From the IMG/VR virus record IMGVR_UViG_3300032285_001531: 64,000 bases of DNA. The stretch is one strand, 5' to 3'. Position 1 is the first letter of the stretch, and every line of letters begins with the position of its first letter. Shown one piece after another: positions 1 to 64,000 of the stretch. Below the pieces are notes generated by a model. The model was not told the origin of the DNA, searched no databases, and was given only the letters and a program-made list of their open reading frames with translations. This DNA is from a virus (taxonomy: Duplodnaviria > Caudoviricetes). The position numbers were made by a program, and so were the translations under genes.

Positions 1-2304
1 GGTGATATGTTAGGACAAAACAACTTAATGAGATTACGAACTAGCGGAGGTCATCAAATTACAATGAGTGATGATGGGCAAACATTGTTTGTCATTCATG
101 CTAATGGTCAGAGTTATGTTGAGTTAGGTAAAGAAGGCACAGTTGACATATATGCAACAAACAGTTTTAATGTAAGAACAAAAGGTGATATTAATTTTCA
201 TGCAGATAATAATATAAATTTAAATGCTAAAAAGAAATTAAACATCTATGCTGAAGAAATTAATATAAACAGTGACAAAAATACAAATGTTCGTGTGGGA
301 GAAAATTTTTCACAAAATACTTTAGGAGACCATACAGTAAAAGTTGACAAGGGCATGAGTATGCATTCTGTAAGTAAAGCTTCCTATCGTAGTGATGCTG
401 AGACATATATTAACGGAAGCAGAGTTAACTTAAACACTGGATTTTCAGGACTTGTACCAAAGAAAATTAATCCACTACCTATTGTAACACACACTGATAC
501 ATTATTTGATAAAACAAAAGGATGGATTCCTGCTCCAGCTGTACTTACAAGCATCACATCACGATCTCCTGCGCATTATCCTTGGGTGAATGCTAACTTA
601 GGTGTTGATGTTAAAGTTGATGATTCTGCAGACGCAAACTTCCCAACAGGTGCACCTACTAGTGTTAATCGTGCTAATGCTAACACACCTTCAGCACCAC
701 CTAACACTACAACACCTGCAGTTGCAAGTACTGCTCCTGCAAATAAAGAAGTAAGTCATACAATGGACAAGAATACAACATCTACTATGGTATCACAATC
801 TGCAGTAAATGCCGGAACTGATCCTACTAAGTCTACAGTAGTTAATGGAACTGGATCAGGAGTAGTAACTGATTTAGATGGAACTAAAAAAGCTATCTTA
901 GGGAAATTAGCGCACACCCCTGAACAGTTAGAACAAGGTGGATTTATCAAACCCGGGTCTGCTACATTAGTAAATTCATTAGTAGCAGGTAACAAAACAA
1001 TAGATCAGGCAATGCCTACTAATATTTGGACAGGTAAAGATGGAGTTACAACAGTTAATTCGTATGTTAATAATAAAGATGCACAAGTAACTAATCAGGT
1101 TGAGATGTTAAAAATAGGTATTGCAGGACTAAAAGATAAAGGCGTGATAACCGGCAATGAAAGTTCAACGCAGATAGCAGGTGTAGTGAATGCTGCTGCA
1201 ACATTAGGTGTGGTTAACACTATAAATTATATTAATGGAAGTACGAACGGAACAACAAATCAATTACTTACGTCACCTAATGCAACTAAACTTACTGGTG
1301 CAGTAAGTGCTGAAATTGCTTCAGGTAATTTTGCAGCTAACATGGCAGATAAAGTTACTAGTCCTGCAGGATCAATGTTAGGATCAATTAAGTCTACTGC
1401 AACAGGTATTGTTGATTCTGTTAAAGGAGCAGCAGCATCAGTATTTGGATCTATTAAAGAAGGATACACGAAACTAAAGGGCGGTGTACCTCAGAATTTA
1501 ACTAAGTTGAATGCAGAGAATCAGGTTAAAAATGATCCAGCAAATGATCCATATGATCCTGCTAAAGACCCAACATTAACTGACGGACAAAAAGCTGCAG
1601 CAGCAACTCCTGCTAAAAAAGTCACATTAGCTGATGTTGCTGCAGGAGTAAGTGCTGTAAGTTCTATAGTACCTAACACAAATGTAGGAATGTTAGCGGG
1701 TGGTGTTACTGCCATTAGTAACCTAGTTACTAATTCTAAAGATAAAACAATTAACGTCAGTGGTTCTAATGTAGGAAACTCAATAAGCAATACAGTGAGT
1801 AGCATATCAAGTAAAGTTCCTGGTGTGCCTTCAGCACCTCTTTCAATTACCAAAGCTGGGTTATCAGCCGCAGCACTTTCTGGACTTAGTTTATCAGAAT
1901 CAGCAAGTTTAAATAGTGCATTGCAGTCAATATCTTCAGGTGGACCGCAAAGCTTACAGATGCCTACGATTGCTCAAAATACTATTAATAAAGTTGGTTT
2001 AGCAGCACAGACAACTGCATTATTAGGTGATAACAGAATACCTACACCACCTACAGTGAATGGTCAATTTAAAGCACCTCCTGCAGATTTAGTTAAAAGA
2101 TATGATGAAGCTAAAGCAGAGTTACAAAAGCAAGAAGATTTGCTGTGGGATCTTAAGAAAAAGCTTTATGATGATAAGAAAAAATGGGGTGTTGATAGTG
2201 CAGAAGCATTAGCTGCGGAAGAGCAGGTAAAAGTTTGCAGACAACGTATTGAAGAATTAAAGGCAGAAAAAACAAGTCTAACGAATCAAATGTTAGCAGC
2301 ATAA
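1..2304 (+). CDS. Baseplate hub/spike protein (T4 gp5/VgrG-like), 5'-truncated by the window edge
   Basis: Frame is open from base 1 (GGT GAT ATG...). The N-terminal part RLRTSGGHQITMSDD..FVIHANGQSYVELGKEGTVDIY..INFHADNNINLNA resembles the gp5 beta-helix, and the gene lies directly upstream of gp25 and gp6 homologues. Confidence 0.6.
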   Translation, partial: GDMLGQNNLMRLRTSGGHQITMSDDGQTLFVIHANGQSYVELGKEGTVDIYATNSFNVRTKGDINFHADNNINLNAKKKLNIYAEEININSDKNTNVRVGENFSQNTLGDHTVKVDKGMSMHSVSKASYRSDAETYINGSRVNLNTGFSGLVPKKINPLPIVTHTDTLFDKTKGWIPAPAVLTSITSRSPAHYPWVNANLGVDVKVDDSADANFPTGAPTSVNRANANTPSAPPNTTTPAVASTAPANKEVSHTMDKNTTSTMVSQSAVNAGTDPTKSTVVNGTGSGVVTDLDGTKKAILGKLAHTPEQLEQGGFIKPGSATLVNSLVAGNKTIDQAMPTNIWTGKDGVTTVNSYVNNKDAQVTNQVEMLKIGIAGLKDKGVITGNESSTQIAGVVNAAATLGVVNTINYINGSTNGTTNQLLTSPNATKLTGAVSAEIASGNFAANMADKVTSPAGSMLGSIKSTATGIVDSVKGAAASVFGSIKEGYTKLKGGVPQNLTKLNAENQVKNDPANDPYDPAKDPTLTDGQKAAAATPAKKVTLADVAAGVSAVSSIVPNTNVGMLAGGVTAISNLVTNSKDKTINVSGSNVGNSISNTVSSISSKVPGVPSAPLSITKAGLSAAALSGLSLSESASLNSALQSISSGGPQSLQMPTIAQNTINKVGLAAQTTALLGDNRIPTPPTVNGQFKAPPADLVKRYDEAKAELQKQEDLLWDLKKKLYDDKKKWGVDSAEALAAEEQVKVCRQRIEELKAEKTSLTNQMLAA

Positions 2305-2317
2305 GTGAGATAAAAAT

Positions 2318-2767
2318 ATGGTAATTTATAGAGGCTTTAGCACATTATTTAATAACAAAGACCGAACAACTAGTGCCCAAGTAGGCACCGGAGGTGGAAC
2401 TGGTACATTAACAAATCCCAGTATTCCTTCTAAAAAGTTCGCAGTCTATGATGATACGTTAGTGATTACTGATTTCATTAACGCATTGAATATCCCGCAA
2501 GGACAGAAACCGGGCAATCCTGCATACGGAACACTAATTTGGACTTTTGTTTTTGATCCAAATCTTCCCGAGGTTCAAGTACAAATTGAAAATGAAATAC
2601 GCAGAGTAGCTAGTTTGGATCCTAGAATAATTATCAATACTGTTACCGTATACCCGTATCAAAATGGTATCTTAATTGAAGTAGAAATGGCGGTTTCCCC
2701 GACAAATCGTGTTACTACTTTGCAGGTTAATTTTGATAGAAGTACCAATACTGCGTCAATACAATAA
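2318..2767 (+). CDS. gp25: Baseplate wedge subunit, gp25-like
   Basis: 149 aa with QGQKPGNPAYGT..W..VFDP and DPRIIINTVTVYPYQNGILIEV, typical of gp25/GPW; synteny gp5-gp25-gp6. Confidence 0.8.
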   Translation: MVIYRGFSTLFNNKDRTTSAQVGTGGGTGTLTNPSIPSKKFAVYDDTLVITDFINALNIPQGQKPGNPAYGTLIWTFVFDPNLPEVQVQIENEIRRVASLDPRIIINTVTVYPYQNGILIEVEMAVSPTNRVTTLQVNFDRSTNTASIQ

Positions 2768-2768
2768 C

Positions 2769-2790
2769 TTCAAAAACACTAGTTTTTGGA
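2769..2790 (+). terminator. Weak hairpin, possible terminator
   Basis: CAAAAAC-ACTA-GTTTTTG between the gp25 stop and the next late promoter; AU-rich stem. Confidence 0.3.
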
Positions 2791-2795
2791 TTTGA

Positions 2796-2801
2796 TAAAT
2801 A
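2796..2801 (+). promoter_or_regulatory. Late promoter (TAAATA)
   Basis: Intergenic gaTAAATA upstream of gp6; resembles the T4 late promoter TATAAATA. Confidence 0.6.
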
Positions 2802-2819
2802 TTATAAAGAGAACAAACT

Positions 2820-5800
2820 ATGGCCACAAGTTCAAGACAATCTACTATTTTTGGTGTGAATGACTGGAAGGCAATATATAAGACCTACAGTCAGGCTAAC
2901 TTTCAAAGCTACGACTACGAAACCTTAAGAAAAAGTTTCGTAGATTATCTACGCACCTACTACCCTGAGACATTTAACGACTATATTGAAAGCAGTGAAT
3001 TTGTTGCACTGTTAGATGTAATCGCATTTATGGGGCAATCCGTTTCTTTCCGTGATGATTTGAATACACGTGAAAACTTTATTGATACCGCAGAACGTAG
3101 AGATAGTGTAATTAAACTAGCAAATTTAGTTAATTACAATCCAAAAAGAAACAGTTCAGGTCAAGGTTATTTAAAAATTAGTAGTATTGCAACTACAGAA
3201 AACGTAAGCGACATTAACGGATTCAATTTAGCAGGTATTCCTATTCTATGGAATGATCCTGCTAATCCCAATTGGCAAGAGCAGTTTAATTCAATTCTAA
3301 ATGCAGCATTAATTAGTTCACAAAAAGTTGGCCGTCCAGGTAACTCAGCATTTATTGGTCCAATTAAAACTGACGAATATTCAATTAAGATTCCAAACAC
3401 AGTAAGTCCAACTATTCCATTTACTGCAACAGTGGGTGGTGTAGCTATGAATTTTGAATGCGTTAATGTTACTAGTATTAATGAATCTTATTTGTATGAG
3501 TTGCCCCCTAAACCAGAGGGCAAGTTCAACATATTATATCGCAATGACAAATTAGGATTCGGAAGTCCAAACAACGGATTCTTCTTATATTTTAAACAAG
3601 GTTCATTGGTTCCTTACGAGTTTACATTGAACCAACAAATATCAAATCAAGTTGTTCCTATTGGGGAAATTCAAGGTGTAAACGAAACTGATACTTGGTT
3701 GTATAAAATTGATCCAGTGTCAAATGAATTAACACAATGGCAACAAGTTGATAATCTTTTTGCTAACACATATCTACGAACAGAGAATTCACGTAAGAGT
3801 GTGTTCAGTGTCAAATCACGTTTCAATGACCAAGTAAGTTATATATTTGGTGATGGTGTGTTTAGTGAGATTCCAGTTGGAACATTTAGAAGTTATGTAC
3901 GTTCAAGCAATGCACTACAATATACTATTGATCCGTTTGAGATTCAAGGAACAACATTATCATTTAGTTATATTAGTAGAGTAAACAGAGTAGAAACATT
4001 AACAATTACAGTTGAGTTAACATCTCCTGTAAATAATGCTCAAAGCCGTGAATCAATTGCAGATATTAAACTCAAAGCACCAGTACAATATTACTCACAG
4101 AATCGTATGGTTAATGGGGAAGATTATAATAACTTCCCATATTCATTATACAATTCTATTATTAAAACTAAAGCATTAAATCGTACATCAATTGGTGTGT
4201 CACGTAACTTTGATTTACTTGATCCAACAGGGAAGTATAGTAGTACTACAAGTTTTTCTGACGATGGTGCTTTATATCTAAAAGACAATGATGAATTCTA
4301 TGACTTTGTATTGAGTGAAAGCACCGGACAAACGTTAAGAATTATATCAAACAATCTGTTAAAAATTCTTAGTGATAGAAATTTATACCAATATTATGTA
4401 TTAACAGCTACAAGATACTATCCAACAGTAGCAAGTGGTGATGGCGTAGTTTCTTGGCATTTAACTAGTTACAACGGTTCGACTGTTACAGGTTATTTTG
4501 AAGCATATGGTTTACCAATATCAGTATCTACATATAATTCATACAATATGAAATATGTAGGTACTAGCTCATTAGTAAGATTCATTGCACCTAGTGGATA
4601 TTATTTTAAAAATAATAGATTAGTTTCAGGTATTCCTCCGTCAGCTGCCAATACTTACATGTGGGTAAATGTATTAAATGTAGTTGAAGATGGATTTAAC
4701 GGTGGTGTTGGTAATTTATACAATGGGTTAGGACCTATTAGTTTAAGTAAGAATGTACCAAATGGTGCAATTGTAGATTGCATAATACCGATGTTGCAAA
4801 ACACATTGCCTACATCAATATTCCAAAACATTACTGATTATCTTAACAACGGACAAAGTTTTTCTTTGTATTATGTAAACAACTTACCTGTAACTATTAA
4901 TCGTTGGTTTGTTGGTGCATTTGATAGAACTGATGCATATGTATATTTTGAAAGTTTAGGAGACTTCAGATATAGAATCACAAATAAAGCAATTTCATAC
5001 TATTTTGGTAGTGTAAAGAACACTCGTTTCTCATTTGACTCTGAGAAAATCATTTTTGATCCGTTATCAGGTACTATCGCATATGATTCTGTTACTGCAT
5101 TAAAAACTAATACCGCACCGAACACAACTAATAGCATTGGAGTAGATACTTTATTAAACATTGTTGGTCAAACCATTGAAGCAGATGGTTACCCAGATGA
5201 TTATGCTATTGAAGTTAGTAGTCAAGATGCTGCTAATAATGAATTAATTGATGACCCTGACTTCTTTGATAAAATTACTGGGTATCAATACGGCGACACA
5301 AATAGTTCATATTTTGTATTTGTAGAAACTACAAATGATATTAATAATTTAACGGCTCATAACATTACAGAACCAAATGCAGTAGTGTATGCATATGGAA
5401 GTTTAAGCGAAATAGAAAATGTAAAGTATGAATATCCAGTTTATCAAATATTTTACGCTTACCTAGAAAATAAATTTTATAAAATTTATCCTGATGCAAC
5501 TACCGATACTATAGTATATGTGAATTCAATTGATAATTATATTGCGTATCCTGGTAAACAACAGATTCAATTTCAATATAAACATTTAAGTAATAATACT
5601 ACTAGAATTGATCCAAGCACAACTAATATTATTGATTTGTATATCGTTACTTTAGGATATTACACAAATTATACTAACTGGTTAAAAGACTTGACTGGAA
5701 CTGTTATAGAACCTACTAGACCTACAGTGGAAGAACTATCACAGTCATATAGTAAGATAAATGATTATAAGATGCTTACTGATAGTGTAGTATTAAATTC

Positions 5801-6176
5801 AGTAACATTTAAACCGTTATTTGGATCAAAAGCTGATCCAAAATTAAGAGCAACGGTAAAAGTAGTTCGTTCAAGTTTAACTACTGCAAGTGATAGTGAA
5901 ATACGTTCTGCAGTTATTACAGCAATGAATGATTATTTTAATATAGATAATTGGACATTCGGCGATACTTTTTATTTCAGTGAATTAAGTGCGTATCTTC
6001 ATTCTCAGTTAGGAGATTTGATTAGCTCTGCAATCTTAGTACCAAATGACCCAACATTAACATTTGGTGATTTGTATGAAATAAGAAGCGCACCTTATGA
6101 AATATTTGTTAATGGTGCACAACCAAACGACATATTAGTTATAGCAGCAATTACACCAAATGTATTACAAACTTAA
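2820..6176 (+). CDS. gp6: Baseplate wedge subunit, gp6-like
   Basis: The N-terminus YDYETLRKSFVDYL..ETFNDYIESSEFVALLDVIAF..NTRENFIDTAERRDSV..LA....YNPKR and the internal RMVNGEDY match the T4 gp6/baseplate-J family. Confidence 0.85.
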   Translation: MATSSRQSTIFGVNDWKAIYKTYSQANFQSYDYETLRKSFVDYLRTYYPETFNDYIESSEFVALLDVIAFMGQSVSFRDDLNTRENFIDTAERRDSVIKLANLVNYNPKRNSSGQGYLKISSIATTENVSDINGFNLAGIPILWNDPANPNWQEQFNSILNAALISSQKVGRPGNSAFIGPIKTDEYSIKIPNTVSPTIPFTATVGGVAMNFECVNVTSINESYLYELPPKPEGKFNILYRNDKLGFGSPNNGFFLYFKQGSLVPYEFTLNQQISNQVVPIGEIQGVNETDTWLYKIDPVSNELTQWQQVDNLFANTYLRTENSRKSVFSVKSRFNDQVSYIFGDGVFSEIPVGTFRSYVRSSNALQYTIDPFEIQGTTLSFSYISRVNRVETLTITVELTSPVNNAQSRESIADIKLKAPVQYYSQNRMVNGEDYNNFPYSLYNSIIKTKALNRTSIGVSRNFDLLDPTGKYSSTTSFSDDGALYLKDNDEFYDFVLSESTGQTLRIISNNLLKILSDRNLYQYYVLTATRYYPTVASGDGVVSWHLTSYNGSTVTGYFEAYGLPISVSTYNSYNMKYVGTSSLVRFIAPSGYYFKNNRLVSGIPPSAANTYMWVNVLNVVEDGFNGGVGNLYNGLGPISLSKNVPNGAIVDCIIPMLQNTLPTSIFQNITDYLNNGQSFSLYYVNNLPVTINRWFVGAFDRTDAYVYFESLGDFRYRITNKAISYYFGSVKNTRFSFDSEKIIFDPLSGTIAYDSVTALKTNTAPNTTNSIGVDTLLNIVGQTIEADGYPDDYAIEVSSQDAANNELIDDPDFFDKITGYQYGDTNSSYFVFVETTNDINNLTAHNITEPNAVVYAYGSLSEIENVKYEYPVYQIFYAYLENKFYKIYPDATTDTIVYVNSIDNYIAYPGKQQIQFQYKHLSNNTTRIDPSTTNIIDLYIVTLGYYTNYTNWLKDLTGTVIEPTRPTVEELSQSYSKINDYKMLTDSVVLNSVTFKPLFGSKADPKLRATVKVVRSSLTTASDSEIRSAVITAMNDYFNIDNWTFGDTFYFSELSAYLHSQLGDLISSAILVPNDPTLTFGDLYEIRSAPYEIFVNGAQPNDILVIAAITPNVLQT

Positions 6177-6187
6177 TGGATTAAAAA

Positions 6188-9100
6188 ATGGTAACAAAAG
6201 TTAGAACATTAGATTTTCTTCCTGACATATTTAAAACAGTTCCGAATCAAGCCTTTTTAAGTGCTACTTTGGATCAACTTGTCCAACAACCTGACACGCA
6301 AAAAATTCAAGGTTATATTGGAAGAAAATTTGAATATGGCATAACTCCTAGTAGTTATTATGTAACTGAGCCAAATAAAACACGTTCAAATTATCAATTA
6401 GAACCTGCAATTATTTTTACACAAAAAGATACTAGTAAAGCTACTGATTTTATTACCTATCCTGAAATCATTGACGCATTACGTGTTGAAGGCTCACCAG
6501 TAAATAACAATTCAAATTTATTTGCAAATGAATTTTATAGTTGGGATAGTTTCACAGACTTAGACAAGCTAACTAACTTTAGCCAATACTATTGGTTGCC
6601 TACTGGTCCTGATTCAGTTGAAGTTAGACCAACAGCTATTCCTGTTTCAAGTGTATATACACTAACATCATATATCCATTATTATCAATTTACTAAAGAT
6701 AATGAATTAATACCAGAAATAAACCCCACAATTACGTTAGCCAGAGGCGGTGAATACTATTTTGGTGTTGATCAAAAGACAGATTTTTATATACAAACTA
6801 TGCCCGGAATAAACGGCATAGACCCTCAACGTAACAACGTAAGCACACGTGAAGTATTTGGTGTTTCTAATAATGGTCAATCTAAGGGTGTTGTAACTTT
6901 TAAAGTCCCTTATGCAAATGCTCAATCGGGTGATGTTTATGAAGGATTAGTTAAAGTAGATTTAGTAACTACCCTTGCATTCAATGATATTGATGGTAGA
7001 CGTTTAAGTGAGATAGGCACCATTGACGGTGTTAATCAACTATTAGATAGAACATTAATGTTCTATGGCGATAAAAATAGCAAGTATGTTAATGTTGATA
7101 GTTTTTATGATTTTACTTCATACGACCAATCTCAACCAGTAGAGGTTGGGTTTGATCAGACTATCCCACTACAGCTTAATGATTTCTTTTACAGAATAGT
7201 ATATGAAAGTTTAGACATACCCAATGATCCTATTATAAGATTGGAAAGCGCAGGTACTATTCCAATTAATACTAATATTCAGGTATTAATCGGTAAAGAT
7301 TATTCAAACAAAAAGTTTGTTAAAAATGTATACGGTGAGATAGCACTTATCCCTCAGATTACTGCACCGTTGGATACATTATATTATCAGGATTCAGTTG
7401 ACCCTTTACGATTTGGTGTAATTAAATTAATAGATTTAGAGACAGATAATTATCTTAATATAGAAAATGAAATTTTAGGCAAAATTGGATATACATCACC
7501 TAACAATGTTAAATTTACAAATGGATTAAAAGTTAACTTTGCGGGTAATGTAATTCCGGCTTCGTTCAAAGGTAAAGATTATTATGTTGATGGTGTAGGA
7601 TCAAAAATAGTTTTACTTCCTGTAAATGAGTTTGTAGTACCTGAACCATTTAGTACAGGAATCTATACTGCATATGATGCAGCACCATATGATCTTACTG
7701 TATATTCAGATATATTAGAAACACCTACGATTCCCGATTATATTACTATAAGCAGAAATAGTCGTAGCAGAAATCCATGGACAAGAAGTAATCGTTGGTT
7801 TCATAAAGATGTAATACAAGAGACCATTAATCATACTAGTAGTTCTGTTTTATTGAGCATTATAAACAATGAAACTAATAGAGCAAAACGCCCTATTATA
7901 GAATTTTATCCCAACATTAAATTATATAATTCAGGTACAGATAGCAAACAACCAATTGATTTCATAGATTTTGTAGAAACTAATGGCTTAGCAAATGTTG
8001 CAGGACGTGAACTTGTTGTTACCACTGGTATTAACGGTGGTACTAATGCTATTCAAGTAAATGATACATCTACTATGACTGCAGGTCAGGCAATAAGTTT
8101 TACCGGAGACATGTTCACATCATTAGGTGTAGTCACAGTTGATGCAAATGTAATATATTATGTTAAAGAAATTCTCTCAGGAACTGATTTTACTATTAGC
8201 GAAACCTTAGGAGGACCGGTATTTGACGTTGCAACATCTATTACTCCAGTAACAATCATTCCTTACTGCGTAGATGGTAAGGCAGTATTTGACGGTGCAA
8301 AAGTAGTATTTGCAGTTGATAGTAATATTGATGCTAGAGATAAAATTTATATAGTTAAATTTGTTACCCTACATGGTGGAACAAGATATTATATAACACT
8401 TACTAAAGCTCCAGACGGAGATGTGCAATACAATGATCAAACTGTAGTTTTATTTGGTAACACAGCTAAAGGTAAAAGTTTTTACTATGATGGATCCAAT
8501 TGGATAGAGGCACAATCAAAAACATTAGTTAATCAACCACCGTTGTTTGATGTGTATGATAAGAACGGTACTAGTTTTGGTGATCAGACTTATTATAATA
8601 GTAGCGATTTTACAGGTATTACTTTATTTCAATATGCAGTTGGTACAGGTAATGATGATCCTGTATTGGGCTTTCCGTTAAAATATAGTTCAGTTAATAA
8701 TGTAGGAGATATATCATTTGAGGTAAGTCTAAATACACAATCATTTCATTATGTACTAAATGGCTTGCCTGTAACAGAAGCAGTTAATGAAGGATATCCT
8801 ATCATATACAGTGATAGATCCACTTATGAAAATCAATTAGGTTGGCAAACTGCGGCTAGTCCAAGCTTTCAATATCAAGCATTTGAATTTACTTATTATC
8901 CAGCAAACAACAACACTTTCTTTGTATGTGATGTTCCGGTAAAACCTGTTAATGAAACTGCATGGCCAGTAATTCGTGTTACTATGGGTGAAACAGTATT
9001 AGATAGCACGATGTACACCTATACAGTAACAGGCAGTACAACTACAGTAACATTTGCATCAACACCTTTGGTGGAAATCCCTGTACAAATATTAATTTAC

Positions 9101-12100
9101 AGTGATAAAGTAAGTGCAACTGCATACTATGTAATTCCTACTAACCTTGAAAATAATATATTCAATAATGAAGTATCAACTTTAAATTTAGGTGATATCA
9201 GAAATCATTTTCAAACTATATTTTTAAACAGTGAAAAATTAACTGGTAGTGCATTTGGAGCAAACAATTACAGAGATGTTCCTAACTTATTGCGTTATGG
9301 TACAAAGATCATTCAAAACAGTGCGCCATTAACTATTGCAGGTGCATTATTAAGAAACAAAAGTTTTAGTCTACTAGAATCATTGTCATTTAATTCTAAT
9401 GAATATGTAAAATTTAAATCATTATTAATTGATACTATTAATAAAACAGACTATACAGTATACCAATCAGATGCATCTATATTAGATGATGCATTGAGCC
9501 AAATTTCTTCATACAAAACAGATGTCAATGCATTCTTTTGGTCAGACATGTTACCAAGCAGAAGCTCATATATTTCAAACACATATAAGTTTTCTACCTT
9601 TGTAGATACTACTAATTTTCAATTAAGTAGAATTTATGATTTTTCTTCTGCGAATTATTATGGTGTTTTGATTTATTTAAGTAGAACAGTTGATGGTGTG
9701 CCTAGAACAATTCAACTAGTTAAAGATATAGATTATCAAATCAGTAGTACAGAAGCGCAAGTAACTATATTCACCGATTTAATTCCTAATGATTTAATTA
9801 TTATTAATGAATATAATCAGACTTATGGAAGCTTTGTACCAAACACTCCTAGTAAATTAGGATTCTATCCTATATCTGTTCCTGAAGTCGTATACGATGA
9901 AACCTACATTTCTCCTGCTTATTTCATAAAAGGACATGACGGGTCATATACTAAATTATACGGTGATTATATTGATGGATATTTAGTTGATTTTAGAGAT
10001 AGAGCCTTATATGAATTTGAATTAAGAGTTTATAATAATATTAAAGTAAAAGCAAAGATTCCTGTTACTGCAGATGAAGTTATACCTGGACAATTTAGAA
10101 CTACTAATTTCACATATGATGAAATTTTAGGATTATATTCTACCTATTTCTTAAATTGGATTGGTAAAAATAGAATTGATTATAAATCACAGTATTATTC
10201 TATGAATAATCCCTATACTTATAACTATAATCAATCAGCCAACAAATTAGATAATACTCAAATAAATCAGGGCAACTGGCGTGGAATGTATAATTGGTTC
10301 TTTGATACTACAACCCCTAATTTAACACCTTGGGAAATGATTGGTCATGCAAACAAACCAAGTTGGTGGGATGCAAGGTATGGTGCGTCACCATACACTA
10401 GTGACAATATGTTGCTATGGCAAGATATGGAAGCAGGCATTGACTACAATAATGGTAGTCCGTTTGTTAATCCTGCACGTGTAAGACCAGGACTATCAAA
10501 AGTATTACCAGTAGATAGCATGGGTAATCTAGTAGATCCTATGAACAGTGTTGTTGGTAATTATGATAATTTAACCTTCAATCGTGATTGGAGAGTAGGT
10601 GATTGGGGTCCAGCAGAATACAGTTACATTAAGAGTAGCACATATCCATTTGACTTAATTAAATTATTAGCATTATGCAAACCTGCAAAGTTTTTTGCGT
10701 TAGGTGAAGACTTAGACCATTACAAATTTAATACAGAGTTTAATCAATATCTGTATGATAATAGATTTAGATTCTCTACAGTTAATGCTGTAAAATATGG
10801 TAGTGGAGTAGCGCAACATAGTTACTTAGACTGGGTTGTTGATTATATTCAAAGTTCAGGTAATACTGGATATGACGTATTAACCAACATCTTAACTAAT
10901 TTAGATGTTAGACTTGTTTATAGAATGGCAGGCTTTAGTGATAAAGACTTGTTAAAATTTTATGTAGACAAAGGAACACCTAATAGCAAGAATAATTCAT
11001 TGTTGATTCCTGATGAAAGTTACTCAGTAATATTGCACGAGAATCAACCATTCGACACAGTAACATATAGCTCAGTTATCGTACAAAAAACTGACACTGG
11101 TTATAAGGTGTTTGGTAATTCTCAAAATAAAATTTATTTCACTACATATACTCCGTTACTTAATGGCAAGTATGACAAATTAACTGTAGGCGGGGAAACA
11201 GTTACAGTTACAAAAGACTATATTAAAAAAGAATTAATAATTCCGTATAACACAGAATTTCCTACAATACAAGCACTATCAGAATTTTTATCTAACTATG
11301 GAAAATACTTAACAGATCATGGATTTGTCTTTGATGTTATTGATAGAGGCATTTTAGTAGACTGGAATTCAATGATTAAGGAAGTATTGTACTGGACCCA
11401 ATCAGGTTGGGAAGTTGGCGCAATTATAAATCTTAATCCTGCAGCTAAACGTATTGTTATCAATAAAGAAAGCAGTATTGTTCAACCACTAACACTACAA
11501 GATCAAAATTATATTTTGAATCAGGATTTGATCCCTATTCAAATAAAAGATATGAACGTAAACAGAAACGGTACAGAGTTTTCTGCTGACATATTAAACG
11601 AAAATGACACAGCATCCTACTTCATTGCTAATTTAAGTAATATTGAACATGCAATCGTTTTTGATAACACAACATTATTCAATGATTTGATTTATGATCC
11701 TAACACCGGACTACGTCAATATAGAATATTAGTTAAGGGTGTAAAAACTGCTGAGTGGACAGGTACAATGGACACTAAAGGATTCATTCTTAATCAAGAC
11801 AATATACAAGAATGGCAAGCCAATAGTAGATATTCTAAGGGCGTTATCATTAAGTACAAAAATGTATATTGGGCTGCTGATGATATAATTCAACCAGCAT
11901 CTACATTCCAACAAGCATTGTGGAAACGTGTAGATTATGAAAAAATTCAAAAAGGGTTATTGCCTAATGCAAGCAGTAGAGCATATGAAAGTACATTATA
12001 CTATGATTCAAACTCTGCAAACTTAGAAAGTGATGCAGATTTATTGGGCTTCTCTATAATTGGATACAGACCAAGAAACTATCTAGCTGCTGCTAACTTA

Positions 12101-15100
12101 GATGATATATCACAAGTCAACCTGTATAAGACAATGGTTGTTGAAAAAGGTAGCAAGAATGCTGTTTCAGCAATTCAAAACATAACCCTACAAACAGGTG
12201 GAATACAATACGAAACATATGAAAATTGGGCTATTAATGTGGGTCAATATGGTGGTATACTCAATCAAAACTTCATTGAGTTTACATTAAATCAAAATCA
12301 ACTAAGTGGTAATCCGGCTATAATTGGTATTACTAAAGACACTGAAGTACCAGGAGCTACACAAATAGTTCCATTGAATGCATTAACAAATTACGGCAGA
12401 AGTATCACTGATGCAAACATTCTACCTTTATTAGATCCTGCAACAACTAATAAATTGCCTAGTGCAGGCTATGTCAATTTTAATGATGTTAGAATGTATT
12501 CCTATACTTACTTAGGATTAAACAATACTACACTACCAGTTGACCAACTTAATAAAAATGAATATATTTGGGTAGCTGATTATAAAAATGAATGGCAGGT
12601 TTACACACCTGAAGCAATAACATTTGCCGGTAGTCCGTCACAAGTTATTAATATTACTAACAATTTAAATTCTACTGCTACAGTAACATTTGATAATCCG
12701 CATGGTTTAGTAAAAGATGATTTATTCATAATTCAAAACTATAGTGATTTACTAGATGGATTCTACATAGTTAATCAAGTTGGTAGTATAACAACAGTAG
12801 TGGTAGATATATCACTTAGTGCTACTGCGCAAACTTCCACCCAAAGTGTTGGTTTAGCGGCTAAAATGATTAGCGCAAGAATAACAGAAAGCAATGATAT
12901 AATTAACACTGATTTCTTAAATTCTGAATTTGTAACAAGTAAATTATGGGTAGATCAAGCAGTAAACGGTGGCTGGGCAGTTTATAAGAAAACATTAAAC
13001 TACCAAAGAACTAATTTTGTTGATAAGCCAGAAGTTACTGTTTCATTTGGTTCAGCAGTTGCATACGATACTAAATTGGGTTATTTTATTTCTGATGCTG
13101 ATGACGGTAAGTTATACAGATACACATATTCTGTTGTGTCGCAGGATTATAGTTTAGTAGATACAATTTCTGTTTCAACTGGTTATGGTTCAGCTATTGC
13201 TCATTCAAATGATATGATGGCTGTAACTTTGCCGGGCTCAACTAGTTACGTGTACATTTATTCATTAGAGCAAACCAAAAACATTGAAGCGGTGGTACAA
13301 CAACAAATAATTACAATTACAGGCAAAATTGCAGGTTACAAGATAGCAATGTCCGGTGATAAGAAATATCTATTTGTTCCGGCAACTAATAATGCGCAAG
13401 TATTAGTTTATAGATTAGACAATAATTACACATACACTAGCACAGGATATGCAACTAATGCCAATATAGCTATCGGAGATCAAACATTCACCATCGCAGG
13501 AAATCATACTGCTATCTATAACGAAGGTGACAAGGTTACTTTTGCAAATACAAACGGAACAACTGTTTACAAATTCATTAAAGCATATTATGATTCTGCA
13601 AACTCACAAACAGTCTATTCTATTGAAGGAAACTTCTCGGAGAATATTTCTTCAGGAACAACCGCATATAAAGCAACATACCGCTATACTAGTGTAGGAA
13701 CAGTTTCTGTGGGAGGATTGGGTTCGTCTGACAACTTTGGTTACAGTTTATCAACAAATTATGACGGTACTAAATTATTTGTAGGTGCACCAAATCAAGA
13801 TTATAGTTTTAATTACACAGATGAAGGATATGCCTACATATTTAATCGTGTAGTTCAGAATTTTTATCAATCATATGCTAGTTTAACAGATGCATCCACT
13901 ACATATACATTAGCATATGCAGCTACAAACACACCAGTTGTTCTTCTAAATGAAGAAGTAGTTGATCCAACAAATTATACTGTTTATACCAGCGCAATCG
14001 ACACATATGGCTCGTTAGTTGCTGGATCAGGGTATACTAACGGACAATACTCAATTGCACTAACTAATCTAACAGGTAGTGGCACAGGAGCAGTTGCTCA
14101 AATTACAGTAAGTGGTGGTGCAGTTACTAATCTTTGGTTAAGAAATAGAGGATCAGGATATGCAATCGGTAATGAATTGACTGCTGCTTTACCTGCAGGA
14201 TCAAGCTTCAAAATTACTGTTACTGCAATCAAAAATCTACTAACATTAAACGTTCCTGTTAATGCGGGTGACATTGTAACATTCAGTTCAGGTGACTTTA
14301 TTCAATCACAGACCTTAGTTGGACATGACATTATTGCTAATCCAAAAGTAGGTGTATTATTTGGTCGTAGCATGAGTAATAATACAAGCGGTAATGAATT
14401 AATTATTGGTGCTCCATATGATGTAACTAACACAGGTATTGAGGGTAGTGTGTATCGTTTCACAAATGAAGCGCAGAAATACGGAATGATTAAGGGTACA
14501 ACTACAGTTACGTTAGCATCACCTACATCAATATTGATTAACGGTTACGCAGTAACATTGCCAGTAGGAATTGATAATATAATCAGTACTATCAACAATG
14601 CAATATTACCTAATATTCAAGCAAGTAAAACAACTGACAACAAATTAATTATTAGCTTAATTGATGCTACCTTAAGTCCATCTAACAACAAATTGAACAT
14701 AACAGTATTTGATTCGGCTGTATATGGGTATTTAGGTTTCAATTTATATACAAAAACACAAGTTTTACACGATATTAATCAACAAAATGCAACTCAGTTT
14801 GGTTATGAATTAAAGTTCAACGAATATAATTCATTTGTTGTAAGTTCATTGGTGGGTACACGTTATAGCTTAACATCATTTGACTTTACTGATGACGGTA
14901 ATTATACAAATGATACTATATTTGATAATAATTTTACTATGTTTGTGGACACATTACCAAATGCAGGTTGTGCCTATATGTATGATTACATTCCTACTTA
15001 TAACGAGAATATAGACAGTGTTGGGCAATTTGTACTAGCACAGACAGTGAATGATGTTATTACTGACATAGGTAATACTGAATACTACGGGGAAACAATT

Positions 15101-18100
15101 GCGTTCAATAACTATGTGGTAATGATTGGCTCACCTAACTTCAAGCCTGGTACAGATGATGGTAGAGTTAATATATTCTACAATCAAGCCAATGAGCAAG
15201 ATTGGGCAATATATAGAAGTGCAGGTAGTGTGGTTGATGTAAACAAACTACAAAACATACAGATATTCAATAATAGAGATAGTAGTATGTTGTCTACGCT
15301 AGATTATATTGATCCGTTACAAGGTAAATTATTTGGTGTTGTACGTGAGAATTTAGATTTTATTAGCGACAATGATCCTGCAGGATACAATACTTCTACA
15401 GTAAACAATAAAGTAGTATGGGGAAGTGACTATGTTGGCTCAATGTGGTTAGATACGTCTGCGATTAGATTTGTTGACTATCACCAACAAGATTTAGTAT
15501 ACAATAGTAGATATTGGGGAACAGTATTTCCTGGCAGTACAGTAGCAGTATACACTTGGACTGAGAATGATGTTCCTCCGATAACATTTACTTCTACCGG
15601 AACACCATATGAACTTGATTCATATACAATGTTATCTACTGTAACCAACACAGGTGCAGTACTCACCAAATATTATTATTGGGTTAGAAATACGGATACT
15701 GTTTATGCCGGAAACTCATTATCTGATAACGTGATTGAAAGTTATATTACTAATCCATTGGGTTCAGGAATTCCATTCTTTGCTGCATATGCACAAAATG
15801 AATTTGGATTATATAATTCAGCAGAATTTATTCAATCGACTGATTCAAGTTTACACATAGGATATAAGCAAGGTACAAATGATGATGTGCCGCATAATGA
15901 ATTTCAATTAATTAGAGATGGTTATGCTGATGATTTCTTACATGGCTTACCATCATTGTATAATCCTGTAATCGAACCAGAAGGACTATATCGCAAATTA
16001 TTAGATAGTTTATCAGGAACTGACGTTCGCGGTAATGAATTACCAGATCCATTTTTGCCTAAGTTATTACAGATTGGAACACAAGTTCGTCCTAGACAAA
16101 GTTTCTTTGTTGACAGATTAATGGCACTTCAAAACTATTGCATGTATGCAAATAGTGTAATGATTCAATTCCCTATAGTAGAAATGAAAAATCCTAGTTT
16201 TTCCGGATTATTTAAAGCAACCTCAGGTCAGAATGCACCTGCATTTTTTACAACCTATGGTGAGTTTTATGACACTGCAAACTATTGGGAATATGTCAAC
16301 TGGTGGGCAACCGGATACAGTGATGCTACTCGCACTGATGTAGAAGTTCCAAAATATTATGATTTGTCTACATTGGTTCCATTCACAAACATGGTAGCGG
16401 GGGTTATCAGTAATAGTGACGGAAAACGTGAAGTATACGTCTATAACGGTATTGAATGGGAACGTGTAGGATTACAGTTAGGTACAATTCAAATCAAAGA
16501 GTCACTATGGAATTACACTATAAACAAAATTGGCTTTGGTGACAATTTCTTTGATACAGATTTATATGATTATTTCCCTTCAGTTGAAACAGAAAATATT
16601 GTCAGAGGATTAACTGAAGAAGTATTTACTGGTGATATGGCTATATATCGTAACAGAAGTTTGATTTTATTGTTCGAATACATAATCACCGAAAGTCAAA
16701 ACTATGGTGGTTATTTAACATGGTTAAACAAAACATCATTCTTAGATGTGCAACATACACTACGTGAATTGGTGCAAAGTAAAAATTTCCAACGTGATAA
16801 TGATGATTTCTTGTATGGCTATATTAATGAGGTTAAACCATATCGTGTAGTATTAAAAGAATTCTCACTAAGATATACTAAGACAGAAGTGTATGACGGT
16901 GATATTTCTGATTTTGACTTACCCGCATCTTATAATGCAACATTAGATAGATTTATTTCCCCTCAATTAGTATTCACTGAAAATTATAAAACAGGTGAAT
17001 ACTTACCTTCAGATACTATTTGGCAAGATAACTTATATAATCAATGGTTTAATAATTACGGGGTTATTCTATCATCAATTCCAAACTATAATTTAGGAAC
17101 ATTGAAATATTTTATATCTGTTACTAGTAGGGAGATAGTAGTTGATAATGCATTTGGTTATCCTACAGTAGGTATACTGCAAATTGATGATGAGATAATA
17201 AGTTATACTGGTGTTGACAGAGATAGAGGTATACTATATGGAGTTATACGAGCAGAAAATAACACTGTAGCTGCAGTTCACTATCCGGGTACTAAGATAT
17301 ATACAGACTTGCCGGGTGCAGTTGTATTCTATACTGGTAGGGGATATACCGATGCGCCGGTGATTACTGCATACATTGACACAAATATTTACCCTGTACC
17401 AAATCAAAAAGCTGTATTAAAAGCAATCATGTCAGGTGATATAGTTGTAGGTGTTGAAATAGTAAATCCGGGCGCTGGATATGCGGTCACTCCTGATATT
17501 ATTGTAGAACCTTCAATTGTTTCTACATTTGGTTCTATTGACGTAAATTATATAAGCAACACTATATTAGTTTTATATGATAATTTTATAACAGGTGATT
17601 TAGTAAAATATACTGCAGGAACTTCAAGAATTTTAGGTTTGATAGACGGTGATTACTATTATGTTGGTCTAACCGAATATGTTGGTGTAACTAAACCTGC
17701 ACCAACAGGCGAAACTTCAGGATCATTAACTCCTATCGCATTATATACATCTAAGATTGATGCAATTAATGATAGTCACCGAGTAGTTATGATTCAAGCA
17801 GGTGAAAGCACTGACAATAAACTTAGTTTAGGTGCACGGATTATTCCTATATCTAGCAACAAGCCTACTAGACAACTAACCACAAAACTTAAATTCGATA
17901 GAACAAGTTATCGTCCGCAAGTTGTTGAATGGGAACCAAATGGTTTCTATGGTGCATTGTACGATACAAGAGGTAATGATGCAAGTTATGCTGCATTACT
18001 TTCTACATCAATTGATTATTATTCAGTCACTGGAGAAACTAGTGCAAGTGGACATGATGCTGTGTTCAACATATTTAATTGGGTGTACGGAGGAGGAAAT

Positions 18101-21100
18101 AATCCACCAACATTCGTGTCATCTGGAAATAACTATGGTGTTTACACAGGTGACGTAAACAGTGCCGGATTAGATTATGCACTCAGTGATACTATCATTA
18201 TATTGGGAACATCTTTAGGCGGTACTAGTCCAGCAAATGACTGTACTATTCTTGTAACTTCTGTAGGGGTAGACGGGTCAATATTAGGTATAGAGGTATC
18301 AGGTATACCACCAACAGTATATCAAGCTAGTTTACAGGGATCAACAGTTAAAATATTATCAGTAACAACTGAATCAGGAACAGGTGATACTCTGGTATCA
18401 TTAGACTATGCCAATAGCTCTTTATATCCAGCAGTTATTTCAGGAGCACAAGTATATTTTTATAAATCTACACATTTAACACCTTATGTTTATGATGATA
18501 CTATAAATGACGGGGCTGTGATTTGGATTTACAGTCCTAGATTATTTGGTTTATCAGTAAGTAATCAGTACTATATTGAAATCAAAGATGCAGGTATTAT
18601 TTACTCTACTGGAGATACTATTACTATTACCGGAGATTTATTGGGTGGAACTTCACCGGCTAATGATTTAATAATTACAATTACATATGCTGATCCTGGA
18701 ACAGGGGCAATAGTTTTTTATTCTTTAAATGGTGTTACTGTTGACTTGTATGAATTATATTTTGTCAAACCAATAAATTCTACTCAGGTTAAATTATACA
18801 CATCTTCTACATTATTATCACCGGTTATAGGATCAATTGATTTTACTACAAATGACGTTGTATTCTATCCTGAACCAATTGCAGGTAAACCTGGTTATAG
18901 TCAACCAATGATTTCGTTAGTTGCATACAATAATAAACTGTATCGTTGCATTGAAAGTAATACTGATACAGAGTTTGACTACGCTAAATGGGAATTATTA
19001 TACAGTGATGATCCTATGATTAATGCATTGGATAGAACATTAACATACTATCAGCCTACTGAAAGTATGCCAGGTAAAAACTTACCTTTATTAATGAGTG
19101 GGTTAGAATACCCAAATAGTACATATACTGGAAATAAGTTTGATCAGGCTATCACACTTGATGTTATACTAAATGACAAACCTTTCTATCCTAGCAATAT
19201 TGATGTTGCTGCAATTGTATGGGATGGAAATCAATTTGTAGCTGTTGGCAATACAACTAAGTATGTTATTCAAGAAGTTTTAAATGCTACCGCTTCTTTG
19301 AATGTAAACGTAGTATATGTAGAATTACCATACGCATATGACAGCATTAAAAAGGTTTCGGTATTTAATGCCACTAGAAATATAACGGTTAGCTCAGATA
19401 ACGTAGAATTAGTATTAACAGATACTTATCCTCAGTTAATATTTACTAATCAAGTATTAGAAGGTGACACATTAGTTATCACAACTTATTTTGGTGATAA
19501 TGAAGGTTACAGTATTGTTCTTCATAGCTCTAATGGAGTAGATTGGTCATTCAAAAAACTCAGTGATCAATTCTTAGATGTAAAAGATATTATATATTCA
19601 GGCTCGTTCTACGTGGTTGCAACAAACAATATCGATACTCCATTAATTATAAGTTATGATTCATATTCTTGGACTAGTGTTGGATCCTACACTGGTTATG
19701 ATATTTTTGAATATGACTCCGCAGGATTTGATACTGCTTCAGTTCAATCACCTAAGGATCAATTGAATAGTGTAGCATATTATAACAACCAGTATGTTTC
19801 TGTTGGTAAGAATATTCTATCAAGTATTAATGCCACTACATGGGATCAATCATTTAGTTTTGGATCAAGACTTACAAATACAATTAAATCTGTAAGCTAC
19901 ATAAACGGAACCTATCCAGCATTCAACGGATTTATTGCTGTTGGTTACGGTGATACTGTTACTGGAAATGAAAACACGCCTTACCCTAATATTGTACAAT
20001 ATACTAGAGTACTATTAAGCTATGATGGGATAAACTGGAACAATGTGTTCACTGGTCTACAATCTAAATGGTCGGTAGTATTTGGATCAGATACTACTAT
20101 CATAGCTGCTAGTGAAAATGGTGAAATATATTACAGTAACAATGGTTCTAACTGGGTACAAGCTACTATTAATGGAGCTCCGGTTACAGCTTCATTTAAT
20201 CATGGTATATTTGCAGCAAATAATTACATTCTTGTTGGTGATAAGGGCACAGTGGTATATAGTGCAGACGGTATAACTTGGACACAAGTTCCTTCAATAT
20301 CAAATAATAATTTACGTAAAATTTCATACAATGGCTTATATTCTAATGCTTCATATTTTATAGTAGTAGGTGATAAATCAACGATATTAAAGAGCGCCAA
20401 CTTACAAAATTGGGAAAATGAAACTTATATTAATACTGAGGATACTTTCTACGCTGTTAAAGGAGATCCTTTCTTATCAGGATATGGTCCGGAAGAATTA
20501 GTTCCTGGATTGATATATGATAATTTAAGTATGGTAGTAAGAAGCACACCTGGCTCATTATGGGATCCACTAGAATACAATAACTATGGTTTCTTTATGA
20601 AAGGAAAAACTGTAGTTTATGACGGTAATCAAGTAGTTGAGTTAGAGGACGGAACTACTCAATTCAGTTTTGCTGATTTAATGCTAAATCCTGCTCAAGT
20701 TGCAGTTTATACAATAGACGTTCAAAACTATGATCAGGCTACAAGAATATATGAAGTAAACTCTGTGGATAATCCTACTGCAGTAACAATCATAGAATCT
20801 ATCGACTGGGTTAATAAAACAGTAACTATTTCTTCTGGTTTTAACTACGGAGCATATAATATATATGTTGAAGTATATGGAGTAGGTGCAGGTAATCAAC
20901 AAGCCAAAGGTAGTTCAGATAGCGTACCTGTATATTATGATAGTAAGTTGGATGTAAGTTACATTGAAACTGATTACCCATATGATCCTAATGCATACTT
21001 AGTACCGTTAGTATATGTTAATGGAATTAAGAAAACATTTAATGTAGATTATGTGATAGTTCCTAGTTTCAATTCATCTATACAAATTCAATTTAATAGT

Positions 21101-22579
21101 GTAATTGATATTGAAACCGAATATGTAAACTTTACATTATGTGGTACTACACAAATTAATAACTTACCGCAACGTGATTATAGTATACCTGAATTACAAG
21201 TATTCCAATATATATCCGGTGCTCAAACATTTACACTTACAAATTATGTAGGAGATTCTAATCCAACCAATGCATTAGTTGAACTGAATGGAGTTAGATT
21301 AGTTCCTACTGTAGACTACACTATTATTAGTGTAACGTTGACTGTAATAACTTCATTATCTGCCGACGATGTAATTGCAGTGACAACTTTTGCAGACACC
21401 TCATCACAATATTTTGTTACTGATGAAGAAAACACAATTAACACATCTCCTATCGTTAACATCAATACATTGACAGTACCGGTAGTAGTAACTACCAATA
21501 AGAATACTGGATTTATTAGTGGTGATTCAATTATAATGGATGGTATTACTGGATCTACTCAGTTAAACGACATATTAAAATATGTTAAACCACTAGCAAC
21601 TTATGTTGAAGGTGCAACAACATATTACCCATATGAATTGTATGATGATCCAGATTTCTTATATCCTGTTATTCCTAACTTAACCGGCAAATATACCGGT
21701 GGGGGATATATTTGGAAGGCCTCAGATACTTTCCAAATCTCAAATACCAATTTTGATTTAACCGATGTAAACAGATTGTTTGTGACTGTAAGTGGACTTA
21801 GAATAACTCCTGATAAATTACGTATAAACACAAACAACAATTTACTTAATATCATTACTGATATAAGTGTAGGTGATACAGTATTGGTTACAAGCTTTAT
21901 GCCTACAGCGACACCAGATGAGGAAAGTTATTTGTTAAGTATTGATAGAAACGGTAATGCTTCAGTATACAATGCAAATATTAACAATAGAACATGGATA
22001 ACACAACCATTATATTTTAATGATACAGCAATTCATTTATTTGATGTATCTAAGTTAATTGATACCAAAACTATTAACATAGTAGCACAAAGTGACGGGA
22101 CTAAAATTTATGTTGATTTACCATATTTAATTGATGATATTAAGCAAATCTCTATAGAAAATAATAGTACCTTTACAACTATTTCTTACAGTACTCCGAC
22201 AAATCCATATGGAGCATATCTAGAGGTTCAGGATTCAGTAACTAAATTGATATTCCCTAGCATAGAAAATGTAAGTGCGGGTAATAATTTAACATTGACT
22301 TTACGTTTTGGGGATAAATTAACAATCAACGGGGAAAAGATTTTCTTCAGTATAGTTAATTATCAGGATAATACAGTATCAGGATTGATTCGAGGGGTAG
22401 ACGGTACACCGACCCGAGAATTCCACGAAACTAATAGTTTTGTTTACGGACTATCAGTAATAGATAGACTCCCTGACTATTACTATAACAAGACTTGGAA
22501 CAGTGAAATCTACAGTAATTTGGGTGATCCGCTACAAATAAGCAACACTTACCCAGCAAGATTCCTAAAAGCAAGGTAA
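6188..22579 (+). CDS. Giant (5463 aa) virion structural protein, probably a baseplate wedge protein with beta-propeller/adhesin modules
   Basis: Uninterrupted 16.4-kb ORF following gp6. Contains FG-GAP-like repeats (FGYSLSTNYDGTKLFVGAP, FGRSMS..GNELIIGAP), Asp-box-like repeats (SSNGVDW, SYDGINW, YSNNGSNW, YSADGITW) and a duplicated LGGTSPAND module. Confidence 0.65.
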   Translation: MVTKVRTLDFLPDIFKTVPNQAFLSATLDQLVQQPDTQKIQGYIGRKFEYGITPSSYYVTEPNKTRSNYQLEPAIIFTQKDTSKATDFITYPEIIDALRVEGSPVNNNSNLFANEFYSWDSFTDLDKLTNFSQYYWLPTGPDSVEVRPTAIPVSSVYTLTSYIHYYQFTKDNELIPEINPTITLARGGEYYFGVDQKTDFYIQTMPGINGIDPQRNNVSTREVFGVSNNGQSKGVVTFKVPYANAQSGDVYEGLVKVDLVTTLAFNDIDGRRLSEIGTIDGVNQLLDRTLMFYGDKNSKYVNVDSFYDFTSYDQSQPVEVGFDQTIPLQLNDFFYRIVYESLDIPNDPIIRLESAGTIPINTNIQVLIGKDYSNKKFVKNVYGEIALIPQITAPLDTLYYQDSVDPLRFGVIKLIDLETDNYLNIENEILGKIGYTSPNNVKFTNGLKVNFAGNVIPASFKGKDYYVDGVGSKIVLLPVNEFVVPEPFSTGIYTAYDAAPYDLTVYSDILETPTIPDYITISRNSRSRNPWTRSNRWFHKDVIQETINHTSSSVLLSIINNETNRAKRPIIEFYPNIKLYNSGTDSKQPIDFIDFVETNGLANVAGRELVVTTGINGGTNAIQVNDTSTMTAGQAISFTGDMFTSLGVVTVDANVIYYVKEILSGTDFTISETLGGPVFDVATSITPVTIIPYCVDGKAVFDGAKVVFAVDSNIDARDKIYIVKFVTLHGGTRYYITLTKAPDGDVQYNDQTVVLFGNTAKGKSFYYDGSNWIEAQSKTLVNQPPLFDVYDKNGTSFGDQTYYNSSDFTGITLFQYAVGTGNDDPVLGFPLKYSSVNNVGDISFEVSLNTQSFHYVLNGLPVTEAVNEGYPIIYSDRSTYENQLGWQTAASPSFQYQAFEFTYYPANNNTFFVCDVPVKPVNETAWPVIRVTMGETVLDSTMYTYTVTGSTTTVTFASTPLVEIPVQILIYSDKVSATAYYVIPTNLENNIFNNEVSTLNLGDIRNHFQTIFLNSEKLTGSAFGANNYRDVPNLLRYGTKIIQNSAPLTIAGALLRNKSFSLLESLSFNSNEYVKFKSLLIDTINKTDYTVYQSDASILDDALSQISSYKTDVNAFFWSDMLPSRSSYISNTYKFSTFVDTTNFQLSRIYDFSSANYYGVLIYLSRTVDGVPRTIQLVKDIDYQISSTEAQVTIFTDLIPNDLIIINEYNQTYGSFVPNTPSKLGFYPISVPEVVYDETYISPAYFIKGHDGSYTKLYGDYIDGYLVDFRDRALYEFELRVYNNIKVKAKIPVTADEVIPGQFRTTNFTYDEILGLYSTYFLNWIGKNRIDYKSQYYSMNNPYTYNYNQSANKLDNTQINQGNWRGMYNWFFDTTTPNLTPWEMIGHANKPSWWDARYGASPYTSDNMLLWQDMEAGIDYNNGSPFVNPARVRPGLSKVLPVDSMGNLVDPMNSVVGNYDNLTFNRDWRVGDWGPAEYSYIKSSTYPFDLIKLLALCKPAKFFALGEDLDHYKFNTEFNQYLYDNRFRFSTVNAVKYGSGVAQHSYLDWVVDYIQSSGNTGYDVLTNILTNLDVRLVYRMAGFSDKDLLKFYVDKGTPNSKNNSLLIPDESYSVILHENQPFDTVTYSSVIVQKTDTGYKVFGNSQNKIYFTTYTPLLNGKYDKLTVGGETVTVTKDYIKKELIIPYNTEFPTIQALSEFLSNYGKYLTDHGFVFDVIDRGILVDWNSMIKEVLYWTQSGWEVGAIINLNPAAKRIVINKESSIVQPLTLQDQNYILNQDLIPIQIKDMNVNRNGTEFSADILNENDTASYFIANLSNIEHAIVFDNTTLFNDLIYDPNTGLRQYRILVKGVKTAEWTGTMDTKGFILNQDNIQEWQANSRYSKGVIIKYKNVYWAADDIIQPASTFQQALWKRVDYEKIQKGLLPNASSRAYESTLYYDSNSANLESDADLLGFSIIGYRPRNYLAAANLDDISQVNLYKTMVVEKGSKNAVSAIQNITLQTGGIQYETYENWAINVGQYGGILNQNFIEFTLNQNQLSGNPAIIGITKDTEVPGATQIVPLNALTNYGRSITDANILPLLDPATTNKLPSAGYVNFNDVRMYSYTYLGLNNTTLPVDQLNKNEYIWVADYKNEWQVYTPEAITFAGSPSQVINITNNLNSTATVTFDNPHGLVKDDLFIIQNYSDLLDGFYIVNQVGSITTVVVDISLSATAQTSTQSVGLAAKMISARITESNDIINTDFLNSEFVTSKLWVDQAVNGGWAVYKKTLNYQRTNFVDKPEVTVSFGSAVAYDTKLGYFISDADDGKLYRYTYSVVSQDYSLVDTISVSTGYGSAIAHSNDMMAVTLPGSTSYVYIYSLEQTKNIEAVVQQQIITITGKIAGYKIAMSGDKKYLFVPATNNAQVLVYRLDNNYTYTSTGYATNANIAIGDQTFTIAGNHTAIYNEGDKVTFANTNGTTVYKFIKAYYDSANSQTVYSIEGNFSENISSGTTAYKATYRYTSVGTVSVGGLGSSDNFGYSLSTNYDGTKLFVGAPNQDYSFNYTDEGYAYIFNRVVQNFYQSYASLTDASTTYTLAYAATNTPVVLLNEEVVDPTNYTVYTSAIDTYGSLVAGSGYTNGQYSIALTNLTGSGTGAVAQITVSGGAVTNLWLRNRGSGYAIGNELTAALPAGSSFKITVTAIKNLLTLNVPVNAGDIVTFSSGDFIQSQTLVGHDIIANPKVGVLFGRSMSNNTSGNELIIGAPYDVTNTGIEGSVYRFTNEAQKYGMIKGTTTVTLASPTSILINGYAVTLPVGIDNIISTINNAILPNIQASKTTDNKLIISLIDATLSPSNNKLNITVFDSAVYGYLGFNLYTKTQVLHDINQQNATQFGYELKFNEYNSFVVSSLVGTRYSLTSFDFTDDGNYTNDTIFDNNFTMFVDTLPNAGCAYMYDYIPTYNENIDSVGQFVLAQTVNDVITDIGNTEYYGETIAFNNYVVMIGSPNFKPGTDDGRVNIFYNQANEQDWAIYRSAGSVVDVNKLQNIQIFNNRDSSMLSTLDYIDPLQGKLFGVVRENLDFISDNDPAGYNTSTVNNKVVWGSDYVGSMWLDTSAIRFVDYHQQDLVYNSRYWGTVFPGSTVAVYTWTENDVPPITFTSTGTPYELDSYTMLSTVTNTGAVLTKYYYWVRNTDTVYAGNSLSDNVIESYITNPLGSGIPFFAAYAQNEFGLYNSAEFIQSTDSSLHIGYKQGTNDDVPHNEFQLIRDGYADDFLHGLPSLYNPVIEPEGLYRKLLDSLSGTDVRGNELPDPFLPKLLQIGTQVRPRQSFFVDRLMALQNYCMYANSVMIQFPIVEMKNPSFSGLFKATSGQNAPAFFTTYGEFYDTANYWEYVNWWATGYSDATRTDVEVPKYYDLSTLVPFTNMVAGVISNSDGKREVYVYNGIEWERVGLQLGTIQIKESLWNYTINKIGFGDNFFDTDLYDYFPSVETENIVRGLTEEVFTGDMAIYRNRSLILLFEYIITESQNYGGYLTWLNKTSFLDVQHTLRELVQSKNFQRDNDDFLYGYINEVKPYRVVLKEFSLRYTKTEVYDGDISDFDLPASYNATLDRFISPQLVFTENYKTGEYLPSDTIWQDNLYNQWFNNYGVILSSIPNYNLGTLKYFISVTSREIVVDNAFGYPTVGILQIDDEIISYTGVDRDRGILYGVIRAENNTVAAVHYPGTKIYTDLPGAVVFYTGRGYTDAPVITAYIDTNIYPVPNQKAVLKAIMSGDIVVGVEIVNPGAGYAVTPDIIVEPSIVSTFGSIDVNYISNTILVLYDNFITGDLVKYTAGTSRILGLIDGDYYYVGLTEYVGVTKPAPTGETSGSLTPIALYTSKIDAINDSHRVVMIQAGESTDNKLSLGARIIPISSNKPTRQLTTKLKFDRTSYRPQVVEWEPNGFYGALYDTRGNDASYAALLSTSIDYYSVTGETSASGHDAVFNIFNWVYGGGNNPPTFVSSGNNYGVYTGDVNSAGLDYALSDTIIILGTSLGGTSPANDCTILVTSVGVDGSILGIEVSGIPPTVYQASLQGSTVKILSVTTESGTGDTLVSLDYANSSLYPAVISGAQVYFYKSTHLTPYVYDDTINDGAVIWIYSPRLFGLSVSNQYYIEIKDAGIIYSTGDTITITGDLLGGTSPANDLIITITYADPGTGAIVFYSLNGVTVDLYELYFVKPINSTQVKLYTSSTLLSPVIGSIDFTTNDVVFYPEPIAGKPGYSQPMISLVAYNNKLYRCIESNTDTEFDYAKWELLYSDDPMINALDRTLTYYQPTESMPGKNLPLLMSGLEYPNSTYTGNKFDQAITLDVILNDKPFYPSNIDVAAIVWDGNQFVAVGNTTKYVIQEVLNATASLNVNVVYVELPYAYDSIKKVSVFNATRNITVSSDNVELVLTDTYPQLIFTNQVLEGDTLVITTYFGDNEGYSIVLHSSNGVDWSFKKLSDQFLDVKDIIYSGSFYVVATNNIDTPLIISYDSYSWTSVGSYTGYDIFEYDSAGFDTASVQSPKDQLNSVAYYNNQYVSVGKNILSSINATTWDQSFSFGSRLTNTIKSVSYINGTYPAFNGFIAVGYGDTVTGNENTPYPNIVQYTRVLLSYDGINWNNVFTGLQSKWSVVFGSDTTIIAASENGEIYYSNNGSNWVQATINGAPVTASFNHGIFAANNYILVGDKGTVVYSADGITWTQVPSISNNNLRKISYNGLYSNASYFIVVGDKSTILKSANLQNWENETYINTEDTFYAVKGDPFLSGYGPEELVPGLIYDNLSMVVRSTPGSLWDPLEYNNYGFFMKGKTVVYDGNQVVELEDGTTQFSFADLMLNPAQVAVYTIDVQNYDQATRIYEVNSVDNPTAVTIIESIDWVNKTVTISSGFNYGAYNIYVEVYGVGAGNQQAKGSSDSVPVYYDSKLDVSYIETDYPYDPNAYLVPLVYVNGIKKTFNVDYVIVPSFNSSIQIQFNSVIDIETEYVNFTLCGTTQINNLPQRDYSIPELQVFQYISGAQTFTLTNYVGDSNPTNALVELNGVRLVPTVDYTIISVTLTVITSLSADDVIAVTTFADTSSQYFVTDEENTINTSPIVNINTLTVPVVVTTNKNTGFISGDSIIMDGITGSTQLNDILKYVKPLATYVEGATTYYPYELYDDPDFLYPVIPNLTGKYTGGGYIWKASDTFQISNTNFDLTDVNRLFVTVSGLRITPDKLRINTNNNLLNIITDISVGDTVLVTSFMPTATPDEESYLLSIDRNGNASVYNANINNRTWITQPLYFNDTAIHLFDVSKLIDTKTINIVAQSDGTKIYVDLPYLIDDIKQISIENNSTFTTISYSTPTNPYGAYLEVQDSVTKLIFPSIENVSAGNNLTLTLRFGDKLTINGEKIFFSIVNYQDNTVSGLIRGVDGTPTREFHETNSFVYGLSVIDRLPDYYYNKTWNSEIYSNLGDPLQISNTYPARFLKAR

Positions 22580-22589
22580 TTATGAGTGA

Positions 22590-22595
22590 TAAATA
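22590..22595 (+). promoter_or_regulatory. Late promoter (TAAATA), probably leaderless
   Basis: gaTAAATA-taat-ATG with no Shine-Dalgarno. Confidence 0.55.
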
Positions 22596-22599
22596 TAAT

Positions 22600-22740
22600 A
22601 TGACAGAAAACAAAGAAAAAGAGCAGGAAAAAGCTATCCCTACTCCTGACGAGAAGGGCGGATTCATTTTTAGCTCAGTTTTAAAAGTTTTTGACCCTAA
22701 CACAAACGAAATATTAGTACAAAAAAGAGGTGACGATTAA
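22600..22740 (+). CDS. 46-aa micro-ORF absent from the ORF track (MTENKEKEQEKAIPTPDEKGGFIFSSVLKVFDPNTNEILVQKRGDD)
   Basis: Sits right after TAAATA; its TAA overlaps the next ATG (TAATG); it resembles the N-terminus of the downstream protein. Confidence 0.65.
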   Translation: MTENKEKEQEKAIPTPDEKGGFIFSSVLKVFDPNTNEILVQKRGDD

Positions 22741-23360
22741 TGTCAACGATAAACTATCAGCTAAAAATAGAAGGCTTTCTAAAAATTACAGATCCCACAA
22801 CTGGTGAGGTTATAGTAGATAAAAAGAATGCTATACATTACGAGAACATTTCAGAGGCCATCGCTGACACACTAAGCAGTCGCGGATACGGTGGAATCTA
22901 CAAAATGGCTTTTGGTAATGGCGGTGCAAGTATTGACAGTACAGGTGTTATTACATATTTACCGCCCAATACTACAGGACAAAATGCTGCATTATATAAT
23001 CAAACTTATACTAAAGTAGTAGACGATACTAGCGTATTAAACTCAGACCCAGCTAGAAATCGTATGATTGTTTCACATACTGTGGGCAAAGTATACAGCG
23101 ATATACTTATACAATGCTTACTAGATTACGGTGAGCCTTCAGGGCAGAGTGCATTTGATAATGGAACGCAGTTAGAATCTACGTTTACATTTGACGAAAT
23201 TGGATTACTTGCTGATTACGGAACAGACACAGCAGGGAACGAACAGACAAGATTATTGACACATGTGATTTTTCACCCTGTGCAAAAGAGTTTAAACAGA
23301 CAAATTCAGATAGATTATACTGTCCGAATTCAGAGTTTAACAAATCTAGTCGTAACGTAA
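22740..23360 (+). CDS. Conserved phage structural protein (baseplate/tail region)
   Basis: 206 aa in the late structural operon; ends THVIFHPVQKSLNRQIQIDYTVRIQ. Confidence 0.55.
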   Translation: MSTINYQLKIEGFLKITDPTTGEVIVDKKNAIHYENISEAIADTLSSRGYGGIYKMAFGNGGASIDSTGVITYLPPNTTGQNAALYNQTYTKVVDDTSVLNSDPARNRMIVSHTVGKVYSDILIQCLLDYGEPSGQSAFDNGTQLESTFTFDEIGLLADYGTDTAGNEQTRLLTHVIFHPVQKSLNRQIQIDYTVRIQSLTNLVVT

Positions 23361-23362
23361 GA

Positions 23363-23368
23363 TAAATA
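23363..23368 (+). promoter_or_regulatory. Late promoter (TAAATA)
   Basis: gaTAAATA immediately after a stop codon; GGAG RBS before the ATG at 23401. Confidence 0.6.
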
Positions 23369-23400
23369 CTTAAACTTTACAAAATCGGAGTAAAAAGACA

Positions 23401-24597
23401 ATGGCATATACAATTAGAAGAAGTGACGGTAACGTACTTTGCACAATTCAAGACGGTACAATCAATACTACAAGTTCAAGTTTGGGCTTACCTGGCAGAA
23501 ATAAATCTAGCTACGGTGAAGTTTTAGACACAAACTTTGTAAAACAGTTAGAAAGCTATGCGGCTGCAAGCCCGCCAGCTAACCCATTAAGAGGTCAGCT
23601 TTGGTTCAACACTACATCTAATGTTTTATGCGTCTGTCCTGCAGATAATACACTGGTTGCAAGCAACTGGATCACATTGACTTCAACTTCAAATGGTAGT
23701 ATCACAACAGGTAATATTACAGCGAACGGCAACATTGCAGCCAATAATGTAACTGTTACTGGTGGATTCTTTGGTGATACTATTAGTGTTAGATTAGCTA
23801 CAGTAAGTGATACAGTGACTTCAGTTAATGCAAATATTACTACTGCTAATATTTCAACTGCAAGAATTACATCAATTACTACTGGAGCGACAACTACTGC
23901 CGGTACAATAACTGGTCAATACACTGTATATGGAAATTCTAGCGGTAATGCGATGTATTTTCAAACAGGTAACATTACTTTTGCAACAAGTAGTATTAAC
24001 GGTATTAAGTGCGATAACTATATGTACGCAAATGGTGTTTCATTTAATCCAGCAGGTACCTATAATAATTCAAACGTTTATACTTACTTGAACGGTGGTA
24101 CATTTACCGGTAACATTACACCAGCTAAAGTCACAACTGCTGAATTAGCAGGTGGTGGTAATATTAGTGGTATATGGCAATTAAGTCCAGGTGCACGATT
24201 ACAAGCAACATACGCTGACTTGGCAGAACGTTTTGAAGCTGATACTGCATATGATGCAGGTACAGTTGTTGAATTGGGCGGATTAAAAGAAATTACGGCT
24301 GTTATTGATGAATTGAGTGATAAAGTATTCGGTGTTATAAGTTCAACTGCTGCGTATATGATGAATAGCATGGCAGGAGATGATAAAACTCATCCACCGG
24401 TTGCGATTAGTGGTCGTGTGCCAGTTAAAGTAATAGGTAAAGTTAAAAAAGGTGATCGTTTAGTTAGTGCAGGTAATGGTACTGCTAGAGCAGCTAAGAA
24501 AGATGAAGCTACGTCATTCAATACAATTGGTAGAAGTTTAACTGATAAAACAACTGATGGTTTAGGCGAAGTTACTGCTATTGTTATAATTAATTAA
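23401..24597 (+). CDS. Short tail-fibre/baseplate-associated protein
   Basis: Thr/Asn/Gly-rich beta-repeat core. The C-terminal YADLAERFEAD..YDAGTVV..GG.KEIT..P.VA..GRVPVKV.G domain is of a type often found at the end of phage fibres. Confidence 0.6.
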   Translation: MAYTIRRSDGNVLCTIQDGTINTTSSSLGLPGRNKSSYGEVLDTNFVKQLESYAAASPPANPLRGQLWFNTTSNVLCVCPADNTLVASNWITLTSTSNGSITTGNITANGNIAANNVTVTGGFFGDTISVRLATVSDTVTSVNANITTANISTARITSITTGATTTAGTITGQYTVYGNSSGNAMYFQTGNITFATSSINGIKCDNYMYANGVSFNPAGTYNNSNVYTYLNGGTFTGNITPAKVTTAELAGGGNISGIWQLSPGARLQATYADLAERFEADTAYDAGTVVELGGLKEITAVIDELSDKVFGVISSTAAYMMNSMAGDDKTHPPVAISGRVPVKVIGKVKKGDRLVSAGNGTARAAKKDEATSFNTIGRSLTDKTTDGLGEVTAIVIIN

Positions 24598-24606
24598 GGA
24601 TTAATA

Positions 24607-25602
24607 ATGACATATCAAAAATATGGCCGTATTGAAGCTACTGATTATAATAGTTATACCGGAACTACCTCAAGTGTAACAGCTAATCAACTTAACACTA
24701 TTCTTGGGGTTGGGAATGCGGCAAAGGGCTGGGGACAAACTGTAGTTCCGCAGGTAGTAGCAAATGACTCAACATATCAAATTACCGCAGCACAATGGAA
24801 TGCTTTAATAAACGGAATAGCAAATGTAGCGTTACATCAAGGCTCAACAGTTACATCTATTGCATTAGATAGTACAGGTGATTTAATTTCTGCAGCAATG
24901 ACAGCCGGAGCTAGCCCTCAATCAATTTTTGCTAATAATTTAGTAACTGTATACACTAATAGAAATAATTGTGCAGCACAAGGAGCATCTCAAACAAGTA
25001 CACTTGTTCAAGGAAGAAATTGGGATCAACGATTAACATTTACTCATACTATTACTTTTGGTACTCCTGATCAGGCTAGATATTTTTTCAATGCAGGTGG
25101 ACAAATTTCATTTACTTTCAGTCATCCTAACGGTACTGGTGTTAATAGTATGTGGAATGATTTGGCAACTGCTTGTGGAACTGTAACTTTCAGTTCACCT
25201 ATAAACGGGGTAGTTAATATCGCAGGATTAAACTTCAATGGTGTAACAAAGACAAACGGCACAGGTGCTGCAATAATTAATAGTAATTACGGTTACTATG
25301 CGTTATCAGCAGTTGATGTTGGCATTTTCCAACAAACTGCAACTGTAGGTCCAGCGGGATATGTTGCTAGTAATATTTCTATATTAGCAAGAAGTAACGG
25401 TGTGCAAGGCATTAATGGCGATACAGGAAGTACTATAACATTTACTACTATTTGGGATGAAATTCCAGACGGTGGAGCAACAGTTTTAGGTACAGCATCA
25501 GCAGGATCAACAGTTACATGTACAGTGAAGCCACCAGGTACTACTTACATTAGTAAATCTTGGGGTACTATCGGTATTTCAGCTTACGTATCAGACGCAT
25601 AA
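24607..25602 (+). CDS. Putative virion structural protein
   Basis: 331 aa, Thr/Gly/Asn-rich, co-directional within the structural block. Confidence 0.5.
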   Translation: MTYQKYGRIEATDYNSYTGTTSSVTANQLNTILGVGNAAKGWGQTVVPQVVANDSTYQITAAQWNALINGIANVALHQGSTVTSIALDSTGDLISAAMTAGASPQSIFANNLVTVYTNRNNCAAQGASQTSTLVQGRNWDQRLTFTHTITFGTPDQARYFFNAGGQISFTFSHPNGTGVNSMWNDLATACGTVTFSSPINGVVNIAGLNFNGVTKTNGTGAAIINSNYGYYALSAVDVGIFQQTATVGPAGYVASNISILARSNGVQGINGDTGSTITFTTIWDEIPDGGATVLGTASAGSTVTCTVKPPGTTYISKSWGTIGISAYVSDA

Positions 25603-25610
25603 TATTTCGG

Positions 25611-25639
25611 GTAAACTATTTAGATTCTAAATAGTTTAC
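25611..25639. repeat. Perfect 13-bp inverted repeat containing TAAATA on both strands
   Basis: GTAAACTATTTAG-ATT-CTAAATAGTTTAC; the plus-strand TAAATA at 25628-25633 lies 7 nt before the ATG at 25641. Confidence 0.85.
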
Positions 25640-25640
25640 T

Positions 25641-25946
25641 ATGGAAATAAACAAACTACTATCAGAAACCAAAGCTAGATTTGAACACAATTTAGCTAAA
25701 TCATATTTAAAAGAAAAATATCAAAATAGTTTAATTTTCGCAGACCAAGGTGGTTTGTGGAAAGCCTCACCAGAATTACTTTCACTACTTGAGACTAGTA
25801 GTGCTGAAACAGTGATTCTAATAGATACATATGACAATCCAGTTAAAGTTAACAGAGATTCTTTACTACAAAAAGCCTATACCATTTATTTAAATGCGAC
25901 AGAAGAATATTACAACGAGTGGGTTGAGTTAAGAAAGCAACGATGA
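25641..25946 (+). CDS. Hypothetical protein, first gene of the glycosyltransferase/radical-SAM cluster
   Basis: 101 aa; ATGA-coupled to the next gene. Confidence 0.6.
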   Translation: MEINKLLSETKARFEHNLAKSYLKEKYQNSLIFADQGGLWKASPELLSLLETSSAETVILIDTYDNPVKVNRDSLLQKAYTIYLNATEEYYNEWVELRKQR

Positions 25947-26716
25947 CTAAAGGTGTATTACTATTTGCCTTTAACACACCAGAAGTTGATTATGTTAAAA
26001 TGGCTAACATATCTGCAGAACGAGTTAATCGTTTTTTAAACTTGCCTGTAACTTTAATAACAGATACCACTCCTAAGTTAGACAACTATAAATTTGACCA
26101 AATAGTATTATTAGACAGTGATAATTCTAATATAAAAGGCAATAAAGTTTGGAAAAATAAAGGCAGATATAATGCATTTGATTTATCCCCGTACGATGAA
26201 ACACTCTTGTTAGATGTTGATTATATAGTAAACTCAAATCAATTAAACAAGGTTTTTGATTTTTATGATGATTTTTGTTGTCATAGAACTACACACTTTC
26301 TAATGCAAACCAATTCTGAAGAAGAATTTATGGGAACACACAGTCAGCAAATACTATGGGCAACTGTAGCATTCTTTAAAAAAACAACTCGCATGAAATT
26401 ATTTTTTGATTGTGTAAAAATGGTACAAGAAAATTATACTCATTATGTTAATTTACACGGTATGCTGTCTATTACATTTAGAAATGACTATGCATTTACT
26501 ATAGCAAATAGAATTATAAATGGGCATATTGATGATCCTACAGACTTCATTCCGTGGAATCTAACACATGTTGGTAAGGATGTTACAGTGGTTAGAGAGT
26601 CTGATGCTGAGTATAGATTATATTCTAAGAAAGCAAAAAAGTCATTTATAAAAATAAAAGATTTTGACTTTCATATGTTGGACAAAGAAAACTTTATGGA
26701 GCTGTTTAATGAATAA
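25943..26716 (+). CDS. GT-A fold glycosyltransferase-like protein
   Basis: N-terminal GVLLFAF strand and DxD motif TLLLDVDY; paralogous to the next gene. Confidence 0.6.
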   Translation: MTKGVLLFAFNTPEVDYVKMANISAERVNRFLNLPVTLITDTTPKLDNYKFDQIVLLDSDNSNIKGNKVWKNKGRYNAFDLSPYDETLLLDVDYIVNSNQLNKVFDFYDDFCCHRTTHFLMQTNSEEEFMGTHSQQILWATVAFFKKTTRMKLFFDCVKMVQENYTHYVNLHGMLSITFRNDYAFTIANRIINGHIDDPTDFIPWNLTHVGKDVTVVRESDAEYRLYSKKAKKSFIKIKDFDFHMLDKENFMELFNE

Positions 26717-27479
26717 GGGCTTTGTTATAATGGCACAAAATACAGAATTAACTGATTACGTAAAATGTGCAACTGTATTATCCGACAGTATTAAACGTGT
26801 TATGCCAGATGCTAATGTTACTATTATAACAACAGATATGTTACCGCATGGGGATTTAGCTCCTAATAGTGATTGGAAACTAGTCAATGATTGGCAAGTA
26901 TATGAAGCAAGCCCATACGAGTATACAATAAAATTAGAAGCAGATATGTATATACCTCGCAGTATTGATTATTGGTGGGATATATTAAAAGATAGAGAAG
27001 TGGTAATATCTAGTACAATAAGAAATTTTAAACAGGATATTAATGAGAATAGGGCTTATAGACAATTCATCTATAATAATAATTTGCCCAATGTGTACAA
27101 TGCAATTACATATTTTAAAAAATCTGAACTAGCAGAAAACTTTTTTAAAACTGTTAAACAAGTATTTGATAATTGGGAAGAATTTAAAAACATATTGAAA
27201 TGCAAACCTGATGAAGTTGCAACGACTGATTGGGCATATGCAATTGCATGCCATTTGCACGGAGAAGAAAATACAACAATGCCTATCTTTACAGACATGA
27301 GCATGGTTCATATGAAAAAATTTATAAATCGTCTTTATGGTGAAGATTGGACAAATGAACTAGTGTATGAAATTAATCCTAATTGCTTGCGTATTAATAC
27401 TTTCCCCCAAATATATCCATTTCACTATCATATTAAAGATTTTGCAACTATAATAGAAGATGCACATGCAATTACCTGA
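26709..27479 (+). CDS. GT-A fold glycosyltransferase-like protein (paralogue of the upstream gene)
   Basis: Start moved to MNKGFVIM at 26709 (GGAG RBS, overlaps the upstream stop); YEASPYEYTIKLEADM aligns with FDLSPYDETLLLDVDY of the upstream gene. Confidence 0.55.
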   Translation: MNKGFVIMAQNTELTDYVKCATVLSDSIKRVMPDANVTIITTDMLPHGDLAPNSDWKLVNDWQVYEASPYEYTIKLEADMYIPRSIDYWWDILKDREVVISSTIRNFKQDINENRAYRQFIYNNNLPNVYNAITYFKKSELAENFFKTVKQVFDNWEEFKNILKCKPDEVATTDWAYAIACHLHGEENTTMPIFTDMSMVHMKKFINRLYGEDWTNELVYEINPNCLRINTFPQIYPFHYHIKDFATIIEDAHAIT

Positions 27480-27747
27480 ATTTAGACTCTACTATGATGA
27501 TAATGGTGATGTATTATTCTACACCTGTGAAAAACCAGAGGGTAAATATATCGTTATAGATTTAATGACATATCATGCTTGTAGACATGATGTTAAAGTA
27601 ATGGATGGGAAATTAGTTAGTAAGTCAATATTGGTATACATTTCTAAAATAGTTCATGGACATAAAGGAACATCCTGTCACAAAGATGATGTTAGCATAG
27701 TTTATGACAGCAGTGATTCAATTAAATGGCAATTAAAATATGAGTGA
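27460..27747 (+). CDS. Hypothetical protein
   Basis: 95-aa ORF overlapping both neighbours; the real start may be MQLPEF at 27466. Confidence 0.55.
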   Translation: MHMQLPEFRLYYDDNGDVLFYTCEKPEGKYIVIDLMTYHACRHDVKVMDGKLVSKSILVYISKIVHGHKGTSCHKDDVSIVYDSSDSIKWQLKYE

Positions 27748-28684
27748 CGTAATTGAAATAGCAGACCTAGATTGCATTTATCTAAGTTATGATGAACCAC
27801 AAAAAGAAGAATTTTGGGTAAAGATTCAAAACATGGTGCCATGGGCACGTAGAGTAGATGGAGTTAAAGGTAGTGATGCAGCACACAAAGCAGCCGCAGA
27901 AGCCAGCGATACTGAACGATTCATATTGATTGACGGTGACAACATTCCTAATTTTGATTTCTTTAATCTTAAATTAGATTTCACAAATAAAGACCCTAGT
28001 TACAAACAAGCACAGTATCGTTGGAGAGCAGTAAATGCTATCAATGGACTACGATACGGTAACGGTGGTATTAGTTCATGGACTAAGACTTATGTAGAGA
28101 ACATGCGCACACATGAAAATAGCGATGGAGGTGCATCGACCACTGTTGATTTTTGTTTAGACAGTAGCGATAACTTGTATTGGAGTATGTATGATTGTTA
28201 TTCAACTACATATCCTAACTACACACCATTCCAAGCATGGCGTGCCGGGTTTCGTGAAGGTGTAAAGATGTGTCTAGTAAATGGTGTAAAGCCTAGTGTT
28301 GATGAATTCAAGCAAAAAGTTGCAACTAGAAATATGGATAATCTTACTATATGGCATAATGTAGGTATGGATGTTGAGAACGGTAATTGGGCTATTCTAG
28401 GCGCACGTATGGGAACGTATATGACTATGATGACAGATTGGGATAATAATCAAGTTCAATGGTTCGATAACTTTATCACAATGTGGGAAGAATGTAAAGA
28501 TAAGGATCCTATACGTGAATCAACATTATTTGGTGCAGCACTTATGGATAAATTAGGGTTACCTACAGCTACGTTGAGTAAAGAACAAAGTAAATTTTTC
28601 AAACGACACTATATGGCAGACAAACACAACTTGGGGCCATTAGTACGTGAGATGGACGTGATACGAAAGATAGAAGGTTGGTAA
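27740..28684 (+). CDS. Glycosyltransferase-like protein
   Basis: DCIYLSYDEP..WARRVDGVKGSDAAHKAAA..FILIDGDN has a GT-A-like core with DxD; homologous to the C-terminal domain of 31020-32567 (W[R/K]TAFRE/WRAGFRE motif). Confidence 0.5.
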   Translation: MSDVIEIADLDCIYLSYDEPQKEEFWVKIQNMVPWARRVDGVKGSDAAHKAAAEASDTERFILIDGDNIPNFDFFNLKLDFTNKDPSYKQAQYRWRAVNAINGLRYGNGGISSWTKTYVENMRTHENSDGGASTTVDFCLDSSDNLYWSMYDCYSTTYPNYTPFQAWRAGFREGVKMCLVNGVKPSVDEFKQKVATRNMDNLTIWHNVGMDVENGNWAILGARMGTYMTMMTDWDNNQVQWFDNFITMWEECKDKDPIRESTLFGAALMDKLGLPTATLSKEQSKFFKRHYMADKHNLGPLVREMDVIRKIEGW

Positions 28685-30024
28685 TGAAAATAAAAACTAT
28701 ATTCAAAAATTTATATAGAAAAGTAAGAGTAAAGCTAATAAGGATACAAAAAACAGTGATAGATAAACCTGACTTATCTAATAAATTATGTGCAGTGCCT
28801 TGGATGCACTTAAATTTTGAACCTAATGGCAAAGTAGTTCCTTGCTGTCTTACATCAACTTATAATTATTTTGCAGGAGATTTAACAAAGCAAAGCATTA
28901 ATGATATTTGGAATAGCGGGAATATGAAAGATTTGCGCATTCAAATGATGAACAATGTAGAGCCTGAAATCTGCAGAAAATGTTATGATAAAGAAAGAGT
29001 AACAGGAGAAAGTGGAAGAACATATCACAATCTTGAGTTCAAAAGTGTATTAAAACAGATACCAGTTATTACTAAGTCTGATGGTACTTGTACTAAGATG
29101 GAATTAAAATATTGGGATTTTAGATTTAGTAATTTATGTAATCTGAAGTGTCGCAGTTGTGGTCCGCGCTATAGTTCTGCGTGGGTGCCTGATGCTAAGA
29201 AATTAGGATATGCCGATCAGGAAAAAGTATGGAATATTGAATCAGTAGGTACTACTCCTAATTATGATTTTCTTAAAGAGCAAGTAGAGTATGTTGAGAA
29301 AATATATTTTGCAGGTGGTGAACCTTTATTGATGCCTGAGCATTGGCAGATACTAGACTTATTGGTACAAAATAGAAGATTCGATGTAAAATTATCATAC
29401 AATACAAACTGCACGACTTTAACATACGGTAAAAAGAATATCGTAGATTATTGGGGGCAATGGGAGTTTGGTAAGATAGAAGTATGGCCAAGTTTAGATG
29501 AAATAGATAATCGTGCTGAACTTGTGCGTAGCGGTACTGATTGGAAAAAAGTAGAAGAAAATCTAAAAGAACTCAATGAACTAGACAATATAATTGTGCG
29601 ACCTGGAATAACAGTAGGAGTGTTCAATGTGTTTAGATTGCCGCAAATAATTAATAGACTAGTAGAACTAAATGTTATAAATGAACGACATTGGTATAAA
29701 AACTTTTTTATTAATTTGTTAGAAGATCCAAAGCACTATCATGTTCATGTGCTGCCGGATGAATTTAGACAAAAAACGATAACAGATTTAAACAATTTTG
29801 TCAATGATTATAATAAAAAGTATAGTACTGATATTAGTCCTCACTTCAAACAGATATTGTTTGAATTGACTAGACCTTACAACAGCAAAGCAGCTAAAGA
29901 TTTTTTACGAGTTACTGGAGAAGTTGATAGGATACGCAATGAAGATACATTTGCTACCATTCCAGAATTACATGTTATTAGAATGAAATATCCAAACATA
30001 TATGAAACTGCAAAGAATATATAG
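28684..30024 (+). CDS. Radical SAM protein with an N-terminal SPASM/twitch-like Cys cluster
   Basis: CxxxCxxC motif CNLKCRSC, GGEP, N-terminal CAVPW..PCC..C..C; start placed at the TAATG overlap at 28684. Confidence 0.85.
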   Translation: MKIKTIFKNLYRKVRVKLIRIQKTVIDKPDLSNKLCAVPWMHLNFEPNGKVVPCCLTSTYNYFAGDLTKQSINDIWNSGNMKDLRIQMMNNVEPEICRKCYDKERVTGESGRTYHNLEFKSVLKQIPVITKSDGTCTKMELKYWDFRFSNLCNLKCRSCGPRYSSAWVPDAKKLGYADQEKVWNIESVGTTPNYDFLKEQVEYVEKIYFAGGEPLLMPEHWQILDLLVQNRRFDVKLSYNTNCTTLTYGKKNIVDYWGQWEFGKIEVWPSLDEIDNRAELVRSGTDWKKVEENLKELNELDNIIVRPGITVGVFNVFRLPQIINRLVELNVINERHWYKNFFINLLEDPKHYHVHVLPDEFRQKTITDLNNFVNDYNKKYSTDISPHFKQILFELTRPYNSKAAKDFLRVTGEVDRIRNEDTFATIPELHVIRMKYPNIYETAKNI

Positions 30025-31030
30025 AAACGAAAATCACAATCAGTCATTTTTTGTAGTAGACTGGATGCTACATGATCGTTGCACATATGATTGTAGCTAT
30101 TGTCCTCCCGGTAATAAACAGGGCATTGACACATGGCTAAATCTTTCTACGTTAAAAGAGTTTTGCGATGAATTAGAAAAACACGCAGCAAACGTTGATC
30201 CAAACACTAAGATACTTGCTAATTTCTCTGGCGGGGAACCAACAGTTTGGAAACACTTCCCTGAATTATTAGATGCATTAACACAACGAGGATGGTTAAT
30301 TTCAATCAGTACTAATGGTAGTAGAAGTATAAACTGGTGGAAAGAGAATGCACACAAGCTTACAAGAATAAACTTAAGCTATCATACTGAATCTGTTGTT
30401 GATGATGAATTTTTAGAAAAAGTAAGGGTGTGTGAAGAATACTCACAAACAAGTGTTAATATTATGCTTAATCCTGATCCTAAATTATTTGGTAAAGCTG
30501 TTAATTTTAACAAAAGAGTGTTGGCTGAAACATCTAAAGCAGGAGTGCATAATCATCAAATACAGCACAATTTTGGTATGCAAACTATTATGGTTCCGTA
30601 TTACACTAAAGCACAAAAAGAAATAATGTCAACATTACCAGATAGATATCCTGCTGTACATCCTGATCAAGTTCATATACGTCATAACTATTTTCACAGC
30701 ACAATATATGGTGTTAAGAAAAGTACTGATGGCAGCACACTTATTGATAAACAACTAGTTAATTTTGAAAACTGGATTTGCTCCGCTGGTATTGAAGGAG
30801 TTTTTGTTGATTCTGCAGGCAGAGTAAGTAGAGGTACTTGTAGAATGGGAGGAGAACTAGGTAATATACAAGAACCAAATAAAATAAATTGGCCTACTAC
30901 TCCTGTATTGTGTAAAAAGGATTGGTGCGGTTGTATAACAGATATATTAAAAAGTAAACACGATACTAAGAAATTTACACTAACTGAAAGAATAAAAGAT
31001 TTTATTATGGATGTAAAGAATGGACGCTGA
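30002..31030 (+). CDS. Radical SAM protein with a C-terminal twitch-like domain
   Basis: CTYDCSYC, FSGGEPT, STNGS; C-terminal C..G..C...C..WC.C. Confidence 0.85.
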   Translation: MKLQRIYRNENHNQSFFVVDWMLHDRCTYDCSYCPPGNKQGIDTWLNLSTLKEFCDELEKHAANVDPNTKILANFSGGEPTVWKHFPELLDALTQRGWLISISTNGSRSINWWKENAHKLTRINLSYHTESVVDDEFLEKVRVCEEYSQTSVNIMLNPDPKLFGKAVNFNKRVLAETSKAGVHNHQIQHNFGMQTIMVPYYTKAQKEIMSTLPDRYPAVHPDQVHIRHNYFHSTIYGVKKSTDGSTLIDKQLVNFENWICSAGIEGVFVDSAGRVSRGTCRMGGELGNIQEPNKINWPTTPVLCKKDWCGCITDILKSKHDTKKFTLTERIKDFIMDVKNGR

Positions 31031-32567
31031 ATTAAAAAGAAGAATGGAACTTTGGAAACAAGGTACATGGGAAATTCCTGAAGATTTAGATACTAGTAAT
31101 TTCGATTTTACTTGGAGACCATTTCATTTTGATAGACCATATATACATCAATTTGGTACACAGCATCAAAAGACAGGTGGCCCTAGATTTATTGTTCCTG
31201 ATAATGAAGGAGTAAAGTATCAGGATTATCAAATAGCAATTAAGTTACCTAACAAAAATAATCGGTGTTGGAGACCATTAGTACCTAATGCTGAGATTGA
31301 TTTTAGTTGGCATCCTGATGATAACGATCCTCCCTTTATACATGTGTTCGGCAATCAATGGTATGATGGTGTAGATATGCCCACGTATCAATATCGTGTA
31401 GCCGGAGCTACTGAAAAGAAGTATGAACATAATCTAAAAGCAAAGTTATTACCTAATCCTTCAAATAGAGGGTTTAGACCATTAAAAATTATAAGTGACT
31501 TTGATTATAGTTGGGTACCGCACCCCAAAGATCCTCCCTTTATATACGTGTTTGGTAATCAATGGTATGATGCTACTGAGATGCCAACACTTGAGTATAG
31601 AGTTAAAGATGCTGTAACTAGAAAGTTTGTAACACATCCTAAAGCTACTCTTAAAATTGAAAAAGTAAAGCTAGAAGATTGTTTACACCATATGGTAATA
31701 GATACAAAATTCAATACAAAGTATATTCACTTTGGTAGTGCAACAGTTGATTATTCAGAAGTAATACCAGAGGATGATTTGTATATACACATCATTGATA
31801 ATGTAGAAGCTATTGTACCTAAAGAAGCTAAATCATTCATATATTCAACACTGTTAGATTATCCTCATATAAAATATCATACATGCGGAATCAAAGCAGT
31901 GCCATTAGACATTATATTTTTAAGTAATGGTGAAGAAGGAGCTGAAGAAAACTATCAGCACTTATTAAGATTGACAAAAAACTTACCTAATAATGTTATT
32001 AAAATAGAGGGTGTTAAGGGTCGTGTTGCTAGTCAACATGAAGCTGCAAAACAAAGTTCAACTGCTTGGTATTTTTTAATTAATGCTAAATTGCGTGTTG
32101 ATGACAATTTTGATTTTAGTTGGCAACCTGATTATTTAGATACAAGTAAGCACTATATTTTTAGAGCAAAAAATATTGTTAATGGATTAGAATATGGTCA
32201 TATGGCTATAGTAGCGAACAATAAAAAAATCACATTAGAGACATTAGGAACAGGTCTTGACTTTACATTAGATGGAAAGTTTGAGATTGTTGATATTAAT
32301 TCAGGAGTAGGGGTATTCAATACCAGTGAGTGGGATACTTGGCGTACTGCATTTAGAGAAGCGATTAAACTTAGACATTCAAATGATCCGGATTCTATAA
32401 AAAGATTACAAACATGGCTTACTGTAGCAGAAGGTGAGTTTGCCCAAATATCTATGCAGGGTGCCGCTGATGCTGTAAAGTATTATGAATCAGTAGAAGG
32501 TGACTTTCAGAAGTTAAAACTTAGTTACGATTGGGATTGGCTAAAAGAGAGATTCCAACATAAATAA
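31020..32567 (+). CDS. Repeat-containing glycosyltransferase-like protein
   Basis: Repeated FD[F/Y]SW.P...DPP.I.VFGNQW modules; the C-terminal domain (DIIFLSNGE..GVKGRVASQHEAA..WRTAFRE) is homologous to 27740-28684. Confidence 0.5.
   Translation: MDAELKRRMELWKQGTWEIPEDLDTSNFDFTWRPFHFDRPYIHQFGTQHQKTGGPRFIVPDNEGVKYQDYQIAIKLPNKNNRCWRPLVPNAEIDFSWHPDDNDPPFIHVFGNQWYDGVDMPTYQYRVAGATEKKYEHNLKAKLLPNPSNRGFRPLKIISDFDYSWVPHPKDPPFIYVFGNQWYDATEMPTLEYRVKDAVTRKFVTHPKATLKIEKVKLEDCLHHMVIDTKFNTKYIHFGSATVDYSEVIPEDDLYIHIIDNVEAIVPKEAKSFIYSTLLDYPHIKYHTCGIKAVPLDIIFLSNGEEGAEENYQHLLRLTKNLPNNVIKIEGVKGRVASQHEAAKQSSTAWYFLINAKLRVDDNFDFSWQPDYLDTSKHYIFRAKNIVNGLEYGHMAIVANNKKITLETLGTGLDFTLDGKFEIVDINSGVGVFNTSEWDTWRTAFREAIKLRHSNDPDSIKRLQTWLTVAEGEFAQISMQGAADAVKYYESVEGDFQKLKLSYDWDWLKERFQHK
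32561..32566 (+). promoter_or_regulatory. Late promoter (TAAATA), probably leaderless; could also drive the tmRNA
   Basis: TAAATA-agtgt-ATG with no SD. Confidence 0.5.
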
Positions 32568-32571
32568 GTGT

Positions 32572-32742
32572 ATGACACTTATTTGGGTATTACTAGTATT
32601 TGTAACTAATGACGGAGAATGGCGTGAATGGAACTCCTTTACCCGTGAGAGTGAGTGTTTGGAAGTAGCAAGAGTAATCACACATCACCGTGAAGATAGT
32701 ATTCAAGCTATGTGTGTAGCAAAACCAGTTATTAGTTCTTAA
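32572..32742 (+). CDS. 56-aa small protein absent from the ORF track (MTLIWVLLVFVTNDGEWREWNSFTRESECLEVARVITHHREDSIQAMCVAKPVISS)
   Basis: Translated by hand; hydrophobic N-terminus and two Cys; fills the gap between the late promoter and the tmRNA. Confidence 0.6.
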   Translation: MTLIWVLLVFVTNDGEWREWNSFTRESECLEVARVITHHREDSIQAMCVAKPVISS

Positions 32743-33000
32743 AGAATTGTTGTAATTCCTTCAAAGTGAAGGCATTCTGGACGCGGGTTCGACTCCCGCC
32801 TGGTCCACCATAAGAGCATACTGTGTTTTTATGATGGGCTAGACATGGTTTCGACAGGGTGAGATAATAGAGAAGGCAACACAGTAGGCGATGACTGTAA
32901 ATCAAGCAAAATTAGTATCTGCAAACGATGATACATATCTATTAGCCGCAAACGGCTAATTAGCGGGGCAACTATGCCTTGTTACCAAAAATAGTAATAG
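32743..33000 (+). ncRNA. ssrA: Circularly permuted (two-piece) tmRNA
   Basis: The 3' tRNA-like half (GCGGG-TTCGACT-CCCGC T-arm, CTGGTCC-A-CCA ending at 32810) precedes the 5' half GGGCTAG at 32836. The acceptor stem carries the G3-U70 Ala identity pair; CAGGGTG/CATTCTG form helix 2; tag ORF 32921-32959 is preceded by the conserved UA at -5/-4. Outer ends are approximate. Confidence 0.9.
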
Positions 33001-33017
33001 GAGCTTCGGCTCCTATT
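32996..33017 (+). terminator. Rho-independent terminator after the tmRNA
   Basis: AATAGGAGC-TTCG-GCTCCTATT followed by TATTT. Confidence 0.75.
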
Positions 33018-33024
33018 TATTTGG

Positions 33025-33050
33025 ATAAAAGGCTCTTCGGAGCCTTTTAT
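33025..33050. terminator. Bidirectional terminator
   Basis: ATAAAAGGCTC-TTCG-GAGCCTTTTAT at the junction of convergent transcription units. Confidence 0.8.
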
Positions 33051-33970
33051 TCTATGAATTCTATTTTTTCTAGGTTATTAAAGATGTAGTTTTGTAGTGG
33101 CATAGATGTATGTGCTACAAAGCCAATTGGAAATTCTAATGGTAGTGCATCAATCACTAACTTATGACCTTCTACCCAATGATTAAATTCTGCAGATTGA
33201 TAAATCTTTTTTCTGTTTACATTAGTATCAATTAAAAATCCACCATGCGAACCTAATCTACCAGTACAATCTTTTGCTAATAAATCATCATGGTCATAGA
33301 AACTCTGCATTATTGATTTGCCTAACATTGAACTATTCAATAAAACTAAGTTTTCTTCTGTACGTTCCATAAAAGAATAATTTAGTTTCTGCTCATCATC
33401 AGCGAACTCTAACCAAATGGGCATATCTACATTGGGTAAAGCACCAATTGCATATATAGGATAGTTATCATCAACAAATTTAGAATTTAATAAATTAGAA
33501 GTAAAGTTCTCTAGAATACATATTGAGTTATTGATAGGTTGTAAGATATTGTACCATGTTTTGTAACTCATATCTTTAGGGAATATGAATTTAGGATCAA
33601 AAGGATTAAGTACTGCATCTTTCTGTAGATACCATAACATATTGTACGTGTAGAATCTATTAATTTTGTTTAGTGTTTGTTGCTTATAATCAAATTCTTC
33701 AGGTATATCAAAGGGCATAATATATCCCAATGATTCTAATTGTCTCATGCTACGTGCTACTGTTTTCCAACTATTCTTATACGTGAATGTTTCAAACACT
33801 GTTCTTCTGCGTATTGATTTATCGTAGGATGCTTCTAAATGACGTATCCCGTATGAATCATAAATGGGTTTAAAATGTTTAAACCACTTGACCACTACAG
33901 GATCGTTATACAGCTTTATAATTATATGTTTTTTAGTTAAAAAAGATTTGTACGTTAATATCAGTTGCAT
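33047..33970 (-). CDS. Hypothetical protein
   Basis: 307-aa ORF; no motif recognised. Confidence 0.65.
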   Translation of the reverse strand: MQLILTYKSFLTKKHIIIKLYNDPVVVKWFKHFKPIYDSYGIRHLEASYDKSIRRRTVFETFTYKNSWKTVARSMRQLESLGYIMPFDIPEEFDYKQQTLNKINRFYTYNMLWYLQKDAVLNPFDPKFIFPKDMSYKTWYNILQPINNSICILENFTSNLLNSKFVDDNYPIYAIGALPNVDMPIWLEFADDEQKLNYSFMERTEENLVLLNSSMLGKSIMQSFYDHDDLLAKDCTGRLGSHGGFLIDTNVNRKKIYQSAEFNHWVEGHKLVIDALPLEFPIGFVAHTSMPLQNYIFNNLEKIEFIE

Positions 33971-33971
33971 A

Positions 33972-34613
33972 TTATTTTTTCATTAGTTCATTTACAAATT
34001 CTAGTAATAAGTCATGCTGACCACCATGCCACTTATTCTTCATCCATGAATACATAGTATACCAGTTTTCTTCTGCTTCAGGATGACAGCCCATGATTCC
34101 AATTCTGCCTTGAAATATAGCCATTGGGTCACCGTTTGCGTAAGTAGCGTAGGTTTCAAATTTAGTTCTGTCGCCTTCTAATGCGCATCCATCGTAGAAG
34201 AACATGGTCATATCTTTGCCGTTCCAATTGATAGAGATGTCTTTTGCATGTGGTCTGCGTGTATCTGTGTTGGGTTGAGTAATATATTGTACTGCATCTA
34301 CACTGTCTAGTATATCAAAATAATGTGATCCTGCCCAATATGCACCCATACAAATACCCAAATATCTACCGCCTCTTGCCACAAAGTCACGTATTCTAGG
34401 AGCATGATGTTTCATCAAATAATGCCAACTTTCACTGTCTCCGTCACCCCCAGGGAAGGCTACGATATCTACATCATCAAAGAAATCATCTTCAATTTGG
34501 TGCCAAGTGAACAATTTTAGATTAAAATGAGTAGAAAAAGCCTTAATCATTCCGTTGGCACACTGCACCGAACAACGGGGTTGATGTATGAATAAAGCTA
34601 TTGTAGGTTTCAT
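33972..34613 (-). CDS. Class I glutamine-amidotransferase-like (BPL_N-type) protein
   Basis: DIVAFPGG, GGRYLGICMGAY (nucleophile-elbow Cys) and GCHPEA (His-x-Glu). Confidence 0.75.
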   Translation of the reverse strand: MKPTIALFIHQPRCSVQCANGMIKAFSTHFNLKLFTWHQIEDDFFDDVDIVAFPGGDGDSESWHYLMKHHAPRIRDFVARGGRYLGICMGAYWAGSHYFDILDSVDAVQYITQPNTDTRRPHAKDISINWNGKDMTMFFYDGCALEGDRTKFETYATYANGDPMAIFQGRIGIMGCHPEAEENWYTMYSWMKNKWHGGQHDLLLEFVNELMKK

Positions 34614-34620
34614 ATACAGC

Positions 34621-34626
34621 TATTTA
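34621..34626 (-). promoter_or_regulatory. Late promoter (TAAATA), probably leaderless
   Basis: Minus strand gaTAAATA-gctgtat-ATG(34613) with no SD. Confidence 0.55.
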
Positions 34627-34688
34627 TCGGATAAAAAGTTACTGGTTACGAGTTCCAGTGACACTCTATAAGCGTGTCCGATTTAAGT

Positions 34689-35399
34689 TTAATTCCAGTA
34701 CGTACTATTGTCTAGTTTGTTCCAGTATTCTATATTGTTACGATTTATAAAGTTTTTGATGAGGTACGCAGCCATTCCAAAATAGCCCATTTTCTTAAAT
34801 CTGCGTGAATCCTGTCCAAAGTAATGTTTGATGATTTTGAATTTTTTCGGACTATACATTCTGGATAGGAAATAATCTTCAGAGGTCGAGAACTTTTCAG
34901 GGAACCCACCAAATTCTTCAAACTTGTCTCTACGAGTGAGCATGAACGCACCCACAGCAAATGGGCTAAAATATTTTAGAACACTATTAACTAAATTAAA
35001 GATACTAAAGCCAATAGCTGTTCTCCAATCATCATCGTAACACATGATATTCAATCCAACTAAATCTAAGTTATTACTTTCAATTTCATTAACTGCATCT
35101 TGTATAACATATTTGCTGAAAAAACGGACATCAGCATCAATAAACAAAATATATGGAGTAGTAACTAATCTTGCTCCGTTGTTCTTAGCGACACTAACAG
35201 GACCACCATCTATGATTTCTATATTTAAAAAAGCACTATTGTCTTTTATAACTTGTCTGGTATTGTCTGTAGAACAATCAGCAATAATAATTCTAGTACC
35301 ACCTAGCTCCTGTAAGCGCAGGGAATCAATTAAATGATAAATGTAATTTTCTTCATTTTTGCAAGGAACTACAATTGTAATTTTTTCACTTAGTTTCAT
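34689..35399 (-). CDS. Family 2 glycosyltransferase
   Basis: ITIVVPCKNEE, IIIADCSTDNT, ILFIDAD (DxD) and SED motifs. Start moved to MKLSEK at 35399, which is ATGA-coupled to the hidden ORF. Confidence 0.85.
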   Translation of the reverse strand: MKLSEKITIVVPCKNEENYIYHLIDSLRLQELGGTRIIIADCSTDNTRQVIKDNSAFLNIEIIDGGPVSVAKNNGARLVTTPYILFIDADVRFFSKYVIQDAVNEIESNNLDLVGLNIMCYDDDWRTAIGFSIFNLVNSVLKYFSPFAVGAFMLTRRDKFEEFGGFPEKFSTSEDYFLSRMYSPKKFKIIKHYFGQDSRRFKKMGYFGMAAYLIKNFINRNNIEYWNKLDNSTYWN

Positions 35400-35569
35400 A
35401 TTTTTTTTACGCATTTACCTTCAATCTTAAATGATTCAAATTTTACCCAATAAGCCATGCTTCTTAGACTTTGTTCGCAACTTTGTTGATCTGGAAAATC
35501 CATTGTCATTTTCGCTGGAATGTCCTTTGGATCGTTTATGTGTACCGCTATCAATATCATCAACCACAT
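35396..35569 (-). CDS. Hidden 57-aa protein (MWLMILIAVHINDPKDIPAKMTMDFPDQQSCEQSLRSMAYWVKFESFKIEGKCVKKI)
   Basis: GGAG RBS 7 nt before the ATG; its TGA overlaps the GT2 start (ATGA); overlaps the last 134 nt of the phosphoesterase gene in another frame. Confidence 0.65.
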   Translation of the reverse strand: MWLMILIAVHINDPKDIPAKMTMDFPDQQSCEQSLRSMAYWVKFESFKIEGKCVKKI

Positions 35570-36320
35570 TATCTGTCTCCTGTGTCCAAGTTACAATCTC
35601 CCACTTACCATTGTGATGTTCTACAAGTGCAGTCATTGATTCAACCCAATCACCGTCGTTCATATAAACGACACCATCTACTTCTTTTATCTCTGCATGA
35701 TGTATATGACCACATATAACACCATCAAATCCTCGCTTCTTACAATACTGTGCTAAGTTCTTTTCAAACTGGAACATAAAGTCTATGGCTCGTTTGACTT
35801 TTCCTTTAAGATACTTAGAAAGGCTCCAATAACCAAAACCCATCCTATGACGGATCCAATTAAATCGAGTGTTGAGAGCAAGGACGAAATCATAGGCTTT
35901 ATCTCCTAATATTGAAAGCCAAGGTGCTAGTCTTGTGATTCCATCAAACAAGTCACCATGCACTACTAAGTAATGCTTACCATCTACACCTATATGTTCT
36001 ATTTGATTGGTAATCTCTAGCATACCAAATCCTAAACCATAATGCATAAAAGGTCTTAAGAACTCGTCATGGTTACCTGCTACGTATACAACTCGTGTAC
36101 CACGTTTGCTATGACCAAGTATTCTACGTATCACATTACTATGACTTTGTTTCCAGCGCCACTTGTTTTGTTTAATCTTCCAAGCATCAATGATGTCACC
36201 AACAAGGTATAATGTTTCGCAACTGTTATTCTTTAAGAAATTGTTTAGTGCTTCTGCTTTACAGTCTTTAGTACCTAAATGTACATCACTGATAAAAATA
36301 CTGCGATAAGTCTTATTCAT
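35436..36320 (-). CDS. plcP: PlcP-like metallophosphoesterase (phospholipase C of the LpxH/calcineurin-like superfamily)
   Basis: FISDVHLG, LVGDIID, GNHDEFLR, HGDLFD, LGDKAYD, GYWSLS, GVICGHIH and NDGDWVES match the PlcP/UDP-2,3-diacylglucosamine-hydrolase-like family. The upstream Pho box and downstream GT favour PlcP over LpxH. Confidence 0.75.
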   Translation of the reverse strand: MNKTYRSIFISDVHLGTKDCKAEALNNFLKNNSCETLYLVGDIIDAWKIKQNKWRWKQSHSNVIRRILGHSKRGTRVVYVAGNHDEFLRPFMHYGLGFGMLEITNQIEHIGVDGKHYLVVHGDLFDGITRLAPWLSILGDKAYDFVLALNTRFNWIRHRMGFGYWSLSKYLKGKVKRAIDFMFQFEKNLAQYCKKRGFDGVICGHIHHAEIKEVDGVVYMNDGDWVESMTALVEHHNGKWEIVTWTQETDNVVDDIDSGTHKRSKGHSSENDNGFSRSTKLRTKSKKHGLLGKI

Positions 36321-36338
36321 GTTATTATCCTATATAAT

Positions 36339-36373
36339 TATTTAATAGGAATTGTGTGACAATAATATGACAA
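36339..36373 (-). promoter_or_regulatory. Pho box promoter for plcP-orf57-GT2
   Basis: Minus strand TTGTCAT-ATTA-TTGTCAC (36373-36356, 11-bp period), a 10-nt spacer, then TTAAATA. Confidence 0.8.
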
Positions 36374-36380
36374 ACCGTAA

Positions 36381-36404
36381 AAAAAGGCACCTAAGTGCCT
36401 TTTT
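36381..36404. terminator. Rho-independent terminator after the porin gene
   Basis: AAAAAGGCAC-CTAA-GTGCCTTTTT. Confidence 0.8.
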
Positions 36405-36422
36405 ATTTTGCTCTAAATTAGA

Positions 36423-37547
36423 TTAGAAGCGATGCTGAATGCCAACTGCAAATGCACGTTGACTTAAAGCACTGTCACCAAAGTTTGAGCCACCACCATC
36501 TGGTACCCAACGATCATAAACAGTAAATGGTGCTGCTGCGTTTGCATTGCGGTTAGCAACTACATAGTCAGCGAACACTTCTGTACGCTTGCTGAATGCA
36601 TAAACTGCACCAACTGCATACATCTTAACATCATCTTTACCTGCTGTTACTTGGTCTTGTACATTGTAGTAACCACCGTTAACACTTACACGATCGGTAA
36701 CTTTGTACTTCGCACCAGCAAACCAAGTACGTGCATCAGTCTTACCGTCAGCTTTCGATGAGCTTGCACGGAATGCTGTTAGTGTATTTGGATTGTTAGT
36801 GATAACATAACCAGCGTTAACTAGTAAAGCATCAGTAACATTATACTTTGCTGCAACTAAGTCGATCTTTTCATCAACGTTAGCATTGGTTAAACGAACT
36901 TCTTCGTGTGTATATGCTACTTCTACTGGACCTGCTGTATACTTACCACCAATGTTGTAGCTGCTCTTTGAAGTAGTATCATTTAACTGATTACCAAAAC
37001 TATAAGAACCATCAACAACTAAGCCACCAAAGCTTGGTGATGTATAGCGAACCATGTTATCAAAACGTGATACGCCTGAACCACTATAGAAACCAGCATA
37101 ACGTGCGATTGGCTTTAAGCCACCGAAGTTCCAGTTGCCACGTGAATCAAATTCATCAAGTACGTTGTACAAGAAGTTCTTGCCACGACCTAATTGAATC
37201 TGACCAAATGAACCAGCTAGGGCTACATTTGCTTCACGATCAAATACTGTGGTTGAACCTGCACCGCCACTGCCTGAATCTTTACCAATTCCGCCAGTAC
37301 GTAGACTCAAGTTACTTTCTAAGTTAAACTTAGCTGTCATACCGTCGCCTAGGTCTTCTACACCTTTGAAGCCTAACCGATTGCTGCTGTGTAACTGTTC
37401 ACCGAAACCAGTGAAGTCACTGTTAGCTGAAGTGAAACCACTACCGCTAACTACACCTGCACCCAACAAACCATAAACGGTAACGTTCTGTGCCTGTGCA
37501 ACACCAGCCATAAGCATAAGTGCTGCTACTAATTTTGTTACTTTCAT
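36423..37547 (-). CDS. Gram-negative trimeric porin (betaproteobacterial Omp32-like)
   Basis: Signal peptide ending AQA; NVTVYG, RLGFKGVEDLGDGMTAKFNLE, FDREANVAL.G.FG.I.LGR, N.V.Y.SP.FGG, Y.FSKRT; C-terminal GIQHRF; ATGA-coupled to pstS. Confidence 0.9.
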   Translation of the reverse strand: MKVTKLVAALMLMAGVAQAQNVTVYGLLGAGVVSGSGFTSANSDFTGFGEQLHSSNRLGFKGVEDLGDGMTAKFNLESNLSLRTGGIGKDSGSGGAGSTTVFDREANVALAGSFGQIQLGRGKNFLYNVLDEFDSRGNWNFGGLKPIARYAGFYSGSGVSRFDNMVRYTSPSFGGLVVDGSYSFGNQLNDTTSKSSYNIGGKYTAGPVEVAYTHEEVRLTNANVDEKIDLVAAKYNVTDALLVNAGYVITNNPNTLTAFRASSSKADGKTDARTWFAGAKYKVTDRVSVNGGYYNVQDQVTAGKDDVKMYAVGAVYAFSKRTEVFADYVVANRNANAAAPFTVYDRWVPDGGGSNFGDSALSQRAFAVGIQHRF

Positions 37548-38551
37548 TTTACTTCTCCTAAGTTAAATTTAGACCATACATTCTTAACTATGGCAACTAC
37601 CTCTTTTGGTAGAGGAACATAGTCAAGTTCTACAGCCATCTTTTCTCCATTGTTAAAAGACCAATTGAAAAATTTTAAAACAGCTAATCCGACCGCAGGA
37701 TCGGCTTGCTGCTTATGCATGATTATATACGATGCACCTGTAATGGGCCAAGCATTCTGGTTAGATTGGTCTGTTAATATAACAGCCATACCAGGTGAAT
37801 TAGCCCAATCAGCACCTATTGCTGCTGCTTTGAATGTATCGTCATCAGGTTGAATCCATTTGCCTGCTTTGTTCTTTACTTGAACATGTGCAATTTTATT
37901 CTTTTTGGCATATGCGTATTCTACATAGCCAATTGCACCTTGCAGTCTTTGTGCGTTTGCAGCAACACCTTCGTTACCTTTGCCGCCTACGCCTGTTGGC
38001 CATTTAACTGCTGTACCTGAACCAACCTTTTCTTTCCATTCAGGAACTGTTTTGCTTAACCAGTCAGTGAACAAAAATGTTGTGCCTGAACCATCAGCAC
38101 GATGTAGTACAGTGATATCCATATCAGGAAACTTAACTGTTGGGTTTAGTTCTTTGATACGAGGATCAGTCCACTTAGTGATTTTGCCTAAGTATATAGC
38201 AGCAATTACATCTGCTGTTAATTTTATTTGCCCAGGCTGAATGCCAACTAGATTTACAACTGGAACTACTCCACCGATAATAGCTGGGAATTGAACTAAA
38301 CCTTCTTTGTCTAGTTCTTCTTGTTTCAACGGCATATCACTTGCACCAAAATCTACTGTTTTAGCTTTGATTTGTTTAATACCACCACCTGAACCAATTG
38401 ATTGATAATTAAGACCTATCCCTGTTTGGGCTTTATATGCTTCTGCCCATTTAGAATAGATTGGATAGGGGAATGTTGCTCCTGCTCCTGTGATGTCTGC
38501 TGCAAATGACGTACTTGACAGAATTACAAGTACTGCGAATAATTTTTTCAC
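37544..38551 (-). CDS. pstS: Phosphate ABC transporter substrate-binding protein PstS
   Basis: Signal peptide; ITGAGATFPYP.Y.KW, YQSIGSGGG, DFGASD, RADGSGTT, GGKGNEGV, WPITG; GTG start with AAGGAG RBS. Confidence 0.95.
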   Translation of the reverse strand: MKKLFAVLVILSSTSFAADITGAGATFPYPIYSKWAEAYKAQTGIGLNYQSIGSGGGIKQIKAKTVDFGASDMPLKQEELDKEGLVQFPAIIGGVVPVVNLVGIQPGQIKLTADVIAAIYLGKITKWTDPRIKELNPTVKFPDMDITVLHRADGSGTTFLFTDWLSKTVPEWKEKVGSGTAVKWPTGVGGKGNEGVAANAQRLQGAIGYVEYAYAKKNKIAHVQVKNKAGKWIQPDDDTFKAAAIGADWANSPGMAVILTDQSNQNAWPITGASYIIMHKQQADPAVGLAVLKFFNWSFNNGEKMAVELDYVPLPKEVVAIVKNVWSKFNLGEVK

Positions 38552-38593
38552 GTGTGTGTCTCCTTTTAAATATTCATGTATAATTGCACTAAA

Positions 38594-38628
38594 TATTTAA
38601 TGGCCGCAGTATGACAACTGTGTTACAA
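38594..38628 (-). promoter_or_regulatory. Pho box promoter for pstS-porin
   Basis: Minus strand TTGTAAC-ACAG-TTGTCAT (38628-38611, 11-bp period), a 10-nt spacer, then TTAAATA. Confidence 0.75.
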
Positions 38629-38658
38629 ACCCCATAAATTTTCAAAAAATATTACAAA

Positions 38659-38913
38659 ATGGAAATAAAAGCTGCATTAGACTGGCAAAAAGTCGGAACT
38701 AACCTACGTAAGCAACTATCCTCAGTAAGCTATAACCCTGATTTAAAACAGATGTTTAAGAATATTGAAGAAATGGTTTCTGAGTTAAGTAAGTCCGAAG
38801 TTGTGGCCAGACAAACAAAAAGAACGTATCACTTAGAAAGTCAAGTACAGAAGATAAACAAAGCAATCAATCATTTGGAAAAATTGATATTGATTGCTCA
38901 GGTCATGAATTAA
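38659..38913 (+). CDS. Hypothetical protein (helical/coiled-coil)
   Basis: 84-aa ORF; plus-strand TAAATA at 38590-38595; its stop overlaps the stop of the convergent gene (TTAA). Confidence 0.6.
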   Translation: MEIKAALDWQKVGTNLRKQLSSVSYNPDLKQMFKNIEEMVSELSKSEVVARQTKRTYHLESQVQKINKAINHLEKLILIAQVMN

Positions 38914-39416
38914 CCTAACGGGTTAGTTGGCCAAACAACGTCTTGTAAGCTAGTATAAGTTTTGGTGATGTCACGTAATTGTTGACGGTATTCTAACACC
39001 TCTTTAAGTTTGGCATCAGTTAGTGTAGTGGTCAATCCTAACGCTTTTTCTTCATTGTGTCTAGTAAATACCCAATCGGTGTTTATTAATAAGCCATCTC
39101 TATATTGTGCTAGTGTTGGTTCTGATGGCATAATAGCAATCATATCAGTTAATAATGCTTCTTTGAAATTATCCAAATGACTCATTATCCATTGAATTTC
39201 TTCACTGTGTTCATCATGCTTTTGTGTGTTGTCACTGTACACGATTGTGAAAATATTTCTTGCTGGCTCTACACTAATCGCTACTAAATTATCTTTGTAC
39301 GGAAACTTAGTTAGGTCATAAAACTCTGCTTCCGAACTAAATGCATGTTCAATGTTATCAATTCTTGCAGAATAGTTTTGGTTTAAAAAATCAAGTGTAA
39401 TATAATTCTGTTTCAT
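38910..39416 (-). CDS. Tail fibre assembly chaperone-like protein
   Basis: C-terminal L..YRQQLRDIT....VVWPTNP is typical of phage tail assembly chaperones; follows the fibre genes. Confidence 0.65.
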   Translation of the reverse strand: MKQNYITLDFLNQNYSARIDNIEHAFSSEAEFYDLTKFPYKDNLVAISVEPARNIFTIVYSDNTQKHDEHSEEIQWIMSHLDNFKEALLTDMIAIMPSEPTLAQYRDGLLINTDWVFTRHNEEKALGLTTTLTDAKLKEVLEYRQQLRDITKTYTSLQDVVWPTNPLG

Positions 39417-39419
39417 GGT

Positions 39420-40565
39420 TTATCCTTTATACTGTATAAATGCAATTTTAATTGTACCTGGATCATAGTTCACTCCGCTAAATGAAGGAGTTACTGTATG
39501 AAAATGTGATGCACTAAATGTGGCATGCGGTACACTTGCTAATGTTGCGGGTGTTGCTCCTGGAATCCCTGATCCTTTGTGACTGTGATTCCACGTATTA
39601 TTTGTAACGCTACCTGTTGCGGTAATATTGTTTGCTGAACCAGCAGTAGTGTTATATGCTAATTGACTCCCTACACCCACAAAGTAATTAACCATATTTA
39701 CGGTTCCGTTATTGCCGTCACATACATACCATCCTGCAGGTAAACTTGTTAATGATCCTGAATACATTAGAATACAATTTAGATTCAAATAAGTTTCTGC
39801 AGTACTTCCCCATGCTGATAATAGTTTGGTTAGAATTGATGCAGCCGCAATAGTCAATGACAAGTTATGTGAATGAGTAGTAGTAGTTACATACGGATAA
39901 TTAGTAGATGTTACTGTTGCAGGATTATATGCATAATTAGTATCAATATGACTATGTGTTCCGCCTGTTGCAGTCGATCTAAGATTAGTTACAGGAGTAC
40001 TAGAAGTAGCACCATTAAACAATCCACCACGTATTGGTAAATTGTTAGGGGTGATTTGAGTAAATGTTGATGCAGGTTGATTCTGTGAAAACACGATACA
40101 ATCGGTAGGTAGTCTAGTTGTTTCTGCGGTACATTGTATTATAATATATGTTTGATAATTAGCCACACCAGGTACTGTTATTGTAGATAAATCGAGTGAG
40201 GTTACTGTATGATTATGAGAACCTGAGGTACCTAAATTAAACCATCCACCAGGAAAAGCAATTCCTACTGGATTATATGCAGGACCAAATGATGTTTGTG
40301 TAGGAAAGTGAGCACCTGCACTATTAATAGAAACATTCAAACTACCTGATAATGATGCAGTTGTAGTAGTTTCAATATCAACTTGCGTAGCAGTACCTTT
40401 TATATAATGACCGTCTGCTGTACCATATCTAGTCCAACCAGGCAAACTTGTAAATGTATTATTGTAAAATACCAATGCACCAATTGGTATTACCGGAGGT
40501 GGTCCTGGTAACGGGGGATAAAAACCCATTGTTGAAAAAGGAGAAGCAGTTGATAGTCTAGGCAT
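39420..40565 (-). CDS. Tail-collar/distal fibre protein with HxH motifs
   Basis: Two collar-like segments (PIGALVFY..LPGW; ILMYSG..LPAGWYVCDGNNGT) and five HxH motifs. Confidence 0.65.
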   Translation of the reverse strand: MPRLSTASPFSTMGFYPPLPGPPPVIPIGALVFYNNTFTSLPGWTRYGTADGHYIKGTATQVDIETTTTASLSGSLNVSINSAGAHFPTQTSFGPAYNPVGIAFPGGWFNLGTSGSHNHTVTSLDLSTITVPGVANYQTYIIIQCTAETTRLPTDCIVFSQNQPASTFTQITPNNLPIRGGLFNGATSSTPVTNLRSTATGGTHSHIDTNYAYNPATVTSTNYPYVTTTTHSHNLSLTIAAASILTKLLSAWGSTAETYLNLNCILMYSGSLTSLPAGWYVCDGNNGTVNMVNYFVGVGSQLAYNTTAGSANNITATGSVTNNTWNHSHKGSGIPGATPATLASVPHATFSASHFHTVTPSFSGVNYDPGTIKIAFIQYKG

Positions 40566-40566
40566 T

Positions 40567-43446
40567 TTATCCGCCGTAACTTGCTAATTGACCTAAAACT
40601 TTCCAGTCTGAAGTTGTTCGTATTAATGTGAAACCAACAACGTCTATTGCATTAGCAGTACCTACAGGGATTGTATTACTTAACCAATTAACTGTTTGAA
40701 ACACACCGTCAATCTGAAATTGATTTGCGATGTATGCACTAATTCCCTGCTCAATAATGATAGGCACAACAATAGTTCTATTGCCTGTAGTAGGAACATT
40801 AGTTAAGTTAACAGTGAAGTTATCCGCTACACTCGTGTGATAGTAAATAGCACCTGTTTGGAAATTATGTGTAACAGTTCCGGTAGCACTTGTTTTCTGA
40901 TTCATTATATCAGTTGTTTGCTGGAACGTAGCTAAGTTAGATAGATTTATTCCACCTAAATTACTAGTACCGGTTATACTTAAGTTACCGCCCGATATAG
41001 CATTAGCACTTGTAAAGTTCGCTCCGCTAACAGCACCAGTAATATTTGCGTATCCCTGTATGTTTGCACCAGTAGATGTAATGGTCATTACTAATGCACT
41101 AGAACTTGTAAATCTAATATTATTATTTGCTTGAACTACTACATTACTATTACCATTAATGATTTGACTGTTTGCAGTAACACTGACATTATACAATCCT
41201 GAACCATCACCTTGGAAAAAGTTAGCAGTAGCTAAGTTACCTAAGTTAGCATTTGCTGCTCTTAAGTTACCGAATACGTTAGCATTGCCTGAAGTTTGTA
41301 TTTGTGTAAATATACCAATATTAGGTGTATTGCCACCTATTGCACCATTGATATTTCCGAATACATTTGCGTTTACGTTATTAGCGGTAATGTTACCGGT
41401 AACAGTAAGGCTTAATAAGTTACCTACGCTTGTTATATTTGGTTGACTAACTGTAGTTAAAGTACCTGCAATATAACCCGCATTAAGATTAGCTACATTG
41501 GTAACACCACTCTTTAATACAGAGAACTTAGATATACCACCAACTTGTAAATCAATTAATAATGATCCTGCACTACTATTGGTGTCTATTATATTTTCTT
41601 TGATTCCAGTAAATGCAACACTTGCATTATTCCATGTTTGTGTAATTTGTATTGGGCTAGTAGCAGTTAGTGTTCCGGAACCAACACTTAATCCAGTTAA
41701 TGTTCCTAAGGTAGTAATATTACTTTGAGTAGCATTAACTACATTTCCTACGTAGTTTGCATAGTTAGCATTAGTAGAATTAGTTACTGTGCCGGCATAT
41801 GTTGCATAGTTTGCATTTGCAACTTCACTTACATTAGCACCATTGATACTGAATAAACTGCTGCCGTTACCTTGGAAGAAATTTGCAGTTGCTATATTAC
41901 CTAAATTGGCATTAGCTGAATTAATATTTCCAGCTACATTGAATAGATTAGATACCCTATTGAATGTAAGACCACTTGTAGCACCTAATACACCGTCATT
42001 ATTAAACAATACAAATGTATTAGCACCTGGCAAATTAATATTGCCGTTTACATTACCAGTTAAACTACCAACAAAGTAGTTAGCAGTTACGGTGTTGCCT
42101 AATGTTGCATTACCAGATGTAATAGTACCACTTACACTTAGACTAGTTAATGTCCCGACTGAAGTTATATTTGGTTGTGCTGCTGTTGTTACTGTACCAG
42201 CAGTTGTTGCTGAAGTAGCAGTAGTTGCAGTAGTTGCTGCGCCTGCGGTGACTGCATATGTTGCATTGGCTACTGTGCCAGCAACATTAGGTCCTTGTAT
42301 GTTACTTAAATTATTACCACTACCGACAAAGAAATTAGCATTTGCTGTGTTACCCAGTATAGCGTTACCGGAGGTAACTGTGCCACTAATACTTAAACTA
42401 GTTAGTATACCTACTGAAGTAATGTTAGGTTGTGCTGCAGTCACTACTGTTCCAGCAGTAGTTGCATTGCCTGAAAGATTCGCAGTAATTACATTAGCAG
42501 CAAAGCTATTAGCAGCATCACGTATTACAACTGTATCCGGTGTGTTAGTAGCAGCTGGTTCATAACCTTGTAATAATTCTGCATTTAAATTACCGATTTG
42601 TGTGTTGCTACTAACAACAAATGGTGCTGTGCCTGTAGACAGTGTGCTAATGAATTGCCCAGCTGTTTTAAAATTACCGCTTGTAAGTAAATTACCACTT
42701 CCTGAGGTTACAGAAACAGTTCCGATACTGATACCATTAGAAGAAAGATATAGTTTATCAAATCGTTGTGACGGTGAACCTAAGTCATATGTATTGCTAG
42801 AGTTAGGTAATATATCACCTACAACATTTCCACTTAAACTCAGTACAGTTAATGCACCTAAACTTGTTATATTGGGCTGTGAGCTGGATGTTAACACACC
42901 AGTAAAGTAATTAGCTGTCGCTGTGTTACCTAAACTAGCATTTGCTGCAAACACGCCCATTGATGCATTTAAGTTGCCTGTGTCAATATTACCTGACACT
43001 GCTAAACCAAGCAATGTACCTACGTTAGTGATACCTGGTTGACTAGATGCTACAATAGCACCTGAGATATTAGCCGCTACTAATGTGCTATTACCTGTAA
43101 AGAATTTTAAATTAGGATTGGCAGCGAAAACACCACCTGTATTAAACTGTACTTCAGTTGAGTTACCCGCAGCAGCCTGAGCAGATTGTGCTACCCAATC
43201 TAAGTTTCCGGTTCCGTCTGTTTTAAGTACAAAGTCAGCGGATCCGCCCGTAATTCTGACATTACCCACATTGCCCAAAGAAGTGTTACCTGTAACACTA
43301 AGATTAGGGGTTTGTAAGAACGGTATATTGATGCCTGCAGGGACGAACCCAATTCTGCTCCACGCATTATCTGTAGAACTGTATTGGTATAAAATACCAT
43401 TGATTTCGACTTGTTGCCCATTTGTGGGCGTTGCTGGCCAACTCAT
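40567..43446 (-). CDS. Long tail-fibre-like protein
   Basis: Asn/Ala/Gly/Thr-rich with QPNITSVG.L..L and ANANYA.YAG repeats; modules shared with 57561-61577. Confidence 0.7.
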   Translation of the reverse strand: MSWPATPTNGQQVEINGILYQYSSTDNAWSRIGFVPAGINIPFLQTPNLSVTGNTSLGNVGNVRITGGSADFVLKTDGTGNLDWVAQSAQAAAGNSTEVQFNTGGVFAANPNLKFFTGNSTLVAANISGAIVASSQPGITNVGTLLGLAVSGNIDTGNLNASMGVFAANASLGNTATANYFTGVLTSSSQPNITSLGALTVLSLSGNVVGDILPNSSNTYDLGSPSQRFDKLYLSSNGISIGTVSVTSGSGNLLTSGNFKTAGQFISTLSTGTAPFVVSSNTQIGNLNAELLQGYEPAATNTPDTVVIRDAANSFAANVITANLSGNATTAGTVVTAAQPNITSVGILTSLSISGTVTSGNAILGNTANANFFVGSGNNLSNIQGPNVAGTVANATYAVTAGAATTATTATSATTAGTVTTAAQPNITSVGTLTSLSVSGTITSGNATLGNTVTANYFVGSLTGNVNGNINLPGANTFVLFNNDGVLGATSGLTFNRVSNLFNVAGNINSANANLGNIATANFFQGNGSSLFSINGANVSEVANANYATYAGTVTNSTNANYANYVGNVVNATQSNITTLGTLTGLSVGSGTLTATSPIQITQTWNNASVAFTGIKENIIDTNSSAGSLLIDLQVGGISKFSVLKSGVTNVANLNAGYIAGTLTTVSQPNITSVGNLLSLTVTGNITANNVNANVFGNINGAIGGNTPNIGIFTQIQTSGNANVFGNLRAANANLGNLATANFFQGDGSGLYNVSVTANSQIINGNSNVVVQANNNIRFTSSSALVMTITSTGANIQGYANITGAVSGANFTSANAISGGNLSITGTSNLGGINLSNLATFQQTTDIMNQKTSATGTVTHNFQTGAIYYHTSVADNFTVNLTNVPTTGNRTIVVPIIIEQGISAYIANQFQIDGVFQTVNWLSNTIPVGTANAIDVVGFTLIRTTSDWKVLGQLASYGG

Positions 43447-43469
43447 GTATAGTTTTTCCTATTATTATG

Positions 43470-43475
43470 TATTTA
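43470..43475 (-). promoter_or_regulatory. Late promoter (TAAATA) for the inverted fibre module
   Basis: Minus strand acTAAATA followed by an AGGA RBS and the ATG at 43446. Confidence 0.6.
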
Positions 43476-43502
43476 GTACTATATTTTAGTTATTAGTTTT
43501 GG

Positions 43503-43567
43503 TTGACAACGGATCATTTTGGGCATATAATCTTTTACATCAACTAACAACACAGGAGCTAAAAATG
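43503..43567 (+). promoter_or_regulatory. Early sigma70 promoter-RBS cassette, copy 1
   Basis: TTGACA(43503)-17 nt-TATAAT(43526)-CTTTTACATCAACTAACAACACAGGAGCTAAAA-ATG. Confidence 0.9.
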
Positions 43568-43834
43568 TCAAAATCAATCACTTTAATGGTTTTCGAAGAT
43601 CCGGGTCACGCATGGGTTCGCTTTTCTAAAAACCGTTTGGTAGAATTGGGCATCGCAGACAAGATTTCTTACTATTCATACCAAAATGGCAACAACGCAT
43701 TTTTGGAAGAAGATTGCGACCTCAGCGTGTTAGCTAATGCACTCCGTGAGCATGGTTACGAAATCAAGTACAAAACTAATCATACCGATCGTAGCAGCAA
43801 AATTCGCAGCTTTGACCGTTATAGCTGCAAATAA
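43565..43834 (+). CDS. Early hypothetical protein (MSKSITLMVFEDPGHAW...)
   Basis: Start moved to 43565, after the AGGAG RBS; DPGHAW and FLEEDCD motifs. Confidence 0.7.
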   Translation: MSKSITLMVFEDPGHAWVRFSKNRLVELGIADKISYYSYQNGNNAFLEEDCDLSVLANALREHGYEIKYKTNHTDRSSKIRSFDRYSCK

Positions 43835-43837
43835 GGC

Positions 43838-43902
43838 TTGACAGTCAATCATTTTGGGCATATAATTATACACATACACTGATAAACAAGGAGCTACAAA
43901 TG
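43838..43902 (+). promoter_or_regulatory. Early sigma70 promoter-RBS cassette, copy 2
   Basis: TTGACA(43838)-GTCAATCATTTTGGGCA-TATAAT(43861); AAGGAGCT RBS. Confidence 0.9.
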
Positions 43903-44292
43903 GCATACATATCACAAGAAAAGAAAGCAAAAATCGCCCCAGCAGTTAAAGCTATTCTCAAAAAGTACAATGTAAAAGGTTCATTAGCTGTTCGTAATCA
44001 GATGACATTGGTACTCAATCTTAAACAAGGCTCTATTGATTTTGTAGGCAACTTCAATGCTGTAACCGGTGGCTCATTGCATGGTAATTATGTAGAATAC
44101 GTACAAGTTAATCCTTACTGGTATCATGATCATTTTGATGGCAAAGCTAAAGCATTTCTGTCAGAAGTATTGGCTGCAATGAATGATGGTAATCATGATA
44201 ACAGCAATGCTATGATTGATTACTTTGATGTGGGCTGGTATGTTGATGTTAACATTGGTAAATGGAACAAATCTTACACATTAGTCAAATAA
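43900..44292 (+). CDS. Early hypothetical protein
   Basis: 130 aa with its own promoter and RBS; ends DYFDVGWYVDVNIGKWNK. Confidence 0.75.
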   Translation: MAYISQEKKAKIAPAVKAILKKYNVKGSLAVRNQMTLVLNLKQGSIDFVGNFNAVTGGSLHGNYVEYVQVNPYWYHDHFDGKAKAFLSEVLAAMNDGNHDNSNAMIDYFDVGWYVDVNIGKWNKSYTLVK

Positions 44293-44296
44293 TTAG

Positions 44297-44361
44297 TTGA
44301 CAGTCAATCGTTTTGGGCATATAATCTTTTACATCAACTAACAACACAGGAGCTAAAAATG
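44297..44361 (+). promoter_or_regulatory. Early sigma70 promoter-RBS cassette, copy 3
   Basis: TTGACA(44297)-GTCAATCGTTTTGGGCA-TATAAT(44320); leader identical to copy 1 through the ATG. Confidence 0.9.
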
Positions 44362-44616
44362 ACTGAATTCGAAACTAAATGCTACGGTATGTCAGAAGCA
44401 GAGATTCGTGAGCAATATATCAATTCATTAACTTCTAGATTTAGTAGCACTGAAATGACGGTGATGAGCATTTTGTCAGATTGCCAAGAAATGATTGCAA
44501 TGAAGAATCCAACTATCCCGGCTCCTAACACTGATGAATGGATCCGTAAGCAGTTGAATATTGCTAAGTTTATTTTGTGCGAAATGATGGATAACAAACA
44601 TAAGGAGACTGTATAA
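44359..44616 (+). CDS. Early hypothetical protein
   Basis: 85 aa behind cassette 3. Confidence 0.7.
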   Translation: MTEFETKCYGMSEAEIREQYINSLTSRFSSTEMTVMSILSDCQEMIAMKNPTIPAPNTDEWIRKQLNIAKFILCEMMDNKHKETV

Positions 44617-44813
44617 TGTCTATTCAACTTATTGTAGATGGCTTCAACGGACGTGGTGAACGTGTGATACTTTGGAGAAAAAGCGAGTACGTATACGAAT
44701 TAGAAATTGGCTCAGGTATTCATAAAAAGAGTCTTAAGTTTTATGAAACCGAATACTACGAAGCATTGGAGCAATTTAATGCAGCAGTAGAAAATTATCA
44801 ACCAGAATATTAA
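44616..44813 (+). CDS. Early hypothetical protein
   Basis: 65 aa; TAATG-coupled; GGAG RBS. Confidence 0.6.
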   Translation: MSIQLIVDGFNGRGERVILWRKSEYVYELEIGSGIHKKSLKFYETEYYEALEQFNAAVENYQPEY

Positions 44814-44815
44814 TT

Positions 44816-45085
44816 ATGAAACACACTAGTTATAGTTTTAAATGTGAGAAAGGTAAGGGGAATTATTATCGTACCTACATCTTTCATTATTCATTTATTA
44901 CTATTGTATTTGTGCCATTATTGCTAGGTGCTATAATAGTTTTATGTAATCCATTTTGGTTCAGGACTGCATTAATTAAACAATATAATAATTCAATAGA
45001 AAGACTTACTAATTGGCGGCATTACAAAGAGTACAAGATTTATTTGGGAACAGATCCTGAAGTATGGCATTTATTAAAGGATTAA
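44816..45085 (+). CDS. Small membrane protein
   Basis: 89 aa with one hydrophobic stretch (FITIVFVPLLLGAIIVL). Confidence 0.55.
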   Translation: MKHTSYSFKCEKGKGNYYRTYIFHYSFITIVFVPLLLGAIIVLCNPFWFRTALIKQYNNSIERLTNWRHYKEYKIYLGTDPEVWHLLKD

Positions 45086-45091
45086 AAGCAG

Positions 45092-45120
45092 TTGACAGTG
45101 AATCAATCTTAGATTATAGT
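45092..45120 (+). promoter_or_regulatory. Early sigma70 promoter
   Basis: TTGACA-17 nt-TATAGT; TAGGAGCTAAAA RBS as in the cassettes. Confidence 0.8.
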
Positions 45121-45162
45121 AGTTCTTGTAGTATTTTATTTCAAATTTTTTAGGAGCTAAAA

Positions 45163-46263
45163 ATGGCATCACAAATCAGCGATAACCATACAATTACAAG
45201 TGTACAAACACGTGACGCATTACTAACCGCATTTAAAGTTAAACGCCCAATCTTTCTTTGGGGCCCTCCCGGTATCGGTAAATCTGAAGTAGTTTCAGAA
45301 GTAACTGATGAACTTGGTGGTCTTATGATTGACTTACGTATGGCTCAAATGGAACCAACTGACATTCGAGGTATCCCATACTTTAATAAAGAAAATAATA
45401 AAATGGATTGGGCACCCCCAATCGATTTACCTGATGAAGAATTAGCAGCACAATATCCAATCATTGTGTTGTTCTTAGATGAGATGAACTCAGCACCTCC
45501 TGCAGTACAAGCAGCAGGCTATCAGTTGATTTTGAATCGCCGTGTAGGTCGTTATAAACTACCAAACAATGTTGTTATCGTAGCAGCAGGTAATCGTGAC
45601 AGTGACAAAGGTGTTACTTATCGTATGCCGATGCCGCTTGCTAATCGTTTCATTCACTTAGAAATGCGTTCAGATTTTACAGCATGGCAGGCTTGGGCAG
45701 TAAATAAAGCTATTCACAAAGACGTTGTTGGTTATCTGTCATTTGCTAAAAATGACTTATATGACTTTGATAGCAAATCTTCAAGCCGTGCATTTGCTAC
45801 ACCTCGTTCATGGTGCTTTGTGAGTGACTTGTTACAAGATGAAAAAATGAGTTCTGATACTCAATTCAATCTAATTGCAGGTGCAATTGGTGAAGGTCTT
45901 GCTACTAAGTTTGCAGCACATCGCCGTATGGCAGGTAAGATGCCTGAGCCAAGCGAAATTCTTGCAGGCAAAGTAAAAGAACTAGCAGTCAAAGAAGTTT
46001 CTGCAATGTACGCACTAGCTATTGCAATGTGCTATGAATTAAAAGATGCAGTTGACAATAAGAAAGTGGATATGAAGAAGTTCCACGAAATGGCTGATAA
46101 TTTCTTTGCTTATGCGATGGCTAACTTTGAAACTGAATTGGTTGTTGTTAGTGCTAAAATTGCACTGAAAACATACAAGCTTCCAATCGAACCAAGTCAG
46201 TTGAAAAACTTTGACGAATTTCACAAGAAGTTCGGTAAGTATATCGTAGAAGCAGGTAACTAA
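45163..46263 (+). CDS. MoxR-type AAA+ ATPase
   Basis: Walker A GPPGIGKS, Walker B LFLDEMN, AAGNR, PLANRF and ATPRSW. Confidence 0.85.
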   Translation: MASQISDNHTITSVQTRDALLTAFKVKRPIFLWGPPGIGKSEVVSEVTDELGGLMIDLRMAQMEPTDIRGIPYFNKENNKMDWAPPIDLPDEELAAQYPIIVLFLDEMNSAPPAVQAAGYQLILNRRVGRYKLPNNVVIVAAGNRDSDKGVTYRMPMPLANRFIHLEMRSDFTAWQAWAVNKAIHKDVVGYLSFAKNDLYDFDSKSSSRAFATPRSWCFVSDLLQDEKMSSDTQFNLIAGAIGEGLATKFAAHRRMAGKMPEPSEILAGKVKELAVKEVSAMYALAIAMCYELKDAVDNKKVDMKKFHEMADNFFAYAMANFETELVVVSAKIALKTYKLPIEPSQLKNFDEFHKKFGKYIVEAGN

Positions 46264-46300
46264 TTTAGAGGTAGCTCCCTGGTATAGCAATATACCATTT

Positions 46301-46332
46301 GGGTGAGAGTAGAAATATTCTCACCCGTTTTT
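46301..46332 (+). terminator. Rho-independent terminator (preceded by a second GNRA hairpin at 46280-46297)
   Basis: GGGTGAGAGTA-GAAA-TATTCTCACCC followed by GTTTTT. Confidence 0.8.
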
Positions 46333-46337
46333 AATTC

Positions 46338-46366
46338 TTGACAGTGAATCTATGCTTTGCTATAAT
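46338..46366 (+). promoter_or_regulatory. Early sigma70 promoter
   Basis: TTGACA-17 nt-TATAAT; TAGGAGCTCAAA RBS. Confidence 0.85.
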
Positions 46367-46395
46367 TATTATGTTACTTTTAATAGGAGCTCAAA

Positions 46396-47682
46396 ATGAG
46401 TGATGTTGTCGGAAAGAAAAAGAAAAAACGCAGCAAAGAATTTGAAAATTTAGTAGGTCCCACTGACCCTAAAATTGATGCACAAGCACGTGAACGATTA
46501 ATTACTGCTCGTGTAGGTTTGTTATTACGTCATAGTTTTTTCGGTAATCTTGCAACACGTTTGCAAATGATTAATGCTGATGAATGGTGCAGCACTGCTG
46601 CTACCGACGGCAAACGTTTCTATTACAATTCACGTTTCATTATGATGTTAAAGACCAAAGAAGTTGAATTTTTAGTTGGTCACGAAGTATTACATGTAGT
46701 ATATGACCATATGGGTCGTAGAGGTACACGTGATCCTCAGCTATGGAACATTGCAGATGACTATGCAGTTAACGCAGATTTGAAACGTCATCGTGTAGGT
46801 GAATTCATTACTACTGTCCCTTGCTTATATGAATCAAAATATGACGGCATGAGTGCTGAGGCAATCTATGATGATTTGTATGACAAAGCAGAAAAAATCA
46901 ATATTGATGATTTGTTAGATAAGATGATTGACGATCATATGGATGGTGATGGTGAGTGTGATGGAGATAATGAGGGTGATGAAGATAGTGAAGGCAATGG
47001 CAAACGTCCTAAGATGAGTCCTGAAGAACGTGAACAAGCCCGTCAAGAAATGAAACAGGCTATTATCAGTGCTGCACAAAGTGCTGAAGCAGGTACTATT
47101 CCAAAAGGTGTTGAACGTTTAATTAAATCAGTTACTAACCCTGTTATGCCTTGGCGTGAATTGATTCAAACTAACTTAACTAGTGCTATTCGCACTGACT
47201 ATAGTTGGATACGCCCGAGTCGTAGAGGCTGGCATATGGATGCAGTAATGCCCGGCATGACACCAGGTGAAGAAATTGACGTTGATATTGCTATTGACAT
47301 GTCAGGCTCAATCAGTGACACACAAGCACAGGCATTCTTAGCTGAGATTGCAGGAATGATGGATGCATTTGATGGATACCGTGTTCATGTATTCTGCTTT
47401 GATACAAGCATTTATAATCCACGTGATTATACAAGTGAGAATCTTGACAGTATTGATGAGTATGAACCACAAGGTGGTGGCGGTACTGACTTTGATGCTG
47501 TCTTTGACTATCTAAAAGAAGCAGGTCGTGTACCAAATCGTTTAATCGTATTCACAGATGGTTATCCATGTGGTAGTTGGGGCGATTCAAATTATTGTGA
47601 TACTACTTGGATCATTCATGGTGACAAAGATCCTAATCCCCCATTTGGTACATTTGCAATATATGATGACCATAAGAAGTAA
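46396..47682 (+). CDS. Putative metallopeptidase plus vWA domain protein (DUF2201-like), partner of the MoxR ATPase
   Basis: TAATDG..HEVLH (HExxH); acidic linker; MIDAS-like DMSGS; GGGGTDF; VFTDG. Confidence 0.8.
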   Translation: MSDVVGKKKKKRSKEFENLVGPTDPKIDAQARERLITARVGLLLRHSFFGNLATRLQMINADEWCSTAATDGKRFYYNSRFIMMLKTKEVEFLVGHEVLHVVYDHMGRRGTRDPQLWNIADDYAVNADLKRHRVGEFITTVPCLYESKYDGMSAEAIYDDLYDKAEKINIDDLLDKMIDDHMDGDGECDGDNEGDEDSEGNGKRPKMSPEEREQARQEMKQAIISAAQSAEAGTIPKGVERLIKSVTNPVMPWRELIQTNLTSAIRTDYSWIRPSRRGWHMDAVMPGMTPGEEIDVDIAIDMSGSISDTQAQAFLAEIAGMMDAFDGYRVHVFCFDTSIYNPRDYTSENLDSIDEYEPQGGGGTDFDAVFDYLKEAGRVPNRLIVFTDGYPCGSWGDSNYCDTTWIIHGDKDPNPPFGTFAIYDDHKK

Positions 47683-47699
47683 CACTAACAGGAGGTAAT

Positions 47700-47819
47700 A
47701 TGGTAACAGCAGTAGAAGGTATAATAATGATTGGATTATCTGCATTTGCAATAGGTGTTGTATTGTATGTGTTAATGTGGTTAGGTAAACACACAGCCAA
47801 TGATGATGAGCAAGACTAA
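47700..47819 (+). CDS. 39-aa single-pass membrane micro-protein absent from the ORF track (MVTAVEGIIMIGLSAFAIGVVLYVLMWLGKHTANDDEQD)
   Basis: Strong AGGAGG RBS; TAATG coupling to 47819. Confidence 0.7.
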   Translation: MVTAVEGIIMIGLSAFAIGVVLYVLMWLGKHTANDDEQD

Positions 47820-48088
47820 TGATTGTAGATCCGTCTATTTGGTTTAGTGAACGTGAAGTAGAGTTCGTGCCCAAACACTTTATTAAGTGTAATAGTACTG
47901 TTTCACTTAATGGTAGAGAATGGATTTACAATAAGTGTCAGGGTCGATTTGCCTTCAGTGATGCTAAACTTTCAACTAGTGATACTTTAAATGGTCTTTC
48001 AGGAATATTGTCAAATGCAGTATGTGTTTACTTTGAAGACCAAAAAGATGCAATGATGTATGAATTACTTTGGGCAGATTCAAAGTAA
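47819..48088 (+). CDS. Hypothetical protein
   Basis: 89-aa coupled ORF. Confidence 0.6.
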   Translation: MIVDPSIWFSEREVEFVPKHFIKCNSTVSLNGREWIYNKCQGRFAFSDAKLSTSDTLNGLSGILSNAVCVYFEDQKDAMMYELLWADSK

Positions 48089-48118
48089 ATAAATTTTTTT
48101 ATTCAGGTAAACTCATAG

Positions 48119-48124
48119 TAAATA
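48119..48124 (+). promoter_or_regulatory. Late promoter (TAAATA)
   Basis: Intergenic; AGGAG RBS before 48159. Confidence 0.5.
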
Positions 48125-48158
48125 TCTCAAGCTAGTACTAGCATACAGGAGAGATAAA

Positions 48159-48845
48159 ATGAGTTTTCTAAGACACGTCGGTAAAGTTGGAGACAGAAAA
48201 GTAGCAATAATTTTCAGAGAGGTACCAGGTGAACCTCATATGTGTTTAATCACATACACTGAAGTATTGAACGCACATTTGCATGATGCAATGATGAGAA
48301 GTATTGAAAGTGATATTGGGCAGCATAGTGAAAATCTTGCTGATGCATTGAATAGAAGCTATACCCAAGATGGTAGTATTATTTTGCAAGTATTACATTC
48401 AGAAGGATTGTTGAAAAAGATGCAAACGGATAGAGTTGTCGTAACTCCTACTCCCACTACAAAAATCAAACTTTCTGAATTGAACAAAATTCTTGATGAA
48501 ATGCAACAGGGTGAAGCCGCAGTTAAACGATTGGCTGAACTTGATGCAAGTCAAGGTTTACAAGATCCAGCAGACGTTGCACGTAGAATGCGCAACAATC
48601 AAATACCACCTGTCGCAGCAGCTAACGGGGCATTAGATGATTCATTATTGGCACAGCAGCGTATGGATCAAGCAACCAAAATGGAACGTGAAGCTACTGG
48701 TTTATTGGCTGAAGCACAACGCCTCAAAGATGAAGCTATCAGTATGAATCCTGCGTTAGCACCTAAAAAAGCAAAGACTACAAAGGCTAAGCCTGTAGTA
48801 GAAGTAGCAGCACCAAAAGCTAAAAAAGTGAAGAATGTCGCCTGA
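48159..48845 (+). CDS. Hypothetical phage protein
   Basis: 228 aa with a coiled-coil and a Lys/Ala-rich tail. Confidence 0.7.
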   Translation: MSFLRHVGKVGDRKVAIIFREVPGEPHMCLITYTEVLNAHLHDAMMRSIESDIGQHSENLADALNRSYTQDGSIILQVLHSEGLLKKMQTDRVVVTPTPTTKIKLSELNKILDEMQQGEAAVKRLAELDASQGLQDPADVARRMRNNQIPPVAAANGALDDSLLAQQRMDQATKMEREATGLLAEAQRLKDEAISMNPALAPKKAKTTKAKPVVEVAAPKAKKVKNVA

Positions 48846-49131
48846 TTTTTTCAACAAATGGGAACACATACTTGAAGATGTAGAGAAAAGTAGAATCCCC
48901 ATTCAATTTCTCAAAAAGTTAATAATCAAATTAAAAGGTAAAAAGCAACATACAATTAATATTATTACTTTACTCAAACAGGGCTTAGATCCTGATCAGA
49001 TTGAGGAAGTTGTTAATAAAAAGCTTTATGAATTAGATGATGATATTACTAACATTGAATTTATATTGAATGTTGAAAGCATAGCAGATGCAGTACAACC
49101 TGAAACAGATAGATTATTAAGTGGATTATGA
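48835..49131 (+). CDS. Hypothetical protein
   Basis: 98 aa; overlaps both neighbours. Confidence 0.65.
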   Translation: MSPDFFNKWEHILEDVEKSRIPIQFLKKLIIKLKGKKQHTINIITLLKQGLDPDQIEEVVNKKLYELDDDITNIEFILNVESIADAVQPETDRLLSGL

Positions 49132-49349
49132 CGGAACAGTGTAAAAATTGCCATACTTGTTTAGAAGGAAAATTAAATGAGTATGGCTTTCCCATTTTAG
49201 CAACAAGAATGATTATATGCCCTACATGCGGTAACAAACGTTGTCCTAAAGCAAGCAATCATTTATTAGAATGCACAAACAGCAACGAACCAAATCAGCG
49301 CGGCAGTGTATACAGAACCCCTTTACCCAAATTTGATGACTTATTATGA
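49128..49349 (+). CDS. Small Cys-rich (zinc-binding) protein
   Basis: CKNCHTC..CPTCGNKRCP..H..C. Confidence 0.6.
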   Translation: MTEQCKNCHTCLEGKLNEYGFPILATRMIICPTCGNKRCPKASNHLLECTNSNEPNQRGSVYRTPLPKFDDLL

Positions 49350-50257
49350 AACAATATCTAGCATTATTACATGACATTTTAGAAACAGGAGAAACAAGAG
49401 ATGACAGAACTGGCATTGGCACTATTAGTGTGTTTGGACGTAGTATTCGCTTTGATTTGCGTAGGAATTTTCCTGCCGTCACAACAAAAAAGTTAGCATG
49501 GAAAGCATGTGTAGGTGAACTACTATGGTTCATTGAAGGCTCAAGTGATGAACGTGCGCTTGCTGAAATTACACATGGTACTAGTGATGGCACTGTAACT
49601 ATATGGACTCCTAATGCACAAGCAAGTTATTGGAAGCCTAAAGCAAAGTTTGACGGTGACTTAGGTCGTGTATATGGTGTGCAATGGAGACATTGGCGTT
49701 CAATTAAAGAACGTGGACCTGGTACCTTTAAGGATGATTTTGGATCATCATATAACCGCACTGGTGATATACAGATTAATGAAGTTGACCAACTAAAAAA
49801 TTTAATCAAGGGTATTAAAGAAGATCCATATAGTCGTAGACATATTTTATCAGCATGGAACGTAGGTGAATTAGACCAAATGGCATTGCCACCTTGTCAT
49901 GTGTTGAGTCAATTCTATGTGAACAAAGACAATGAACTAAGCTGCCATATGTATCAACGCAGTGTCGATGTGTTTTTAGGTTTACCATTCAATATAGCAA
50001 GTTATGCACTACTCACTCATATGATAGCACAAGTATGCAATCTTAAAGTAGGTGAACTTATAATCAGTACAGGTGATACACATATCTATACTAATCATAT
50101 TGCTCAGGTTAAAGAACAACTGTCTAGACAACCATTTCCTTTACCAACATTAAAGTTAAATCCTGAAGTAACAGAGATTGACAAGTTCACTATGTATGAT
50201 ATAGAATTAGTAGACTATCAAAGTCATGGTCCAATAAAGGCACAGATGGCAGTATGA
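49346..50257 (+). CDS. thyA: Thymidylate synthase
   Basis: DRTGIGT, LPPCH (catalytic Cys) and YQRSVDVFLGLPFNIASY (dUMP-specifying Asn). Confidence 0.95.
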   Translation: MKQYLALLHDILETGETRDDRTGIGTISVFGRSIRFDLRRNFPAVTTKKLAWKACVGELLWFIEGSSDERALAEITHGTSDGTVTIWTPNAQASYWKPKAKFDGDLGRVYGVQWRHWRSIKERGPGTFKDDFGSSYNRTGDIQINEVDQLKNLIKGIKEDPYSRRHILSAWNVGELDQMALPPCHVLSQFYVNKDNELSCHMYQRSVDVFLGLPFNIASYALLTHMIAQVCNLKVGELIISTGDTHIYTNHIAQVKEQLSRQPFPLPTLKLNPEVTEIDKFTMYDIELVDYQSHGPIKAQMAV

Positions 50258-50484
50258 TATTACATACATTCAATATGGGAGATGTAGAAGATCCGTATTT
50301 GTACGCAGCATTTCCTATTAGTGAATGGCAAGATACCGAACATGGTAAGTGGGTAATGGAAAACGTAACAGAACCGCCGGTCTTCACTATTGATGTAGAT
50401 CCACTACAATATGGTTATCGTGTGATTATTACTGGAAATCTTAAACCACAAGCAGCGACCTTCTTTAAACTCAAATATCAATGA
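50254..50484 (+). CDS. Hypothetical protein
   Basis: 76 aa; ATGA-coupled on both sides. Confidence 0.6.
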   Translation: MILHTFNMGDVEDPYLYAAFPISEWQDTEHGKWVMENVTEPPVFTIDVDPLQYGYRVIITGNLKPQAATFFKLKYQ

Positions 50485-51449
50485 AAATAATTGTAACAGG
50501 TGGTATGGGCCTAATAGGTCATAACATCGTAGCAAAACTACAGAATGAACACGAAATTGCTATTATAGACAATCATACTAATTACGGATTCATCCCTACA
50601 AAAGAAATTGATTATCTTGTAGGTGAACGTAGAAAAAAGATAACAAAGTATATTAATTACCCTATTGATATTGTACAAGGTGAAAATATCAACGTGGTAT
50701 TTAATAGATTTAAACCTGACTTAGTGATTCATTGTGCTAGTTTCCCTAGACAAAAAGCAGTAGAAGCGAATCCTGCAACAGGGGCAAGAGTAATGTGTGA
50801 AGGGCTTACTAATCTATTAGAAGCCTCAACAAAGAATAATGTCAAACGTTTCCTATATATCAGTTCAAGTATGGTCTACGGTGACTTTGAGACTGACGTA
50901 ACAGAAGATACAGAGTGTAATCCTATAGGTCAGTATGGTATTTTTAAATATATGGGAGAGAAGCTTGTACAAGATTATAATCGCAGGACTGGTATTGAAT
51001 ATGTTATTATTCGCCCTAGTGCTGTATACGGCGAACTTGATGTGGAAGATCGTGTAGTAAGTAAGTTTGTATTAAATGCTATCAGAGGTAAGACTTTAAA
51101 AGTAAACGGGCCTGATGAAGTGTTGGACTTTACTTATGTAGATGATGCTAGTGAGGGAATAGTACAAGCAGCATTGAGTTCTAATACTGCTAACCAAATC
51201 TATAACATTACTAGAAGTGATGATAGACTTTGGACATTGCAAGATGCGGCTAAACTTGCAATTGAAATTGCAGGTACAGGTGACTTAACAGTAGGTCCTA
51301 GAGATTTAAGCTTTCCTAAACGAGGCAGACTAAGTATAGATAAAGCAATTAGAGATTTTGGCTACAGTCCTAAAGTAAACGTAGAAGACGGCTTCCGTAA
51401 ATACTATGACTGGCTTAAAAATAGTAGTTATTATATAGGGAATAAATAA
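50481..51449 (+). CDS. NAD-dependent nucleotide-sugar epimerase/dehydratase
   Basis: VTGGMGLIG, YISSSMVYG, YGIFK (YxxxK) and DFTYVDD. Confidence 0.9.
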   Translation: MKIIVTGGMGLIGHNIVAKLQNEHEIAIIDNHTNYGFIPTKEIDYLVGERRKKITKYINYPIDIVQGENINVVFNRFKPDLVIHCASFPRQKAVEANPATGARVMCEGLTNLLEASTKNNVKRFLYISSSMVYGDFETDVTEDTECNPIGQYGIFKYMGEKLVQDYNRRTGIEYVIIRPSAVYGELDVEDRVVSKFVLNAIRGKTLKVNGPDEVLDFTYVDDASEGIVQAALSSNTANQIYNITRSDDRLWTLQDAAKLAIEIAGTGDLTVGPRDLSFPKRGRLSIDKAIRDFGYSPKVNVEDGFRKYYDWLKNSSYYIGNK

Positions 51450-51453
51450 TTTT

Positions 51454-51924
51454 ATGTGGATACTTCAATTTTTACCCGACTGGGTTTTTCATGCAATATG
51501 TCTAGCAGGATTCGCTGGACTAATTATAGCATTCTTTTTAGGATTTGTACCTTTCGTAGGTAGATACAGTTTACCGATTAAAATAGTTTCATTGCTATTA
51601 TTAGTATTTGGATTGTTTATAGAAGGTGCTAACTTCAACAACAATATTTGGCTAGAAAGAGTTAAAGAACTAGAAGCCAAAGTAGCTGAATCTGAGAAAA
51701 AGATTGCTACTACTAATACCAAAATTAAGAAAGTTTATGTAACTAAAGTCAAAGTTATTAAACAGGACAGAATAGTTATACAAGAAAAGATTGTCAAAGA
51801 GGCTGCAAATATGGATAAAGATTGTAAAGTTTCACCTTCAGCAATCAGTATTTTAAATGAAGCAGCAAAGCCAATTAAAGCTACCGTTGAAGTTGGTCCA
51901 TTAAAGAAGGATGAAAAACAATGA
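51454..51924 (+). CDS. Inner-membrane spanin (Rz-like)
   Basis: Hydrophobic N-terminus, coiled-coil and C-terminal Cys; directly followed by a lipoprotein; TAAATA at 51443-51448, 5 nt upstream. Confidence 0.65.
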   Translation: MWILQFLPDWVFHAICLAGFAGLIIAFFLGFVPFVGRYSLPIKIVSLLLLVFGLFIEGANFNNNIWLERVKELEAKVAESEKKIATTNTKIKKVYVTKVKVIKQDRIVIQEKIVKEAANMDKDCKVSPSAISILNEAAKPIKATVEVGPLKKDEKQ

Positions 51925-52184
51925 AAAAATTATTAATCCTCACTTTATTATTAACTGGCTGTTCAACTACTGTTCCAGTTAAACGTACATTTCCTGCAGT
52001 ACCAGCAGAACTAACAGCAAAATGTCCTGATCTTAAGCAATTACCTACTGACACTGAAAAGTTAAGTGATTTAGTTAGTAATGTAGCAGAGAACTATTCT
52101 ACATATAAAGAATGTCAACTTACTGTTGAACTTTGGAATGAATGGTATACTGAACAGAAAAAGAATTTTGATTCAGTAAAATAA
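51921..52184 (+). CDS. Outer-membrane spanin lipoprotein (Rz1-like)
   Basis: Lipobox LTGC; Pro-rich (FPAVPAELTAKCPDL); ATGA overlap with the i-spanin. Confidence 0.7.
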   Translation: MKKLLILTLLLTGCSTTVPVKRTFPAVPAELTAKCPDLKQLPTDTEKLSDLVSNVAENYSTYKECQLTVELWNEWYTEQKKNFDSVK

Positions 52185-52211
52185 AAAAAGCCCCGATTAA
52201 GGGGCTTTTTT
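52184..52211. terminator. Bidirectional terminator
   Basis: AAAAAAGCCCC-GATTAA-GGGGCTTTTTT between convergent genes. Confidence 0.85.
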
Positions 52212-52212
52212 A

Positions 52213-53070
52213 TTAATCGTCTGAACTAGCACCGCACTTAGCACGTTTTGCCTTAGTCAATGCACCATAGTCTACAGTCCATTCTTTACCTGGGGCTAAT
52301 TCTTTTGCTCCGGTCGGGAAGCCAAAGTTAACACCTGCTGCTTGTTGTATCTGCGCAATACTCATGCGAAATTTAGTTAAATCATTTCCTAAGTTAGGAT
52401 AAGGTTTAATATGAGGGAAGCCCCAACCAGCAACTTCTTTAGTAGCATTATTAATTACAATCTTATAGAAGCCATGAGGAACAATTACCCCACTACCGAT
52501 CTTTGGATCCTGAGCATTGTAAATCCCACCAACATAGATTGTGTAACTCTGATTGCTCTGAACAGCCCAACCACGTACTGAGGTCTCTAGTAACTTCCAT
52601 ATACCACGATTTAATGATCCTGCTTGTGGACTCATATTGGTCATCAAAAAACTTTCAAACTCTACTTGTACGTCCCAACTTAGATCACCGTCTGGACTCA
52701 TGTGTCCTTTGTCGTATCCTGTACCAGCATAATCACCCGGGGTTGCACCACCAGGTACACTTTGGTCTGCTGCAAATGCATTTGTACGTGCTACACATCC
52801 TAAAGCATTTTGTGGCTGTAATGTGTATGTTACATACTTTGGAAGCTTAGCTGCTGCGTCATATCCTACTAGATATGCTTGACGGCAGATAGGACTAACC
52901 CCTGCTGTCTGCGGAAATCCATATGGACTGTGAACTGCGCAAGTCTTTGGATCCTGCGGTGGACGTTGGTTCCAAGCAAAAGCCATGTTTACTAACGGGA
53001 AGTATAGTAAAAAAGCAAATGCTAGTGCTATAATAATATAATACTTTTGTTCCGAAATATGTTTTTTCAT
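52213..53070 (-). CDS. Exported DNA/RNA non-specific endonuclease (NucA/Serratia type)
   Basis: YDKGHM..NM.PQ...LNRG.W..LE betabetaalpha-metal motif; N-terminal hydrophobic signal ending AFA. Confidence 0.85.
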   Translation of the reverse strand: MKKHISEQKYYIIIALAFAFLLYFPLVNMAFAWNQRPPQDPKTCAVHSPYGFPQTAGVSPICRQAYLVGYDAAAKLPKYVTYTLQPQNALGCVARTNAFAADQSVPGGATPGDYAGTGYDKGHMSPDGDLSWDVQVEFESFLMTNMSPQAGSLNRGIWKLLETSVRGWAVQSNQSYTIYVGGIYNAQDPKIGSGVIVPHGFYKIVINNATKEVAGWGFPHIKPYPNLGNDLTKFRMSIAQIQQAAGVNFGFPTGAKELAPGKEWTVDYGALTKAKRAKCGASSDD

Positions 53071-53074
53071 TTTA

Positions 53075-53947
53075 TCACTTTCTAATTAATTTTTTAATTC
53101 TATCTAATTCTTTATCTTCCTCTGTTACATTATCACCTGTATCATCTCTAGTATCTACGGAAGCAGGTGCACCTGTATAAACCTTTAGTGGTGCTGCTGG
53201 TGCTGCAGGCGTCTCTGGTGCTGCTGCTTGCTGCGGACTGCCACCAATAGGTGCCGGTGTATATTCAACTGGCTTTAGTGTTCCTTGAACAGCTTGTGCC
53301 TTCATTGGATCTAACTCTGCAGTATTTGCTTTTGTAAGTCCAGAATGTTGAATATAAGGACTATCATCACCCTGCAAAGCCATCATTTTTTCTGCTTGTC
53401 CAGGATCGTCTAGTACTGCTTGTGCCCTATTACTAGCTCTATTAATAGCCCCTTTAAAACTATCTGCACTCATTTTGCCGGCTTCAACATCCGCTGCCAT
53501 TTGTTGAGTTGCAAGATCAGCATTGGGATTACCTTTTGCTGCCGTTACCCCTGCATTGAAGTCTTTATTAAATTTTGGATCGTTGACCATTTTATTCATT
53601 GGTTCAACCATATCCTTGGCGACACTTGCGCCGGCTACGGCGGTTGCTCGATTTGGATCTCTAGATTTCATATATTCTAAACCAGCTCGTCCACCGGCTT
53701 TGACTGCTGTTCCAGCAAGTCCAACTTTATCACCAAATGACATACCAGCTGCATTAGCTATATCGTTTGCGGCTTTAGCTGCATTTACTGCACCCCCAAC
53801 ATTGTCACCTGCAGCAAATTTGTCACTGGATTTATTAATGTTAGTTTCTGAACTATTATATGCATCAATCTGCTTTTGTGTTGGTTGTGCAGGGGTAGCT
53901 TCACTGATGATATCTAAGTATTTTCTAAAAAATTTGGGGTCTGACAT
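53075..53947 (-). CDS. Ala-rich protein, possibly an internal head protein
   Basis: N-terminal KFFRKYLDIISEA and C-terminal ELDRIKKL; late promoter on the minus strand at 53972-53977. Confidence 0.5.
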   Translation of the reverse strand: MSDPKFFRKYLDIISEATPAQPTQKQIDAYNSSETNINKSSDKFAAGDNVGGAVNAAKAANDIANAAGMSFGDKVGLAGTAVKAGGRAGLEYMKSRDPNRATAVAGASVAKDMVEPMNKMVNDPKFNKDFNAGVTAAKGNPNADLATQQMAADVEAGKMSADSFKGAINRASNRAQAVLDDPGQAEKMMALQGDDSPYIQHSGLTKANTAELDPMKAQAVQGTLKPVEYTPAPIGGSPQQAAAPETPAAPAAPLKVYTGAPASVDTRDDTGDNVTEEDKELDRIKKLIRK

Positions 53948-53971
53948 GGGAATTTCCTTAATATATGAATA

Positions 53972-54010
53972 TATTTATCTAGGGTATTTTGATTGGGTAG
54001 GCGATAAATA
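53972..54010. promoter_or_regulatory. Divergent pair of late promoters
   Basis: gaTAAATA on the minus strand (53972-53977) and on the plus strand (54005-54010) between divergent genes. Confidence 0.6.
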
Positions 54011-54032
54011 CTATATAAACAGGGTTTAAACT

Positions 54033-54788
54033 ATGAATTACGAAATTATTAATGTTGGTACGCTACCCAATGATGGATCCGGCGATCCAATGCGCACAGC
54101 ATTCATTAAGATTAACAACAATTTTGCAGTAGCGACTAACTACGAACCAGCAGGAAATACAGGTGGCATACAATATAAGAAGGTAGTCGGGAACGTAGAT
54201 TCTTTTGCATCTAGTGCTAATTTTGTATATGATGATGCACACTCAAATTTAGTATTAGGCGCAAATATCATTCCATTGACTGACAATCAAATCAGCATTG
54301 GAACTTCAGATTTAACAGTAGGTAATTTATACTTAGGCCAACAAGCGTTAAATATCGGAAACATCAATGTAACTGAATCAGGTAATCTATTATCATTCAA
54401 TGTTGCTGTTTTCCCATCACAAAAAGCAGATATTCAAGTAAGCAATATTACTTACGGAAACACTGCATTTTTAAGTACATTAACAGTACAAACAAGCACA
54501 ACTAACCCAGTATCAGTTTATGAAATTCCAGTGGGTGACTTTGACAATGGTAAGTTTGAGATTGTATCCAGAGAAAATTCTAGTAACAATAGCCAAAGCA
54601 TAACTATTGTTGCAAGCAAAACAAACGATTCAACAGATATAAGCTATACGGCATTCAATACAATTTTTACAGGTAATGTAGTTACTAATTATAGTGTAGA
54701 TGTAGCATTTAGTAATGTAAGAGTTATCGTTGTACCTTATGTTAGTTCATTAGTTACACATAAAGTCACATATCAGATTAATACATGA
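54033..54788 (+). CDS. Virion structural protein with a T4 gp9/gp10-like N-terminus
   Basis: INVGTLPNDGSGDPMRTAFIKINNNF; C-terminal beta domain. Confidence 0.65.
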   Translation: MNYEIINVGTLPNDGSGDPMRTAFIKINNNFAVATNYEPAGNTGGIQYKKVVGNVDSFASSANFVYDDAHSNLVLGANIIPLTDNQISIGTSDLTVGNLYLGQQALNIGNINVTESGNLLSFNVAVFPSQKADIQVSNITYGNTAFLSTLTVQTSTTNPVSVYEIPVGDFDNGKFEIVSRENSSNNSQSITIVASKTNDSTDISYTAFNTIFTGNVVTNYSVDVAFSNVRVIVVPYVSSLVTHKVTYQINT

Positions 54789-55162
54789 GAGCAAATGAAT
54801 TTATAAATGAAGGTAGAACAGGATCACTTCAACCAGATGTTGCTGATGCACTACCTGCAACATATGCAATTCCTGAATTAAAGAATCAGGATCCATACCT
54901 ACAATATAGATTTGGTGTAGCAATTGCAGGAGCTAAAGGCGCAAAGAAACGAGCAGAAGATAATGTACCTCAGTTCGTAGCACAAAGTGCATGGGGAGAA
55001 AATGAAATTGTAGTTAGCTATGGCATAGATTTAGATAATATCATAGATGATGCATTAAAGCAAATGGGCATGAGTGGTAAAAAACGTTTAAGCACAGTTG
55101 ATAGTGAAGAAACTAGTGATGTAGGAAAGAACAGTCCAATCAAAGGATTTAAAGGGTATTAA
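54785..55162 (+). CDS. Small protein (MRANEFINE...), paralogue of the next gene
   Basis: Shares the N-terminal MRAxEFIxE and C-terminal SP[I/V]KxFKGY with 55164-55535. Confidence 0.65.
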   Translation: MRANEFINEGRTGSLQPDVADALPATYAIPELKNQDPYLQYRFGVAIAGAKGAKKRAEDNVPQFVAQSAWGENEIVVSYGIDLDNIIDDALKQMGMSGKKRLSTVDSEETSDVGKNSPIKGFKGY

Positions 55163-55163
55163 A

Positions 55164-55535
55164 ATGAGAGCAAAAGAATTTATAACTGAAGCTGAAGGCA
55201 CTATGCATAAAGATGCAGCAGCAGTGACACCTGGTATTCATAAAGTACGTGATGTAGGTGGATATGATCGTATCTATCATATGAATCGTTTATGGATGGC
55301 TATGGCTTGTGCTGACGGTAAGAGCCAAGATGCAGTAGAAATGGATCATGCTAGTTTTGTAGAGAAATATAATACAGTTCATCCATATACTGAAGAAGAA
55401 TACAACATGATGATTCAAGCTACAAAAACAATACCGACCGATCATAAAGATGTGGTTCCATATAGCAAGAGTCAAGAGCCAGAGGGCATTAACAAATCTA
55501 GCCCAGTCAAACCGTTTAAGGGTTATGGAAAATAA
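55164..55535 (+). CDS. Small protein (MRAKEFITE...), paralogue of the previous gene
   Basis: Same N- and C-terminal motifs as 54785-55162. Confidence 0.65.
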   Translation: MRAKEFITEAEGTMHKDAAAVTPGIHKVRDVGGYDRIYHMNRLWMAMACADGKSQDAVEMDHASFVEKYNTVHPYTEEEYNMMIQATKTIPTDHKDVVPYSKSQEPEGINKSSPVKPFKGYGK

Positions 55536-55586
55536 ATAAAATCGTTTGTCCTAGAATAAGTAGATTTATACTATTTTAGGACTACA

Positions 55587-56279
55587 ATGATTGATATTAA
55601 TAACACCCTCGATTTAATCAAATTAAAATTTTACAACGAATGGCTCTATGCTTCACATATCTATGCTGAAGGTGATAGTGGCTTCCACAAAGAACTAACA
55701 ACTAAAGTAGTTAAAGACTACGTTGATCCATTAAATCTACCCAAAGATGCAGTTATCTTAGACTTAGGATGTGGCCCTGGATATTTCTTAGATGAGATGA
55801 AAGCACGTGAGTATACTAATATTACTGGTGTTACTCTTAGCCCAGAAGATATTCAATTGTGTGAATCAAAAGGGCATACTGTCAAAGCATATGACTTAAG
55901 CTTTCTACCACAAAAAGACGGATACTATGATGAAAGTGTAGATTTCATATTCTTACGTCATGCATTGGAACATAGCCCCTATCCAATCTTTAGTTTAATG
56001 GAATACAACAGAGTACTAAAGCAAAACAGACAGATTTATATTGAAGTTCCTGCCCCAGATTGCGATAGAAAGCACGAAGATAATCCTAATCACTACAGTA
56101 TTTTAGGTTCTAACCAACTAGCAGCACTATTAGTCAGAACCGGATTCGATGTTAATAAATTTGAAAATATTGAATTTGATCTACAAATGGGTGCTGATGA
56201 AGAAGGTAATCCTATAACAGTGCATGAGAAGTTTTACGCAATTGTCGCCACTAAACGTAGACCGTTAGACGTTAAGTAA
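55587..56279 (+). CDS. Class I SAM-dependent methyltransferase
   Basis: ILDLGCGPG motif I; VDFIFLRHALEH. Confidence 0.85.
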   Translation: MIDINNTLDLIKLKFYNEWLYASHIYAEGDSGFHKELTTKVVKDYVDPLNLPKDAVILDLGCGPGYFLDEMKAREYTNITGVTLSPEDIQLCESKGHTVKAYDLSFLPQKDGYYDESVDFIFLRHALEHSPYPIFSLMEYNRVLKQNRQIYIEVPAPDCDRKHEDNPNHYSILGSNQLAALLVRTGFDVNKFENIEFDLQMGADEEGNPITVHEKFYAIVATKRRPLDVK

Positions 56280-56295
56280 TTCTAATAAATACATC

Positions 56296-56574
56296 ATGAC
56301 CTTTGATGTATGGAAACAAGCAAATCTAATGAACGGTTTTGATAAAGTCAAAACCGCTTCCTTACCGGATAATGCTATAGAATCTATAGCTGATATGAAA
56401 AGACTTGCAGGAATCCCTAATGAATCAGTCTGCATGGGAATGAATATGAGCATTACAGGGACGGAAAAAGGGGAATTAATGAAGAAACATAACATTCAGT
56501 CCGGTACCCCTGAATGGTTCCAATTGTGGTTCAGTTTGCCATACATGACTGGTGAGAAACCTTACCAAGACTAA
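56296..56574 (+). CDS. Hypothetical protein
   Basis: 92 aa; TAAATA at 56286-56291, 4 nt before the ATG; contains MKRLAGI. Confidence 0.65.
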   Translation: MTFDVWKQANLMNGFDKVKTASLPDNAIESIADMKRLAGIPNESVCMGMNMSITGTEKGELMKKHNIQSGTPEWFQLWFSLPYMTGEKPYQD

Positions 56575-56597
56575 ATACATATTAAGAGGAAAATATT

Positions 56598-56882
56598 ATG
56601 GATAAAGTAATTACAGCATATGAAGCTAATGTAGCCAGTTTTCAAACGCTGGTTACCACTTCAGCCAACACAAGTACCGCAATTAATGGAACTAGAATTC
56701 TTATTACTGCAGGGGCACAAGCACAATTTGTAGAATTTGGAGCTGCTCCGACTGCTACTACTGCTAGTTTTATAATTCCAGCAAATCAAGCATTACAATT
56801 TAATTTTGTAAGCGGACAGAAAGTTTCTGCTTTAAGTCACACTGGTACTGGCTATGTTACTATTGTAAATATGGGATCATAA
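56598..56882 (+). CDS. Small beta-strand protein, paralogue A
   Basis: TAINGTRILIT..FVEFGAAPTAT..IPAN..FNFVSGQKV; late promoter at 56572-56577. Confidence 0.65.
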   Translation: MDKVITAYEANVASFQTLVTTSANTSTAINGTRILITAGAQAQFVEFGAAPTATTASFIIPANQALQFNFVSGQKVSALSHTGTGYVTIVNMGS

Positions 56883-56883
56883 G

Positions 56884-57183
56884 ATGAGTGTAGATAAACG
56901 AATTACGTTATACGATAACAACGGTGACCCTAGATGGCAGACGATTGACACTACTACTAGCAGTCAGCAAAGCACAGCAATTACTGCAAATAGAATATTA
57001 ATTACAAGTGCAGTACAAACTCATTTCGTAGCATTCGGTGCTAATCCTAGTGCAGCTACAACAGCTAACACAGTTTGCATTCCAGTAGGAGAAATGATGT
57101 TTTTTGATTTTGTTCCTGGGAATAAAGTCGCAGTAAAAACACTAACTAGTACCGGACATATTAGTATTTCGGTAATAGATTAA
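56884..57183 (+). CDS. Small beta-strand protein, paralogue B
   Basis: TAITANRILIT..FVAFGANPSAA..IPVG..FDFVPGNKV. Confidence 0.65.
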   Translation: MSVDKRITLYDNNGDPRWQTIDTTTSSQQSTAITANRILITSAVQTHFVAFGANPSAATTANTVCIPVGEMMFFDFVPGNKVAVKTLTSTGHISISVID

Positions 57184-57194
57184 AAGGATAAATT

Positions 57195-57554
57195 ATGAAT
57201 ATAAGCGAATTATTAAGAGGTCTAGCAGATGCTCTTTCAAGTATTGAGGGCAAAAACGTTGCTCCTCCTATGTCAGACAATGGTATTCAAAATACTACTG
57301 ACCACATCGACTCGATTAAGACTCAAAACAATGACAATGCTGCCAAAGCTGAACAAGCTAAAGATGAACTGGGCGATTTTCTACCTCCACTACAAGCTAA
57401 ACTAGAATTATTAAAACGTGCAGTAGACGTAGACAATGTTTATAATGACAAAGATGCTGAACGCGGTGACGATTTAGTACAAATAAAAAGATTATCTGGC
57501 ATCAATCCCGTAGCAATAGCTGAACTAGGTGATGACGAGCCACTAGAAGGGTAA
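57195..57554 (+). CDS. Acidic hypothetical protein
   Basis: 119 aa; AAGGA RBS; contains IKRLSGI. Confidence 0.65.
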   Translation: MNISELLRGLADALSSIEGKNVAPPMSDNGIQNTTDHIDSIKTQNNDNAAKAEQAKDELGDFLPPLQAKLELLKRAVDVDNVYNDKDAERGDDLVQIKRLSGINPVAIAELGDDEPLEG

Positions 57555-57560
57555 GTCAAC

Positions 57561-60500
57561 ATGACCGCAAACATACAAAAGATATTTACATCATATCAAC
57601 TTCTAGGTAACACAGGCAGTGAACAAACTGGCGCTACATACGTTGGTCAGCAAGGTCGTCTATGGTATGATCCTGCTACTAACACTCTACGTGCTAGTGA
57701 TGGCAATACTGCTGGTGGTACTATTGTAGGCAGTGGTGGAAATGGCGCAGTATCTGGTGCGACTACATGGGTTCAATATAATGATAACGGTAACTTCGGT
57801 AGTGTTCCTACTTTTACTTTTAATAGTTCAACTGATACGCTGACAGCAACTTATTTTTCAGGCGATGGCGGTAACTTAACTAATGTTAACTTGACTGGTG
57901 CTGCTGCAGGTAATACAACAGAAATTCAATTTAATAGCAATGGTAATTTTAGTGCCAGTGGTAATCTAAGATTTGACACGGGTAGTAATAGATTATACAC
58001 AGATTCAGTAGCGATTCCAGTTGGAACTTTATTATCTGGTAATGCGGCAGTTCCGTATGTTATTGCCACACTAACTCTTAATCAAATTTTAGCAAACAGT
58101 GATGGCACATCAACAGCATTACCAGCTGGTAGTTATGGCAATCCAAATGAAGTACCTGCTCCTTGGGCAGTATTTCAATTCACTACTAACCCTAGTCCCG
58201 TACTAGAAATAAATGATGTATTATCTGGTACAGGTGTGCCTGTACCTAGTCCTGTGAAATATGTTGGCACTGGTGGCAATAGTAACATTGTTGTGGCTGG
58301 TAGCACATTCTATGGGTTACCTACTCCAATACCAACAAATGGTACATTAATACCAGTAGCAAGACAAACACTGAATGCTGGATTACAAATTTCAACACAA
58401 GCCAGTACTGATATTGTTATGACACCTGGATCAGGCGGGGGAATTATTTGGGCTGGTAACTTAGTACCATTGACAAACGATACGTTCACACTTGGATCGC
58501 CTACACGAAGAATTAAACAGTCATACTTTGGTAGTAACACAGTTTATATCTTTGATAGTTATTTAGGCACTGACCAATCGATTGGTGCTAACAACGGTAA
58601 CTTGATTATCGGCGGCGGTGCTGGCTTGACTGTTGGTAATTTTATTATGAGTGGCAACACACTTTATCTTGATAATCCAGCAGAAGATTTCTTTTTAGGA
58701 ACAACAGGTGCGACAGGAAACTTAACAGTCAATCGTAGATTCAATGTAAATAGTAATACTGGTACATGGAAATTATTTGATATCAATCCCACTGGTACTG
58801 CTACACTTATTAGTAATATAGTTACTGGCAGTAATGTTGCTGCGCTAGAAATCATAGGTGCTACTACTAGAGATATACAAAGTCCCAACAATGCTGGTGT
58901 ATTGTTACATACATCTGGTACTAGTCAATCACCAAGTCGTATTTACAATGACAGTTATGGCAACGTTGCTAATGGCAGATACAGTGCTTACATTGGCAGA
59001 CGAGCAAGGGGTAATGCTCTAGCTCCTACTGGTACATTGAACAATGATATCATTAGTCGTATTGCTGCTAACCCTGCTGACAGTTCGAATAGTTTTGCTC
59101 CTATTTCTACAACCAGAATTGATTTTGTCAACTCGGAAAATCAAACTCCTACCAATCGTGGTGGCAGAATTGAAATATGGAACACGCCAGTTGGCAGTAA
59201 TGTAATAGCGTTATCTACTAGTTTTGACACCAACGGTGTAAGATTAATCGGCAACACTACTACCACAGGTATTACTTTTGCTGACAATACTTTTCAAAAC
59301 ACAGCCTTTACACATACCAGCGCAGTTACTAGTGTAACTGTTGGCGTAGGTCTAACACAAACCGCTACTGTAGGTGATGTTGGAATAGATGCTACAGGTG
59401 TAACTACAGTTGCTGGTACAGCTAATCAAGTATTTGTAAATGCTAATACAAGTGGTGGTAACTCTAATTCTAGTGTAACTTTAACATTGCCTCAAAATAT
59501 CGGTACTAGTAGTAGCCCTACATTTGGTAACTTAACTATTACAGGAACATTGACTGTAAGCAATCTTGTGTCTACCGGTAACAGCGTAGTAGATAGTAAA
59601 GTATTAAACTTAGCTGCTAATTCTACAGCAAATACGCAAATAGATCAAGGTGGTATTATTCTAGGTAATAATAGTTCTGCTTATAAGGTAAGCATTCTTT
59701 ACACACTAGCAAACAACGAGTGGGATACTGGTAATACTGGATTCAACACAGAAAATTTTTCTGCTGCTAATGCTAACATTGATTTCTTAAATGTTCAAAA
59801 CGGTGGACACTTTGGATTACTTAATGAACAATTAGATTATCCTAACGCTTATGTTCAAGTAGATTCTAATGTAAATAGCTATAGTCAAATAGTCAGCCAG
59901 AATCATAGCCCAGGAACAGCAGCTAGTAGTGACTTAGTATTAGTGAATGATATTGGTGATGATGGCAATCATTACATTGATATGGGTATTAATGGCAGTA
60001 ACTATACTGACCCTGCATTTAGTAGCACATTAGCAAATGATGGTTACTTGTTTGTAAATCAAGGTAACTTAGTCATAGGAACTGATACTGCTGCTAAGAC
60101 TATCAAGTTTGTTGCTGGCGGCACTACTAGCAGTAACATAATCGCTACGATTAGCAACACTGGCATTTCTACTCCAGGCAATGTCACAGCAAATTACTTT
60201 GTTGGTAATGGTAGTCAGTTAACAGGCATTGCAGCAGGAAACATTACTGGACAAGTTGCTAATGCTCTAGTGGCTGGCACTGTTTATACAGCAGCACAAC
60301 CCAACATCACAAGTCTAGGTACATTGACAAGTTTAACTGTTTCAGGTAATATTACCAGTGGCAATGCTAACTTGGGTAATGTTGCAACTGCTAATTATTT
60401 TGTTGGTAATGGTTATAATTTAACTAGTATAAATGTCTCTAATGTTGTAGGTACTATCGCAAATGCCAATTATGCAGCATACGCAGGTAATGTTACACAT

Positions 60501-61577
60501 TCATTAACAATAAACAATAGTGGAACAGGAGCAGCCAGTGGTGCTACTTTTAATGGCGGCAGTGCTATCACGATCAGCTACAATACAGTAGGCGCTCCAA
60601 AAGTAGACGGTACTGGTGCTAGTGGCACATGGGGTATAAGTATAACAGGCAATGCTAATGTAGCTAATACAGCAAATAGTGTTGCGGGTGCTAATGTAAG
60701 TGATCAAGTAAATTATGCAGCAATCGCTAATTTAGTAGCAGGCGCCAATGTAAGCGGAGCAGTCACTTTTGCTACAACAGCAAACGCAGTAGCCGGAGCT
60801 AACGTAAGTGGTACTGTAGCAAATGCCAATTACGCAGCTTATGCGGGCAATGTTACAATAGCTGCTCAATCAAATATCACTAGTCTAGGTAACTTAGCAA
60901 ATCTAACAAGTAATGGTACTGTAAACTTTGCTAATTCTGCTAATGTTAATATTGGTGCTATAGCTAATTTACATATATCTGGTGGAAGTTCTAACAATAT
61001 TCTTATTACTAATGGTTCTGGTATTTTATCATGGTCTGCTATAAGTACAGTCAATGGTGTCGGTGGTAATCAACTTGTTTTTGTACTGAATGCTCAGCAG
61101 AGCATAGGTAATGCTAAAAATACATTATTAAGTTTATTTGGATTAACAAATGGAGTTGTGTTAGCTTCAAATACTCGCTATCAATATCAAATATTATTTA
61201 ACGCTCAGTGTAGTAAAGCTGGTGTACTAAGTTATGCTTTAGCATTAGGTGGTGGTGCTGTTGTGGCACAACACAACTACAATGTGATATCCAACAAGAC
61301 TACGGCAATTGATAACTACACTGCTGGTGTTACCATGATGAGCCAGAACGCTACTGGTGCCGCAATCACTACAGCGCAAACAGTAGCGGATACTGCTACA
61401 TTTACTCATACCCTCATCAATGGAACCATTGATGTTACTACTGGTGGTAATGTTAACTTTATGGTATCGCAAGACCAAAATACTCCAGTGACTTGGACCA
61501 TCAATGCTGGTTCTTATATAAGATTATTACCACTAGGTGCTATTGGTGCTAATACTACAGCCGGAACTTGGTCATAA
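57561..61577 (+). CDS. Long tail-fibre-like protein
   Basis: 1338 aa, Asn/Gly/Thr-rich; GNTTEIQFN, TAAQPNITSLG and VAGANVSG/ANANYAAYAG repeats. Confidence 0.7.
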   Translation: MTANIQKIFTSYQLLGNTGSEQTGATYVGQQGRLWYDPATNTLRASDGNTAGGTIVGSGGNGAVSGATTWVQYNDNGNFGSVPTFTFNSSTDTLTATYFSGDGGNLTNVNLTGAAAGNTTEIQFNSNGNFSASGNLRFDTGSNRLYTDSVAIPVGTLLSGNAAVPYVIATLTLNQILANSDGTSTALPAGSYGNPNEVPAPWAVFQFTTNPSPVLEINDVLSGTGVPVPSPVKYVGTGGNSNIVVAGSTFYGLPTPIPTNGTLIPVARQTLNAGLQISTQASTDIVMTPGSGGGIIWAGNLVPLTNDTFTLGSPTRRIKQSYFGSNTVYIFDSYLGTDQSIGANNGNLIIGGGAGLTVGNFIMSGNTLYLDNPAEDFFLGTTGATGNLTVNRRFNVNSNTGTWKLFDINPTGTATLISNIVTGSNVAALEIIGATTRDIQSPNNAGVLLHTSGTSQSPSRIYNDSYGNVANGRYSAYIGRRARGNALAPTGTLNNDIISRIAANPADSSNSFAPISTTRIDFVNSENQTPTNRGGRIEIWNTPVGSNVIALSTSFDTNGVRLIGNTTTTGITFADNTFQNTAFTHTSAVTSVTVGVGLTQTATVGDVGIDATGVTTVAGTANQVFVNANTSGGNSNSSVTLTLPQNIGTSSSPTFGNLTITGTLTVSNLVSTGNSVVDSKVLNLAANSTANTQIDQGGIILGNNSSAYKVSILYTLANNEWDTGNTGFNTENFSAANANIDFLNVQNGGHFGLLNEQLDYPNAYVQVDSNVNSYSQIVSQNHSPGTAASSDLVLVNDIGDDGNHYIDMGINGSNYTDPAFSSTLANDGYLFVNQGNLVIGTDTAAKTIKFVAGGTTSSNIIATISNTGISTPGNVTANYFVGNGSQLTGIAAGNITGQVANALVAGTVYTAAQPNITSLGTLTSLTVSGNITSGNANLGNVATANYFVGNGYNLTSINVSNVVGTIANANYAAYAGNVTHSLTINNSGTGAASGATFNGGSAITISYNTVGAPKVDGTGASGTWGISITGNANVANTANSVAGANVSDQVNYAAIANLVAGANVSGAVTFATTANAVAGANVSGTVANANYAAYAGNVTIAAQSNITSLGNLANLTSNGTVNFANSANVNIGAIANLHISGGSSNNILITNGSGILSWSAISTVNGVGGNQLVFVLNAQQSIGNAKNTLLSLFGLTNGVVLASNTRYQYQILFNAQCSKAGVLSYALALGGGAVVAQHNYNVISNKTTAIDNYTAGVTMMSQNATGAAITTAQTVADTATFTHTLINGTIDVTTGGNVNFMVSQDQNTPVTWTINAGSYIRLLPLGAIGANTTAGTWS

Positions 61578-61612
61578 AGTCTAATCTATTTCTACGGTTG
61601 TACATAACCGAA

Positions 61613-61618
61613 TAAATA
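61613..61618 (+). promoter_or_regulatory. Late promoter (TAAATA), probably leaderless
   Basis: TAAATA-agtcact-ATG of the terminase gene, with no SD. Confidence 0.55.
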
Positions 61619-61625
61619 AGTCACT

Positions 61626-63176
61626 ATGAGTGGCGCACCAACCTTTATTAAAAATCCATATGTAAAGACCAGCTTTGCTACGGATAAAGAATTACAAGAC
61701 TTTATAAAATGTAGCGATCCGGTTAATGGTTATCTATATTTTATGGATAACTTCTTTTATATACAACACCCTACTAGAGGAAGCATGTTGTATCATCCTT
61801 GGGAATATCAAGAACGGTTAATTCACACATATCATAACTATCGTTTCAGTATTAGCTTGATGCCTCGACAAACAGGTAAGTCAACTAGTGCTGCAGGATA
61901 TCTACTTTGGTATGCCATGTTTGTTCCAGATAGTACAATATTAATTGCAGCACACAAATATGCTGGTGCGCAAGAGATTATGCAACGTATAAGATATGCA
62001 TATGAGAACTGCCCACATCATATTAAAGCAGGTGTTGTAACATATAATAAAGGTTCATTGGACTTTGATAATGGTAGCCGTATTATTAGTGCTACAACTA
62101 CAGAAAATACGGGTCGTGGTCTTTCTATATCATTATTATATCTTGACGAGTTTGCATTCGTAAGACCAACTATAGCTAGTGAGTTTTGGACATCTATTAC
62201 ACCAACACTATCAACTGGTGGTAAAGCAATTATTACAAGTACTCCAAACAGTGACGAGGATCAATTCGCATTGATTTGGAAGGGTGCTAACAAAACAGAA
62301 GATGAGTTTGGTAATCAAACTGAATTAGGTGTAAACGGATTCAAATCATTCAGAGCAAAGTGGCAAGAACATCCAGATCGTGATCAAAAATGGGCTGATG
62401 AAATGAAATCACAGCTCGGTGATGATAGATTTCGCCGAGAGATGGAATGCGAATTCATTATTGCTGATGAAACATTAATCAATCCGAACACACTATTTGA
62501 ATTGGAGGGAATAGAACCAATTAAAAAACACGGACAAGTTCGTTGGTATCAGCAACCAGTTAAAGGTAACATTTATGTTATATCACTTGATCCTAGTTTA
62601 GGTACAGGTGGTGACCCTGCAGCTATACAAATATTTGAAGCAAACACTACAACACAGATCGGTGAGTGGAAACACAATAAAACTGCTATACCAGAACAAA
62701 TTAAATTGTTGAAACAGATTACAGATTACATAGCAGATATTACGAACGAACCCAACAACATCTATTACAGTTTAGAAAATAACAGTATTGGTGAAGCAGC
62801 ACTTATATCATTAAATGAATATGGTGAGCATAATATTAAGGGTATCTTTTTGACAGAAACAGGAATCAAAAAGCGTAAAGGGTACAACACAACTAATAAG
62901 AGCAAACTAGCTGCCTGTGCCAAACTAAAGCACTTATTAGAATCTAAGAAAATGAAAATATTCAGTAAGAGTTTGATAAGCGAGTTAAAGACATTCGTAG
63001 CACTTGGCGGCAGCTACAAAGCAAAGATCGGGGAAACAGACGATTTAGTCATGGCCGCACTGTTAACCGTCAGAATGCTTCAGGATTTAGGGAATTTTCA
63101 TAGCGATTTAGAGAATCAAATACGTGACTATGAGGATTTTGTTGCTCCGTTACCGTTCTTTGCTATCCTGGGCTGA
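61626..63176 (+). CDS. terL: Terminase large subunit (T4 gp17-like)
   Basis: Walker A PRQTGKST, Walker B LYLDEFAF, motif III TSTPN, nuclease acidic residues (SLDPSLG, TDDLVMA). Confidence 0.95.
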   Translation: MSGAPTFIKNPYVKTSFATDKELQDFIKCSDPVNGYLYFMDNFFYIQHPTRGSMLYHPWEYQERLIHTYHNYRFSISLMPRQTGKSTSAAGYLLWYAMFVPDSTILIAAHKYAGAQEIMQRIRYAYENCPHHIKAGVVTYNKGSLDFDNGSRIISATTTENTGRGLSISLLYLDEFAFVRPTIASEFWTSITPTLSTGGKAIITSTPNSDEDQFALIWKGANKTEDEFGNQTELGVNGFKSFRAKWQEHPDRDQKWADEMKSQLGDDRFRREMECEFIIADETLINPNTLFELEGIEPIKKHGQVRWYQQPVKGNIYVISLDPSLGTGGDPAAIQIFEANTTTQIGEWKHNKTAIPEQIKLLKQITDYIADITNEPNNIYYSLENNSIGEAALISLNEYGEHNIKGIFLTETGIKKRKGYNTTNKSKLAACAKLKHLLESKKMKIFSKSLISELKTFVALGGSYKAKIGETDDLVMAALLTVRMLQDLGNFHSDLENQIRDYEDFVAPLPFFAILG

Positions 63177-63182
63177 TAAATA
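63177..63182 (+). promoter_or_regulatory. Late promoter (TAAATA)
   Basis: gaTAAATA overlapping the terL stop, 23 nt upstream of the next ATG. Confidence 0.55.
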
Positions 63183-63205
63183 CTATATTATTTGAGTACA
63201 CAATT

Positions 63206-64000
63206 ATGCCTATAAACCAAGATTCATTACAAGACGAACTATACGATTTTCTTAAAAGTCAAGGGTACAGACCTACCAGATTTGACTCCTCAGGGAAGAA
63301 AGTTCCATTATCTAAATTAGCAGACGTTTTCAAGTTTGACTTCAAAATGGATGATATTGTATACGGTGAAGTTTATGCAGCAATTATTGGTAAGAACTTA
63401 GTTCTATTCAACGGAGATGATGTACTAGACAGTCCAAACACTAGTAGTTCAGGTAATATGTCATTTAATAAAATGGCAATATATTTAAAGGGCTGGGCCC
63501 ACGATCACCAACTAGGTTTTGAAAGAGATGATATTGAGAATTTAGAGGATGAAATGGCTAAACGTGAAGATACTAAAAAGTTAGATGAAGGTTATTACCC
63601 AATGGGTAAAAAAGCAAGCTATAATGATAGCGTACCTAATGTAAAGATTAAAATTCAACATAGCAGAGCCATTGAAGAAGGTGAACAACGTTATAGAAAT
63701 ATTGCAAGAATTTATTTAGAAAATCAAAATGGTGAAAGATTCTTATTGAATACTAGGAAACCAGGTATCGCACGTGTGTATGCAAGACATATTGCAGAAG
63801 GTGGTAAAGTTAATGATGACCGTTGGATGCATGTTGACAGTTTAGTAGAAGAATATACAAAGATGGCAGGATTTGTTCGTGCTACTCGTAATGGTCAATT
63901 TAATGAAAGCACCCAAGAATTGGTTACTGAAGGATTGAATCATTATGCTAGTCTACGTGAAACATTACATAAATTATCAGGTAAAAAAGGATATAACAAA
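63206..64000 (+). CDS. Hypothetical protein, 3'-truncated (MPINQDSLQDELYDFLKSQG...)
   Basis: Translated by hand; no stop seen before the window end; missing from the ORF track because it is incomplete. Confidence 0.75.
   Translation, partial: MPINQDSLQDELYDFLKSQGYRPTRFDSSGKKVPLSKLADVFKFDFKMDDIVYGEVYAAIIGKNLVLFNGDDVLDSPNTSSSGNMSFNKMAIYLKGWAHDHQLGFERDDIENLEDEMAKREDTKKLDEGYYPMGKKASYNDSVPNVKIKIQHSRAIEEGEQRYRNIARIYLENQNGERFLLNTRKPGIARVYARHIAEGGKVNDDRWMHVDSLVEEYTKMAGFVRATRNGQFNESTQELVTEGLNHYASLRETLHKLSGKKGYNK

Follow-up and report, generated by a model that had tools for sequence, protein, structure and literature searches.

Putative Pho boxes at a fixed distance from a probable T4-type late core precede phosphate-related genes in a lineage of jumbo phages

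Late promoters of phage T4 carry the octamer TATAAATA and are read by gp55 together with gp33 and the gp45 clamp, and the late-promoter variant of phage Aeh1 is CTAAATA. Promoters of this type are usually described as minimal elements, for which, to our knowledge, the DNA-loaded sliding clamp is the only activator and no host DNA-binding regulator is known; we know of no T4-type late promoter described with an upstream site for such a regulator. The T4 octamer spans positions -13 to -6 (PMC1524935), and an ATAAATA motif is described, along with a gp55-like sigma factor, for the related jumbo phage CBB (PMC5259590). Phage genes under the control of a host phosphate regulator have been described in cyanophages: pstS and phoA of P-SSM2 are controlled by host PhoBR (Zeng and Chisholm 2012, as cited in PMC10976474), and genes of S-PM2d have been studied by PhoB gel shifts in a report that also calls sequence-based prediction of phage Pho boxes unreliable without binding assays (PMC10976474). 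In bacteria, plcP-glycosyltransferase operons for lipid renovation have an upstream Pho box (PMC4796936).

The present analysis concerns a 64,000-nucleotide stretch of DNA from a tailed phage, here called the window, in which two Pho boxes had been predicted to be fused to a phage late motif. Both strings named in that original prediction are present as exact matches, both are on the minus strand, and their boxes share the same 7-4-7 geometry. No match was obtained when the region was searched for near-identity against 50,697 phage records, nor did an exact search of IMG/VR for site A give one. The features of the locus, in order of their coordinates, are:

34689–35414, minus strand: gene for a family-2/21-like glycosyltransferase (Pfam Glycos_transf_2 and Glyco_transf_21), 21 nt past the PlcP-like gene
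35436–36320, minus strand: gene for a PlcP-like metallophosphoesterase of 294 aa (Pfam Metallophos)
36339–36344, minus strand: promoter core TAAATA of the PlcP-like gene, 11 nt past box A, with a predicted start on the A at 36333
36356–36373, minus strand: Pho box A, TTGTCAT-ATTA-TTGTCAC, the putative PhoB site ahead of the PlcP-like gene; an exact match, with a score of 12/12 under the degenerate half-site rule
36381–36404: bidirectional intrinsic terminator, a G+C hairpin with an A run on one side and a T run on the other, that ends the pstS-porin unit just ahead of box A
36423–37547, minus strand: outer-membrane porin gene (Pfam Porin_4, E = 1.4e-45)
37544–38551, minus strand: pstS, encoding a periplasmic phosphate-binding protein of 335 aa, with a GTG start and a signal peptide
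38594–38599, minus strand: promoter core TAAATA of pstS, 11 nt past box B; the preceding T at 38600 completes TTAAATA
38611–38628, minus strand: Pho box B, TTGTAAC-ACAG-TTGTCAT, the putative PhoB site ahead of pstS; an exact match, with a score of 12/12 under the degenerate half-site rule

At site A, the box is followed by a 10-nt spacer (ACAATTCCTA) and by TTAAATA (36345 to 36339, minus strand), and further downstream by a Shine-Dalgarno sequence, AGGA (36328–36331), and the ATG of the PlcP-like gene at 36320. Site B has the same order, with the 10-nt spacer ACTGCGGCCA, TTAAATA at 38600 to 38594 (minus strand), a start predicted at about 38588–38590 in the T4 register, the Shine-Dalgarno sequence AGGAG (38560–38564) and the GTG of pstS at 38551. 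The spacers of the two sites differ, so they do not stem from a recent promoter duplication. Both boxes consist of two CTGTCAT-like 7-bp direct repeats with a 4-bp gap, and are of the proteobacterial TGTCAT/TGTAAC type rather than the cyanobacterial type. The degenerate box TGTMAY-N5-TGTMAY has only these two matches in the 64 kb, while shuffled versions of the window had a mean of 0.44, with at least two matches in 6 of 100 shuffles; the full composite of box, N11 and TAAATA, also present twice, was seen in 0 of 100. An alternative sigma70 promoter at site A (TTGTCA-N17-AATTAT, 9/12 matches) was rejected as being at background level, the scan having given 24 promoter-like sites against 27 expected from shuffles. 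At site B, the sequence TAAATATTTA is a palindrome with one TAAATA on each strand, the plus-strand copy of which (38590–38595) faces a divergent ORF of 84 aa, and box B lies within the leader of this plus-strand ORF.

The genes behind the two sites are of the phosphate-acquisition or phosphate-sparing kind, comprising pstS (assigned as an equivalog), the porin gene, the PlcP-like esterase gene and the glycosyltransferase gene downstream of it. The pstS product scores 417 bits against the NCBIfam PstS equivalog NF008171 (cut-off 339) and shares 60–73% identity with PstS of Burkholderiales. The porin gene overlaps the pstS stop codon by 4 nt (ATGA), which implies that the two are co-transcribed; a porin downstream of pstS was not found in any of 70 unique relatives. 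The order of terminator and then box recurs in four relatives (L082, L085, L138 and L160). The PlcP-like protein scores under the LpxH cut-offs, is 50–51% identical to homologues from Polynucleobacter, Undibacterium and Herminiimonas, and is, from its sequence, a putative phospholipase C that would act in lipid remodelling under phosphate starvation. The gene for this homologue lies upstream of an agt-like glycosyltransferase gene in Polynucleobacter and Herminiimonas, and in Polynucleobacter it has a Pho box upstream. The phage glycosyltransferase gene, which directly follows the PlcP-like gene in 29 of 75 relatives, is probably on one transcript with it. An Rfam scan of the window had a tmRNA (beta_tmRNA) as its sole match, and this gene together with the Burkholderiales-like PstS points to a betaproteobacterial host, which is the probable host of these jumbo phages.

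For a bacterial control, 66 unique pstS promoters, mostly of Burkholderiales, were used. Their box consensus, CTGTCAT-AAAG-CTGTCAT (CTGTCATAAAGCTGTCAT, 66 promoters), is matched by both window boxes, which occur only ahead of phosphate-related genes, and this argues that the predicted Pho boxes are real. The distance to the -10 element is another matter. The bacterial promoters have TAnnnT 10 nt past the box in 56 of 66 cases, and their -10 hexamers vary among more than a dozen TAnnnT forms, with A at position 2 in 66/66 and T at position 6 in 62/66; none has TAAATA at -10 (0/66). The phage promoters depart from this pattern, with TAAATA at 11 nt and A at position 6, and the hexamer found at 10 nt from the phage box, TTAAAT, has T where 66/66 hosts have A. 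If the T4 register applies, an 11-nt spacer puts the end of the box at -23, the same position that results from the hosts' 10-nt spacer and a hexamer at -12 to -7. The extra nucleotide would thus match the one-base register offset of T4-type late elements, with the box predicted at about -40 to -23 in phage and host alike. An ATG lies 4–7 nt past TAAATA in 35 of 37 PlcP-like promoters (36 relatives and the window), with a mode of 5 nt (21 cases), which implies leaderless mRNAs having their +1 on the A of AUG in the T4 register.

The counts over relatives take no account of shared ancestry. Orthologous boxes were found in 26 unique relatives for box B and in 39 for box A. In unique relatives where the box is good, TAAATA is at 11 nt in all of the pstS promoters (27/27) and in 26 of 40 PlcP-like promoters, and in the other 14 it is at 21–22 nt, one helical turn further. 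The exact TAAATA is kept in all 67 phage promoters, and both half-sites keep their TGT and A positions without exception in 26/26 aligned promoters per gene, while the spacer sequences vary. Among 88 composite occurrences in IMG/VR loci, 35 are ahead of a PlcP-like gene and 26 ahead of pstS (61/88 together), and one precedes a fragment of a Na/Pi-cotransporter, the only Pfam match among the other recurring genes behind composites. In four complete relatives of 355–367 kb, the composite occurs 0–2 times per genome and the reversed control not at all (0); three copies out of four belong to pstS or the PlcP-like gene, and the copy in G001 was not traced to a gene. The predicted fusion of box and late motif is therefore borne out by a fixed spacing kept in dozens of relatives, and the fused design is real and under selection. 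The sequences compared show directly how this design is built, that it is conserved and confined to phosphate-related genes, and that it departs from the bacterial promoters.

The fusion is not shared by all of the phages compared. In a second phage lineage, with a classic T4-like gp55, a Pho-like box precedes pstS but TTTAGTAG stands in place of TAAATA. Co-variation of these pstS promoters with a different late motif was considered and rejected, since phages of the TTTAGTAG group use CTAAATA promoters elsewhere, and the lack of co-variation indicates that the fusion of box and TAAATA is lineage-specific. In some relatives (L003) a plain sigma70-type promoter drives pstS. An extended -10 (TGn) was rejected as a general feature, being present in many pstS relatives but not in PlcP-like promoters. 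The TAAATATTTA palindrome noted above is confined to the closest subgroup of relatives of the window.

Among hexamers in the 45 nt ahead of window genes, TAAATA shows the strongest enrichment (16 of 52 genes, 14.7-fold, p = 6e-14). It stands, with no -35 element, upstream of baseplate wedge, scaffold-like, tail and terminase genes, as would a late-promoter core, and in relatives its enrichment persists once the Pho promoters are removed. The early promoters of the phage are of the form TTGACA-N17-TATAAT/TATAGT. The name of late motif given in the original prediction suits TAAATA, the promoter core of structural genes, but not the longer forms: the T4 octamer has 0 copies in the window, where only the TAAATA core is kept, and TTAAATA was rejected as a motif of general use ahead of genes, the majority of its 22 copies being antisense inside plus-strand ORFs. 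The base preceding TAAATA is A in 79 of 160 non-Pho promoters. T directly before the hexamer is found in 27/44 Pho-linked promoters against 21/160 non-Pho promoters, and T two bases past it in 40/44 against 69/160.

A gp55-type sigma factor (phrog_234) is encoded by all four of the complete relatives and by two of three partial contigs of the jumbo lineage (E = 7e-25 to 2e-22). The contig bearing one of the pstS promoters most similar to that of the window encodes this sigma factor; no copy was found in the 64-kb window. A region-4-like domain was not found on the gp55 homologue, there being no Pfam match and the extra length being an internal insertion, and without region 4 the known PhoB contact cannot operate on it. 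Use by sigma70 is doubtful in turn, as TAAATA lacks the T at -7 and is 1 nt off the host geometry. The original prediction, which had envisaged hybrid promoters read either by PhoB with sigma70 or by the late sigma, is supported in part: the fused design on which it was built is real, but each half of the hybrid has a mechanistic gap; 'PhoB with sigma70' is the weaker half, because TAAATA makes a poor sigma70 -10 (A at position 6, against T in 62/66 hosts) and is 11 rather than 10 nt from the box.

The explanation we favour, and hold on balance to be probable, is a composite promoter with a PhoB-binding Pho box at about -40 to -23 and the late core TAAATA at -11 to -6, read by the late holoenzyme with its output tuned by PhoB. 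The 18-bp proteobacterial Pho box would bind the host response regulator PhoB, and TAAATA at -11 to -6, as a T4-type late-promoter core, would be read by the gp55-like sigma. As to whether PhoB binds, which polymerase is used and what logic the promoter follows, we infer that TAAATA sets the start site and is used by a reader specific for it, the late holoenzyme, and that phosphorylated PhoB on the same face of the helix adjusts output to the phosphate status of the host. Site B would drive pstS and the porin gene, and site A the PlcP-like phospholipase and glycosyltransferase genes, so that together they may constitute a small phage-borne Pho regulon for the uptake of phosphate and the stripping of phosphate from membrane lipids. 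Since dozens of related phages have the same design, phage transcription is probably coupled to the phosphate status of the host.

Such a promoter could operate in either of two ways. As an OR gate, PhoB would recruit the sigma70 holoenzyme to a weak -10 before the late sigma appears; as an AND gate, PhoB would act on the late holoenzyme itself. The stricter version of the latter, in which PhoB would make a direct contact, of undescribed type, with a late holoenzyme that lacks sigma region 4 in its gp55-like subunit, and in which late phase and phosphate starvation are both needed, is hinted at by the 11-nt spacer that keeps the box at -40 to -23 in the late register, by the 21–22-nt displacement in 14 relatives that preserves the helix face, and by the strict retention of TAAATA. 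Possible partners in the contact would be the alpha C-terminal domain, the beta flap or a gp33-like co-activator. We consider this AND gate unlikely.

A rather slimmer chance is given to the view that these are ordinary PhoB/sigma70 promoters, with TAAATA or the overlapping TTAAAT or AATAnT as the -10, and that the late sigma has no part in them. The Pho box is in its classical position, the two extra conserved Ts of the Pho-linked promoters create TTAAAT at the host 10-nt spacing and AATAnT at 13 nt, and phoE of E. coli is PhoB-dependent with TAAAAA as its -10. However, bacterial hexamers drift and are never TAAATA in the 66 promoters, whereas all 67 phage promoters have it exactly; TTAAAT carries T at a position where the hosts invariably have A; AATAnT, at 13 nt from the box, would place the start in the coding region of 35 leaderless promoters; and where sigma70 is wanted, the phage builds a canonical TATAAT-type -10.

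It is more improbable still that the sites are plain late promoters, whose direct repeats are vestiges from gene capture or sites for a phage factor, with no role for PhoB. Many other genes have TAAATA alone as their promoter, 14 relatives show decay of the promoter-proximal half-site, and one study described predicted phage Pho boxes without PhoB binding (PMC10976474). Against this are the invariance of the TGT and A positions next to spacers that vary, a spacing that is held at 11 nt or else changed by one full helical turn, and the presence of boxes at two unrelated genes, pstS and PlcP-like genes being those behind most of the composites. The bacterial -10 and spacing also differ from those of the phage, which indicates that the phage promoters were rebuilt and not copied. 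Finally, PhoB bound at -40 to -23 might act negatively by hindering the late holoenzyme or its sliding-clamp activator, the T4 clamp-gp33 complex being at the upstream edge of late promoter complexes, and might also block the divergent plus-strand TAAATA (38590–38595) at site B, where the palindrome has a TAAATA on each strand and box B is in the leader of the divergent ORF, but this is very improbable, as there is little biological sense in shutting down phosphate-uptake and -scavenging genes under phosphate scarcity, the box stands where the activating boxes of 66 bacterial promoters stand, and the palindrome is limited to the closest subgroup.

If the composite promoter is as we propose, many uncultured jumbo phages of fresh water would link the timing of their own gene expression to host nutrient sensing. 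They would do so with a compact Pho regulon covering phosphate binding, a porin and the conversion of phospholipid to glycolipid, which would be of relevance to phosphorus cycling in lakes. With two short promoters, one regulator and two sigma factors, the locus would also be a clean test system for the action of a PhoB-type activator without sigma region 4.

Compared with described systems, the sites resemble bacterial Pho promoters (E. coli pstS and phoA, Burkholderiales pstS) in having two 7-bp repeats with a 4-bp gap in place of the -35, ahead of phosphate-acquisition genes and at a fixed distance from the -10 region, but differ in that TAAATA is invariant at 11 nt and the half-sites favour TGTAAC/TGTAAT. 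They share with T4-type late promoters a TAAATA core without a -35, found ahead of structural genes, a gp55-type sigma in relatives, and a start, inferred from leaderless genes, that fits the T4 register, although the leading TA of the T4 octamer is missing in the window. T4 middle promoters, with a MotA box near -30 and a sigma70 -10, likewise have an activator site replacing the -35 at a fixed distance from a -10-type element, but MotA is phage-encoded and works with AsiA-remodelled sigma70, whereas here a host response regulator would be paired with a late core. As in the plcP-glycosyltransferase operons of bacteria, a gene for a PlcP-type metallophosphoesterase is followed by one for a glycosyltransferase behind a Pho box; the predicted phage glycosyltransferase, however, is short and family-2/21-like, while an agt-like gene is beside the host copies. 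The cyanophages offer a host phosphate-regulator site ahead of captured phosphate genes and expression that follows host phosphate status, which is predicted here, but their boxes are PyTTAAPyPy(T/A) repeats, their hosts are cyanobacteria, and a fixed fusion to a late core has not been reported for them. Host PhoBR control is thus already published for cyanophages, and a proteobacterial box locked to a late core is a variant of it, distinguished by the type of the box, by its fixed phase to TAAATA and by its occurrence in jumbo phages of probable betaproteobacterial hosts.

Two putative promoters in the window, site A before a gene for a PlcP-like phosphoesterase and site B before pstS, join a predicted Pho box (two 7-nt repeats, 4 nt apart) to the hexamer TAAATA, which begins 11 nt further on. 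The two Pho box–TTAAATA strings of the original prediction match the minus strand exactly, and belong to the following set of features:

38611-38628, minus strand: Pho box of site B, followed by a 10-nt spacer and TTAAATA (38600..38594)
38551, minus strand: GTG start of the 335-aa gene of site B, whose leader carries AGGAG
36423-37547, minus strand: gene for an outer-membrane porin (Porin_4), overlapping pstS by 4 nt (ATGA)
36381-36404: hairpin bordered by runs of A and T, which ends the pstS-porin unit directly before box A
36356-36373, minus strand: Pho box of site A, followed by a 10-nt spacer and TTAAATA (36345..36339)
36320, minus strand: ATG start of the site A gene, 18 nt after TTAAATA
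32703-33050, plus strand: phage tmRNA gene, betaproteobacterial family RF01850 (181 bits)

The degenerate box TGTMAY-N5-TGTMAY occurs only at sites A and B in the whole 64 kb, and the composite of box and TAAATA gave two matches in the window vs none in 100 shuffles. The spacers of the two sites are unlike, which excludes a recent duplication. Judged from sequence, it is fairly probable that both are composite promoters. At site B, TAAATATTTA (window 38590-38599) is palindromic and supplies a second TAAATA facing a divergent 84-aa ORF (38659-38913, plus strand), within whose 63-nt leader box B would fall, an arrangement common to the closest relatives of the window (IMG/VR loci L006, L014, L019 and L065).

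Two sets of 80 IMG/VR loci were sampled, one with relatives of pstS and one with relatives of the phosphoesterase; unique upstream sequences were scored together with the copy of each promoter in the window, and a box was called good at 11/12 or better. TAAATA lies exactly 11 nt downstream in all 27 pstS regions with a good box, and among the 40 such phosphoesterase regions the distance is 11 nt in 26 and 21–22 nt in 14, where the proximal repeat has decayed. No good box in the scored regions of either gene lacks TAAATA. Across the aligned promoter sets the TGT and A positions are invariant in both half-sites, and the top base at spacer positions is found in just 8–25 of 26. Four complete relatives carry 0–2 composites per genome (reversed control, 0), three of the four copies being assigned to pstS or to the gene for the phosphoesterase. 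A scan of IMG/VR found 88 composites in 80 loci: 35 precede a phosphoesterase gene, 26 pstS, eight an uncharacterised family of ~215 aa, and one a Na/Pi-cotransporter fragment. The ~215-aa proteins begin MRFEDLAARL (8 cases), and a second recurring family is a membrane protein of ~320–333 aa (loci of the two families: L273, L282, L293, L299, L314, L318 and L330, and also L292 and L302); neither has a Pfam match, and both are candidate new members of a phage phosphate regulon.

Among hexamers in the 45-nt stretches before window genes, TAAATA is also the one with the strongest enrichment (16/52 genes, 14.7-fold, p = 6e-14); the genes it precedes include those for baseplate wedge, scaffold-like, tail and terminase proteins, and its enrichment in relatives persists with all Pho-box promoters taken out. 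TTAAATA was rejected as a general upstream motif in the window, and the T4 octamer TATAAATA is absent from it. A late sigma of the T4 gp55 type (phrog_234) is encoded by all four complete 355–367-kb relatives (E = 7e-25 to 1.5e-22), and by a 223-kb contig that has one of the pstS promoters most similar to that of the window. No gp55 gene was found in the 64-kb window, so the link between TAAATA and this sigma rests on the relatives. In the related jumbo phage CBB, which encodes a gp55-like sigma, structural genes are preceded by an ATAAATA motif (PMC5259590). Early promoters of the phage are canonical TTGACA-N17-TATAAT/TATAGT; four near-identical ones (TTGACAGTCAATC/TTGACAGTGAATC ... TATAAT or TATAGT) precede successive small genes at window 43835-46395 (plus strand), each followed by an AGGAGCT ribosome-binding site.

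The T4 octamer occupies -13 to -6 (PMC1524935), which places TAAATA at -11 to -6 and, with the 11-nt spacer, the end of the box at -23. In bacteria, a 10-nt spacer and a hexamer at -12..-7 bring the box end to the same place. Among phosphoesterase promoters with a box, a conserved ATG lies 4–7 nt after TAAATA in 35/37 (exactly 5 nt in 21), too close for a ribosome-binding site to fit between them, so that +1 falls on the A of AUG; this position is independent sequence support for the T4 register. The window gene, with AGGA in its 18-nt leader, is an exception. Elsewhere in the window (25641, 32572, 33972 on the minus strand, 51454, 56296 and 61626), TAAATA lies 4–7 nt before an ATG that has no ribosome-binding site, the large terminase gene included, which suggests leaderless late mRNAs. 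Many pstS leaders (L002, L013, L024, L026, L028, L053, L063, L064, L069 and others) have a hairpin 1–6 nt, mostly 4 nt, after TAAATA; its stems differ widely (for example TGTGC/GCACA, TGTAAGAC/GTCTTACA, a 12-bp stem in L053), the window has a weak version, and its placement suggests an RNA that folds into a stem-loop at its 5' end, where the start is predicted.

As a bacterial control, 80 pstS loci were fetched, among which 66 unique promoters had a good box (consensus CTGTCATAAAGCTGTCAT). In 56/66 the distance from the box to a TAnnnT hexamer is exactly 10 nt, and the hexamers, of which there are more than 12 different ones, have A at position 2 in all 66 and T at position 6 in 62; TAAATA is found in none of the 66, at 10 or 11 nt. 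Given these differences in hexamer and spacing, the phage promoters are not bacterial copies, but were rebuilt around the phage's own hexamer with a one-base shift.

The flanks of TAAATA show an additional constraint that may bear on which polymerase reads the composites. A T stands directly before it in 27/44 Pho-linked vs 21/160 non-Pho promoters, and two bases after it in 40/44 vs 69/160 (counts uncorrected for shared ancestry); these two Ts yield TTAAAT 10 nt from the box, which is the host spacing, and AATAnT 13 nt from it, and might represent the sigma70 side of a dual promoter. However, TTAAAT carries T at a position that is A in every host promoter, and AATAnT would start transcription within the coding region of leaderless genes. 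A simple contact of PhoB, the host phosphate-starvation regulator, with the late sigma is argued against by the gp55 homologue of this phage group, a 273-aa protein (L162 1453-2274, minus strand) with neither region 4 nor a Pfam domain. Its conserved N-terminal helix (NYLNNKDLL) is separated from the sigma-2-like part by an internal insertion of ~130 aa, also without a Pfam match. Against reading by sigma70 alone stand the invariance of TAAATA, where bacterial -10 hexamers drift, its lack of T at position 6, and its offset of one base from host spacing. The original prediction, of a -10 element doubling as the late motif in hybrid promoters read by PhoB with sigma70 or by the late sigma, thus survives in part: TAAATA is the enriched upstream hexamer and is fused to a predicted Pho box, but the last two of these departures weigh against its host half.

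The site B gene is pstS (417 bits vs the NCBIfam equivalog cut-off of 339). Among 70 unique relatives, none has the porin gene 3' of pstS, so it seems to have joined the phosphate unit recently and in the window only. The site A gene encodes a 294-aa metallophosphoesterase that scores under the LpxH cut-offs and has 50–51% identity to homologues of Polynucleobacter, Undibacterium and Herminiimonas. In the first and last of these genera an agt-like glycosyltransferase gene lies downstream of the homologue, the plcP-glycosyltransferase arrangement of lipid renovation (PMC4796936), and the Polynucleobacter gene has a Pho box upstream; in the window, a family-2/21-like glycosyltransferase gene follows 21 nt downstream of the phosphoesterase gene. 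Between that glycosyltransferase gene and the next lies a copy (34614-34688, minus strand) of a conserved two-hairpin element, an AATCGG-hairpin and then CTGGAAC(T)CGTAACCAG, without a match in Rfam. In ~28 relatives (L081, L083, L086-L092 and others) this element is the phosphoesterase leader, directly before the ATG, and a ribosome-binding site is not visible there.

The window comes from a jumbo phage and is rich in AT (~35% G+C), with baseplate, scaffold-like and terminase genes aboard and a single ORF of 5,463 aa (6188-22579, plus strand) after the baseplate wedge gene. Its terminase has 51% identity to that of PA5oct, with lower matches to Atu_ph07 and the Rak2-like phages GAP32 and CBB, and no isolated phage is a close match to the window. 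The closest bacterial matches to its PstS are Burkholderiales proteins. Taken together, the phage relationships, the tmRNA family and the Burkholderiales-like PstS point to a probable betaproteobacterial host. ARAGORN gives ANDDTYLLAANG as the tmRNA tag peptide.

Fusion of Pho box and TAAATA is lineage-specific. A second phage lineage has a classic T4-like gp55 (E = 5e-62) and, upstream of pstS, a Pho-like box with TTTAGTAG after it, CTAAATA being used elsewhere, and the pstS of L003 has a plain sigma70-type promoter. In the second lineage (~214 kb; ~28 loci, including L004, L016-L018, L020, L025 and L027) pstS is preceded by TTGTGAC-N4-CCGTTAC, 13 nt and TAGTAG; TAGTAG also precedes one other conserved gene in these loci and may be a different promoter class. 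One published study (PMC10976474) cautions that Pho boxes predicted in phages call for binding assays. In cyanophages, control of phosphate genes by the host PhoBR system is established (PMC10976474); there the box is of another type and fusion to a late core is not reported. Searches of the literature turned up no account of phasing between proteobacterial Pho boxes and T4-type late cores.
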